A stretch of 64,000 nt of DNA from Heterodontus francisci (taxonomy: Eukaryota), in NCBI RefSeq assembly GCF_036365525.1, contig NC_090371.1, positions 94,334,211 to 94,398,210 on the forward strand, given 5' to 3'. Every line of letters starts with the position of its first letter. Position 1 is the stretch's first letter. The translations under genes were made by a program, and so were the position numbers. Positions 1 through 64,000 of the stretch are shown here, one piece after another. The notes under the pieces were generated by a model that saw nothing but the letters and a program-made list of their open reading frames with translations, was not told where the DNA came from and searched no databases.

Positions 1-284
1 TCAGACTGGTGGCTAGCCCAGGGAAACTCTTACCTCACTTAATGATACTGAAAACAATATCACTCCAACATCAGAACTAATTTTATGAACATTAAAAACA
101 CAATACATATTCGATCACAATACTTGTTCAACATGTCATCTACTCCTCTGTGTGTGATAACTTTTCAAATTTATGTTTATTGACAAGTGTAATCACAATA
201 GAAAACAAGCAGTCAACAGAGAGTCTCATCAATTATGCACCCAATTTCAGGATCTGACTGTAAATATATTATTTTCCATTATAG

Positions 285-421
285 TTCTTGAATACAGTAC
301 AACAATAGACTCTGCACGGCGTGTCTCCAGAGGGCTCTTTAATGGAACACATGAGAGAAGTATCCAAGGAAATATCACTCTAGCCTTCTTTAGCTGCGCT
401 GAACACACCTTCTACATGTTG
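285..421 (+). CDS. ITGA1: ITGA1 exon (137 nt): LEYSTTIDSARRVSRGLFNGTHERSIQGNITLAFFSCAEHTFYML
   Basis: Acceptor ttccattatag at 283-284. The peptide resembles recalled ITGA1 'LQYRVTLDSLRQISRSFFSGTQERKVQRNIT..C.KHSFYML'. The in-frame donor is TG|GCAAGT (GC type). Confidence 0.88.
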
Positions 422-3400
422 GCAAGTAAATCATACTTTTCTTTTACAGACCACCCAAAAACTTTCCTGATGACTCAATACCCTGCAGTATGATACTGAG
501 CCAGAATCACCAGCAAAATCACGGATTCCAGTTCAATGCTTCACGTTGTAATGATTTAATAGACCAGTCAGTCTTACGTCGGTAGTGGGCAAATTATTGG
601 AGAGGATTCTGAGAGACAGGATTTATGATTATTTGGAAAAGCATGGTTTGATTAGAGACAGTCAGCATGGCTTTGTGAGGGGCAGGTCATGCCTCACAAG
701 CCTTATTGAATTCTTTGAAGATGTGACAAAACACATTGATGAAGGAAGAGCAGTGGATGTGGTGTATATGGATTTTAGCAAGGCGTTTGATAAGGTTCCC
801 CATGGTAGGCTCATTCAGAAAGTAAGGAGGCATGGGATACAGGGGAAGTTGGCTGTCTGGATACAAAATTGGCTGGCCCATAGAAGTCAGAGGGTGGTAG
901 TAGATGGAAAGTATTCAGCATGCAGCTCGGTGACCAGTGGTGTTCCACAAGGATCTGTTCTGGGACCTCTGCTCTTTGTGATTTTTATAAATGACTTGGA
1001 TGAGGAAGTGGAAGGCTGGGTTAGCAAGTTTGCCGATGACACGAAGGTTGCTGGAGTTGTGGATAGTGTGGAAGGCTGTTGTAGGTTGCAACGGGACATT
1101 GACAGGATGCAGAGCTGGGCTGAGAAGTGGCAAATGGAGTTCAACCTGGAAAAGTGTGAAGTGATTCATTTTGGAAGGTCGAATTTGAATGCGGAATACA
1201 GGCTTAAAGACAGCATTCTTGGTAGTGTGGAGGATTAGAGGGATCTTGGGGTCCATGTCCATCGATCGCTCAAAGTTGCCACCCAAGTTGATAGGGTTGT
1301 AAGAAGGCGTATGATGTGTTGGCTTTCATTAACAGGGGGATTGAGTTTAAGAGCCGCGAGGTTATGCTGCAGCTCTATAAGGCCCTGGCTCAACCACACT
1401 TGGAATATTGTGTTCAGTTCTGGTCGCCTCATTATAGGAAGGATGTGGAAGCTTTAGAGAGGGTGCAGAGGAGATTTACCAGGATGCTGCCTGGACTGGA
1501 GGGCATGTCCTACGAAGAAAGATTGAGGGAGCGAGGACTTTTCTCATTGGAGCGAAGAAGGATGAGAGGTGACTTGATAGAGAGGTACAAGATGATGAGA
1601 GGCATAGATAGAGTGGATAGCCAGAGACTTTTTCCCAGGGTGGAAAGGGCTATCACCAGGGGGCATAATTTTAGGGTGATTGGAGGAAGGTTTCGGGGAG
1701 ATGTCAGAGGTAGGTTCTTTACACAGAGAGTGGTGGGTGCGTGGAATGCGCTGCCAGCGGTGGTGGTAGAAGCAGATACATTAGGGGCATTTAAGCGACT
1801 CTTGGATAGGTACATGGATGATAGTAGAATGAAGGGTAGGTAGTTACTTAGATCTTAGAGTAGGTTATAGGTTCGGCACAACATCGTGGGCCGAAGGGCC
1901 TATACTGTGCTGTACTGTTCTATGTTCTATGTTCTAAATGAGACAGGGTTGAGCTATCATCACTGACCTTCATGTTTCCAAATACTGGAAATACTCAAAT
2001 CTAGCAGTATCTGCGTAGAGAGAAACAGAGTTAATGGGCAGGATTTTCCCTGCCCCATGGAGACAGGGTTGGAGACTGGGAGGAGGGTGCCAGGAAAATG
2101 GGGGGGGAGACATGTCGGGACACCTCCCTGACACATTTCTGCCTCCGGGGAGACTTTCCCAGGAGCGGATTGGGAACCAGGTTGGCTGCCCATTCACAGA
2201 GGTGGACAGTCGATTAGTGCAATCAGAGGCCATTTTGCACTGGCGCTGTTATTTACTACCGTCGGAGCAGCTCCCTGCCACGTGCGGAGGCCGCCATACA
2301 ATCGAGGTGGCAGGCCAGGAGGCCATCGGAGTCAGAGGCTCCATGCCCCAATGATAGGGCTGTGGAGATGAACGGCCTCAGCCGCATCCATTAATAATCC
2401 TACAAGGGGGTTTCCTCTCCCAACCCGATGGCCCCACCGGCTTCAGGTCTCTTGAATTGATCACTTCTATGCAGGCAACTGAGGGTGCCTCCATGTTGAG
2501 GCACCCTCACGCTCACCTGCCTGCCTCAGCAGCACCCACCTCTCCTGGTGGGGCTGCGGGCTGACACTGCTGTGGGCCCTCTGTTGGCCTGCAGCCTCAG
2601 GAGCCCTCCTGCCGCGCTTAATAGGACGGCGAGTGTGGAGGCAACCAATTAAGAGGCCACCGCCAGGAAGATTGCACCGGCAGGTGTGCTGACGACATGG
2701 GCGGGCTCAAGACCTTTATATCAATCCAGTGTTGGGGACCTGACACCTGCCAGAATTTCCAGCCCACCATTTCTGGTCAATGACCTTGCATCAGAATTGG
2801 AAAAAGTCAAAGATATGTTAGATTTTAAGCAACGACAGAGACAAGGAAAGAGGGGAAGGGAAAAGAACAAAACGTCCGTGTTAGGTCTGTGATAGGGCAG
2901 AAGACAGGAGAGATTAAATATCAAAAGAGATGATGATGCAAGGCAAATCAGATTCTGCTTTTCCCATTTACACCTCCTCTCGATTGGCCTTTCTTTCTTT
3001 ATTAGGATCCCATTACTGCCTCCCTTTAGTTTTGCACCATTAGTCTACCCAAAATTAATGGAGTAGAATATGGGGAGATGTGTATCTATCTTGTGCTAAG
3101 AGCTGTTTTCAAAAGTGGAAAATTGCTTCATTTTCCAGTGCTGATCTTCTACCTCCCACCCACCTGCCCCAACTCAGAAGCAAATGTACATAAATATGTA
3201 ATGTCAAAATTAAGGATATCAATGGGGACATCACCCCAGTAAAGGTTCTTGCAAGGTGCTTAATCATATTTGCAGATAGGGGAAGCATAATGGCACAATT
3301 AGAGACAGAATATTTGACATTACACATTTATGCTTTCAATCCCTGTTTAAGTCAAAGATATTCCATGATCACAAAATTAACTTTTTCAAAAAATAGCAGT

Positions 3401-6400
3401 ACAGTATCAAATTTGTCATGTTTAATGTGTCAGCAAAGTTGCAGCAGCTATCTGTTTTAGGGGCAGCATTTCCCTGGGAATTTCCCAGTATAGGGACAAC
3501 CCTTCTATAAAATCATTGATGCTTTATTTCTGTTCATTGAGGAAGTGTTTTATGAAATACTGAATCTTTTGCTGAAATTTCATCAGCTGTAGTAAACTGA
3601 AGTCTGGATATAGAGATCAATTTTTCTGCAAAATGCATTCACAAATTTGTTCCGTAAAATGAATGATGTTAGCCTACAAAGGTGAATTAAATCCTTATTT
3701 CAACTCATTACTGTAATTTTAATATAAAAACAGAAATCCTCACCAGATCTATGGCAATTCTGGAGAGTGGAGCAGAGTTAATAGCCCCAATATTTACTGG
3801 GGCTGGTTGCATAAGCAGTAAGGTGGGGGGGTGGTGTTTTGGTCGAGGCTCTGGAGTTTTAACCTCTCATTTTTAAACAGGATCCCAGCTCAGAGGCCAG
3901 CCTGATTGACAGGCTTGGCTCCCTGGAAGGCGGCAAATACTCTGGAAGAGGTCACAGCACAGAAGCAGCTAGGGAACCTGCTGTTGCATTAATGGGAGTG
4001 GGGCTCGGGGGCAGGAGGTGATGAGGTGACTGAACTCTGATCCCATTGGGAGTGGGGTGCAGGTGGTGACAGATCCCATGCAGGTTTTGGATGGGGTGGT
4101 CCGATGGCAGGCAACAAGTTAAATCTGGGGAAATCACTCCAGCTCCTGCCAGCCCACAAGCAACGCTGTAAATTTTGCCTTGTGTTTTTATTTGTTCGTG
4201 GAATGTGATGTCACTGGCGAGGCCAGCATTTGCTGCCATCCCTAATTGCCCTTGAGAAGGTGGTAGTGAGCCGCCACCTTGAACTGCTGCAGTCTGTGTG
4301 GTGTAGGTACACTCACAGTGCTGCTAAGAAGAGAGTTCCAGGATTTTCACCCAGTGACACTGAAGGAACGGCGATATAGTTGCAAATCAGGATGGTGGGT
4401 GGGTGGAGGGGAACTTGCAGGTGGTGGTGTTCCCGTGCATCTGCTGCCCTTGTCCCTCTAGGTGGTAGAGGTTGCGGGTTTGGAAGGTGCTGTCAAAGGA
4501 GCCTTGGTGAGTTGCTGCAGTGTATCTTTTATATGGTACACACTGCTGCCACTGTGTATTGGTGGATGGAGGGAGTGGATGTTGAAGGTGGTGGATGGGG
4601 TGCCGATCAAGCGGCTGCTTTTCCTGGATGGTGTCGAGCTTCTTGAGTGTTGGAGCTGTATTCAGGCAAGTGGAGAGTATTCCATCACACTCCTGACTTG
4701 TGCCTTGTAGATGGTGGACAGGCTTTGGGGTGTCAGTAGGCAAGTTACTGGCTACTGAATTCTGAACCTCTGACTTGCTCTTGTAGCCACAGTATTTATA
4801 TGACTGTTCCAGTTAAGTTTCTGGTCAATGGTAACCCCCACGATGTTGATGGCGGGGGGATTCAGTGATGATAATGCCACCAAACATCCGAACATCAGGG
4901 GAAGATGGTTAGATTCTCTCTTGTTGGAGATGGTCATTGCCTGGCACTTGTGTAGCGCAAGTGTTACTCTCCACATATCCTGCCAAAGCCTGAATGTTGT
5001 CCAGGTCTTGCTGCATGCAGGCACAGATTCATTCAGTATCTGACGAATCATGAATGGTGCTGAACATTGTGCAATCATCAGTGAACATCTCCACTTCTGA
5101 CCTTATGTTGGAAGGAAGGTAATTGATGAAGCAGCTGAAGATGGTTGGACACTACTCTGAGGAACTCCTGCAGTGATGTCCTGGGGCTGAAATGTTTGGC
5201 CTCCAACAACTGCAGCTATCTTCCTTTGTGCTAGGTATGACTCCAATCAGTGGAAAGTTTTCCCTCAATTCCCATTGACTTCAATTTTTCTGGGGTTCCT
5301 CCTTACCACACTCTGTCAAATGCTGCCTTTTGCATGAAGCAGTCTTCACCTCCTTTTAGCTGCCAGGTCTCCTGAGGCCCAGGAACCCAGCTGCCAGAGT
5401 TAAACCTGGAAGACAGGTTAAATCTGAGGCATGTAGCCTCATTATAATATTTAAATGGACAATCCACCTCCTGGAAGCAGGTTAGTTACCAGTTTCCTGT
5501 CCTTCCCCCATTAAACCCAGAAGTGGATTGGTTGGAGCCAGGTTGGGGTTCGATTTGAGATTTTTAACATTTTTAGGTCTCACTCAACACAAACTCACCT
5601 GCTCCTTGTTTGTGACACATCAATGCATCTGACTGCTGCTTGTGTATCACCACTGTGTGGCTCTTGTTTATATGTTACTGCTCTTTGTGTGTGACTGTCC
5701 ATCCTCAAATGTGACTGTTATTTGTCTCTGGCTACTTTTCAGGATGCTCCAGATTTTCTAAATCCAGTGGAGATTCTGGTGAAGTTTGCGTTATCAAATC
5801 CAAAGGAAGGGCCAGTTCTAGATGTCAACTTACCAAAAAAGAAGAAAGTTTTGGTAACTTAAATGCTACAATTTGTATTGTCCATTTTTTAAGTCACAAG
5901 CATTTGTTAAATATTATAATTAAATATTGGGAAGACTGAAGCCATTGTCCCCACTCCAAATTCCATTCCCTAACTACTGATTCCATCCCGCTTCCTGGCA
6001 ACAGTCTGAGAGTAAGCCAATCTGTTCGCAACATTGATGTCACATTTGACCCCGAGACGAGCTGCCAATCTCATATTCTCACTAAGACTGTCTATTTCCA
6101 CCTCATTAACTTTGCTCCTGTCTCAGCTCGTCTGCTGCTGAAGCCCTCATTCACGCCTTTGTTACCTCTGGAGTTGACTATTCCAATGCACTCCTGGCTG
6201 GTCTCCCACATTCCACCCACTGTAAACATGAGGTCATCCAAAACTCTGCTGCCCTTGTCTTAACTTGCACCAAGTCCCGTTCTCCTATCACCCCTGTGCT
6301 CACTGACATAAATTGGCTGCAGGTCAAGCAACGTCTTGGTTTTAAAATTCTTATCCTTGTTTTCAAAACCCTCCATGGCCTCGCCCCTCCCTATCTCTGT

Positions 6401-9400
6401 AATCTCCTCCAGCCCCACAACCCTCCAGGATATCTGTGCTCCTCCAATTCTGGCCTCTTGGGCATCCCCGATTTTAATCAGTTCACCATTGGTGGCCGTG
6501 CCTTCGGTTGCCTAGGCCTCAAGCTCTGAAATACCCTCCCTACATCTCTGCCTCTCCACCTCGCTTTCCTCTTTTAAGTCACTCCTTAAATTCTACATCT
6601 TTGACCAAACATTTGGTCATCTGACCTAATAGTTCCTTGAATCAAAGAACAAAGAACAGTACAGCACAGGAACAGGCCATTTGGCCCTCCAAGCCTGCGC
6701 CGATCTGGATGCCTGCCTAAACTACCATCTTCTGCACTTCTGGGGTCCATATCCCTCTATTCCCTTCCTATTCATGTATTTGTCAAGATGTCTCTTAAAC
6801 GTCGCTATTGTATCTGCTTCCACCACCAACCCTGGCAGCAAGTTCCAGGCACTCACCACCCTCTGTGTAAAAAAACTTGCCTCACACATCCCCTCTCACC
6901 TTAAACCTATGTCCCCTAGTAACTGACTCTTCCACCCTGGGAAAAAGCTTCTGACTATCCACTCTGTCCATGCCGCTCATAACTTTGTAAACCTCTATCA
7001 TGTCGCCCCTCCACCTCCGTCGTTCCAGTGAAAACAATCCGAGTTTTTCCAACCTCTCCTCATAGCTAATGCCCTCCAGACCAGGCAACATCCTGGTAAA
7101 CCTCCTCTGTACCCTCTCCAAAGCCTCCACGTCCTTCTGGTAGTGTGGCGACCAGAATTGCACACAATTTTCTAAGTGTGGCCTAACTAAGGTTCTGTAC
7201 AGCTGCAACATGACTTGCCAATTTTTATACTGTATGCCCCGACCGATGAAGGCAAGCATGCCGTATCCCTTCTTGACTACCTTATCCACCTGCGTTGCCA
7301 CTTTCAGTGACCTGTGGACCTGTACGCCCAGATCTCTCTGCCTGTCAATACTCCTAAGGGTTCTGCCATTTACTGTATACTTCCCACCTGCATTAGACCT
7401 TCCAAAATGCATTACCTCACATTTGTCCGGATTAAACTCCATCTGCCATTTCTCCGCCCAAGTCTCCAACCGATCTATATCCTGCTGTATCCTCTGACAC
7501 ATGCCATATTTTGTTTTATAATGCTCCTGTGAAGTGCCTTGGGATGTTTCACTACATTAAAGATGCTATATGAATATAAGTTGTGATTCAGAAGATATTT
7601 TATTGTAAGAGTATGGGCCTGATATTCCATCTGCAGTGCCTGGGAGCAATTATTTCATCAAAACAATACAAAAGTTAAGGGGGTTATTACAGCCACCTCC
7701 TTTGTGCTGTCCCAGGATTTCCAGCACCTTCCCAGTGTTGGAATATAAATGATGTGGGAGGAATCATTCCCAGCCCTACCACCATAACACTCTCTCAGAA
7801 TGACCATGGGGCATCCACTTCCAGTGGATTTTGCTGGGCCTTGTGAAAGGATCCCCTGAGGTTGGAGGAGCAGAGGGAGGCAGGTGACAAAGTGAAGGGA
7901 ACCGAAAGACAACTTTTCAGGGAGGTTGCAGCCACGCCCCTGCACCTGCCCCAAGTCTCAGCTCTGTTAGGGTAGCCCTGCGCAGAGGGAGTCGTTGTTA
8001 AAACCCACCAAATTAAAGTGTATTGTAACCTGGACATGCGGAGTGTACTTCCAATGCACTCTACATGTCCTGCAACCAGGGAACTGGGACACTGATTCTT
8101 GTATAATGTTATTTTGCATTTGAAAGTAAATGACTAAATTTGACACATAATAATGTCTGGGTTCAAAGGCGACTGTTACTGTGAGTTGGGCTGTCTGTTA
8201 AATGTAAATTAAAGACAATCTAATTATTTCATCAAATTCCTTGCTATACTTTCTTCTCTAATCTAAATCTTGCCCATCTCTCCTTGCAGCCTCACAGAAA
8301 GGTGGGGCTAAATTTCCATGTTCACCGTATCAACGGTAAACTGATGGAGTGGGTTACTCGTCTATTATAGAATCTATCCAATTCTCATTTAAATAAATGA
8401 AGTGAAATTTGGGCTGTTTCTACAGTGGGCAGACAATCCAACCAATCAGATTACTGCCTCTGTGGTGAAGACAGAGGTTTACCACTTTATGTTTTCAGTT
8501 TGATCATCAGCAATTGTACGTTTGCACTGAATGGCATCCTTTACAATCTGGATAATGATCTGGCATCACGAATGATTTTTAAATTGGATAGTATTATTCA
8601 TATACAAGCATATATGTACTCGCATTAACATTGGATACTGGCATTATTAGTTCTGGGTTAGAATAGTAGTGGTATTAATATTTCCAGCACAGGCACGATG
8701 GGCTGAATGGTCTTCTTTGATTTTACCTAGTATGAAATTAGACAGTATTATTGTAGTATATGTACTTAACAATGGTTCCACATCACTACCTACAGCTATA
8801 AAGGATGCTGATCCCTGCTAGTTCAATGGAACGGCTCATTGATCGATCCTATTCTTGATGTCAACAGATCACCTTTTCAGCAACTACCAGCCTCAAAACA
8901 TCAAGATAAATTTTCCACTTGTGAACTCCCTTGTCCTTTGGGAGCCTATATCAGAAAATTACATGTGCTCAAACCAACATTTTAAAGGCATTAATTCTTA
9001 AATAAGAATTTGTGTTTATATAGCAACCGTCACAACCTCAGGGTATCCTAAAGCTCTTCAAAACCAACGACAATTGAAATGTAGTCACCAATGTTTTGTA
9101 GGCAAATGTGGCAGTGCATTTGTGTGTGGCAAGATCCCACAAATAGCAATGTGTTAATCTGTTTTAGTTATATTGTTTGAGGATAAATGTTGGCCAGAAG
9201 GCAGAGAGAACTCTTGCTGCTCTTCAAATACTGCCATGGGATCTTTTGCATACATCTGAAACAGGCAGGCAGGCCTTGGGTTAACATCCATTCTGAAAGA
9301 TGACACCTCTGAAAATGTAGCACTTCTGCAGTATTGCACTGAAGCGTCAGCCTGGATTATGCTGAATTCCTGGATTAGGGCTTGAACCCAGTCTTATTTC

Positions 9401-12400
9401 AGTAGAACTGCTCAATGACAGAGCCCATTGTAAATGCCCATTTTCTGTCCATTTATTTTACTGCATGTAAAATCATTAATTAGATGCATGTGATTTTTTG
9501 ATAAACTTCCATCAGACAAGACACTTCTCTAGGAGCATTCAAACAGAACTTTACATTCTGTAGTCTCCCTCAAGCTGGATGAGGAGATTTGAGGAAATTG
9601 GCTGCATTTTATCAGACTTCTAGGGACAGGCAGGGAGGCAGTGAGGGTGGGGGGCTCCATAAAATAGTGATGGAAGGCGGGGGAGTGGAGTGCCTGTCTC
9701 CTTCCCAACAACATTTAATATTGTCAAGGACAGGGAAGGCAGAGAATGGCCTTCCTGCCCAGAGGCCAATTGTGGACCTTAAGTAGCTAATTCATGGCCA
9801 CTTAAGAGCCTCTTGCCACCTGCCACCGCCACTGGCTTTTAACCAGCAGTGGGCAGGGCCCTCCGCCTCGTGGGGTGACTGCTCAGTGACACCAGGTGGC
9901 TTCCTTGTGGCCTGCGGGTAGGGGGAGCCTCCTGCTTGGGCAAACTGTAGCCCACAGGGGGCCCCCGGCAGCAAAAGATGCCTCTGCGCCAACACCCACC
10001 CCCGCTGCCCTCAACAACCACCCCCACCACATGACAGAGACTGGCTGAATGGCCCCGTTGGGCCCGCCGCACTTAACTGCAGTCCAGGGCTCCATGGCTT
10101 CTCCTGGTGCCAGGCCTCCTGCAGTACCAACAGTGGCCACCGCTCTGAGTGGCGCTGCTGGTACAGCTGAGCTGCCAGCCCCCTGATTAGAGTGGCATCT
10201 TGTCGCTTAAAGGGTTAATTATCTGCCCACCATTTAAATTCAGCTGGGGTCCAATAAACAGCAGAGGCATGGTCGCCAAGACCCCCATTGCTGAAATAAA
10301 ATCCAGCTCAATATGCTAAATAGGGCTTTCATGGAATAACTAAAATAAAAGTATTTCATCTCGAAATGTTCACTCTCCTGCTTTACAATAATATTCTTTC
10401 TTTTAAAAACATTTTAGACAGTAAGTTTGTCAGCATTACAGAACTGCAAAGAAATTACAGTGTTACAAATGTTAACATCTAATATACACAAACATAAATA
10501 CTGGGCAGTATTTTTCTGTCACTTTATTTTAGCAGTTAAACCCAGCCATTTGCATCCTTGTAAAACAGTCTGAATGCAGTTTGTAAATAGAACTATCACT
10601 ACATTACCAACAGTGACTGCACTTCAGAAGTATCTTTTGACTGTAAAGTGCTTTGGGGCACCCTGAGGTCATCAAAGGTGCCATAGACATGCAAATCTTT
10701 CTTCAAAGCTGGTGCCATGTGAGTTAACTTTATGTAATTGCGCTATAACTTGTATAGTCCTTTGCACAGCCAAAACACATACTGCTAAGTCAAACACTCT
10801 TTAAAATGTCAGAAGGTTACCTTTTGATGGGGGTGATTCCTAACAGAAGACTTTTATACTGCAGCCTGGGCAATGGGCATACCACCGCCATTATTAAACT
10901 GGGTTCCTGTGACATTGGGGATATGGGAACTCCCTTCTTTGAGAATTCCACCCTGTCCTGAGACATTGGCCTCATAAGGATAGGGAAAAAATTAGATCCT
11001 TACAAAGCCAACAGATTCTCCAACAGAAGATTGGAATGCAGAATATTATGGTCCCGGGTTAACTTTCAGCCATTTGTTTTTATTTGTTCATGGGATGTGA
11101 GCATCACTGACAAGGCCAGCATTTGTTGCCCATCCCTAATTTTCCTTGAGAAGGTGTTGGTGAGCTGCCTTCTTGAACCACTGCAGTCCATCTGGTGCGA
11201 GCACACCCAAAGTGCTGTTAGGAAGGGAGTTCCAGGATTTTGACCCAGTGACAGTGAAGAAATGGAGGTTTAGTTCCAAGTCAGGATGCTGTGTGGCTTG
11301 GAGAGGAACTTCCAGGTGGTGTTCCCCTACATCTGCTGCCCTTGTCCTTCAAGGTGGTAGAGATCGCAGATGTGGAAGGTGCTGTCAAAGGCAAAGCCAA
11401 TTCGATTCACTCCACATGATATCAAAAAACGACTGAAGGTACTGGATACTGCAAAGGCTATGGGCCCTGACAACATTCTGGCAATAGCACTGAAGATCTG
11501 TGCTCCAGAACTTGCCACACTCCTAGCCAAGCCGTTCCAGTACAGCTACAACACTGGCATCTACCCAGCAATGTGGAAATTGCCCAGGTATGTCCTGTCC
11601 ACAAAAAGCAGGACAAGTCCAACCTGGCCAATTACCGCCCCATCAGTCTACTCTCAATCATCAGTAAAGTGATGGAGGGTGTCGTTGACAGTGCTATCAA
11701 GCGTCACTTGCTTAGCAATAACCTGCTCAGTGATGCTCAGTTTGGGTTCCGCCAGAGCCACTCAGCTCCTGACCTCATTACAGCCTTGGCTCAAACATAG
11801 ACAAATGAACTGAACTCAAGAGGTGAGGTGAGAGTGACTGCCCTTGACATCAAGGCAGCATTTGACCGAGTATGGCATCAAGGAGTCCTAGCAAAACAGG
11901 AGTCAATGGGAATCAAGGAGAAAACTCTGCTCTGGTTGAAGTCATACCTAGCACAAAGGAAGATGGTTGTGGTTGTTGGAGGTCAATCATCTCAGCTCCA
12001 GGACATTACTGCAAGAGTTCCTCAGGGTAGTGTCCTAGGCCCAACCATCTTCAGCTGCTTCATCAATGACCTTCCTTCATTCATAAGGTTAGAAGTGGGG
12101 ATGTTCGCTGATGATTGCACAATGTTCAGCACCATTTGCAACTCCTCAGATACTGAAGCAGACCGTGTAGAAATTCAGCAAGACTTGGACAATATCCAGG
12201 CTTGGGCTGATAAGTGGGAAGTAACATTCACGCCACACAAGTGCCAGGCAATGACCATCTCCAACAAGAGAGAATCTAACCATCTTCACTTGACATTCAG
12301 TGGCATTACAATTGCTGAGTCCCCCACTATCAACATCCTGGGGGTGACCATTGACCAGAAACTGAACTGGAGTAGCCATATAAATACCATGGCTATAAAA

Positions 12401-15400
12401 TCAGGTCAGATGCTAGGAATCCTGTGGCGAGTAACTCTCCTCCTGACTCCCCAAAACCTGTCCACCATCTACAAGACACAAGTCAGGAGTGTGATGGAAT
12501 ACTCTCCACTTACCTGGATGGGTGCAGCTCCCAACAACACTCAAGAAGCTCAACACCATCCAGGAAAAGCAGCCCGCTTGATTAGCACCCCATCTACAAA
12601 CATTCACTCCCTCCATCACCGATGCACAGTGGCAGCAGTGTGTACCATCTACAAGATGCACTGCAGCAACATGCCAAGGTTCCTTTGAATCCGCGACCTC
12701 TACCATTTAGCAGGACATAGGCAGCAGATGCATGGGAACACCACCACCTGCAAGTTCCCCTCCAAGGCACACACCATCCTGACTTGGAACTATATTGCCG
12801 TTCCTTTACTGTCGCTGTGTCAAAATCCTGGAGCTCCCTTCCTAACAGCACTGTGGGTGTCCCTACCCCACATGGACTGCAGCGGTTCAAGAAGGCGGCT
12901 CACCACCACCTTCTCAAAGGGCAATTAGGGATGGGCAATAAATGCTGGCCTGGCCAGCGTTGCCCACATCCCATGAATGAATTTATTAAAAATTGCTGCA
13001 AGCATTTAGGAGCGTGTCAAAAGAGCTACTGATTTTTGGTTCCATTATTTTAGGGAGAAAGCTACTGGTCTTCCTGGTGTAGTTTCTACTTCTTTTCAAA
13101 TCAAAAGTATTAGCATTTTGGAACCAAAAAAAGGCTCATTGTAACAATCTGTAAGCATACTGTATGTAGAACTGGTTATGCCACAATGCCATTTCTAACC
13201 AAACATTAAAAATGTAGATTCCATCTCAACCCAGAAACACTAAGCCTGTTGTAAAATAGGTCAATAGTGACCAGACACATTTCAAAAATAAAAATTATAA
13301 AAAATAGACATTTTTGGGATTTGAAATGTGAAAGAAGCCACTAACTGTCGCATTGAGCTGGTTGTGAACATGCACATCTTTATTATTTCAGTACTGCTTT
13401 GCTGGAGAGGCATGTATACACAGATGAACTGAAAAATTTGCAGCTGTTGTTCAACTGTAACTGGTCCAAGCAACTTCCTTACACTTCCGATCAAGAGTAT
13501 TTTCCTCACTAAACAAGTTTCTGATCAGTGTGACTTAGTCCTTTAATATATTCTCTAATGCTGTTATTATAAACATGCTCCACCAGGTATCTTTCACAAA
13601 GGATTGTGGAGAAGATGAGGAATGCATCAATGACCTGACACTTAGTGCCCAGGCAGACTTGACGGGTAACAGGTAATAATGGTTAAAATATAAAATGTTG
13701 ACACAAATATCTACTGGCATTTCATGTTTATTTTTATTATATTCGATCTCCTCTGTGCCCTTTGATGAGGTAATGAAAATAATGTTTCTTTTATTTCATG
13801 GAAGCCATAGTTTCTTTGTTTCTCACGATTCCAACCAAAGAGCTGCTTCCATTTGCCTTTAATTGCTTCACTCTTTATCCTTCTTCACATATTCACATCC
13901 TTATTCTCTATCCCCTGACCTCAAAAGTAACTTCTGCATCTCCTCCATTGAGAAAGCTGCCTTCAAGAAGCTCTTTGGTGTTAAACCAGTACTTTTAAGC
14001 TCAACAACTCTAAACTCTCCATAAGGCTCAATTCCTTTCAGGACACGAATACTTTTTCCCATATCTGGAGAAGCTCCTCTTACTCGTATGGACAGGATAC
14101 AAGTAAAAGTTTTCCATTTGAGACAATTTCTCTCTCATCTCTAGCTTTCAATCTCCCCATCTCTGTCAAAACATTATTTTATCTCTCAATTTTATCCACA
14201 CATCTATGCTTATTACCCCTTTGAACTTTTCTTTATTGTTACTCCTAAGCTTCGAATATGCTATCCTGCCTAATCTTCATCTTCTATAATCATTCTGTTG
14301 AAATCTTTTACAGTTGCACTTATTACCCAAGACCCAAGTTGTGGAACTCCTTATCTCCTTTGGTCTTTCCATCCTCCGATAATCTTCAGGCCTTTAAACC
14401 TCAAGCTTAGCATCATCTAATTATTGCCTCTTGATTTATCTCGACTTCACACCTCTGACTATATTCTTTTGTGGTTACTATTTTAGCCAAAAAAGCCAGT
14501 GTGAGTAAATAGGCGAACTGAAAATGATAAACCTGCTATCTTTTAAAGTGCAACGTTATCCTGTACCAGCTTCTCAATGAAAACTAGTATTTCTTCATCT
14601 TAAAATGACCGATACTGATCTTAAATTACAGTATGCATCCTCACATCGTCCAACCCGATCAGAAAAAGTTCAGTCTGGCAATTAAATTAATAAACCAAAA
14701 GGAAAATGCCTACAACTCAAGATTAGCTGTGACTTTTTCCAAAAATATCTATTTCACTGGAGTTGAGGTAAGGGAACACCAGTCCGACTAATGTGTTTTG
14801 TGTCTGTACCAATGCATTTGGAGGTTCTAGATGCTTTCTTATTGATCCATGATAACTACATGATATTATTTATCATGTGTTTAGCAGGGGCCAATTAGAT
14901 CCAAGACCCTTAATGAAGAAACCTCATCTGCCAGTTTTGTTTTGCTGCTAGTAAATTCTCTGACTACTGACTGAAAAAAAACTGGGGTATGTTTGAATGT
15001 TGGCTGCACGATTCCACTTCAAATATTATTTACACAGCAGGACACTGACATTGTGTTGCACTTGACTGAGTGACAGTGAGTGAGCAGGCAGTAAAAGTAC
15101 ATGGGTGGCATGGTATTGACCTTTAGCCTGGCGAAGGCATTACTCCATCTCTGTGTTCGATCCAAAGAAAGTAGAAAGAAAGTCTTGCATTTATGTAGTG
15201 CCTTTCATAACCTCTGGACATCCCAAAGCACTTTTACAGCCAGTCGAGTACTTTTTGAAGTGTCGTCACTCTTGTAGGAATTTGAAGGTGGCGTTCTTAA
15301 AGCACTCAAAGGTTTATAGTTCAGGCTTGGGCTGAGAAGTGGCAAGTAACATTCGTACCACACAAGTGCCAGGCAATGACCATCTCTACCAAGAGACAAT

Positions 15401-18400
15401 TTAGCCATCTCCTCTTGACGTTCAGCAGCATTGCCATCGGTGAATCCCCCACTATCAACATCCTAGGGGTTACCATCAACCAGAAACTGAACTGGAGTAG
15501 CCATATAAATGCTGTGGCTGGAACAACAGATCAAAGGTTGCGAAATCTGTGGCGAGTACCTCCTCCCCTGACTCCCCAAAACCTGTCCACCATCTACAAG
15601 ACACAAGTCAGGAGTGTAATGGAATACTCTCCACTTGCTTGGATGAGTGCAGCTCCAACAACACTCAAGAAGCTCAACACCATCCAGGAAAAGCAGCCTG
15701 CTTGATTGGCAACTCCATCCTAAAGGCCTGCTCAGGTCGGGAAATAGAACCCGACCCGAACCCAACCAATCCACAGCGTACCCGAGCCCAACCCGGCCCA
15801 AGTCCCTCCAATGCTGCCTGAGCCCAACCCTGCCTGACCTCGACCCGACCCGCCCATCCCTTTACTTACCTTCTGACTGGGAAACTCCACGAAGCTGCAG
15901 CGCATGCTGGTCACGTCATAGTAACATCACTCGCTGACTGCGCAGACTCAGTTTCATCCTGGACTCCCAGCTCAGGTAAGTTATTTTTATTTTTAATACT
16001 TACCAGGAGAGCACTTATAGAGTCATAGAGTCGTACAGCATAGAAACAGGCCCTTCAGCCCACCGCGTCCATACCGACCATAATGCTTATCTATACTAAT
16101 CCCACCTGCCTGCATTAATTCCATATCCCTCTATGCCTTGCTCATTCAAATACCTGTCCAGATGCCTCTTAAATGTTGCTACTGTTCCTGCCTCCACCAC
16201 CTCCTCAGGCAGCTCATTCCAGATTTCCACTATTCTTTGTGTGAAAAATTTACCACTTTGATCCCCTTTAAACCTCCTCCCTCTCACCTTAAATCTATGC
16301 CCTCGAATTTTAGTCACCCCTACCATGGGAAACCGACTCTGGCTATCTACCCTATCTATGCCTCTCATAATTTTATATACCTCTATCATGTCCCCTCTCA
16401 ACCTCCTTTGCTCCAGGGAAAACCAACCCAACCTATCCAATCTCTCTTTATAACTCAAGCCCTCCGAACCAGGCAACATCCTTGTGAATCTTTTCTGTAC
16501 TCTCTCCAGCTTAATCACATCTTTCCTGTAGTGCGGCGACCAGAACTGTACACAGTACTCCAAATGCGGCCTAAACAACATTATGTATAACTGTAACATG
16601 ACGTCCCAACTCTTGTACTCAATGCCTCGGCCAATGAAGGCAAGCATGCCATACGCCTTCTTCACCGCCCTGTCTACCTGTGTTGCCACTTTCAGGGAAC
16701 TATGTACTTGCACCCCAAGGTCTCTCTGCTCAACAACACTCCCCAGGGCGCTGCCATTCACTGTATATGTCTTGCCCTGGTTTAACTTCCCAAAATGCAT
16801 CACTTCACAATTGTCTGCATTAAATTCCATTTGCCACTCCCTTGCCCACTTTCCCAGTTGATCTATATCCTGTTGTAACCTTAGACAACCTTCTTCACTG
16901 TCCACTATCCCACCAATTTTGGTATCATCTGCAAACTTACTAATCATGCCCTTTACATTCACATCCAAGTCATTAATATATATGACAAACAGAGGGCCCA
17001 GCACCGATCCTTGCGGCACACCACTGGTCACCGGCCTCCAATCTGAAAAACAACCCTCCACTACCACCCTCTGCTTCCTATCACCAAGCCAATTTTGTAT
17101 CCAATTTGCTAGCACACCCTGGATCCCATGTGTTCGAACCTTCTGGACCAGCCTACCATGCGGGACCTTGTCAAAGGCCTTGCTAAAGTCCATGTAGACA
17201 ACGTCCATCGCCCTGCCCTCGTCAATCCTCTTGGTCACCTCCTCGAAAAACTCAATCAAATTCATGAGACATGATTTCCCACGCACAAAGCCATGCTGAC
17301 TATCCCTAATCAGACCATGCCTTTCCAGATACATATAAATCCTGTCTCTCAGAGAATCCCTTCCAATAACTTTCCCACCACTGATGTAAGGCTCACCGGC
17401 CTGTAGTTCCCTGGCTTATCCCTGCTGCCCTTCTTAAATAAAGGCACAACATTAGCTCTCCTCCAGTCTTCCGGTACCTCACCCGTGGCTAATGATGATA
17501 CAAATATCTCTGCCAGGGCCCCAGCAATCTCCTACCTTGCTTCCCATAGCATCCTAGGATACACCTGGTCAGGCCCTAGGGATTTATCCATCTTACTGCG
17601 CTTCAAAACCTCCAACACCTCCTCCTTTGTCAAGTTGATATGCTCCAGGATATTGGTGTTCCCTCCCTTGAACTCACTAGCTTCCATCACCTTCTCCATG
17701 GTAAATACGGACGAGAAATATTAATTTACGACCTGGTCCATTTCCTGTGGTTCCACACATAGATTGCCACACTGATCCTTAAGGGGACCTACTCTCTCCC
17801 TAGCTACCCTTTTACTCTTAATATACTTATAGAATCTTTTAGGATTCTCCTTTATCTTATCTGCCAGGGAAATCTCATGGCCCCTTTCGCCCTCCTAATT
17901 TCCTTCTTAAATGTAGTCCTACATCCCTATACTCTTCGAGAGACTCGCTCGATCCCAGCTGCCTATACCTGACATATGCCTCCTTCTTTGTCCTGACCAG
18001 ACCCTCAATATCCCTCACCAACCAAGGTTCCCTAAACTTGCCAGCCTTGCCCTTCCATCTAACAGGAACATGCCGGCCCTGAGCTCTTCCTATCTCACTT
18101 TTAAAAGCCTGCCACTTGCCAGATGTCCCTTTACTTGTAAACAGCCTCTCCCATTCAACTTTTGAGGGTTCCTGTCTGATGCCATCGAAATTAGCCTTCC
18201 CCCAATTTAGGACTTCAACCTGAGGACCAGTCCTATCCTTTTCCATAACTATCTTGAAGCTAATAGAGTTATGGTCACTGGTCCCAAAGTGCTCCCCCGC
18301 TGACACATCAACCACTGCCCAGCCTCATTTCCTAAGAGGAGGTCGAGTGTAGCCCCTTCTCTAGTAGGGCCATCCACATACTGCTTCAGAAAACTATCCT

Positions 18401-21400
18401 GGACACACCTAACAAATTCTTCCCCATCTGATCCCTTAGCACTAAGGCAGTCCCAGTCAATATTAGGGAAGTTAAAATCACCTACTATTACAACCCTATA
18501 ATTCCTACACCTATCTGTGATTTCCCTACATATATGCTCCTCCACTTCCCTCTGACTATTGGGGGACCTATAGTATAATCCCATCAAAATGATCACCCCT
18601 TTTTTCTAAGTTCTACCCATATGGCCTCGCTGGACGTTCCCCCCGGGATATCCTCTCTAACTACTGCCGTATTGTCCTCCCTATTCAATAGTGCAACTCC
18701 CCCTCCTCTCTTACCTCCACCTCTGTCACGCTGGAAGGATCGGTACCCCGGAACATTGAACTGCCAGTCCTGCCCATCCCTCAACCACGTTTCCGTAATA
18801 GCTATAATATCACAATCCCAATTACTGAGCCATGCTATGAGTTCATCTGCCTTACCTGTAAGGCTTCTTGCATTAAAGTAAATGCAGTTTAGCCTACCAG
18901 ACCTTCCACGCTCCCTGTCCTGCCCCTGCCCGGCCTGTCTACTGGACTTGCTTGCTTTAACCTCTACATTTGCCTCAACTATCTCATCTGAGAGATGACT
19001 ACTTTGGGTCCCACCCCCTTGCAAGACTAGCTTAAACCCTCCCGAGTAGTACTAGCAAACCTCCCCGCAAGGATATTGGTCCCCCTCCAGTTTAGATTCA
19101 ACCCGTCCTTCTTGTACAGGCACCTCTGCACCAGAAGAGATCCCAATGATCCAAGTAGCTGAAACCCTCCCACCTACACCAGCTCTTCAGCCATGCATTC
19201 ATTTGCCTAATCCTCCTATTCCTACCCTCACTAGCATGTGGCACAAGGAGTAATCCTGAGATTACAACCCTAGAGGTCCTGCTTTTTAACCTTCTGCCTA
19301 ACTCCCAATATTCACTTTGCAGGACCTCATCTCTCTTCCTGCCTATGTCGTTAGTACCAATATGGACCACGACCTCTGGCTGCTCACCCTCCCCTTTCAG
19401 AATGTCCTGCAGCTGCTCCAAGACATCCTTGACCCTAGCACCAGGGAGGCAACATACCATCCTGGAGTCTCGTTTGTGGCCACAGAAACATCTATCTGCA
19501 CCCCTTACAATAGAATCCCCTATCACTTTAGCTCTTCCAACCCGTTTCCTCCCCTGCTGTGCAGCAGAGCCCTCCGTGTTGCCACGAACTTGGCTGTTGC
19601 TGCTTTCCCCTGGGAAGTCATCCCTCCCCAATAGTATCCAAAGCGGTATATGTTTGAGAGGGGGATGGCCACAGGGGACTCCTGCACTACCTGCCTGCAC
19701 CTACTACTCCATCTGGAGGTCACCCATCTCTTTTCTGCCATTGCAGCCATTACCTGCGGTGTGACCACCTCACTAAATGTGCTATCCACGACGTCCTCAG
19801 CATCGCGGATGCTCCACAGTGAATCCACCCGCAGATCCAGCTCCGTAATGCGGGTAGCTGGTAGCTGCAGCTGGATACACTTCCTGCACACATGGTCATC
19901 AGGGACACTGGAAGCATCCCTGATTTCCCACATAGCGCAGGAGGAGCATATCACGGGGCTGAGCTCTCCTGTCATGACTTACCCTTAGATTAATTAGTTA
20001 CTCCCTTAATTAAAAAATACCAATTACAATAGGGGCCTTGTTCCACCCACTCCAATCTAAAGTCCTTAAAAAAAAACACTTTCGTAGTATTCACCTTATC
20101 ACCAGAGATTTTTTTCCAACAAAAAAAAACTTTCCCCTTATTTTTTTTAAGATATTCTAACAGCTGCTACTCACCAACCAATCACTTTGCAGCTCTCCTC
20201 TGAAGTCACTGTTTGCCTTTTTTTTTCAAAACTCCGGCGCGCTGGAAGAGTTTGACTGCTCTCCGCTCTGCTCCTCTCCTCTCCGCTCCACTCCCGGAAG
20301 GTAAATACAGTTTAGCCTACACACTTACCGTGTGTGTCCGGCTCGACCCGACCTGAGCACGACCCGGACTTGGCTCGACCCGGCCCGAGCCCAAAAGATG
20401 GGCCCGACCCGACCCGAACCCGACACATGTCGTTGGGTCCTGTCGGGTTCGGGTCGGGTAGCAGGCCTTTACTCCATCCATCACCCTAAGCATTCATTCC
20501 CTTCACCACCTGCACACCATGGCAGCAGTGTGTACCATCTCCAAGATGCACTGCAGCAACTCACTAAGGCTCCTTCGACAGCACTTTCCAAATCTATGAA
20601 CTCCACCATCTGGAAGGACAAGGGCAGCAACTGCCACCTGAAAATTCCCCTCCAAGTCACAGACCATCCTGACTTGGAACTATATCACGGTTCCTTCATC
20701 ATCGCTAGGTCAAGATCCTGGAACTCCCTCTGTAACAGCACTGTGGGTGTATCTACACAATATGGACTGCAGCAGTTCAAGATGGCAGCTTACCACTACC
20801 TCTTTAAGTGCATTTAGGGATGGGCAATAAATGCTGGCCTTGCAAACACGCTCACATCCCCATGAATAAATAAAAAAAGGTTATAGGGCCCTCCTCTAGC
20901 ACCAACTTGCTTCCTTCTGTTAGATGTCTTATCCTGCAAGCAGAGGAGTAGTGTTGAGAGGTCGGATGCATTAGGAGCAAATACAGTGTTGCCCAAATGG
21001 CCATCCTGCACCCATCTCATGTTTGGGTGCATGAACTTGCATGATGTACGTGAATTTTGAGTGAAGGATCTTTTTATTGGGGCCCTTGTAACATGTAATT
21101 GTGCCAAGACTGTTTCAGGGATTAGTTGCAACTTAAACTTGTGAAACACTGCAGCAGGGGCATGTAAGGCAAGCATAAAAGAGCGGTAAGGTAATCGAAG
21201 TGCTTTACATTGGGGAAAGAAAACAGTTTGCGAATAGTATATTTAGCCCATTTACTTTATGTACGTTACTGGTAGGTTACCTTACCTTGGCTGCTTTATT
21301 CAAACTAATTAAATCCTTCCTAATTTGGCAGTGTCACTGGGTAGTGTAGGTAACATTCATGCATTGTGTCACCTCCTTTTCCCCTGCTTCATGTAACAGT

Positions 21401-24400
21401 ATCTTGGCTGCTGTAATTGTAAGCCTAGGTGCTCCTCCATGATGCTGCTTCATAATAACAATGTAGAGAAGAGTTCTAGACTTGTTTGCCTGCCAAAATG
21501 AAGTTTTGCCTTAAACAGCTGCTTCAGTGCTGGGAATCCTTCCCTGAATCTGTAAGCTTCCTTTAACTGGTAGATTACATAGCAGGAACCAGCTGTGAAT
21601 GAGGGTAAGTTATGGAGCAATCAATCGGGTCAGTCGTGCACTACTCAGCCAGATAGAAAGTCTACTCCCAAGAAGTCTAAAAATGTAGATTGCTCTGGAG
21701 AGCCTTTGTTATGTGATTCATGCTGTAAAGCTGTTTCAGAGGCACTTCAACAATACATTTCTCTTTCAAGTCAGTTGTCACCTGATGCAGTGCTTGCAAT
21801 GATGGTGATAGCAAGAAGCCACAATTCCAGATATGTCTTAAGTTGAAAGTATTGAACCGGCAATGTCTTGATGTTCAGGTCCATATTGACAGTAAACTGA
21901 GTTGACCCTGTTTTTGTTCCACAGTTGCAAAAATCTAATGAGCAGATTATTTTTCAATTACACATGGGTGACCATAAATGAGACAGTAATGAATAATTTA
22001 TAGAGCCTTTCCTAATAGAATTGGATGAGGAATTTTTAATTTTTTTTCAAATAGTTACTGCATATATACACAAATAATCAATTTCATGCACGATAATGAT
22101 TTTTATTTATTTGTCTTAAGCATCAGACTACTTTGGATTAAAATTGTTTCTAAGTGAGATTTTTTAAGATCTCGGTTGGATTGTCTGAGAGATATGCCAA
22201 GCAGAAGCAAGCTAGTTCCCCAGAGGAAGGAAGAGATATTGTGATGACAAGTATTTGCTAACGCTGCTTCATTCACAGCGCGCCATCAATTTGTTGCACC
22301 ACTTCCATGCGGCTTTACAATAGTTTTCAGGGCTTTGTCACTACTGAAAGGCAGGTGTTTCCATTCCCACATATAGTCAAGTCCACATACCGAGAGACAC
22401 AGATAGAAGCCCAGCTCAAATTGCCAGACAACCTTACTGGCTGAGGAATAATCCGTAACACAGAGAATTCCTTAAGTTAGGGCCAAAAAATATCTTACAG
22501 AGGGGAAATTAGTGGTAAATGTGCAGTCAAAAATCAATTCTGTGATATGTCATAATAATTAATACCATTATTCTGTTAAAGCAAGAAATTAACATTTTTT
22601 TTTGCTCCTCTTAAAGCAAAATGATGATTGCATGTCATCAGGACCAAACAATGTGACATGTAAAGTAGGATACCCCTTTCTTACACCTGGAGCAGAGGTA
22701 GGAACTGTTCAGTTTTGATATCTAGTTGTCAGTGTATTACTTCTTTCAAAAACAAGACAGTCATTTCCATGATAATTCTGATCAGTTTTATTGAATAACT
22801 AGCACATTTTGAATGTTTTCCTGTTGACAAGCATCTGGTTCATTGATAGTTCAGCAGTTTGCCTACATTACACTAAATTTAAAGATGTTTGTATGTATTA
22901 CCAAAAAAAAAGGATTTGTTTTGGTTAAAGAAAATATAGAAAGTTGGGCAGAGCTTATGTTGTCCTTCCATGGATGAATCTAAGTATTAGGTTAAGTGGC
23001 TTTATTTTGAAATAATGTTTAAACATGCATATCAGTGCTTCTTGTGTTCACTGTATACATGTAATGTGCTCTTTATCATTAGCATGTTCTGATGTACCAT
23101 CTTTCTTGAGCGGAATATATTCCTTTATTCATCCTAATGTAGTTTGGTGGCAATCCATCATCGTAGACTGTTCTGCCTCTAACATACTCCTCTGAGTAAG
23201 AATTTGGAACACTTAGAATATTTATACTGGCATTCCGGATCAGTTTGCTCTGAATTCTGATTTGACACAGGCAAACATATCAGTTGTATACTTTAATTTA
23301 CAGTTAGCCATGTTTATCTTTGGTAGGTTGATAAAAGATTATGATAAATTTTGCATTATGTCAATGAACAGTTTCTCTTTGTCTTAAATAAATGACTGCA
23401 AGTTAAAATTAGGAAGTGGGGAGTAAGAAAGGAAATCAGCTGGAATTATTTTTAAGCACGAAATATGGTTGAATTATAGGGGGTTGTTAAACACAAAAAG
23501 TGGTGGGTTTGGGTTGGGTGGGAATTAAAGTCTTCAAAACTAGATTCCTGACCCAATCCCACCTCCAACCTGCTCACTTCCAGCTTTAATGGAGGCGGAA
23601 AGGTGGGTGGGTGACCAACCTGCTCCAAGAAGGTGAGTAGCCACTTTAAATATTATCACGAGGCAGCAAGCCTCAATGTTATTCAACTTTTATAATTTAA
23701 CCCGAGCCTCGGGAAACCCAGAAGCTACACCTTGGAAAGGGCTGCTTTAATACTTTGTATCTTTATACCCACCCACTGGATCCAGCTTGGCTGCTTGGGC
23801 AACTCCTGTGATCAGGCATCACCTCCCCAAACTCCTCTGTGAAGACTCCATCCACCCACCCCGTGCCCCCCCCCCCCCCACCCACCTACACACACACCCT
23901 CCAAGGCCTCTACACGCTCCCCCGTCCCCCACCCTAATCCCGCCCTCAAGCCTCCAATCGTCTTACCCAGGCCTCCAATTTCCCACCTGCCCCCGGCCTT
24001 CAACCCCTCTCCCCAAAGGCCTCCAACCTCCCACTGCTGCCACCCCACACCACCCACCCCCGCTGGTCTCCGATCCATTTTACAGGCCTCTGATCACCTA
24101 CCAACCAAAGCCTCCAACTTTTACCCACCACACCTCCGATCCTTCCCCTACCCACCCTACTCAGTCCTCCGATCCCCTTCCCAGGCCTCTGATGTCCCTT
24201 CCCCTAGCAAAGCCTCTAATCCCCCAGGCCTCTGATCTCCAATCTCTGATCCCTTTCCCAGGCGCCTGATTTATCCCACTTGTCATGACCCTGGGACCCC
24301 CGAATCGACATCCCCTCTCCTGGTATTGACCCCTTCAGCCAAGATCCCCACCAGCCCCCCCCTCCCCGCCACAGTCCCCCTAATCTACCTTCCCCCTCTT

Positions 24401-27400
24401 TTGGGTTCGACTTCTGGGTTCTCCCGCACTTTACCAACCTCTCTCAATCCCGGCGAGTCAGACAAGTTAAAATCCAGCCATAGTAAATGTTAAAGGGGAG
24501 GACCAGAAGCAAAGAACATAAACTGATTCAAGCCACTCGAATGCATGTTTCTGAAGAGAAGAGATTGAGAGATGGGGTTATGATCAAGCAAAAATGCATA
24601 GACTTAGCAGAATTAATGGCCATTGCCTGTCTCTTTTTTCAAGTATGTTTCTGCTATATTTCTTTTATCTTCTGTCTCATTCTCAGGTTTCTTTTAAGAT
24701 GAAATTCGAATTCAATACCTCGCATCTCCTTGGTGATGTTTACTTACACTTGGAGGCAACAAGGTACAGAAAAACATTTAATAATTTTGAAGAGTCTGGG
24801 ATCAATTTAATGTCGTATTATGGCAAAAAGTATATGCAGAACTGAGAATAGAAGTTGCATGTTAAAATTTATTGAATAAATAATGTTAATTTAATGAACT
24901 CTGCATTCTGGAATGCGGACTCGAGGTCCTAAAAGAAGAACCAAGATTGTATTTTAATGCAAAAATTTACAATGTGACATTTTTGCAGAATCATTTTGAG
25001 ACTGTAGGAACTTACTTTTTTAGATAAAATACACCAGACTGAAATGACTAAATGTTGATTTGATTTTAAGCTGAAAGTACAGAAGACAGTGATTCTGTGA
25101 AATATAAATTCTATTTTTAATATTTCAGTGACAGTAGTGAACTAAATGAAACTTTAAGTGACAATGAAGTCACCATCTCAATTCCAGTATTGTATGAAGC
25201 TGGGCTGCTCTTTTCAAGGTAACATTTACTTACAGATTGAGAAAATCAAGCTATCATTACCCACTTTGCATCTGCTAAGGCTACATCAATATAAGGTGCA
25301 CATGAAAGCAAAAAATGATGGCATATCAGAAGGCACTATCCCAAATTTGTCACATGGTTGTGTGAATACTGCTGTATACAAATGTTAGCAGTACAGTGGG
25401 TGTCCTACATTGGTAGGACATCAACAAAGAATGATGTTTAGTGTTTGAAACTCATGTTGTATATTGTTAGACATTTAAAAGTGGTTTTAGTTAGCCTTTC
25501 TGAAAGTTAACATTATATAAAGCTCGAAAAAAAATTACAAACATGTCAAATGTACATTAACTAGTGGTGCATTGAATTGATAGAATATGAATAATACCTA
25601 CATTGTCATCATAGACAATGCTCGGAATGATTATGTATAAAGCACAAATCCATAATTTTGCCCATCTCTGACAGCATTGTAATCTCAGTTACAAAACTGG
25701 CCTCATGACTGCTGGAATTGTCGAGACAGTAGCATACCTTATCAACAAGGCACAGTAATTTTGCCAGTCTCACTGCAATGTGCAGTAATGTGTGTGCGAC
25801 TCTGCATTCATTTTAGTCAGACTGAAAGACAAATACAAAGCGAGACATCTGCTTTCTGTCACTTAAGTGCTTTTTCTTCCTTGTCTCAGGATTATAAAGG
25901 ATGACCATTTTAAAATAGCAGCTAATGATACAATTCCTGATGTTATTAAAAGCATAGAGGAGATTGGTGATGCAGCAGACATCACTTATATGGTAAGGAA
26001 AAGCAACATTTTAATTGAACAGAAGGTAAAGCACGAACCAGAGATTAAATTGAACACCTGTTTGTTAGCAAGTTATTATCAGTTGTTTATCAAGTCAGAA
26101 TACCATGTTTGCCCTGCATTTTTTAAACTATATGTAGAGTACTATAGTGAATACTAAATATAGAAAGAAAATGCGATTATGTTATGCCAACTATTTTTCA
26201 GGAAGTTGTGGAAATGACAAGGATGTTGTTCTTGCCAATGTTTTTGCCTGTGAAAACCGACTGGAAAGAAATTAACAGTACAATTCAGGAAGCTTGTTGT
26301 ATGGATTGGGGAGATAACTGATGCTAAAAATTTCCAGACATGGCCACAATTTTTAAATGATTTGCATGAAATTGCTCCCCTTCTGGTCACCTGTAAGGAA
26401 TGGCCCTGATCTTTGAGTTGTTCTCTCTGGTGACAAAAGGCTACTTGGTGTCCGTAACTCACCTGCTGGAAGATAATGACCTACTCTAAGGCAGAGTCCA
26501 GGATATTCCTTCTGAATACCACCCATTTTTGGATGCATAGGGATGGAAAATAGAAGAAAATGTGACAGGAAGGCCTCCTGCTGAATCCCTGCCCCTGATA
26601 ATAACTGGAGAAATTTTGCTCTGTTCGCCATTGGTGGAACACAGTCTGCTGTGCCCCCATTCCTCCATATGTAAGTGACAGGAGGAAAACGGGACATTTT
26701 CATGACATCGCCTCGACAATGTCTCCCAGAAACAATGGTGGTGAAAATTGATAATACCGAAAATGGGCATGAGGATCGCAATGCACAATTACCCGTGCCT
26801 GCTGCTTCCAATGCAGGCAGCCCACATACTTTGTGCTGCCTGCTAATTTTAATACTTGTAGTATGCAGACAGAATTAAGTGCACTGTTGAGTGGCTGCAC
26901 GACTGAGCAAGGGGTGCAAACTCGTGAGAGGCTAGCACTAGTTCAAGCTAGCCTGCACTACATAAAGCAAGCTTGCACCTCTTAAAGAGGCAGTGCATTG
27001 TGGCTGGAGCAGGTGGTGGAATTCATTCTACAACTTATCTGATTCTGACCTGGAAAAGACAGTCTGGACTGGCTGGCTGACAGGTAACAGCAAAGCACTA
27101 GCAGAGAGGCAGTGGTGGGTGGATGAATGTTGTCACCCTGAGCGAGGACAGCATGTTTGTACTCCATGGAGCCACTGCCACTCCCCTGGGTGATGCCTCA
27201 GCAATCCTAGCAATGTTTTGGAGGACATATTGCTGGGCTACTTTGTTATCCTGCAATCCCTTTAACCACTGGTATTTGCCGCCACGGTGACAGCAGTCTG
27301 AGCTTGCTTGGCAGCGTTGAACTTGCAAAACAGCAGTCTGAGCTTCCACTGCAGCATTCAGACATTGGCTGGTTTCTGCTTGTGCTGCAATGGAAGCTCA

Positions 27401-30400
27401 AGTATCAGCCATCAGACGCTGCATCATGGCTGGGTCCACAGTGTAGTAGTGGAGTTGGAAAGCATGGACTGCAAGCTCTGTGAAAAGCCCCGTGTCAGAT
27501 TGGTGCCAACATCCTCCATGATCCTTGATATTGAGCACAGGCATTCTGGCAGGCATGCAATGCAACATGCATTTCATTGTATAAACCCATCAGCAGTCTT
27601 CTATATGCCGTCCCATCAAAGTATTCATTCAAGTCCTCTGCAGCAGAACTCATGCAGGCCACTTGTGGCCAGTGTCTCACCACGTGATGATCCCACCTCT
27701 CAGGTAAGCTCTAAAAGTGTGAGCAAGTGTCAGTATCTGAGCTGGTGGCTGCAGGTATGAGAGCAAGTGATGGTGTTTCTTCTTCATCACTGTCTTCCAG
27801 TTCGTCAACCTCTTGTCCAGACTGCCTCCCCAGATTCCAGTTCTTTGGTATTTGAAAGAAGAAAGGCACAAGGGTAGGATTGTAGTGAGGAAAGGAAGAG
27901 GTACATCCTTACACCATCTACAGCTTGTAAATCAGAAAAGATTATGGGATGAGGGAGAAGGAGGATTCATTATGATAGTGTCATCGTTAATGGTTTCAGC
28001 CCCAGCTGCTGATCACAGCTTCAGTCATGGCTGCTCCAATGATACAGAACACCGTCTCCTCCATGGTTGTGAGGACATGCAGCCCTGCCTGCAATGCCGG
28101 TTAGGTGCTTTTCCTCCAGTTATTCACCACCTTATCCTGCAAGGGAGAGGCAAGTGAGGTTCGTAGTGCAGTTTGTAGGACGTGGTATTTGAAGATTCAT
28201 TCACTGATCTTGATCACTCGTGTGAAGTCATTGAACTTCTTCTGCGGGTCTGTGGAATCGACTGCTGACCACAGCAATCTTCCCACTGCCTTTGCATTGT
28301 TTGTCTGGAGGGCCTCCTGTGGATAGATGACATCTCTCCTCCTTACCACAACCTGCTTCAAGGCCACCAGTGCATTGTTGGAAAATCTTGGAGCACGCTT
28401 TTCGTCATCTTGTGCCATTCTTGTGTCTTTCCCATGTCAAAATCACTTTTAGAAAAACTCCCAGCACCTGCTCCAGCCAAAATGCGCCTCCACTTTAAAA
28501 GGTGCAGGCTGGCTTTAAGTGGTGCACTTAGCACTGGCTGCATGCTACAATCATTTAAATTAGAAAGCAGTACAGAATTTGTGTGGAAAAATAATAGACA
28601 CAACGGGCATGGGTTAATCACGCATTGTGATCCCCAAATGCATTTTCGGGGTTATCGAATTTTGCAGCCTCTCTCTTTTAAACTCTTTCAGCCTCTGAAA
28701 CACTGCAGATGGCAGACTCCCAGTGGAAGGTCAAAAAAGCATCAAGTCCACCACAAATATATAATTAATCTATAATAATGGTCCTGGCAAAATGAATGGG
28801 AGAATGATAGAGGCCCAATGGCCATAAGTCCAGCCTATCCCACTGCTAATAGAAGCCTCACCAATGAGAGAAATTTAAGGACTGAATTTCAACCTAACTA
28901 TATCACAAAACTGGTATTTGGAAATGAAAAGTAGTGATTTGAATAGATCTTGTCATCTGAGAATGAAAATTTTGCTAATGCCAATTTTGGTGAAAAGACG
29001 AGTGTGTACAAATTGGGATATTTTTGTATGTGTGCTGGCTTTTCACTAAAATTAACAACAGAAAGAATTTCACCGCACCACAGGCAAGTTTCTACAATGA
29101 TTATTGTGCAATGACTCAATTAGTGACATTGTAGTGCCGATCGTTTCTGTCTGAGAAAATGTGCTATGTTACCACTAGTAATTAAAACAATTCTGATCGG
29201 ATCAAATGCTCCTAAAATGCTCTCTTTTTGTTTTACTCCCAGATCCACAATGATGGAGTTTTTCCAATTTCACATCTTAAAATGACTATAACATTCCCAT
29301 ATATATCTCCTGAAAACAATACTCTTCTATATTTGACTGGAATGGCATTTTCTTCCGTAAGTTACCATTTTACAGTTTGATGGTTGATTTTGTTTTTTCA
29401 CTCAGTACAGTAAATACGGAGCCCGAATGTTCTTGGTATTCTCTCTAAAATTTAGAACGATATTTGATTGGAGTGTTATCAAAGGACACAAGGGATTATT
29501 CAGTGATCTCTGCTCCCAACGTGAGGCTTCACTTAGTAGAAGCATTCTTTGGAGAATCTGCATCACAATTCTGCAGTTTATCTCTGATCTGCAACACATT
29601 ACTGCAGTTTATCTCCAGATCTGCAGATTCTATATGCTGGTTTCTATTTTCTGACTGTCTTTTTAACACCTAAAAATCTTCGTCATCATTTAAATGCTGC
29701 CATAAATGTTACTACAAAACAATGGTCTTCAATAAAACACAAAAATGATAATAAAGGGAGTGAGTGGCTGAAAGTGATTGCAAACAAATAGCCTCATCTT
29801 TTTCTTTTGGGCCTCCTTATCTCGAGAGACAATGGATACGCGCCTGGAGGTGGTCAGTGGTTTGTGAAGCAGTGCCTGGAGTGGCTATAAAGGCCTATTC
29901 TAGAGTGACAGGCTCTTCCACAGGTGCTGCAGAGAAATTTGTTTGTCGGGGCTGTTGCACAGTTGGCTCTCCCCTTGCGCCTCTGTCTTTTTTCCTGCCA
30001 ACTACTAAGTCTCTTCGACTTGCCACATTTTAGCCCTGTCTTTATGGCTGCCCGCCAGCTCTGGCAAATGCTGGCAACTGACTCCCACGACTTGTGATCA
30101 ATGACAATGTGATCAAACAAATAGCCTCATCAGTAATGTGATAAAGCAGTGAAGTGAATCTCAACATTGTCATCGAAAGAAATTGGAGCCAAAAATCCGA
30201 GGCCTAAGCAACCCAGCATAAGTGCCAGGATGCACCCAGCCATGACCTTTGGGCAAGCTGGGAATCCCATTGGAAGGGTAACCTATCCAAAAAAGGGAGC
30301 TGAAAGCCCCCTAGAAACAGCTTTTTTGTGTCCAACGATCACCTTTAAGGAACTGAATAAATCTCACACCTTTTAAAAGACTTTGAGATTCCTGGCCAAG

Positions 30401-33400
30401 TCCTAGGCCTGGATGCACAAGGTGGGTCTCACTTTGCCAATGTCCCACCAAGCCAAAAGTGCCAGAAATCCATGCCGGGAAGGTCTTGCCCCTAAGAAAT
30501 ACCCCTTCCTAAGTCACTGGAATACATTGGAAGGGTACTGGAATTTTGCCTGTTATTGCTATCGTGTAAAGAAATTTCATTAAGTGAGCATTGCTAATCA
30601 TATCTGAATATGGTTGCACCAAAGGTGCCACCAATGAGGCCTACTTGCTCATTACAGTTCAAAAACTATAAGGAGGGGATAATTTAGGAATTCTTTTAGG
30701 TTTGGGCTAATGTCACCTAAAAATCATAGCATAAGCAGTAATTAGATTTCCATTACAAGAAAAACACAGTAGTGCACAGGCAATTTTTCCCTAGCCTCCA
30801 TTATCATAGCTCCGAGTTTCAGGCCTCCATATCCTCACATTCAAACCTTTGGCCTCTCAGTAGGAACTGATCTTCGAGTCCGACGACAGCTTCAGCCTTT
30901 GACTTTTCTCTTTGTTCTTCCTGTAATCCTCAATGTCTGCAGGCAATTTAACAGACCTGCCTAGCCCCTGCCTCTGCCTTTTGAAGTGTACTCTAATCTA
31001 AATATCAGGCCTAACTGCACCTGCTCTGCTTCAGAGCGTTTGCAATACTTTGGTCATAAGCCTTGTCAATGACTTTAATTTCTTTTTTTTTCATCTTTGT
31101 TTACCCGAAACTAATTTTAGGGAAATAAAACCAGATCACAATTTTTTTTTTACCTTGTACATATTTCTGATCAAAGCATTGATCATTTGGTAGTACTGCT
31201 TACTCTAGTTAAGTAGGCCAGAAAGGCTTCTACATGTTTCTACAACTAATAAAAGCTGACTGATAATTTTAAAAAAGCTAAGGGAGGTACTGGCGTAGTT
31301 GTAATATCACTGGACTACTAATCTGCAGCCCAGGCTAATGCACTGGGGACATAGGTTCAAATCCCACTATGGCAGATGGTGAAATTTGAATTCAGTTAAT
31401 AAATCTGGATTTAAAAGCTAGTCTAATAGTGACCATGGAACCATTGTCGATTGTTTGGAAAAACCCATCTGCTTCACTAAGGTCCTTTAGGGAAAGCAAT
31501 CTGATGGCCTACGTGTGACTCCAGGCCCACAGCAATGTGATTGACTCTTAATGAAGGAAAAAAAACAAAATAGCTGTTTCCTCAAAAATGTGAAATAATA
31601 AGTCATTACCTCAGCGGGGCATGGATTTTTCATACCTCAACCTGCAGGTATTCCCAAAATGTCAACACTTCTGATGCAGGAAGAAATACTCCACATGAAA
31701 GCATAGTTTGTAAAAGTGAAAGATTAAAATATTGCTGAAGTGTTGAATGCTTTTTCTAGCATTTTGGAGCTAACTCTAATTTTCAAGCCAAAAATAATTT
31801 ATCCGAGATCATTTACAGACATTTCAAACATGAAGATAAAGGAATTGTACGGATTCCAATGCAACTTTACAGGGACAGGTTCCTTCCCTGGAAATAGCCA
31901 CAGATACTGCATCAGCCCTCACTTCACCCATACCACTTGTGAAACCCTGACTCATGCTTATGTTATGTCACTTCTCAATTTAGTGAACATCTTTCTCACA
32001 GTTATACAAACTCCAACTCATCCAAACTATTTCTGCCATGGTTCTGATGAAAGGTCATCGACCTGAAACATTCTCTCTCCACAGATGCTGCCAGTATTTC
32101 CAGCACTTTCTGTTTTTACATCTACCACTTACCTGCCATTTTCCTATCTTGTTCATATCTTCCTGTAATCTTGTGCATTCTTCTTATTGGTTATACACAA
32201 AGACCAAACTGGTCCTGACAATCCCTAAGCACCTCACGAGCCAACACTGGTCAGTTTGAGTAACGAACAATTACCACGACCCTTTAATGTCACTTCAGTG
32301 GAAATTTTGCTTCTTAGTGTCCAGGAGAAGAATGATTAGACTTCAATCTGTCTCACCTAGCACAGAAACCACGTGACACAGCTATATATTTATAGTGGAA
32401 CTAAAAGAAAGAACACACGTGTATTTATATATTGCTTTTCATGACCTCAATATCTCAAACTACTTCAAAGTCAAGGAATTGCTTTTGAAATATAGCCAAG
32501 TGTTGGTTTATCAGCAAATACAGCAATCAGTTTGCCCAAAACAACGTCCCACAAATAATAATGAGACAAATAACCAGTTTCCATCAGGAGAACTTCCTTG
32601 ATCAGTATGTTCTCAGCCCAACTAGAAAAGAGGCATTGCTGATTCTGGTGCTGGGAAATGAGGTGGGCCAAATGGACCAAGTGTCAGTGGGGAGCAGTTA
32701 GGTAAGAGTGATCATTGTATCATAAAGTTTAGATTAGTAATGCAGAATAGAAAAGAACAAAACAAGGAAGAATGTCTCGATTGAAAGAAGGCTGATTTCA
32801 ACGCAATGAGAAGGGATCTAGCCAGGGTAGAATGTATCCAAAGACTGACAGGAAGAGCTGTATCGGAACAGTGGGTTGTCTTAAAGGAAGAGATGCTTCA
32901 GGTACAGGTTAGGAACATTCCAACAAGGGTGAAAGGCAAGGGAACCAAGAATAGGGCTGCTTGGTTGATGTGGGAGATAGGGATGATGAAGAAACAAAAA
33001 AGAGGGTGTGTGATGCATGTCAGCCGAACTCATCAAGTGAGAACCAGGTGAAGAGGAAAATAAGAACGGCAAAGAGAGAATATGAAAATAGAATCGTAGG
33101 CAACATTAACAGGAACCTAAAGATCTTCTACCAGATGTAAATGGTAAGCAAGTAATAAGAGGAGGAATGGGGCCTATTAGGGACAGAAAGGATAATATAG
33201 GCTTAGAGGCACAGGGCAAGGCTAATATACTTAATGAATACTTTGTATCAGGGTTCACTAAGGAAATGGAGGGTGACAAAATATCAGTAGAAGCAGAAAG
33301 AGTAGAGGCAATGGATAGGATAAAAATTGAGAGGAGATGGGACTAAAAAGGCTGGTCATATGCTGAGGGTAGATAGGTCACCTGGTCCAGATGGCTTGCA

Positions 33401-36400
33401 TCTTACAGGGCATGATAGGGTTGCTGTAGATAGGGTGTTTCCCCTGGCTTGTGAGTCCAGAACAAGAGGACATAATCGCAGAATAAGGAGTAGGCCATTT
33501 AGGACTAAGCTGAGGAGGAATTTCTTCACTCAGAGGGTGGTGAATCTTTGGAATTCTCTATCCCAGAGGGCTGTGGAAGCTCAATCATTGAGTATGTTCA
33601 AGACAGAAATCGATAGATTTCTGGAGACAAATGACATCAAGGGATATGGAGATAGTTGGGAAAGTGGCATTGAGGCATATGATCAGCCATGGAGCAGGCT
33701 CGATGGGCTGAATGGCCTACTCCTATTCCTATGTTCCTATGACAGTGAAGGAATGGTGATTTAGTTCCAAGTCAGGATAGTGTGTGGCTTGGAGGGAAAC
33801 CTGCAGGTGGTGGTGTTCTGATATTCCTGCTGCTCTTCTTTCCGGTGCGAGAGGTCATGGGTTTGGAAGTGGCTGTCAAAGAAGCCTCAGCGAGTTACTG
33901 CAGTGCATCTTGTAAGTGGCATGCACAGCTGTCACTGTGCACCAGTGATGGGGGAAGTGAATGCTTAAAGTGGTGGATGGCGTACCAATCAAATGGGCTG
34001 CTTTGTCTTGGATGTTGTCGAGCTTCTTGAATGTTGTTGCAGCTGCATTCAGGCAGGCTAGTGGGCAGTATACTATCACACTCTTGGTTTGTGCCCTGTA
34101 GATGGTGGACAGGCTTTGGGGAGTCAGGGATTGGATCACTCACCACAGAATTCCCAATCTCTGACTTGCTCTTGTAGCCACAGTATTTATATGGCTGGTC
34201 CAGTTAAGTTTCTGTGTTTTTTTAATAGACAGCAAAATTACAGGCTGACAACGGCACAGCAAAAGACTAGCCATTGATTCTATCTTTTAACACAACAGCC
34301 CTCTGATACCATTACATTGCCAATCACAATTTTAGGTACATAATTATTGTTTTATGCATAATTCAATGATTTCACTTCGTTGCTGCCTCCCATGGGGTTT
34401 TTAGTCAGTTCTGAATGTATCTGTATTAGCCAATGTTAATTCATGTATCTGGCATTTGCTGTTTCAAAACTTATTTCTATTTATTTTGTTTCCACCTGGC
34501 AGAATAATTTAGTCAGCTGTCATGACTCACTATTCATGGATCCCCTGAAGATACGAACTAAAAAACCTCACAAACCAGCCCCAGAGGAGGAGCATCTCAT
34601 AAACACCATTGGGGTAATTACAGTCTTGTCAGACTTTGTGTATACACAGAGGATAGAACAGGGGTACAACAGTGCATTGAGTGTAGTTTTGGACTAACAT
34701 CACAGAGGTTGAAAATTCAAATATTGCCATGACATGCTGTGAAATGGAATTGAATAGATCTTGTAATTTGTGAGCTGGTTAACTGGGAAAAAAGGCCACA
34801 AAGCTAGATTTTAGTAAAACCCTCATTGGTTCACAGATGTCATTTAGGGAAGAGAACCTAGTGCCCCTAATCAGTCTGATTATACTCCCACAATAGTTTT
34901 TTTTTCATTCTTGGGATGCGTGCATTGCTGGCGAACCCAGATCTTATTATCCATCCCTAGTTGCCCCTGACCTGGTGGTGATGGACCTTTTTGAACCATG
35001 GCAGAGCATGTAGTGAAGATGCCCCCACAATGCTGTTAGGTAGGGAATACCAGGGCTGTCTCTTGATGCCCATTGAGTTGGCCGAGCTAGCAATTCAGCT
35101 GTAAAAGCAATTGCCACCACATACTCAGGCAACTATAGATGTGACCATGTCAGTGATGCACGTACCCTGAGAATAAGCAAAAAAAACCAGAATGGTAGTG
35201 TTCACATCATTTTAATGTTATCTTTACATTATTAAGAACAGAAAGTTATGTTTGTACGTGATTCTATTTCCTGTAGGTAACTCTACTGAAAAATAGTTAT
35301 TCACTGACAAACATTTGCGAGACAATTGACAATAACCTTTTCAACATTTCCTAACAGATGTGTAAAAATAATGCAGGATGTGCCTACTTTTTCTGCACTA
35401 TATATCCATCGAGTCTGGTCCAATTTAATATGTCACTAAGAATATGGAAACCTACGTTTATTCAAGTAAGTGAAATGGATTTACTGGTCACAGTTTGCAT
35501 AAATAAAAATATAATAAATTCTTCTGCCAATATTACCATTTCTGGCTTCAGTTTGTTTTATATTTCAATTACTTTTACGTTTCCCTTAGATGCTCTCATC
35601 ACAGCCGCTTATAGTTAAACTATCTTCTTCAGTAGGAAAATCAAGTTTTTATACGTTACATTGAGCTGAATTTTACTGGGATGGCATAAGTTCCACCATT
35701 AGGTCTGAAAGCAAGAAGAGACCTCGCTTCAGCGGGTGGTGGTACCCCTGGGCTGCATTTTGCTTGTGGCAACCAAATGGTTGCCGCCAGGCCTGTTATT
35801 CTATTAAGGATGCTGGTCCGCCCCCAAGAGCTGCCAGCCAATCAGAGGACAGGCAGGTCAGCAGCACCACTGCTTAATGGTCGGGCACATTCAAAGACAA
35901 GTGAGCTCTCTAAGACAGGTAACTTATGTTGGGGGTAGCCAGGGCCATTGCCACGGGGCAGCCATTGCTGCCAGGGGGCCCTCCATGGACCATGGAGTGT
36001 CTGAAAAGGAAGTCAGCACAACAGAAGCCACTGGGAGGCTGCCAGGTTTCCCTGGGCGGTCTCCTCCACGGCGACAAGTCCCTCAACATGGGCAAAATGC
36101 CCACTGAGGTGGGAGGGGGGCCTTCATTGGCTCAGTTGACCTCCCAGTGGGCATTCAATCTGCCAACTTTCCCACTGCTGGCAAAATGGCATGGCGCCAG
36201 GAAGACGTTGGTCAGCAGCCCCTGCCCCTCCCCTCCCCCCCAAATGCCTTCCCGTGCAATTTTGCTCACCTCCCACCTCCAGTCAACCCCAAAAGGGCCT
36301 GGAAAATTCTGGCCATTCTCTCCTTGGCAGGTTGATTAGAGATTTGTTTCTTCAGGGCAGGTCTGCTCCTTTTCCCTATCTAAGCTGCAAGATGAAGCAT

Positions 36401-39400
36401 TCTGTTCTTGTCAGTTCTCTTTTGTAACAATCAGAATCAAAGCAAATCCAAAACACAAAATAACCCAAACTGTGGAAATTCAAATTAATTTGCTGAATAT
36501 CTAAATTTGGTTCAGTTTAATTGCTTTGCTTTTAAATAGCATGGTGAGCTCAGTTTCTGATCCCACATCCTCTCCATGACTAAAACCGTCTAATTCCAGC
36601 TCTGTAACATTGCCTGTCTCTACTCCTGCCTTAACTTAAGCTTCTGTCAAAACCCTCATCCATGCCTTTGTCACCTCTGGATTTGAGTATTCTGATGCTC
36701 TACTGGCTGGCCTCCCATCCTCTGCCCTCCAGCTCATCCAAAATTCTGTAGAAAGGTCATCAACCTGAAACATTAACTCTGGTTCTTTCTCCAAGATGCT
36801 GCCAGCCCTGCTGAATATTTCTAGCATTTACTATTTTTATTTCATTCAAAAAACCTTGCTGTCCTTATCCTAACCTGCACTATGTCTAGCTCACTCATCA
36901 CCCCTGTGCTCAGTGCCTCAGTCCCCACAATGCCTCCAATTTCAGGCAACATCCTGACCTGCTGAGTATTTCCAGCACCTTCTGTTTTTATTTCAGATTT
37001 CCAGCATCTGCATATTTTGCTTTTACCTCCAGTTTAAAAAATTTCTCCTCATTTTAAATTCTGTTCATGGCCTTGCCCCTCCCTATCTCTAACATCCTCC
37101 AGCCTTACAACCTTCCAAGAACTCTGTGTTCCTCCAACTCTGGCTTCTTGTGCATCCTCCACTCCCTTCACCCCACCTGAAGCCCTAAGCTTTAGAATTC
37201 CCATCCTACACCTCTCTGCCTCTCCAGTTCTCTCTCCTCATTTAAAACCTTCCTTAAAGCCTACTTCTTTGACCAAGTTTTTTTTTTATCACCCGTCTTC
37301 TACATCTCCTTTAATTTAGTGTCAATTTATGTCTGATTATGCTTCTGTGAAGCTCCTTGGGATGTTTTTCGACCTTGAAGGTTCTATATAAATGCAAGTT
37401 GTTGTTGTTATTGTTGATAATATGAATAATAATATATGAATAATAATGCCATCTGCTATTTTATGTACAGCATGATGTGTGGGTGTGGATACAGTGGCAT
37501 AGAGATTGTTACTGGTAATGCAGAGGCCTGGACTAATGATCCAGAGACATGAGTTCATATCCCAGTTCGTGAGTTCAATTCAGTTAATTAAATAAATCTG
37601 GAATAAAAACTAATATCAGTTTCATGGTCACCATTACTATCAGATTGTTCTAAAAATCCATCTGGTTCACAAAGGTCCTTTAGAGAAGGAAATCTGCTGT
37701 CCTTCCTTAGTTTGGCCTATATGTCACTCCAGACCCACAGCAATCTAAGCTGCCCTCTGAAATGGCCTAGCAAGCTGGGCTTTTCAGCAATATTCTGTGA
37801 ATTAATAAAAGTGTATATGCACGATAATATTAGGTGAGGAGTTCCAAGACTGAATTACAGAGATGTGTATTGGTAGTTTTTTTCAGTTGGCAGTCCCATG
37901 GAGCATCCATATAAAAGCAAAATACTGCGGATGCTGGAAATCTGAAACAAAAACAAGAAATGCTGGAATCACTCAGCAGGTCTGGCAACATCTGTGGAAA
38001 GAGAAGCAGAGTTAACGTTTCGGGTCAGTGACCCTTCTTCGGAACTGACAAATATTAGAAAAGTCACAGATTATAAACAAGTGAGGTGGGGGTTGGGCAA
38101 GAGATAACAAAGGAAAAGGTGCAGATTGGACCAGGCCACATAGCTGACCAAAAGGTCACGGAGCAAAGGCAAACAATATGTTAATGGTGTGTTGAAAGAC
38201 AAAGCATTAGTACAGATTAGGTGTGAATATACTGAATATTCAGTATATTCACACCTAATCTGTACTAATGCTTTGTCTTTCAACACACCATTAACATATT
38301 GTTTGCCTTTGCTCCGTGACCTTTTGGTCAGCTATGTGGCCTGGTCCAATCTGCACCTTTTCCTTTGTTATCTCTTGCCCCACCCCCACCTCACTTGCTT
38401 ATAATCTGTGACTTTTCTAATATTTGTCAGTTCCGAAGAAGGGTCACTGACCCGAAACGTTAACTCTGCTTCTCTTTCCACAGATGCTGCCAGACCTGCT
38501 GAGTGATTCCAGCATTTCTTGTTTTTGTTCCATGGAGCATCCAGTTCCTAATAGCTCTATTAGAATCACTAATAGTCTAGCACTGAATGGAGGACAATAA
38601 CATGTTATAGTGATAATAGTGCATCTGCTAACTTCTTGTTAGCTCAGTGGTGATAAACAGACTTGTGGTAGTGATGTATTCCTTCCTTCCTTTTAGCTAA
38701 ACGTAAAATAGCAGTAGTTTCAAATTCAAGTCAAACTGCTCTATAACCTTCTCGTTACAAAGCCTTGTTTAGGCCATTTTCTCACCCCTATAAATCTATT
38801 TAGCATCTGGTAAAATCATGAAGTCAGCTTTGTACTGTTAGAATTGTGTGGTTACTCAGGTCTCACTTAGCAGCAACAAAACAACCAAACTGAAACTGCA
38901 ATATCTTTAACTATTCTAAGACATAATCTTTTTTTTAATTACAGGCAAATTTTAATTCAATAGGCTTAATTATAACTGCGACTCTCACAATTGAAGACTC
39001 GCCGCTAGTAGTACTGAGCAAAGCAATGGAAAGAAGGACTGTGAGTAGTTATCTTCTTACTTTATTTATCATTACCTATGGCTTCTGAGGATTTGGGTTT
39101 TGACACCAGCTGGCTCTCATTAAAGGCTTGTTTGTCCATCATAACCTCAGAAAATGAACCACAAAAATGCCAAGGATAAGATATAAACAGTGTCTAGGTT
39201 TCTATGGCTCTTCCACTGAAGCTATGGTGTATATGTGGGCAAATCCCTGTAGAAATCCCCCTGTGGATACAGTCAACTAAGATGGAGATTGTAATCACTG
39301 AGTATAAGGAGTCATTCAGTGTGGAAGCTGAGACAAGAAGGAAAGTACCTCAGAGAGGAACTCAAGATGGGGCTTGAGGGCAGTAGACAATCAAAGTATC

Positions 39401-42400
39401 AAAAGAGAGGCAAAAGTGATGGAACAGAGTTGGGCGCTCGAAGGAGAATAGGGGAGAGGTCAAAGTGTAATTTGCTGATGAGAACTATGCTGCCACTGTG
39501 GTGAATTGGGCAGACCAGGAGATGGAAAGTATAATCAGGCAGGGTTAGAGTAAGAGGCAAGATATTGCCACCAGTGAGTTAGATTTCATTCAAAGCCAGG
39601 ATGTCAACAAATCATGCACAATAAGATTGTGGATGGCTTGGGTCTTGTGCACGAGTGAACAAATGTTCTGGAGGGAACTGCGGAGAAGGGCAGTGACTGC
39701 TCCAAGAGGTAGTGGTGGGTGGCATGAATGGAATGGGAAGAAGGTCGGCAATGTTCACAACCAGTTGGTTGTGAAGACTGGAGAGAAAGGATTATGGGGC
39801 AGTTGGGATTACTGTTCTTAACCAGGCAGTGATGGGTTTCACAATGGAGTCTTTGTAGAATGCTAAAAGAAGCACAGAAGGTAGTCGTGGGCTTGTTCAG
39901 AGGGAAGTCTAGCCTGTACAGTTGCAGGAAAAAATACAGGATGAAGAGCAGTGATAGGCTGAGGTAGGGATGTTAGGAGAGGCAAAGTACCTGAGAGGGG
40001 TGAAATGAAAGGTGGCTTATCTGGGAGAGTAGAGAAGACAGAAGTGCCTGGGAAGGGCCAAGAAGGGAAGATGGAAGTAATGAGCTTGTGTTGGGGAGGC
40101 AGCCAAAATGCATCTGGAAATAGGAACTAAGGGAATTGAAGATGCTACTTTTACATACGGAGCTGATGATTTCCACAAGCTGAAATGAAAGGAAAATAGT
40201 CTTATCCTCTCCATAGGAAAACTGGGATTTGTAACATTGTGGGAGGATGTTCTTTGTGGGGCAGATGAGAAATGTGGAAAGGGCATGGCGAAACATCAGA
40301 AGGGGAATTATACCCTCATTGCAATACTATATAATATGCTGCTGTAACTCTCTATTAGCATGATGCGCAACTCCTATTAACAGCCATGAGAGGTCAGTCA
40401 CTTAAGCCCCGACTTGAACTTGATGCGAGAGTCACGTGAGCAGGATCAAGGTGAATAGCAAACCATTCTGACCTTGGCAGTGTATGGCCCAGGAGACTGG
40501 GCCTCATCAATCTCCGGCCCAATGCTGACAGGAAGTGGCAGCTGGCCAGCCTACAGGAATGGGATGTTGAACAGTGTTCTTCTGTACTCCCACTAACATC
40601 TATAATGAGCACCTTCATAATAACTGCTGAGAAGTATTTGTGCCATAGAATCAGACCCATGTTACTCCCACACTGTCATCTTTCAGTCTTGTCATTATTT
40701 GCTTCCGCTCCGAGCAAACACTCATATTCCTAAATTAACAATTCTCCGTGCAAGCTCTCCTACTCATGTACATGTTCGACCTAATCAACTTTAGTGACCA
40801 CTCCCATGTTGTCAATCAAGGCTATCTCTGACTGCTGTTCCAAGCATTTTCTCCCTCTGACCCATCTGCCCCCCACCTCCTGAACCCACTCTGCCAGATA
40901 TAATTCCCCTGCAAAGCTAGGAGAGTGCATCTAAATTATACAAAGTGACGAGCTGCTAGGAAACTGGCTGAAGTAAAAATTGTATCCTTCATGTTGGCTG
41001 AAATCTGCCGTGCCAAATATATAATGAAATTCTGCAATAGTGGAAGATTCAGGCTTTCTGTAATTTTGTAAGGTTTGTCCCCCTTACAGGAACGCACGTG
41101 GCAACAAAGTTCAGTTGTAAAACTACTTTATTGAGGCAAAGTCAGAACAAATTTATTAAGTTTCATGCAGATGACAATAAACTCTGGCAATGATTTTCAG
41201 TTTAATGCGGTGTTACAACCAGGTGAGGAGGGGGTCTCAGGCTCCCTTACGCCCCTTCTGCGGTTTGATTGCAACAGGGTTTATCCTTTTCACACAGTGA
41301 TTTAACTTACCACCTCAGTGAACTCTTGCTCCTGTTCCTCTAAGTTAATGCAAATGAACCAATCAAACAGGTTTTCTTGAGTTTAAACAAGCAAGTTGCA
41401 AGTTTATTATTCTTATCACTCTAAACTGATTAAAAANNNNNNNNNNNNNNNNNNNNNNNNNNNNNNNNNNNNNNNNNNNNNNNNNNNNNNNNNNNNNNNN
41501 NNNNNNNNNNNNNNNNNNNNNNNNNNNNNNNNNNNNNNNNNNNNNNNNNNNNNNNNNNNNNNNNNNNNNNCTGAAGCTTAGTCCCAGAGTCCTTAGCTGA
41601 AGTCGTAGTCCTGAGGTCCTCGCTAGAACACGTGTACGGGTTGGTCTTCTCAGGTTCTGGAAGGCAGAAGAGGGGATTTATTCTTGCCCTCAGGTTGCTG
41701 ACTGTAAGGATCATAGAAAGTTTAAGGCACAGAAAGAGGTCACTTGGCCCATCGTGTCTGTGCTGGGTCTGTAGACATGTCTTCCACCAGCTGCAGCTTG
41801 AGGCTTCTCTGGATCTCTACTGGAGAGAGAGAGGGAGAGAGAGAAATGCTGTTCCTTTGATGATTTACAGTTACTGTCTGCCTTCTGAGTCACCGCACAA
41901 ACTCCCAGGGGTGCACAAGCAGTCACATGACACCACCCCTTTGTGTTTGAATCAGAATCTTCCAGAATGGTCTCTGAAATTCAAGGCTGTTCTCGAGTTG
42001 TTCAGACGTACTTGGTGTGTGTGGGCGGGTGGGGGGGTTGGCTCATTCAAAGTCAATGGTGTTGATGGCTTTTGATGATCAACATTGACAACGCTATCTC
42101 AGATAAATGAATCAGAAAGCACCCCATTGTTCTGGCTAGGCTGAGTAATCACATCTGCCTCCATCTTAATCCTTTGTTTTTTTCATATGCAAATTGTGTG
42201 TGGCCATCTTGGCTGCTAGCTGCTCTGTTTGTAAAAGTTATTTGTAACAATGTCCAGTAGAAGGCTCAGGCAAAGGTCCACATGATTTGGCACGTAGGGT
42301 TTTCATCACAATGGGCTATAGCACCCGTATTAAGTCTTCTTGGAAGAATGCCGTCTCCTCTTGCTTCTTTGGTCTTCAGGCTTCTTTCTCTTTCTCTCTC

Positions 42401-45400
42401 ATTTCCTGTCTTCTGATCTCTGGTTCTTCTCCACCACACAGGCGCGATCGGGAGGGTCTCTTTTATCCTGGCTGTTATCCAACTAACCCCTTCCAGTGCC
42501 CAATCATGCTAATCCCCATGGTGGTCATGCTCTGTGCTTGCTTTTCTCGACCAATCACATGCATTCCATGTTAGCTGCATTAGCCTAGACATGATCACGT
42601 AAAGTTCTCCATATTCACCATTGTTCTACTTCCTCTGATCTCAATCTGCTATATCCTGTGGCCTCTTATCTGCTCTTTTAGATTGTGTGAGCAATTTAAA
42701 GTTCCTAGCTTTTTAGTAGCTGCAAGTATTATAAAGTCTGATATCGTTTCCCATGATCTTTCTGCCTTGGCATATTTTATATCATGCCCTATTTCTGCAT
42801 TTTCCTACCTCACTATACTACAAAAGGGGTCTTAATAAAGCTCAGTGTTAATAATCTTCCACTTCAGCTCCAAGCAAACACTTTAGCTTTTACTAAATGC
42901 ATGACCTTTATTTGAGTGTGATGTTTAGAGTTGCTATTTAGAACTAAGTGAATCCAGGAGAAACCATGGAGAAAAAATTCATTTGTATGACAAAGAACAA
43001 AAAATTCTACAGGCAAGAGCACAACTCAAAGCTCAGAAAGGGAAAGTTGACTAAATGTTTCAGTTTCACCATGTTGAATGTAAACAGCGAACAGAGGCAG
43101 TGGAAGGAAATTCAGAAGACAGCTGGATAATGTTTTGGTGGAGGATATGATGACGGGATATAAGAAGTAAAATATAGGATGGTAATTCTGGAACTGGCCA
43201 CATGATACTTATCCAGTTTTAAAAGTCTAGCTCCCGTCAGTCATATTTATTTCCTTATCATTTGAATATGTAGAATTAAATATTAAGATTATTCATGATG
43301 TTCAGAACGCTTATCCTTAGCTTAATTTAACCAAATGTTAATGAAATGCTTACAACTTGCAGGTGACTTTAACTGTGTCAAAAGAGTCCCATGGAGGTGT
43401 TCCAATCTGGGTGATTATACTGAGTGTTCTTGCTGGCCTGCTTCTTCTAGCACTTGCAATATTTGCACTGTGGAAGGTAAGTGCATCTTGTATTATGCGT
43501 AAATTTCATTGCAACCTCCCCTTTACAGCAATTACAAAATGCAGGGTCTAGCCTCCCAGTCAATTTTTCTTCCATTTGCCCCTCTTATCACCACTTCCTG
43601 GGACCACTTGATGAAAGAAAAACTGCATACAACCATTGGATCAAAATATTATAGCATTTAAAAAATACTCTCAGCAGGAGTCAAGACAGCGTGAGCAATA
43701 TAAATACTGATACTTTCTATCACAGTTTGCACTCGGGTTTTAATGTCTGACAGGGATTCATTGTGTAGGGGGTGCAGATGTATCCCGAATGTGTATTCGA
43801 GTATGCTATAGCCAGCTCTGCTAGCAGCCTCCTGAGCTCTGACTTTTAAACTTTAAAACCATCTCCCCACTAACATATCATGATATCAGATCTTGTTCTG
43901 ATTTAGAATTTATCCAGCAGCAGCTTTTTCCAAACACTCAGGCCATGACATTCAAACAGACAAAAAAAACAAGAAATATAAATGCAAATAGTTGCATGGG
44001 ATTTGAGGGCTAGATTACATGAGCTTGAGGGATGTATGTGGCCCATGGGCTACAGTTTGAACATTCCTGACCTGGAACAATACCTAAAGATACATTAAAC
44101 TGAAACCTAATGAAGCTCAGAAGTGAAATGGCTGATAGACATTTTGGTGGTTATTTTGGTGAAAAGGTGAAAACATGTACTAAATGGATGCTAAATAAAA
44201 CAGTTTTGATCCTAATCGATAATTGTCATAATCTGAATTTGCCTCGAGGTGCTGCAGATTTAGCACTCAAGCACTGATCAGAAACAATTTTCATGGAGCT
44301 GGATTTGTGGGCTCTGCGCATCCTCTTCCACTGAAGGTGTGGAGTGTGCAGGCTGACATACAGCAGCACATTGCCGAATGACTCAGGGACTGAGTGAAAG
44401 TGTGCACAGGTTCTCAGACATTGCACTGGAGGTCCTGGTGAAGGGGGTCCAAAGGAGGAAGGATGTCCTGCACCCACAGGGGGGAAAGGAAAAAAGAAAA
44501 ACTTGCATTTATATAGAACCTTTCGCAACCTCAGGATGTCCCTAAGTGATTTAGAGACAAGGAAGTACTTTTTGAAGTGTAGTCACTGTTGTAGTATAAG
44601 AAACACAGCAAACAGTGAGTTTGCAGCAACCTCTCTCAAACAGCTATGTGATGATGACCAAATAATCTGGGCAGGATTTTGCATTTTGGGTCAGGATCCC
44701 AACGTCAGGGTCAAATGGGAGTACTGACCCCGCAATGTGCCGGGAACAGTCACCCAACAGCGAGTTTCCCTAAATTGTCCAATTATTGGCTAGAGAACAC
44801 ACTTGCCTTCCAATTAAGGATGGTGAGCATGCTCTTGAAGCTGGAGGGCCAATAGGAGACCCTCCAGCACAGAAGGAGCTGCAGCCTGCCATTGCAGGTA
44901 AGGGAGAGAGAGGGCGCTTCCATCTTGAGATACCTTCTCAGCAACTTTAAACATAATGAAATAATAAATGGCCACAGCTCCTGGGCCAACATTGTGGAGG
45001 GAAAACCCCTCCACAGGATGGCCCGTGGCTGCAGCTGGGGCCAGATAGGCCGGGGGTGGGGCGGGGGCACCGGGGTACGGGCTCAGAGCCTACCTTGGAG
45101 CACTGGCCCCAGGTCTGCTGCTGGGAGAGCAGGCAGCTGCCGTGCCTCCAACACACGAGAGGCCTGCAGGCCGAATGAAAATTTCCAGTCTGATAATTGG
45201 CCTTAATTGCAGGGGGTCACCGTTCTACCCCTGATCCGACCGCAGGAAAAATGCTTTAGGGGCTGGGTGGTGTCGGCAAACTAGCCCTCTGGCTGGTAAC
45301 TTGAAATTACACTCCTGCTCACCTCCATTCTCTTCCCCCATATCAAGAAGAAAATTCTACTCTGTTTCTGTGATGTTGACTGAGGAATAAATATTGGCCA

Positions 45401-48400
45401 GAACGCCAGAGATAACTTCCCTTACCCTCTTCAAAATAGTACCATGGGATCTTTTACATCCACCTGGGAGGGCAGACAGGGCCTCTGTTTAACATCTCAT
45501 CCAAAAAACAGCACTTTCAATAGTGCATTAGTCCTTCAGCACTGCACTGGAGTGTCAGCCTAGATTTTTGTGTTCAAACCTCTGGAGTCTCATTTGAACT
45601 CACAATCTTCTGAGTTAGAGATGAGAATGCTATCAAATGAGCCACAGCCGACTCCAGCTCGCTCTCCTGTCCCTCTTTCCTGTAGCAGCTGGTGCTACTC
45701 TACCTAGCTTCATGTCCTCCTACCATTCCTCCTGCAGATTAAGGGGAACCCCAAGCAAGATGCCCATGACCAAACATTCCCTTTCTCCTAGTGAGGCACA
45801 GTATCACAGCAGCTACTCTTTTTAGGTGAAGTCCTTGACGAATTTTTGAAATGAATATTGTTAGAGTTTTGGTGAAGTCGTGACAGGGTGTCCTAGAAAG
45901 TCTCCCAATGTGTTTCGTAAGTCTTCCTTAAACATCCAGCAGCATGTGAACTGTAAAAGCTGATATACCTTTAAGTAGTGCTCGAAGCCATCAGCAACAA
46001 CTTTAGTCCTATTCAGATGGGTGCTGTTCAGATGGGGTGTTAGGTCAAGTGCTATCCACCAGTCTCATTAATGAGCACTAGCAGGCAATTTAAGTAGTAA
46101 TTAGCTTCTTAATAATCCCCCGGGTGACCTCTTCTAGCATATGCTACGACTCCCTTACCAAGATGGCACCTTGTACTAAGCACAGACTAAAATAGCATTT
46201 TAGTTCAAGACTCCCTCTTGCCCACCTCGGGGGTTCTTCACCATCTGAAGGGGTCTTTGAAAGCCACCCCCACAAGATTTAACACAGAGGGTAGGAAGTA
46301 TATGGAACAGATTGTCAAGAAAAACAATGCTGTGTCCATAAATTCAAGAGAGTTTAGGTAGTTCTTTGATGAAAGCGGTAATTAGGTAGTATGAGATGGA
46401 GGAGGGAACCTTCTCCTTCCGTTTAAGGTGGAAGTTGAAGTTTTCCGCCTATATCTTTTCATTTTCAGGTTTGGCTCCCATTTGAATGTATCCAGCAAAC
46501 TGTGGGCACTAAACAAGCATTCTGCTGTGGCTCACTAATCATGGGAGGATGGGGTATCGTCCCACCAGCAGGTCAGGTCTGGGTGGTGACAGGACAGTTA
46601 TTCCTGACTTGGGCCAGCAGCAGGCCACAGTATTTTCGTGAAGCCAGGTGAGAAATGGGTTATGGGACAGTGAGTGAAATTCGTATTTAGTTGGCCACCA
46701 CCTGGTCCACCTTTGACTTGAAGTTGTTCGGCTGTTTGAATAGAGTAATAAAGGCCAGCATTTCATGAACTTAATTGGCCAGCTACCTCAGGGGTCACAA
46801 CTGACTCCTGCAGCTCACTGGTGCTATCCTAATGAGGCTGGCGGACCAGCTCGTTTAGGCACATAGAGCGAGCATTTCAATTCGGGCATGATCCAATTGC
46901 TAGGCTGTGATTTAAAAAGTTGATACTTGCAGCATAACATGGTTCATACCACTAGAAAATAATGTAAAAGAGAATATTTTTAAAAATTACAACATAAGTT
47001 ATGCATCGCCTTCTGAAATCTTTGAAATATCATTAATCTGATGCGATATGCTGCACAATATCACAGCGGTGGACTATGCTTTATTTTGCTTTTAGCTCTG
47101 CATTATTCCATCCACACAGTACATTTCCCCATGATTTCAATTGGGCAGTGTTCACAATATGGCTCAACTTTCCCATACAAAATTGAGCTGCGACAAGATT
47201 AAGGTTGTGAGGTCCACAGCCACATTCCCACCTCATCAAGTTCCCTTCGTCGCAGCTCTGGCTGCCCATTCCCTGCCTGCCACATTTGAATGTTGGTAGG
47301 GTGGCATTGTCCAGCAAGCTACCCCATTACCCTGCTAAGCACTTTTTTTAATATTTGTTTTGTGGGATGTGGTTGTTGCTGGCTAGGCCAGCATTTATTG
47401 CCCATCCCTAATTGCCCTTGAACTGAGTGAGTGGCTTGCTAGGCCATTTCAGAGGGCATTTTAAAAGTCAGCCACATTGCTGTGGGCCTGGAGTCACATG
47501 TAGGCCAGACCAGGTAAGGATGGCAGATTTCCTCCCTAAAAGTGGACCAGATGGGTTTTTACAAAAATCGACAATGGTTTCATGGTCACTATTAAACTAG
47601 CTTTTTTTTAATTCCAGATTTATTCATAGAATCATAGAAGGTTTATGGCACAGAAAGAGGCCACTTGGCCCATCGTGTTTGTGCCAGCTGAAAAACATCC
47701 TACACATTCTAATCCCACCTTCCAGCATTTGGTCTGTAGCCCTGCACATTACGGCACTTGAGGTGCATATCCGACTTCTTTTGAATGAGTTGAGGGTTTC
47801 TGCCTGAACTACCCTTTCAGGCAGTGAGTTGCAGAACCCCCCCCACCCTCTCCCTATGTTAATCATATCCAATACTTCACACCCCTCTTCCTTAACTACA
47901 ATATCTGCATCGTCCCCCTCATTTGCAAGGACAGACGCAAAGTATTCATTAACAGCAATACCAACATCTTCCACCCCTACACATAGGTTACCTTTTTGGT
48001 TATTAATTGGATTCAAATTTCACCATCTGCCATATTGGGATTCGAACCCATATCCCCAGAGCATTAGCCTAGGCTCTGGATTACTAGTTGAGTGACATTA
48101 CCACTATACCACCGTCTCCCGAGTAATTTCCCAGAGATCCCAAGGAAAAGGTGGCAATACTCCTTGTAACAGCAGTAGTAAGAACCTAAGACACTGCAAG
48201 AAGGGCGAGGTCTAGTAGCGGGCACTCCTCCCTCCATAACAGCCCCAATCACTAACCTTATTAGGCCTTAACCAAGACTTAAAATAAATTACCTCTGTTC
48301 CTTTGCAGGGCTGTTCTGGGCACCTTAAATCCTTTGCTGCCTTATCAGTTGCTTGAGTGGCATTGTCACTTGTAACGTCTAAGGCGGGAGGAGTACACTG

Positions 48401-51274
48401 TTAATTCAGTCTCACTTCTCCACAAGTCACAACGTATTCTTTAAATTTTCCCCTTGATGAAACAATCAATCGGATACACTATGTTTTCCCCCAGAATAGA
48501 ACACACTAAACCAGGTTTCTTTACTGAATAACAAAATTAACAGTTTATAATAAAACAAGTCTTAACTAGTAATGAAGTAAAACAATAGCACATAGATCAA
48601 ATTTTTAAATATCCAACATTAAATTTTTTAAAAGTCCTCTTTTTTCTACCTTAACTGATTTTTAAAGTCCCTTTTTAACCTTAGTCCCTTCACACTCACA
48701 CTCTCACACATATATATCCATATATACCTATACATAAATCGGTTAAACAAAAAAAGTAAAAAAGTATTTTTAGATCAGAGCTCTGTGACAGGCAAAAAAA
48801 CACAAATAGATCACTTGCTCATGTTTTGAAGTAAACAGCAGATGAGATATGTTGTTCCAAACTGACATACAGTCCAACCTTCTGAGCACACGAATCTTTA
48901 GGATCCTTAGAATCTTCCAGAAATTAGTTCTCTCCAGATGGCATTGAAAGTAATTTAGCAGGCCTTCTTGAAATACAGGAAACAAGACAAATTCACAGTG
49001 GATTTCACAGGATGCTTCAGAGATATTGGATATTCTCATTGGAGTGAAGAAGGATGAGAGGTGACTTGATAGAGGGGTACAAGATGATGAGAGGCATAGA
49101 TAGAGTGGATAGCCAGAGACTTTTTCCCAAGGTGGAAAGGGCTATCACCAGGGGGCATAATTTTAAGGTGATTGGAGGACGGTTTCGGGGAGATGTCAGA
49201 GGTAGGTTCTTTACACAGAGAGTGGTGGGTGCGTGGAATGCGCTGCCAGCGGTGGTAGTAGAAGCAGATACGTTAGGGGCATTTAAGCGACTCTTGGATA
49301 GGTACATGGATGATAGTAGAATGAAGGGTAGGTAGTTAGTTTGATCTTAGAGTAGGTTAAAGGTTCGGCACAACATCGTGGGCCGAAGGGCCTGTACTGT
49401 GCTGTACTGTTCTATGTTCTATGTTCTATTTTCCTAAACGAAGCTGGATTGTGGTCTTTTCTTTCTTGACTTCTTCAGGCTTGATGCACGCACTCACTAA
49501 CAGCCAAACAGCTTTACAGTTTTTTTTTCCCAGCCAGATGTTCTGTGCCTGCTACTAGGCTTGTCCAATCAAAGGAGAGTTGTCAATTTTCTGCCCCTGT
49601 TGCTACGGCTTCTGCCATAAGCGTAGCCCGAGCCAGATGACAAACGGTAACACACTGTTGCTAATCCAGTCTATACTGTCCCCTTGATATTAAACATTGA
49701 TTTTAGCTTAATTATAAATCCCCTTTTTTAAAAAAAATATTTTTAACAGAAGAGTCACTTTCATAACACATTGAATGTAATACTGTATGTGGTTCATTAT
49801 GGAAAGGGCAGAGGCTGCAATAATTTGCATATGTCAACATAATTTTTTTTTTACTTTTAAATGTCTACCACAAGGCCCAGGCTCCTTGATTTAAAAAAAA
49901 AACATTCTCCAAACCGTTGGTGCTACATACGCATGTGTAATCCAACATTTGGCAATTCCTACATCTGAAAACTTCTGCCTATTAACTTCTAACTACTGGC
50001 TTCTCTCTCCACTGATGCTGCCAAACCTGTTGAGTATTTCCAGCACTTTCTGTTTTTATTTCAGATTTCCAGCATCCGCAGTATTTTGCTTTCATTGTAA
50101 AGTAGTGATTGTTTTCATGATGGTTGTGTTGCAGCCAGATGAGGAGGGATCACAAGGCTCCCCTCTTGTCCTTCCTCTTATTTGACCGCAGCAGGGTTTT
50201 ATTCCTTATTAAATAGTGGATGTGATTACCACTCCAGTGAGTGTTTTACCTTTTACCTTTGCTGTGATCGTAAAAGAACCAATTGACCCATTGGACAGGT
50301 TTTCTTGAGTTTAAACAAGTAACAGGTGAGTTTATTATACTTAACAATCTAAACCCAATCTAAATAAAATAATAAAATTATGCTGCACATTTACACACAC
50401 ACACACTGAGAATCACACACGCAAATAGATTACAAAGTGATGATGAATAGAGTTGTGGTTGGATTAGAGTCCAGAACAAATAAAAATTAATACACAGTCT
50501 GTTGGGTTGGGTGATTCCGTTGTCTTCCAGCTGAAGTTATGTTCTTGAAATCTTTGGCTGGTAGAAGTGCACTTCATGGCTGGCCCACCTGGCTCAGGGT
50601 TTTCTTGGAGGCACAACTGTAGGTGGCATTCTTCCTCTGATGTCTTTTTCTTGGATCCAGCAATTGGTAGCTAGGCTTCGCAAGCCCCACCAGGCCTTCT
50701 AGAGAGAGAGAGAGAGAGGCCTTCTGCCCTTTTCGCAGTTTGAGTCTCTGGCTTGTCTGCCTTGTCCAAGGGAAATTCCTTGCTTTCACAGAAACGGACA
50801 GATGGTCACATGACTGTCTCAGAGTATTCTCTGGTACCTTCCAATGAGATTCAAGTTTAGGAATTTCAGTCTCAGGCCTCATGGTGTTAATGTTCACACC
50901 TGGAGAGGTTCGTCCTTTCAGCGTTGATGTCTCAGGATGGCTTTGAATGCCTTGTTAATGAAAGCAATCTGAGGTAGTTCAATCAATAGAGCAAGCCATT
51001 GTTTTGGGTATAGACTTATCAGACATGTGTCTCCACTTTGATGTCTTGGAATGTGCAAGGTGTTCAAATGCAAATGGTGATGGTCATTTTTAGCTGTGGC
51101 CAAGTCTTTGTAAAAATGGTCTAATATTCCAGCTTTTCTTTTTTAAATTTGATGTAAGTTTCCAACCGATGAATTGAAAATTATCACTTGGCAGAGCATG
51201 TTTTGTTGACAATTGCAATTTTTTTTTACTTGCAGGCTGGATTTTTCAGAAGGCCTTTAAAAGAAAAAATGTGA
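285..51274 (+). CDS. ITGA1: Integrin alpha-1 (collagen-binding I-domain integrin clade), 3' part of a spliced gene: 14 coding exons; the 5' exons lie upstream of the window
   Basis: Exons at 285-421, 5743-5853, 13587-13672, 14632-14767, 22617-22697, 24687-24763, 25129-25218, 25890-25992, 29243-29356, 34503-34613, 35358-35465, 38945-39040, 43363-43476 and 51236-51274 all have AG acceptors and phase-compatible donors and join into one open frame. Motifs: GPVLD, FTKDCG..C..DL, ENAYN, CKVGYPFL, a TM helix VPIWVIILSVLAGLLLLALAIFALWK, and tail GFFRRPLKEKM, closest to the ITGA1 tail GFFKRPLKKKMEK as I recall it. Confidence 0.9.
561..1935 (+). mobile_element. CR1 (HER1-like) LINE, 5'-truncated, RT to 3' end
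   Basis: ORFs 585-1238 and 1316-1843 carry QHGF, YMDFSKAFDKVPH, GVPQGSVLGP, KFADD and LERVQRRFTR. A stop and frameshift separate them; the element ends in (TTCTATG)n. Confidence 0.93.
2036..2765. mobile_element. GC-rich non-autonomous MITE, probably PIF/Harbinger-derived
   Basis: Imperfect TIRs gggcaggattttcc ... gaatttccagccc; related copies occur at 9600, 35663 and 44669. Confidence 0.6.
4185..5330 (-). mobile_element. CR1/Jockey-group LINE (second family), 3' fragment
   Basis: Reverse complement of the 11390-12990 element; same 3' end (agggcaattagggatgg...aaatgctggcc). Confidence 0.85.
5743..5853 (+). CDS. ITGA1: ITGA1 exon (111 nt): DAPDFLNPVEILVKFALSNPKEGPVLDVNLPKKKKVL
   Basis: cttttcag acceptor, gtaact donor, GPVLD motif, phase 0/0. 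Confidence 0.9.
5915..7585 (+). mobile_element. L2-type LINE 3' fragment, interrupted by a CR1 at about 6641-7497
   Basis: Encodes 'WL.VKQR..FKIL.LVFK.LHGLAP.YL..LL' and resumes at about 7500 with the L2/Deu-SINE-type tail ctgtgaagtgccttgggatg...gctatatgaat. Confidence 0.75.
6641..7497 (-). mobile_element. CR1 LINE 3' fragment
   Basis: ORF 6882-7502 (-) with WQMEFNPDKCEVMHFG and LERVQRRFTRMLPG, plus the CR1 3' tail. Confidence 0.92.
9005..9390 (-). mobile_element. Deu-domain SINE (SacSINE1-like)
   Basis: Reverse complement carries aaaagatcccatggc, the central Deu-type block and an L2-like tail; other pieces at about 10560-10703, 15180-15275 and 32410-32580. Confidence 0.7.
9600..10309. mobile_element. 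GC-rich MITE (Harbinger-type termini)
   Basis: Termini ggctgcatttt ... aaaatccagctc; internal similarity to 2036-2765 and 35663-36314. Confidence 0.55.
11073..11390 (-). mobile_element. 3' end of the second LINE family, abutting a + strand copy
   Basis: Reverse complement of about 12670-12985. Confidence 0.8.
11391..12990 (+). mobile_element. CR1/Jockey-group LINE (second family), RT to 3' end, degraded
   Basis: ORFs 11370-11672, 11573-11800 and 11828-12688 carry KAMGPDNI, NYRPISLLS, QFGFR, ALDIKAAFDRVWH, VPQGSVLGP and MFADD. Confidence 0.9.
13587..13672 (+). CDS. ITGA1: ITGA1 exon (86 nt): VSFTKDCGEDEECINDLTLSAQADLTGN(S), genu region
   Basis: caccag acceptor, AG|gtaata donor, conserved F.KDCG....C..DL genu motif. 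Confidence 0.9.
14632..14767 (+). CDS. ITGA1: ITGA1 exon (136 nt): MHPHIVQPDQKKFSLAIKLINQKENAYNSRLAVTFSKNIYFTGVE
   Basis: ttacag acceptor, GAG|gtaagg donor, calf-1 N..ENAYN motif; phase 2 start completes the AG+T codon. Confidence 0.9.
15320..15720 (+). mobile_element. Second-family LINE fragment, left half; continues at 20472-20880 after a hAT insertion
   Basis: Collinear with 12195-12590; the sequence resumes exactly after the 8-bp duplication. Confidence 0.85.
15721..20471. mobile_element. Non-autonomous hAT-type DNA transposon (about 450 bp of own sequence) carrying a nested CR1
   Basis: Exact 12-bp TIR taaaggcctgct ... agcaggccttta; exact 8-bp TSD ctccatcc (15713-15720, 20472-20479); subterminal acccga/tcgggt arrays. 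Confidence 0.85.
16018..20321 (-). mobile_element. Near full-length CR1 LINE (5' UTR, ORF1 zinc finger plus SGNH esterase, ORF2 APE-RT), frameshifted
   Basis: ORF1 pieces: CSSC..CRKC (19523-19975) and VIGDSIVRG..VVVHIGTND (19098-19700). ORF2 pieces: YFNARSL/ITETWL, VGDFN, SDHN and a 412-aa RT with KFADD (16096-17334). Possible 6-bp TSD cactta. Confidence 0.93.
20472..20880 (+). mobile_element. Second-family LINE fragment, right half with 3' tail
   Basis: Continues 15320-15720; ends tagggatgggcaataaatgctggcc...catgaataaataaaaaa. Confidence 0.85.
22617..22697 (+). CDS. ITGA1: ITGA1 exon (81 nt): QNDDCMSSGPNNVTCKVGYPFLTPGAE
   Basis: Poly-T tract then aag acceptor, GAG|gtagga donor, CKVGYPFL motif. 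Confidence 0.9.
23490..24480. repeat. Degenerate MITE-like repeat with a C-rich low-complexity core
   Basis: The start resembles 53290-53630 and the reverse complement of 5400-5600; it ends aaatccagcc; C-rich run about 23820-24400. Confidence 0.45.
24687..24763 (+). CDS. ITGA1: ITGA1 exon (77 nt): VSFKMKFEFNTSHLLGDVYLHLEAT(S)
   Basis: tctcattctcag acceptor, AG|gtacag donor, F.FN.S.L motif. Confidence 0.9.
25129..25218 (+). CDS. ITGA1: ITGA1 exon (90 nt): DSSELNETLSDNEVTISIPVLYEAGLLFS(R)
   Basis: tatttcag acceptor, AG|gtaaca donor, SDS.E..TL.DN.V...IPV.YE motif. Confidence 0.9.
25890..25992 (+). CDS. ITGA1: ITGA1 exon (103 nt): IIKDDHFKIAANDTIPDVIKSIEEIGDAADITYM
   Basis: Pyrimidine tract and cag acceptor, ATG|gtaagg donor; the IAAN.T.P..I.S.E.IG pattern matches recalled ITGA1. 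Confidence 0.9.
26737..28671 (-). mobile_element. Degraded PIF/Harbinger transposon relic with a Myb/SANT-like ORF
   Basis: Imperfect inverted termini of about 65 bp (ggtgaaaattgataataccgaaaatgggcat... and ...cattttcggggttatcgaattttgcagcc). ORF 28197-28418 (-) RAPRFSNNALVALKQVVVRRRDVIYP resembles the Harbinger Myb/SANT (NAIF1-like) N-terminus. Confidence 0.65.
29243..29356 (+). CDS. ITGA1: ITGA1 exon (114 nt): IHNDGVFPISHLKMTITFPYISPENNTLLYLTGMAFSS
   Basis: ttttactcccag acceptor, gtaagt donor, G.FP...L..TI.FP......LLYLTG motif. Confidence 0.9.
29799..30113 (-). mobile_element. RTE-clade LINE 3' end with an 18-bp TSD
   Basis: ORF 29854-30120 (-): WESVA...WR.AIK.G...EKRQRRK...C..CGR.C.SRIGLYSH.R.C. 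Exact direct repeat caaacaaatagcctcatc at 29781-29798 and 30114-30131. Confidence 0.85.
31283..31552 (+). mobile_element. tRNA-derived SINE (partner of the second LINE family)
   Basis: A-box-like tggcgtagttgt and B-box ggttcaaatccc; same body as 37490-37775, 47350-48120 (-) and 56860-57195 (-). Confidence 0.75.
32041..32076 (+). ncRNA. Hammerhead-ribozyme-like core in a Penelope-type repeat fragment
   Basis: CUGAUGA (32044-32050), stem II aggtc-atc-gacct, then GAAAC. The downstream helix III/I part is degenerate. Confidence 0.5.
32630..33745 (+). mobile_element. Old CR1 LINE fragment with an internal deletion
   Basis: Endonuclease-end and linker sequence (LG.SDH, LNEYF.S.FT, SPGPDG.H) jumps at about 33405 to the C-terminal SRTRGH..FFTQRVVNLWNSL and the 3' tail. 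Confidence 0.8.
33746..34215 (-). mobile_element. Second-family LINE fragment
   Basis: ORF 33876-34139 (-) LTPQSLSTIY.AQ..S..Y.PLA, homologous to 12430-12800. Confidence 0.8.
34503..34613 (+). CDS. ITGA1: ITGA1 exon (111 nt): NNLVSCHDSLFMDPLKIRTKKPHKPAPEEEHLINTIG
   Basis: ggcag acceptor after a T-rich tract, GGG|gtaatt donor, C......DPL.I motif, phase 0/0. Confidence 0.85.
35358..35465 (+). CDS. ITGA1: ITGA1 exon (108 nt): MCKNNAGCAYFFCTIYPSSLVQFNMSLRIWKPTFIQ
   Basis: ctaacag acceptor, CAA|gtaagt donor, C.....C....C and WKPTFI motifs. Confidence 0.9.
35663..36314. mobile_element. GC-rich MITE (Harbinger-type termini)
   Basis: Termini gagctgaatttt ... aaaattctggcc. Confidence 0.55.
36560..37405 (+). 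mobile_element. L2-type LINE 3' fragment with two small Penelope-type insertions
   Basis: Collinear with 6050-6640 plus 7500-7585; inserts at about 36747-36843 and 36943-37025. Confidence 0.7.
37490..37775 (+). mobile_element. tRNA-derived SINE copy
   Basis: Homologous to 31283-31552. Confidence 0.7.
37910..38529. mobile_element. Fold-back (palindromic) Penelope-type element with a 14-bp TSD
   Basis: Two 292-bp arms (37946-38237 and 38238-38529) with no spacer and about 3 mismatches; direct repeat ccatggagcatcca at 37896-37909 and 38530-38543. Confidence 0.85.
38429..38465 (+). ncRNA. Minimal type-I hammerhead-like motif (antisense copy at 38010-38046)
   Basis: agtt-CCGAAGA-a-gggtc(act)gaccc-GAAAC-GUU-aact: helix I agtt/aact, a 5-bp helix II and palindromic AACGUU in place of helix III. 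Confidence 0.6.
38945..39040 (+). CDS. ITGA1: ITGA1 exon (96 nt): ANFNSIGLIITATLTIEDSPLVVLSKAMERRT
   Basis: T-tract and acag acceptor, gtgagt donor, in frame between the flanking exons. Confidence 0.85.
39280..40300 (-). mobile_element. Old, degraded L2-like LINE remnant
   Basis: Purine-rich strand bias and weak resemblance to the reverse complement of L2 ORF2; no intact ORF. Confidence 0.35.
41211..42310 (-). mobile_element. Solo-LTR-like element (contains the assembly gap and a short CR1 tail at about 41710-41770)
   Basis: TGT...ACA termini and clear homology to 50127-51211 (ccaggtgaggagggg..ggctccc; aggttttcttgagtttaaacaag). Confidence 0.65.
41437..41570. other. Assembly gap (134 N)
   Basis: Run of n characters. 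Confidence 0.99.
43363..43476 (+). CDS. ITGA1: ITGA1 transmembrane exon (114 nt): VTLTVSKESHGGVPIWVIILSVLAGLLLLALAIFALWK
   Basis: ttgcag acceptor, AAG|gtaagt donor, typical integrin alpha TM helix ending LWK. Confidence 0.95.
44402..44482 (+). mobile_element. Harbinger Myb/SANT-like coding remnant
   Basis: Translates as VHRFSDIALEVLVKGVQRRKDVLHPQG, homologous to the 28197-28418 ORF. Confidence 0.55.
44497..45655 (-). mobile_element. Deu-domain SINE (SacSINE1-like), split by a MITE at 44669-45362
   Basis: Tail at 44500-44668; Deu body and tRNA-like head at 45363-45655; the insert has gggcaggatttt ... aaaattctactc termini. Confidence 0.75.
47350..48120 (-). mobile_element. tRNA-derived SINE interrupted by an internally deleted CR1 fragment (about 47625-48005)
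   Basis: SINE tail and body at 47350-47624, head at 48006-48120; the insert encodes NEYFASV joined to CNSLPERVV and a CR1 tail. Confidence 0.75.
48364..49768 (-). mobile_element. Solo-LTR-like element with a nested young CR1 tail
   Basis: tgtcac ... ataaca termini; organisation similar to the other two LTR-like units. Boundaries are approximate. Confidence 0.45.
49033..49428 (+). mobile_element. CR1 3' end, nearly identical to 1542-1935
   Basis: The ORF 49054-49335 peptide differs at only a few residues from the end of ORF 1316-1843; same tail. Confidence 0.93.
50005..50092 (+). mobile_element. Penelope-type terminal repeat fragment
   Basis: ctctctccactgatgctgcc...ttccagcatccgcagtattttgcttt matches the reverse complement of 37913-38005. 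Confidence 0.7.
50127..51211 (-). mobile_element. Solo-LTR-like element (Gypsy-like 4-bp TSD)
   Basis: TGT...ACA termini, flanks gttg and attg, homology to 41211-42310. Confidence 0.65.
51236..51274 (+). CDS. ITGA1: ITGA1 last coding exon: AGFFRRPLKEKM-stop
   Basis: ttttttttacttgcag acceptor, GFFxR cytoplasmic motif, TGA at 51272-51274. Confidence 0.93.
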   Translation, partial: AGFFRRPLKEKM

Positions 51275-51357
51275 AAAGTCACAAAAGGATATTGGAAGCA
51301 CAGTGGAAGACAAGATCTTTGTAGGTCACTAAATTCCAATTGCATCATGGGAGAAAC

Positions 51358-51363
51358 AATAAA
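51358..51363 (+). promoter_or_regulatory. Candidate proximal polyadenylation signal AATAAA
   Basis: First AATAAA after the stop codon. The context is AT-rich, so it may be chance. Confidence 0.25.
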
Positions 51364-52671
51364 AGTTGTAAAATTATGTTCATGATGAAAATAATTTACA
51401 GTGTCATGCATGAGAAAAATGTTATCCAAAATCTCTTCATTCGTTCATTCGTTAATACAATGTATATATTTAACATTTTTATATATTACTAAAAACATAT
51501 TTATGCATTATAAACTATTTGAAATTCTCACACTCTTATGCACCATTCAAACTGATTATTTTAAGTACTGCGCAGTTTCACCTGTCCTCCTGTGGACTAG
51601 TTATTTTTATTAAAACAGATAATGATCACTGCTCATTTTGCTGATATTTTTAAAGATAATCTGTACATTGCTGAGGGAATGTAGATTTTTTTTGGTATTG
51701 TCAGTTTTAAAGATCCTGCTCAATTGTCACGTTGTGACTGCATATGCTGGCAGATGCTTTTTAAATTTGTAGGTTTAAAAGTGTTGTCAAACAATGTGAT
51801 ATTTACAGGCAAACATAAACATATATTTCTTTTGAATAGAGCTTTTTTTAACGGCAGCTGAATATGACCTTATTGATGGTAGGAGGTGTACATAATTTGA
51901 ATTTTCCAACCTGTTTACTTCTAGAGCAAATAGATAACCAATCAGACATGTGATTAAAAGAATGATTGTATATAATGAGTGCAATGTGCATTGATACTGA
52001 AGGACAGATGACAAGAAAGGACAGGATTTTGAGCTACCGATATTGAGAAAATAAAACAAATTTGGAAACTCAGAAGGATAAAGATCAATGAAGAGCAACA
52101 ATGATAGACTGGAAGAGGGAAACTTATCAAACAGAAATATAGCAGGCCATATCGTCGTGGTAATCAGTCAGAAAAGCTGGATGCTATGCATAGGTTTCCA
52201 CTGGCCATCATTGTAAGTTTGGGGAAAGAAACTTCTTTGGGATCTGACAGAAGGTCAGCCTAGATAGTTGAAGCTTACCTTACTGTCCACCAGCAGATGT
52301 AGAGTTCCCCTTGGCATCCAGGCTGGGATAGAGAACAGTGATTTGACCTAAATTTATTTTAAAATTTTGAAGCGACCTAGCTTTTTTCATGGTGGGTGGG
52401 GTGGGGGAATAACATGGCAACCTTTCTCTTAACTCAGATATCCTCCACTGAACTTCTGACTTTTTCATTGAGGAGTTGGTTGGGATGTGGCATTAGGGAG
52501 GGATGCTCAAATGTGTTCCTAGCCCACCAGAGACATTTAAATGGTAATACATGCCCTCACCTGGCAAACAAGAGCAGAATCTAAGGCATAGATTCCTGAT
52601 AGATAGAGCATTGAAGAGTAGGGTTAAATCCTATTGCAATCAAAAATAAGGAGAATGCAGAAACATGTGTT

Positions 52672-52985
52672 TTTTTAGAGATACAGCACTGAAACAGGCC
52701 CTTGGGCCCACCGAGTCTGTGCCAACCAACAACCACCCATTTTATACTAATCCTACATTAATCCCATATTCCCTACCACATCCCCACCATTCTCCTACCA
52801 CCTACCTACACTAGGGGCAATTTACAATGGCCAATTTACCTATTAACCTGCAAGTCTTTGGCTGTGGGAGGAAACCGGAGCACCCAGCAGAAACCCACGC
52901 GTTCACAGGGAGAACTTGCAAACTCCGCACAGGCAGTACCCAGAACTGAACCCATGTCGCTGGGGCTGTGCTGCCCTGTGCCACG
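52672..52985 (-). mobile_element. V-SINE (HE1-like)
   Basis: Reverse complement of the V-domain gggtttc..gggtgctccggtttcctcccac and a CR1/HER1-derived tail gggcctgtttcagtgctgtatctcta. Confidence 0.85.
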
Positions 52986-53324
52986 TGTTAGTTCTTTGCA
53001 AGTGAAAAAAAAATCAAATGTAGTTTTCTTGTCAAATTATTAGATATTTTATAATCTATAGCAGATATAGATGTTAACTGGTATTAAACTGGGAAATGAA
53101 AGTCAAGCTGGTTTGGAGAGGGCTTTTGCACTGGAACTTGCAGATACTCGAGAGCCAGAACAGCCTGGCGTCCTCTACAGGGTATGTGAGGCCTGTGTAC
53201 AGAGGGAAAACAATCGCGTGTCTACATAACCAATTAGATTGAAAAGGCCTTACTGAGACACATGGGAGTTGAATCAGATGTTACAAATTTTAAAAATTTG
53301 AAATCTGACACCAACCCATCCTCT

Positions 53325-53539
53325 AAAATAAAAGCAAAATACTGTAGCTGCTGGAAATCTGAAATTAAAACAAAATGCTGGAAATACTCAGTAAGTCTGG
53401 ATCCATCTCTCCATCTGTGGAGAGAGAAACAAAGTTAACGTTCTGATAACAGTCACAGACATGGAACGTTAACTCTGTTTCTCTCTCCACAGATGCTGCT
53501 AGATATGCTGAGTATTTCCAGCACTTTCTGCTTTTATAT
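53325..53539. mobile_element. Short, degenerate fold-back Penelope-type element
   Basis: Inverted arms (gctggaaatactcag...catctgtggagagagaaac.aagttaacgtt and aacgttaactctgtttctctctccacagatg...ctgagtatttccagc); imperfect flanking repeat caacccatcctct / caacccacccact. Confidence 0.7.
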
Positions 53540-54027
53540 CAACCCACCCACTTCTGGGTTTAATGGAGGCAAAACAAGGAGCAAGCAGCAAACCTGCTCC
53601 TAGGAGGCAGGAGGAGAAGGCTTTACAGAATTGTTTGTGGAAGGAGCAAGAGTACTATCCCCTGCCACCCCCCCCCGCCCCACACCCCCCAAAATCCCTT
53701 GTTCCCTTTTCAGACCGCCCTCTACCCTCCACCCAATACAAAACCCTCAGGTTCAGGGATTGACCGCACCTCCTCCAACCACCCCCCAGCCCCCACCCAG
53801 GATCGAATCACCAATCAAGCTGACGTCCAGATGGGGAAACTATCAAGGACAAAAGACTTATGCTGCAGATTTAAAAGGCCACAGCACCTGGTTTCATATG
53901 TCCCTTGTCCAACACACTGTGCTCATTGCCCCCTTTCCCACCCCCCACCCCCAACTGGCCTACGTAACTCACCCCCGCCCCCTTAATATCCAGGCCACAG
54001 AGTCGAAAGCAGACGCATGATCTAGAA

Positions 54028-55112
54028 CAGGGGTATCCAGCCTTTTCACATGAGGGGCCACCTTACAATGTTTGTCCTGCATAGGGGGCTGGTGAGCAAA
54101 GTTCTGAAAGATAAAGGCATTAGAAATTTATCTTGCTATTAATCAAAACAATAAAAAATGTGCATTTTTGTGAACAAGCTCTAAATGAGAAGACTAATTT
54201 ATTAACTTACTTTCTCATCACTATGCTGCAATGATTCTAGTGAGATATCTGGCATTTTGTTTGCTTGCACAAGTTGTCATTGTCTGCCAGCACACTTGAT
54301 GTAGCAATGCAGACTATCCGGATAAATGTCCATCTGTCAGGAGTGATCTTGATTTTCTTTTGATGCTTTTCATTCTTGAAAAAAGCTGTTTGCAGCAATA
54401 TGTGCTACCAAATAGCGCAATGAATCAAAGGGTATGTTTTGATAGATTTTGATAAGACACTGAGAGAACATATTGACCATAAAAATGTCAGAAGGTCATG
54501 CTTCTTCATGTCACTGTCATTTTGGATCTGCGGTAGGTGGTTACATATGACAAATTTGAAAATGTACACGAGCACTGAACACTGATCCACCAGAACAAAC
54601 TAACTTCCAAACAGTTACAAAACTACCAACAAGTCGATGCTTTCACTGACCGACACTTCCCCCAGCACACAACTAAAACCTTGGTCATAAAAACAATAGG
54701 GCATACTGGGTAAAAGAAATTACCAACATCTGCTTTTCCAACAATTCCTCCCTTCACCCACCATGAACAGGAGTGGAAAAACACTGTTGCTTGGCGCCGG
54801 CCCTGCACTCTGAATCATACATCACCTCCCTCCGCCAGTACCATCCCCTGCCCCACTTCCATTGGTCAGCACCCCCTGATTGACAGCACCAGTCTTCCCA
54901 GCGTGTCCCACCTCCCCTGTGCCCCCGAGTGACTTTTCAGGTACAAGCTACACTGCAGCAGCTCTCCACTCGCTTACTACTAACAGCTGGAGGACACAAA
55001 TGGAACAAAATCAATCTTGCCCCTTTCTGTTCACAAGTTATGAAGAATTGGCAGTCTGGATAGAAACCTTTGGCCGGATTCTGGCCTGTGGGCCGTATTT
55101 TGGACAACCCTG
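54028..55112 (-). mobile_element. Deleted hAT (Charlie/SPIN-like) DNA transposon with a transposase C-terminal remnant
   Basis: TIRs caggggtatcca ... tggacaaccctg; left flank atctagaa (Charlie-type target); the minus strand near 54320-54425 reads FIALFGSTYCCKQLFSRMK...LTDGHL (hAT dimerisation domain). Confidence 0.75.
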
Positions 55113-56691
55113 AGTAAGAATGTTTAATTTAATGCCAAATTATGGAAGTGAAATTGAGAGGGAAGGAAAGGTGGCAGTAAGAGAGAGAGAGAGGAAAGAA
55201 AAAGTAAAAAGAAAATATTTTTAAAATCTACAACAATAACTACAATCTGAAGGAATGAGACCCACTTTCTTTAAAAAGTACATTTTCAGTGCCTGAGGGG
55301 TTGTTTGCCAACAATTAATACTTATTGCACCAGTAAAGAATCACTTACAGTTGAATGGACAAGCCCTAACTTATTCTGGCATGTTTAGTTGATATCTAGT
55401 GGGTAAGTACTGAAAATTCACACCCTACATGTATGTGAATGCTGAGTCTCTTAGTGAGATGCTGTTACAGCACAGCTTCTGGAGGAACAGGACAACTCAA
55501 ACAGCAGCATCCTGATTTCCACAATTAACTGCACATCTCCGGCCGCCATTAGTCTCACCAATATTCCTACTGCAATATCCAGGCTATTAATGCAAATATG
55601 CTGCTCCACACATTATTCTCCATTCAGTCATATTTCTTTTGCAAACAAAATATCATTGAGCCAATTCCCCTTGCCAATGGGGAATGCTCACTTCTCTAGA
55701 TAAAAGTGCCAGGAAAGAGGGACGGACTCAAATTGTTGGGTCAACAACTATTTAATGCTTGCTGGGGCTTTCCTGGGAGCACAGCAGCAGGGCAGGCCAA
55801 TAATTTGCTCAAAGTGGGAGATTTTAAACAACATTTCAAAGGCAAAGGGACAGGTGCAGAGAGATTTTGGAAGCTGAAGGGGGGAATACCCAGTCTCTCA
55901 TCTCACTTGCCAACCTCTATGCTTGCAGGAGGCTTTATTGGCAGCCACAAGATGAGGCCAAAGAAGCAGCTGCACAACTACCGACTGCCCATTCTAGGGC
56001 CAAGACAGGGCCACTGCTTCTTCCAAAAGAATATGCCTTAGATCAGTTGATATAACCAAGAAAGAATAAATGTTCTTCCAGAGCTAGTCAGTTCTGCAAT
56101 TTGATCAGTGAAAGTTAGTTGAACTTGCATTTCTAACTGTTCACCCAGATATTACGGTGATAGACTAGTGACATATGACTTTGTGCTTTAAAACTTTTTG
56201 TCCAACAAGATTGTTTGGTGTTAATTTTGACTTTAGACAATATAAATGTAACATGCTGTTATCAGCCACCCCTTAAAGACATGCTATGATTTCTGCTTCA
56301 ATTGAAATCACATGTTATAGCTATCACCCAAAGTCATTTGTTGTATTCAGTTTGTTAGAGTAATGGAAATAATAATGTTTCTGTTTGAACCCTATTGTGA
56401 AATTTTTGATGTAGTTTTGTTTAGTCTGACAAACTCATATCCAAACACCATCAAATCCTGCCTGCACCACTGATCTCACACAAACTTCGCTCGAACGATT
56501 TCATAAAATGCTGTAAACCGACTTGTGCACACTGATGCATATTGCTGCCTCTGCATTTACTATCTTGTGCACACTGCAACTTATTGGTGGACTCTGAAGA
56601 TTTAGCAAAGTGTATCAAAGTAATTGATGTGATCTTTATAATCAGGTTTATGATTGTGTTGCACACAGAGGAATCTTCCCCCTGCCTCCAG

Positions 56692-56715
56692 TATATATAT
56701 ATATATATATATATA
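56692..56715. repeat. (TA)n microsatellite
   Basis: Direct reading of the sequence. Confidence 0.9.
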
Positions 56716-56859
56716 ATGTCTGAACTTGGGCATAGCAGGGGAGAATCAGCTCCCTGTGTATTATCATATTCATTGCTAGCTTTAAAACAAATACCTCATA
56801 TATCTAAAATGAAGGCTCAGCAAGTAAAATGATTTTCTTGTACTCAAGAGCTTTTTTTT

Positions 56860-57195
56860 TGTTGTTCTGGCAAGGCCGGCACTTACAAGGCCATTTCAGA
56901 GGGCAGTTAAGAGTCAACCACATTACTGTGGGTCTGGAGCCACATGTAGGCCAGGCCAGGTAAGGACAGCAATTTTCCTTCCCTAAATAACATTAGTGAA
57001 CCAGATGGTTTTTTAATGACAATGATAGTTTCATGGCACTATTACTGAGACTAGCTTTCAATTCCAAATTGTTATTAATTAATTGAATTTAAATTTCACC
57101 AGATGAGATGATGGGATTTGAACCCATGTCCCCAGGGTATTCACCTGGGCCTCTGCATTTCTAGTTCAGTGACCTCACCACTACGCAACCACCTC
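56860..57195 (-). mobile_element. tRNA-derived SINE copy
   Basis: Reverse complement of the 31283-31552 family. Confidence 0.75.
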
Positions 57196-59080
57196 CCCAC
57201 TTGTACAGTCCTGGACCACATACGAATATGATTTTCCTCTGAATCACAATTCTGTATAATGACTCAGCACCTTCCTCAACATTAGTCATATCATCACACA
57301 GCATGTTATTGAATATAATTGTAACAAATGTATGTAAATGTAAGTTTAACTTTATAAGAAATGTTTAAGTTTGGGGACCAATGGCACTGTACGATTCTTA
57401 AACTAAGGCAGGAAATTTCCTTGGAGCTGCTCCTGCTCCACAGGGTGCATTAGGAATGGCTGCTTATCTGTGTAAACAGACTTTGTACTTTTTGCATAGT
57501 TACAGCAGTGGAGCAGGAACAGCTTCAAGGAAATTGCCGAGCTGCATCCATTGTTTAATTTTCAAGACTGAAGTGCTTCCTGTCAATAAATTGACTTTAA
57601 GAGGTTTGCATGAGTACAAAATGGGAAAACTTTTTTATACCTGTGCTGACCTTTTTGGTGAAATTATCAACAGGACGTATTCATTCCATGATGTTAATAT
57701 ACTTTATAAATAATATTTATAAGACAAGCTAGTAGTAAAATGTCAACACTGCTGCTAGAATGCTACAACTGCACCAGCATTTTAAACTCTTATATAAACA
57801 TATTGTCAATTTGGATACGAGGTCTATTGGCCCTGAAGTTGTTTGAGTTACAACCTGATGGTCATAATGTGATTACTCTCCAGCTTTTACCCTGCTAGAA
57901 TTTGTGGAGTGATGTGAGAGGAACCTTATTAGCACATGGCAGATGAGTACATGTGCCGCTTCAGATAGATCTATTCAGTCCACTGGCCCCACACCCACAG
58001 AAATCCTGGTGGTGCTCTGCCTGGAAGTTGGGGGTCAGGGTGTTGTGGAAGAACCCAAGCCCCAACCCAGCAATCCTCCCACCTGCTGCCCCTTGAATAA
58101 CGAGTATGATTTAGTGAATTATTTTAGAAATTTACTCTTTTGAGGTTCGGACCACTTGCCTAGCCTGGATCTCACATGCATCCTTTACCTCACTGAGAAT
58201 ACTGGCCACAACCACAACACTGCATCCACCTGGAGCCTGAGAAGCAGAAATTTCTAGCTTCGAGAGTTTTCCCAACCCTAGCCCTCCATTTGTCTTGTAA
58301 GGGAAGAATATAAGTTCTACCTTTACAAATCACTCGGGGCCTCCATTGTTTCCTGGAATCTCCACCAGTCACTCTATCCATCATAACTGTGCAAAGTTTC
58401 AGCCCTGATAATTTCCATAGAACCCCTTCACAATATCACAGGGCAGCTGGATTGTATGACTATAAATGACTGATCTTTCTGAGGTAGAAATCTGTCTTCT
58501 GCTTTTTTTTTATTCATGGATGTGGGCGTCGCTGGCTAGGCCAGCATTTATTACCCATCCCTAATTGCACATAGATTTCTGAATAAATAAATTACAATTC
58601 TACCAATTAGGAAAAATGGAATACTGTACATAAAACATTTAATTTTATAACACTGTACTCTGGTGAAAATGAAAAATAAGTCCTGTTATTTTGGACCCCT
58701 CCCAAGTGAGTTGATGTACACTTTGAGAAGTGAATATGAACAGAGATGACCTCAAGCTCTTGACTTTTCATGTACTAATAGAAGCACTGGACTCAGAAAC
58801 CTTTTACTTTACTGTTACGTGCTGTAAACTGAAGCAAATGCTTAAATATACAAAATAAATTGTTTTGTAACTTTCTCCATTCTTCTGTATTTTTATCTGG
58901 TAATAAAGGCCCTAGATATTTACAGTTGGTGCAAACAATTGTTGAAAAAGATGAACTACAAACAGTGTTGATAAATGTATTATAAAATAATTGTTTACAT
59001 TATAACTTAAATATTTCAGGAAGATTAAAATACTTATAATGTAGTCCAAATCAGGGGATTGTTGCAGGAAGAACAAAGAC

Positions 59081-59342
59081 AATGTCTGCGTGGGTTTCCT
59101 CCGGGTGCTCCGGTTTCCTCCCACATGCCAAAGACTTGCAAGTTGATAGGTAAATTGGCCATTATAAATTTCCCCTAGTATAGGTAGGTGGTAGGGAGAT
59201 ATAGGGACAGGTGGGGATGTGGTAGGAATATGGAAGTAGTGTAGGGTTAGTATAAATGGGTGTTTGATGGTCGGCACAGACTCGGTGGGCCGAAGGGCCT
59301 GTTTCAGTGCTGTATCTCTAAACTAAACTAAACTAAACTAAA
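59081..59342 (+). mobile_element. V-SINE (HE1-like), 5'-truncated, with a (CTAAA)n tail
   Basis: gtctgcgtgggtttcctccgggtgctccggtttcctcccac V-domain and a HER1-type tail. Confidence 0.85.
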
Positions 59343-59659
59343 CATCCATTTTATTGTAGAGCTACTGGTTCTTCTGGAAATCTCTGTGGTTTCAGGAATC
59401 TCTGCTATTGAATTCAGAGATTCTTTCTGTTGCTTATCCAGATTGAATATATTAGACTAAATTTATCCCGAGCTAAAAATGTGACATTATATAATGTACA
59501 ATAGGAGTTTTCCAATATTTAGCCCTGCAATATTGTTACTAAAATATTTTCAACTTCATATAAAAAAAATTCAGAGCCTTCAATAGCATTCTAAAACATT
59601 CCAGAACTGAAACAATTAATAAAGTAGCTATTATCAAAGTGGTCCTTATGAATCACGTA

Positions 59660-61168
59660 CGAACATAAGAATTAGGAGCAGGAGTAGGCCCCTCGAGCCT
59701 CCTCTGCCATTCTTCAATAAGTTCATGGCTGAACTGACAATTGCACATTTCCACCTACCCCGATAACCTTCTACACCCTTGCTTATCAAGAATCTATCTA
59801 CCGCTGCCTTAAAAATATTCAATGACTGCTTCCACCGCCTTTTGAGGAAGAGAATTCCAAAGACTCACAACCCTCTGAGAGAAAACATTTCTCCCCATCT
59901 CTGTCTTAAATGAGCAAGCCCTTATTTTTAAACAGTGAACCCTAGTTCTAGGTTCTCCCACAAGGGGAAACATCCTTTCCACATCCACCCTGTCAAGACC
60001 CCTCAGGATCTTATATGTTTCAATCAAGTCGCCTCTTACTCTTCTAAATTCCGACGGATACATGCCTAGCCGGTCCAATCTTTCCTCACAAGACAGCCCA
60101 CCCAGTCCAGGTATTAGTCTAGTAAACCTTCTCTGTACTGCCTCCAACGCATTTTTATCATTTCTTAAATAAGGAGACCAGTACTGTACACAGTACTCCA
60201 GATGTGGTCTCACCAATGCCTTGTATAGCTGAAGCATTACCTCCCTACTTTTGTATTCAATTTCCCTCAAGGTAAACGATAGCATTATTAGCTTTCCTAA
60301 TTACGTGCTGTACCTGCATACTAACCTTTTGCAATTCATGCTCTAGGACACCCGGATCCCTCTGCATCTCAGAGCTCTGCAATCTCTCACCATTTAGATA
60401 ATATGCTTCTTTTTTATTCTTCCTGCCAAAGTGGACAATTTCACACTTTCCCGCATTATACTCCATTTGCCAGGTCTTTGCCCACTCACTTAACCTATCT
60501 GTATCCCTTTTTAGCCTCCTTATGTCCTCTTCACAAAATTACTTTCCGACCTATCTTTGTGTCATCAGCAAATTTAGAAACCATTCCTTCAGTCCCTTCT
60601 TCTAAGTCATTTATATAAATTGTAAACGTTGAGGCTCCAGCACAGATTCCTGTGGCACACCACTCGTTACATCTTGCCAACTAGAAAGTGACCCATTTAT
60701 GCCTACTCTCTGTTTCTTGTTAGCTAGCCAATCTTCTATCCATGCCAATATGTTACCCCTTACACCATGAGCTTTTATTTTCTGCAATAACCTTTGATGT
60801 GGCATCCTAGCAAATGCCTTCTGGAAATCTAAGTACAATACATTGATTGGTTCCCCTTTATCCACAGCACATGTAACTCCCTCAAAGAACTCCAATAAAT
60901 TGGTTAAACATGATTTCGCTTTCACAAAACCATGTTGACTCTGCCTGATTATCTTGAATTTTTCTAAATGCCCTGCTATAACATCTTTAATAATAGCTTC
61001 TAACATTTTCTCTCAGACAGATGCTAAGCTAACTGGCCTGTAGTTTCCTGCTTTCTGTCTCCCTTTTTGAATAAAGGAGTTACATTCGCTATTTTCCAAT
61101 CTAAAGGAACCTTTCCCAAATCTAGGGAATTTTGGAAAATTAAAACTAATGCATCAACTATCTCACTA
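59660..61168 (-). mobile_element. CR1 LINE, RT to 3' end, frameshifted
   Basis: ORFs 60611-61006, 60257-60466 and 59809-60285 with SQHGF, YLDFQKAF, GVPQ and LEAVQRRFTR. Confidence 0.92.
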
Positions 61169-61528
61169 TCACAATCTGAATATATTGAATGTTATATATC
61201 CATAAAGTAACATTTTGGAATAACCCTGACTTCCTGAGAGCTGTATTACTATAACCCTAGTCCAGTACCAGAAAATCAGGCCACATGAAAAGAACGAGCA
61301 GAAAGCAGCGACTCTCACGAACAGTAACTTTCTAAATTCTCCAGAGACAATTTTTAAAAATGTAAGATCGTACTTTGAACAAGCCTTAACCAGAAACACT
61401 GCAGATCAATTTCTAGGCCTGAATATTAAATAAATATATTTTAACCCATCCCCCATCTATGACAGATCAGCAATATTCCAGAGTTTCAGGCAAACCAAAG
61501 CCAAAACAATGTTGAATTTATGCAAAAT

Positions 61529-61664
61529 CTGATGATAGGTCATTGATCTGAAACGTTAATATTGTTTTTTTCCTCCACAGATGCTGCCAGACCTGTTGAG
61601 TATTTCCAGCATTTTCTGTTTTTATTTTTTATTTCAGATTTCCAGCATCTGCAGTATTTTGCTT
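61529..61664 (+). mobile_element. Penelope-type fragment starting at a hammerhead-like core
   Basis: CTGATGA-t-aggtc(att)gatct-GAAACGTTAA; flanked by the imperfect repeat ttgaatttat(g/t)caa. Confidence 0.7.
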
Positions 61665-62194
61665 TTGAATTTATTCAATCTGTGAGATGTAATTCATGTG
61701 TAAATTCACTCTAATCATATTTAAACAAGTGTTGCCAAATCACTTTCAGAAAGTTGTCTGACAGTCCTTTGACCTGCTGAGTAGTTGCACACACTGAACA
61801 TAAAGTTTAAAATAGTGAAGTGGGCCATTTTGTAATTTTTAAAATTTCATTTTAAGCTAATTATTAGCATAAAGCAAACAGATTAATTGGCATAAAAACA
61901 AAGTGCTGGACACTGGAGCAGCAGTTTCAGTACTGGCAGATACAGAACCATGACTGAAGAAAGTAAGCACCAGACGTACAGGTAAAAAACTGTATGGACC
62001 TGGAGGCATTGAGCTGAAGGTAATAGGAGAGCTGAAGATGATTCTGAGTTACCGAGGGAAATAAATTCCTGAGATATTATATATTATTAAGAATCAGAAT
62101 TGCTCGCTATTAAGTAGAACAGCTCATGTAGATTTACAGTCAAAATGCAGGATTGAAGAGCTGAACGGCACAGAGAAACAGCCAAGGAATTTTA

Positions 62195-62660
62195 GGGCTG
62201 AATTCCCTAAATTATTCAAAGGATTGGGAAAACTAAAAACAGCCTACCACATCACTTTAGGAAAGGATGCAAAACCACTGCGCCAAGAAAAGATCCACAC
62301 CTACTCCTAGAGAAAGTTGAGAAAGAAATGGAGCTAACGACCAATAGGGAGTCACCTCACCAGTTACTACGCCGACTGGATGGTGCTCAGGTATGTTTCT
62401 AGTGAAGAATCCAAATAGATCCATTTGAATTTTTGCCAACTTTTCGCTATTAAATAAGGCCGTAGAGTGGGAAATATATCCAATGGCATCAGTGGATGGG
62501 AATCTGGCAAAGCGAGGAAAAAGCATGATTTTCACTAAATTAGAAGCTAACAGTCGATTTTAACAAGTACGTTTGGATGAAGAATCTAAATTATTGACGA
62601 CTTTTATAACACTATTTGGAACATTCTGTTTTAACAGATTACCTTTTGGAATGATGTCAG
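62195..62660 (+). mobile_element. Ty3/Gypsy pol (RT N-terminal) remnant
   Basis: Reads EFPKLFKGLGKLK..YHI.L..DAKP, PTGWCSGM, LNKAV..E.YPM and LDEESKLLTTFITLFG.FCFNRLPFG, with stops and deletions. Confidence 0.8.
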
Positions 62661-62754
62661 TACACTTCCCTGGTGATTGTAATTTTCTTGAGTTCCACCC
62701 TCCCTTCCATTTCCTGACTTACAGGTATTTCTGGGACGTTACTTGTATCCTCGA

Positions 62755-63440
62755 GTCATAGAGTTATACAGCACAGAAACAGGCCCTTCGGCCCATCATG
62801 TCTGTACCAGCCATACAGCACCCAACTATTCTAATCCCATATTCCTGCACTTGGCCCATAACCCTGTATGCTATGGAGTTTCAAGTGGTCATCTAAATAC
62901 TTCTTAAATGTTGTGAGGGTTCCTGCCTCCACCACCGCTTCAGGCAGTGCATTCCAGATTCCAACCACCCTCTGGGTGAAAAACTGTTTCCTCAAATCTC
63001 CCCTAAACCTCCTGCTCCTTACCCTAAATCTATGCCCCCTGGTTCTTGACCCCTCTGCTAAGGAAAAAAGTTTCCTCCTATCTAACCTATCAATGCCCTT
63101 CATGATCTTGTAAACCTCAATCATGTTCCCCCTCAGCCTTCTCTGCTCCAAGGAAAACAACCCTAGCCTTTTCAGTCTCTCTTCATAGCTGAAATGCTCC
63201 AGCCCAGGCAACATCCTGGTGAATCTCCTCTGCACCCTCTCCAGTGCAATCATATCCTCTGGGGTGAGGACTGATGCAAAATACATGTTTAATTCATCTG
63301 CCATCTCCTTATTTTCCCTTATTAATTCCACAGACTCTCTTTCTATAGGACCAACACTCAATTTGTTAACTCTTTTCTTTTTTAAATATCTATAGAAACT
63401 CTTTCTATATGTTTTTATATTTCTAGCCAGATTTCTCTTG
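62755..63440 (-). mobile_element. CR1 fragment with the RT core deleted in frame
   Basis: ORF 62831-63361 joins the linker EMADELNMYFASVLTPED directly to MIALERVQRRFTR. Confidence 0.85.
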
Positions 63441-64000
63441 TTTTTTTTTATTCATTCATGGGATGTGGGCGTCACTGGCCAGGCCAGCATTTATTGCCCA
63501 TCCCTAATTGCCCTTGAGCAGGTGGTGGTGAGCTGCCTTCTTGAACCACTGCAGTCCATTTGGGGTAGGTATATCCACAGTGCTGTTCGAAAGGGAGTTC
63601 CAGGATTTTGACCTAGCGACAGTGAAGGAACGGTGATATAGTTCCAAGTCAGGATGGTGTGTGACTTGGAGGGGAACTTGCAGGTGGTGGTGTTCCCATA
63701 CATTTGCTGCCCTTGTCCTTCGAGTTGGTCGAGGTCGCAGGTTTGGAAGGTGCTGTCTAAGGAGCCTTGGTGCATTGCTGAACTGCATCTTGTAGATGGT
63801 ACATACTACTTTCACTGTGCGTCAGTGGTGGAGGGAGTGAATGTTTGTAGATGGTGTGTCAATCAAGCGAGCTGCTTTGTGCTGGGTGGTGTCGAGCTTC
63901 TTGAGTGTTGTTGGAGCTGCACCCATCCAGGCAAGTGGAGAGTATTCCATCACACTCCTGACTTGTGCCTTGTAGATGGTGGACAGGCTTTGGGGAGTCA
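63441..64000 (-). mobile_element. Second-family LINE 3' end, running off the window
   Basis: Reverse complement of 12440-12985. Confidence 0.88.

Follow-up and report, generated by a model that had tools for sequence, protein, structure and literature searches.

A 584-bp zero-spacer palindrome in the horn shark genome, probably a truncated Penelope-like element insertion

The locus described here raises two questions: what kind of element left two mirrored arms with no spacer between them, and was the mirror half copied as part of a self-complementary mobile unit or made during the insertion itself? We examined it in a stretch of 64,000 nucleotides from Heterodontus francisci, referred to below as the window, to which all coordinates belong. 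Our reading is that the insert is a 5′-truncated, inactive stump of an endonuclease-bearing (EN+) Penelope-like element (PLE), which we hold with a probability of about 0.87, and that its palindrome was likely built at insertion and is not a distinct mobile unit.

Architecture of the insert and support for its junctions

The insert is made of two reverse-complementary arms of 292 bp with a spacer of 0, together a palindrome of 584 bp. The arms differ at 3 of 292 pairs (38094/38381, 38077/38398 and 37988/38487), an identity of 99%, and the left arm carries a further 36 nt that have no partner in the right arm. Flanking the whole are exact copies of the 14-bp word CCATGGAGCATCCA, the target-site duplication (TSD), which is absent elsewhere in the window on both strands; the chance of an exact 14-mer over the 289 offsets considered is approximately 1.4e-6. 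The palindrome at 37946-38529 is thus confirmed as real and as the initial annotation had described it, with zero spacer, about three mismatches, a 36-nt extra end and an exact TSD. The claim that it inserted as a single event is also supported, because the exact duplication bounds the entire unit. With an arm divergence of 1%, the insert is young, and for a PLE insertion of this known layout it is unusually long and clean. Its features, with the next downstream exon, are as follows.

37896..37909, plus strand: left TSD, 14 bp, with its exact copy at 38530 and only these two occurrences in the window
37910..37945, minus strand: 36-nt tail, the 3′ end of the element, left arm only; the same end is seen in other window copies and in loose contig ends of DNA run X1
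37946..38237, minus strand: left arm, a 5′-truncated copy comprising the 3′ region with a pLTR-like end, in minus-strand sense; from reverse complementarity and family comparison
38010..38046, minus strand: left-arm minimal type-I hammerhead-like motif with a U4C core; from pattern scan and folding
38235..38240, no strand: junction AATATT, self-complementary and native to the family template; from contig ends in runs X16 and X17
38238..38529, plus strand: right arm, the inverted copy of 292 bp without the tail; from reverse complementarity, with tail-less window copies ending likewise
38429..38465, plus strand: right-arm minimal hammerhead-like motif; from pattern scan and folding, with features compared to those in a portion of PMC4209133
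38530..38543, plus strand: right TSD, 14 bp; exact 14-mer, contained in X1 record 8
38945..39041, plus strand: next downstream candidate exon of an integrin-alpha-like host gene, not part of the element; its end was read by eye from the donor site

Palindromes of this kind could be produced by fold-back chimeric reads during assembly. None of the contig pieces listed spans the palindrome centre, and assemblies are known to be troubled by inverted PLE structures, as sections of PMC8557442 describe. However, a chimera would be expected to mirror the flank too, and instead unique sequence resumes past the exact TSD. The arms also differ at three sites, and their asymmetry corresponds to the tail of the family. 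Contigs of X1 reach both junctions (records 3 and 8), each with only 25 element letters, which is below the 31-letter bridging rule, and X1 may be the source sample and hence not fully independent. The alignment of record 3 includes 19 other letters plus 10 gaps, and record 8, at the right junction, covers 38505-39400 at a depth of 8 with 1 other letter. No empty target site occurs among the 15 of 1,244 contig joints listed. Since unique sequence resumes after the TSD and the arms differ, we regard an assembly fold-back as very improbable.

A repeat family with the anatomy of Penelope-like elements

Read on the minus strand from 38237 to 37910, the insert corresponds to the 3′ end of a repeat that is abundant. 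A family profile gave 12 matches at 10 loci in the window, although it was built from 9 window stretches that match by construction. Two of these loci (the insert itself and 53328-53538) hold inverted pairs, and the remaining 8 of 10 are single-orientation fragments. On their 3′ side the copies stop at one of two points, the end of the tail or approximately 36 nt before it, and their 5′ starts vary: the tailed 3′ end is common to the copies at 36953, 49999, 53328 and 61529, and those at 32044, 36744 and 53452 end without a tail at about the same place as the right arm. The same pattern of 5′-truncated copies with fixed 3′ ends appears in X1, where 94,329 contigs align to a 2.4-kb stretch (all of its repeats together) and loose ends pile up at 37909, 37911 and 37913 in 638, 968 and 1330 contigs, respectively. 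Of 7 loci searched for TSDs, the insert gave the exact 14-mer, four gave candidates of 10-14 bp with 1 mismatch, one gave a 7-mer at chance level and one gave none. The word CATCC, present at 37905, 36735 and 53317, belongs to the target duplication, or to target sequence next to it, in three insertions and occurs also in the element's own tail, which could reflect a target preference or chance. Farther along, the window has an assembly gap of 134 N at 41437-41570.

The second inverted copy, at 53328-53538, is older, and its two arms, one with the tail and one without, reach unequally far in the 5′ direction. Its tailed arm stops inside the hammerhead, whereas its tail-less arm holds the whole core. 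The TSD candidate there is weak (10 bp with 1 mismatch, the best of a search).

Long inverted repeats bounded by a TSD would also be expected of a foldback or MITE-like DNA transposon. In such an element, the typical copies would have symmetric terminal inverted repeats, yet the ends here are asymmetric by 36 nt, and the predominance of single-orientation loci that share their 3′ ends and differ in their 5′ ends is the pattern of a retrotransposon. The hammerhead motif is also conserved across copies with changed paired stems. We therefore consider a DNA transposon highly unlikely.

What the family does resemble is the published anatomy of EN+ PLE insertions, which lends support to the Penelope-type origin proposed initially. 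In the portions of PMC8557442 that bear on this, PLE insertions are 5′-truncated, often have an adjacent inverted truncated copy and carry a 30-40-bp tail at one end; the same structural traits are listed in part of PMC8969392. Rotifer examples, in the relevant passages of PMC3846280, show an inverted pLTR, a 31-bp tail, TSDs of 8-10 bp and abundant palindromes at head-to-head junctions. Our insert likewise has an adjacent head-to-head inverted 5′-truncated copy with a palindromic junction (53328-53538 being a second case), a tail of that length class at one end only, a short TSD, which at 14 bp is longer than those in the rotifer excerpts, and a minimal type-I hammerhead motif in its terminal repeat that deviates at U4C. 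The 36-nt extension had been recognized as an unpaired end, but its identity as the known PLE tail had been missed. The layout is shared with the complex insertions of Penelope/Poseidon and Neptune, which combine a head-to-head inverted truncated copy, a palindromic junction, a 30-40-bp tail at one end and a TSD. It differs from them in that the insert has no ORF and both arms are truncated at the same point, making the whole insert one palindrome. Poseidon of Anolis (PAc), as presented in part of PMC11167929, resembles the family in having two 3′ ends a tail apart, as two start sites of reverse transcription (RT) predict, and a hammerhead lying near the copy's 3′ end; this likeness is one of structure.

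Searches for a coding parent did not reach an RT or GIY-YIG protein, so the family membership rests on structure. There was no GIY-YIG domain among the 47 window ORFs scanned (of 56 listed) and no RT or GIY-YIG in any of the 34 proteins that read the element's 3′ frame (representatives of 56-276 aa). The family sequence gave 0 matches in three scans of metagenome contig and viral contig collections. We also considered the open frame that runs through the tail as the start of a PLE ORF and rejected it: the single longer match is a predicted host-gene isoform, and the protein searches yielded only host-gene or spurious ORFs, 18 of the 34 representatives having been looked at individually. The longer match, the predicted RNF14 isoform P0002 of Heterodontus francisci, opens with 37 residues translated from this subfamily, and the family is thereby assigned to a cartilaginous fish, the horn shark. 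The places in the window that concern P0002 are 37911-38024 on the minus strand and 38484 on the plus strand. The arm holds an acceptor-like pyrimidine tract and a CAG, and gene models take it as an exon for this reason.

The RT fragments found in the window are of LINE type or without class, and none adjoins the insert. Those of LINE type lie at 555-1235, 11801-12685, 16099-19700 and 60614-61012. The element at 16099-19700 also has AP endonuclease and GDSL-esterase-like pieces, which we take to be typical of CR1/L2-group elements.

The mobile-unit reading, the hammerhead-like motif and the host gene

In the reading that goes back to the initial annotation, the 620-bp insert is a distinct, non-autonomous, self-complementary unit that is copied whole and presents a ribozyme on either strand. 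It is indeed a clean, TSD-bounded, non-coding unit with the motif intact in both arms. If it were copied as such, other copies should share its centre; these would yield no contig joint and hence would be uncountable with contigs, which leaves room for this reading. Among the 15 joints listed, however, other centres dominate. Twelve of them lie inside the insert (the other 3 concern another repeat), and 11 of the 12 connect 38040-38046 to 38427-38456 or 38023 to 38430, the remaining one connecting 38034 to 38476. Most sit on or close to a mirror centre at the 5′ edge of the hammerhead, approximately 190 bp per arm from the 38237/38238 centre, and short fold-backs of the family with other centres are therefore common. 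The template also continues non-palindromically past the centre in organisms D and E (see the final section), and together with the other centres this speaks against a distinct self-complementary unit.

We note separately that four window copies begin within a few bases ahead of the hammerhead core (32036, 36744, 53446 and 61526). These starts and the X1 joints from 38040-38046 to 38427-38432 all fall near the 5′ edge of the hammerhead, which suggests that this is either a favoured stopping point or the place where the terminal repeat is bounded on its 5′ side.

The motif itself bears on the second half of the claim. It spans 37 nt at 38429-38465 on the plus strand, mirrored at 38046-38010 on the minus strand, and has a minimal type-I shape: a helix I of 4 bp, the core CCGAAGA, an extra A, a helix II of 5 bp with G10.1-C11.1, GAAA, a palindromic ACGU and U at position 17. 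The pattern scan and folding support a hammerhead-like motif in each arm, as had been noticed, with a folding energy no better than that of shuffled sequences (z -0.79, 43 of 200 shuffles as stable). Rfam returned no hammerhead among 23 matches (E up to 10), all of which were below gathering scores and mostly generic hairpins. Active hammerheads have the core C3-U4-G5-A6-N7-G8-A9, and both arms depart from it at position 4 (U4C). According to part of PMC3088659, U4C is a natural hammerhead variant with considerably lower activity in vitro. CUGAUGA, the canonical core, is retained by the window copies at 32044 and 61529, whose paired stem differs.

Comparison with the minimal type-I hammerheads of metazoan PLEs in a portion of PMC4209133 shows a shared 4-bp helix I, an extra nucleotide after A9, G10.1-C11.1 and palindromic positions 15.2-16.2. 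That portion also describes paired motifs that lie on opposite strands and are separated by 100-700 bp, as here. The differences are our U4C core, the 5-bp helix II and the masking of the motif by the inverted arm. Such minimal hammerheads are described there as showing no cleavage as monomers and low cleavage as dimers, and the part of the supplements of PMC4209133 that was searched had 0 matches to the motif or to shark names; passages of PMC6155905 likewise gave nothing on sharks. With the arms head-to-head, the antisense copy precedes the motif in a transcript of either strand, and we predict that it masks the motif. In the full unit, whichever strand is read, helix II has a predicted probability of 0.0, as it does in plus-strand transcripts that stop shortly after the motif; a single arm reaches 0.13. 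With the U4C core, these predictions run counter to a ribozyme on either strand, and a functional two-way ribozyme is unlikely. Experiments reported in a section of PMC11167929 indicate that PLE insertion in vitro proceeds without a need for hammerhead cleavage, hammerhead mutants having no effect. The motif is inherited as part of the element end, would be masked in any read-through RNA and is likely idle here.

Non-LTR retrozymes offer a further comparison for a hammerhead-bearing unit. Like the insert, they are short, non-coding and PLE-related. In the available part of the account (bioRxiv 10.64898/2026.07.22.740005), they are head-to-tail tandems with two or more hammerheads on the same strand, whereas the arms of the insert stand head-to-head, its motifs are on opposite strands and it has both a tail and a TSD. 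We rejected assignment to this class, and the lack of head-to-tail tandem structure also weighs against the mobile-unit reading, which we judge improbable overall. We return to the reading of the insert as a PLE stump whose palindrome was built at insertion.

With respect to its surroundings, the right arm ends 415 nt before the AG acceptor at 38944. The following exon is one of six candidate plus-strand exons in the window (5743-5853, 25129-25191, 25890-25992, 29243-29356, 34503-34613 and 38945-39041), and a contig of organism C (run X12) covers 38938-39119 with 21 other letters. One of the six, the 29243 exon, matches Pfam Integrin_A_Ig_3 with an E value of 0.0033, below the cut-off; exon 38945-39041 had no Pfam match, and 0 of 2 PDB searches gave a match. 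The predicted exons point weakly to an integrin-alpha host gene. The intronic position 415 nt upstream of an exon stands as initially annotated. The more specific name ITGA1 is the label of the initial annotation; it is plausible but did not come out of our searches.

If the intron is transcribed, the insert would form long double-stranded RNA, as had been suggested, since the read-through hairpin has predicted energies of -575 and -587 kcal/mol. A near-perfect intronic hairpin of approximately 290 bp is a likely substrate for A-to-I editing, which is true of any intronic inverted repeat pair.

How the mirror half arose

The centre of the palindrome is the self-complementary word AATATT, and self-complementary hexamers begin at 5 of 290 positions in the arm. 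In organism D (run X16), two contigs track the left arm as far as 38240, beyond which they continue in different sequence. In organism E (run X17, record 29), a 688-nt contig aligns to 38235-38526 with 3 differences and has 386 further upstream letters that do not align. Because the contigs of both organisms continue past the centre, the template carries AATATT natively and extends beyond it; this evidence comprises 3 contigs from two other organisms, read from their alignment ends.

The run from organism E has 44 contigs aligned to the stretch, as compared with 2,342 to 94,329 in the other three runs, and record 29 matches the arm with only its 3 differences in 292. Recent horizontal transfer, contamination and a sparse young family are options for this match.

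We propose that the mirror half was made during a single insertion by two cDNAs primed from both nicks and joined at microhomology, a model we favor with moderate confidence. Two observations reported in part of PMC11167929 favor it: in vitro, PLE protein nicks and extends both strands, and reverse transcription starts at two sites that bracket the tail. First, the element protein would nick both target strands 14 nt apart, giving rise to the TSD. Second, each 3′-OH would prime RT of the element RNA, in one case from the tail end and in the other from a second start 36 nt upstream; two start sites at this distance would place the tail on one arm only. Third, both cDNAs would stop short; being identical in sequence, they could pair with one another only through a self-complementary word, in this case the native AATATT. 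Finally, fill-in and repair would yield a zero-spacer head-to-head palindrome.

The alternative is self-priming, in which the same PLE stump arises when one cDNA or antisense template folds back, copies itself and stops 36 nt short. Junction palindromes are read in this way in part of PMC3846280, and fold-back priming was also the mechanism named in the initial annotation. The two arms share their 5′ end point and have an identity of 99%, as self-copying would give. Moreover, the cDNA end can form a hairpin of 5 bp at -1.1 kcal/mol, its best. However, with this hairpin a loop of 5 nt would remain, and the centre would be 10 nt shorter than the one seen. The observed register would instead demand a loop of <3 nt or a 1-bp stem, and forcing one cDNA end into the latter costs +2.8 kcal/mol. 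In comparison, two cDNA ends annealed over AATATT give -3.4 kcal/mol, all of these energies being small and calculated with protein ignored. On the basis of energies and register, the joining of two cDNAs at the native hexamer is a better fit than a single cDNA primed by folding back.

Two further points concern where the arms stop. Self-priming leaves the fixed stop at the tail boundary unexplained, and this boundary matches the second RT start site in the portion of PMC11167929 cited above. In addition, the copy at 53328-53538 has extra 5′ sequence on its tail-less arm. Each of its arms holds sequence that the other lacks, the tail in one and the hammerhead core in the other, so one self-copying cDNA is insufficient to produce both, although a later central deletion could be an alternative cause of this asymmetry. 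Taken together, we consider self-priming, the main rival, rather unlikely, and the joining of two cDNAs primed from both nicks is the account we carry forward.

Extending this account beyond one locus is more tentative. We speculate, at somewhat less than even odds, that shark-like genomes hold very many young inverted PLE stumps whose junctions record how they formed, and that PLE inverted repeats arise by twin target-primed reverse transcription from both nicks as opposed to the self-priming proposed in 2013. In the mainly non-subscription literature, we found no account of twin priming with microhomology for inverted Penelope copies. As a single locus the insert matters little, being a further truncated PLE insertion whose layout has been described before. 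Its junction on a native palindromic hexamer and its tail on one arm nevertheless fit the two start sites and both-strand priming seen in vitro. If twin priming is true, with most junctions falling on native palindromic words or inverted microhomologies and with mutually exclusive arms, an open step in the PLE cycle would be settled, and the centre at 38235 and the 53328 copy would be clean examples of it. Thousands of such copies could be mined for how PLE inverted repeats form.
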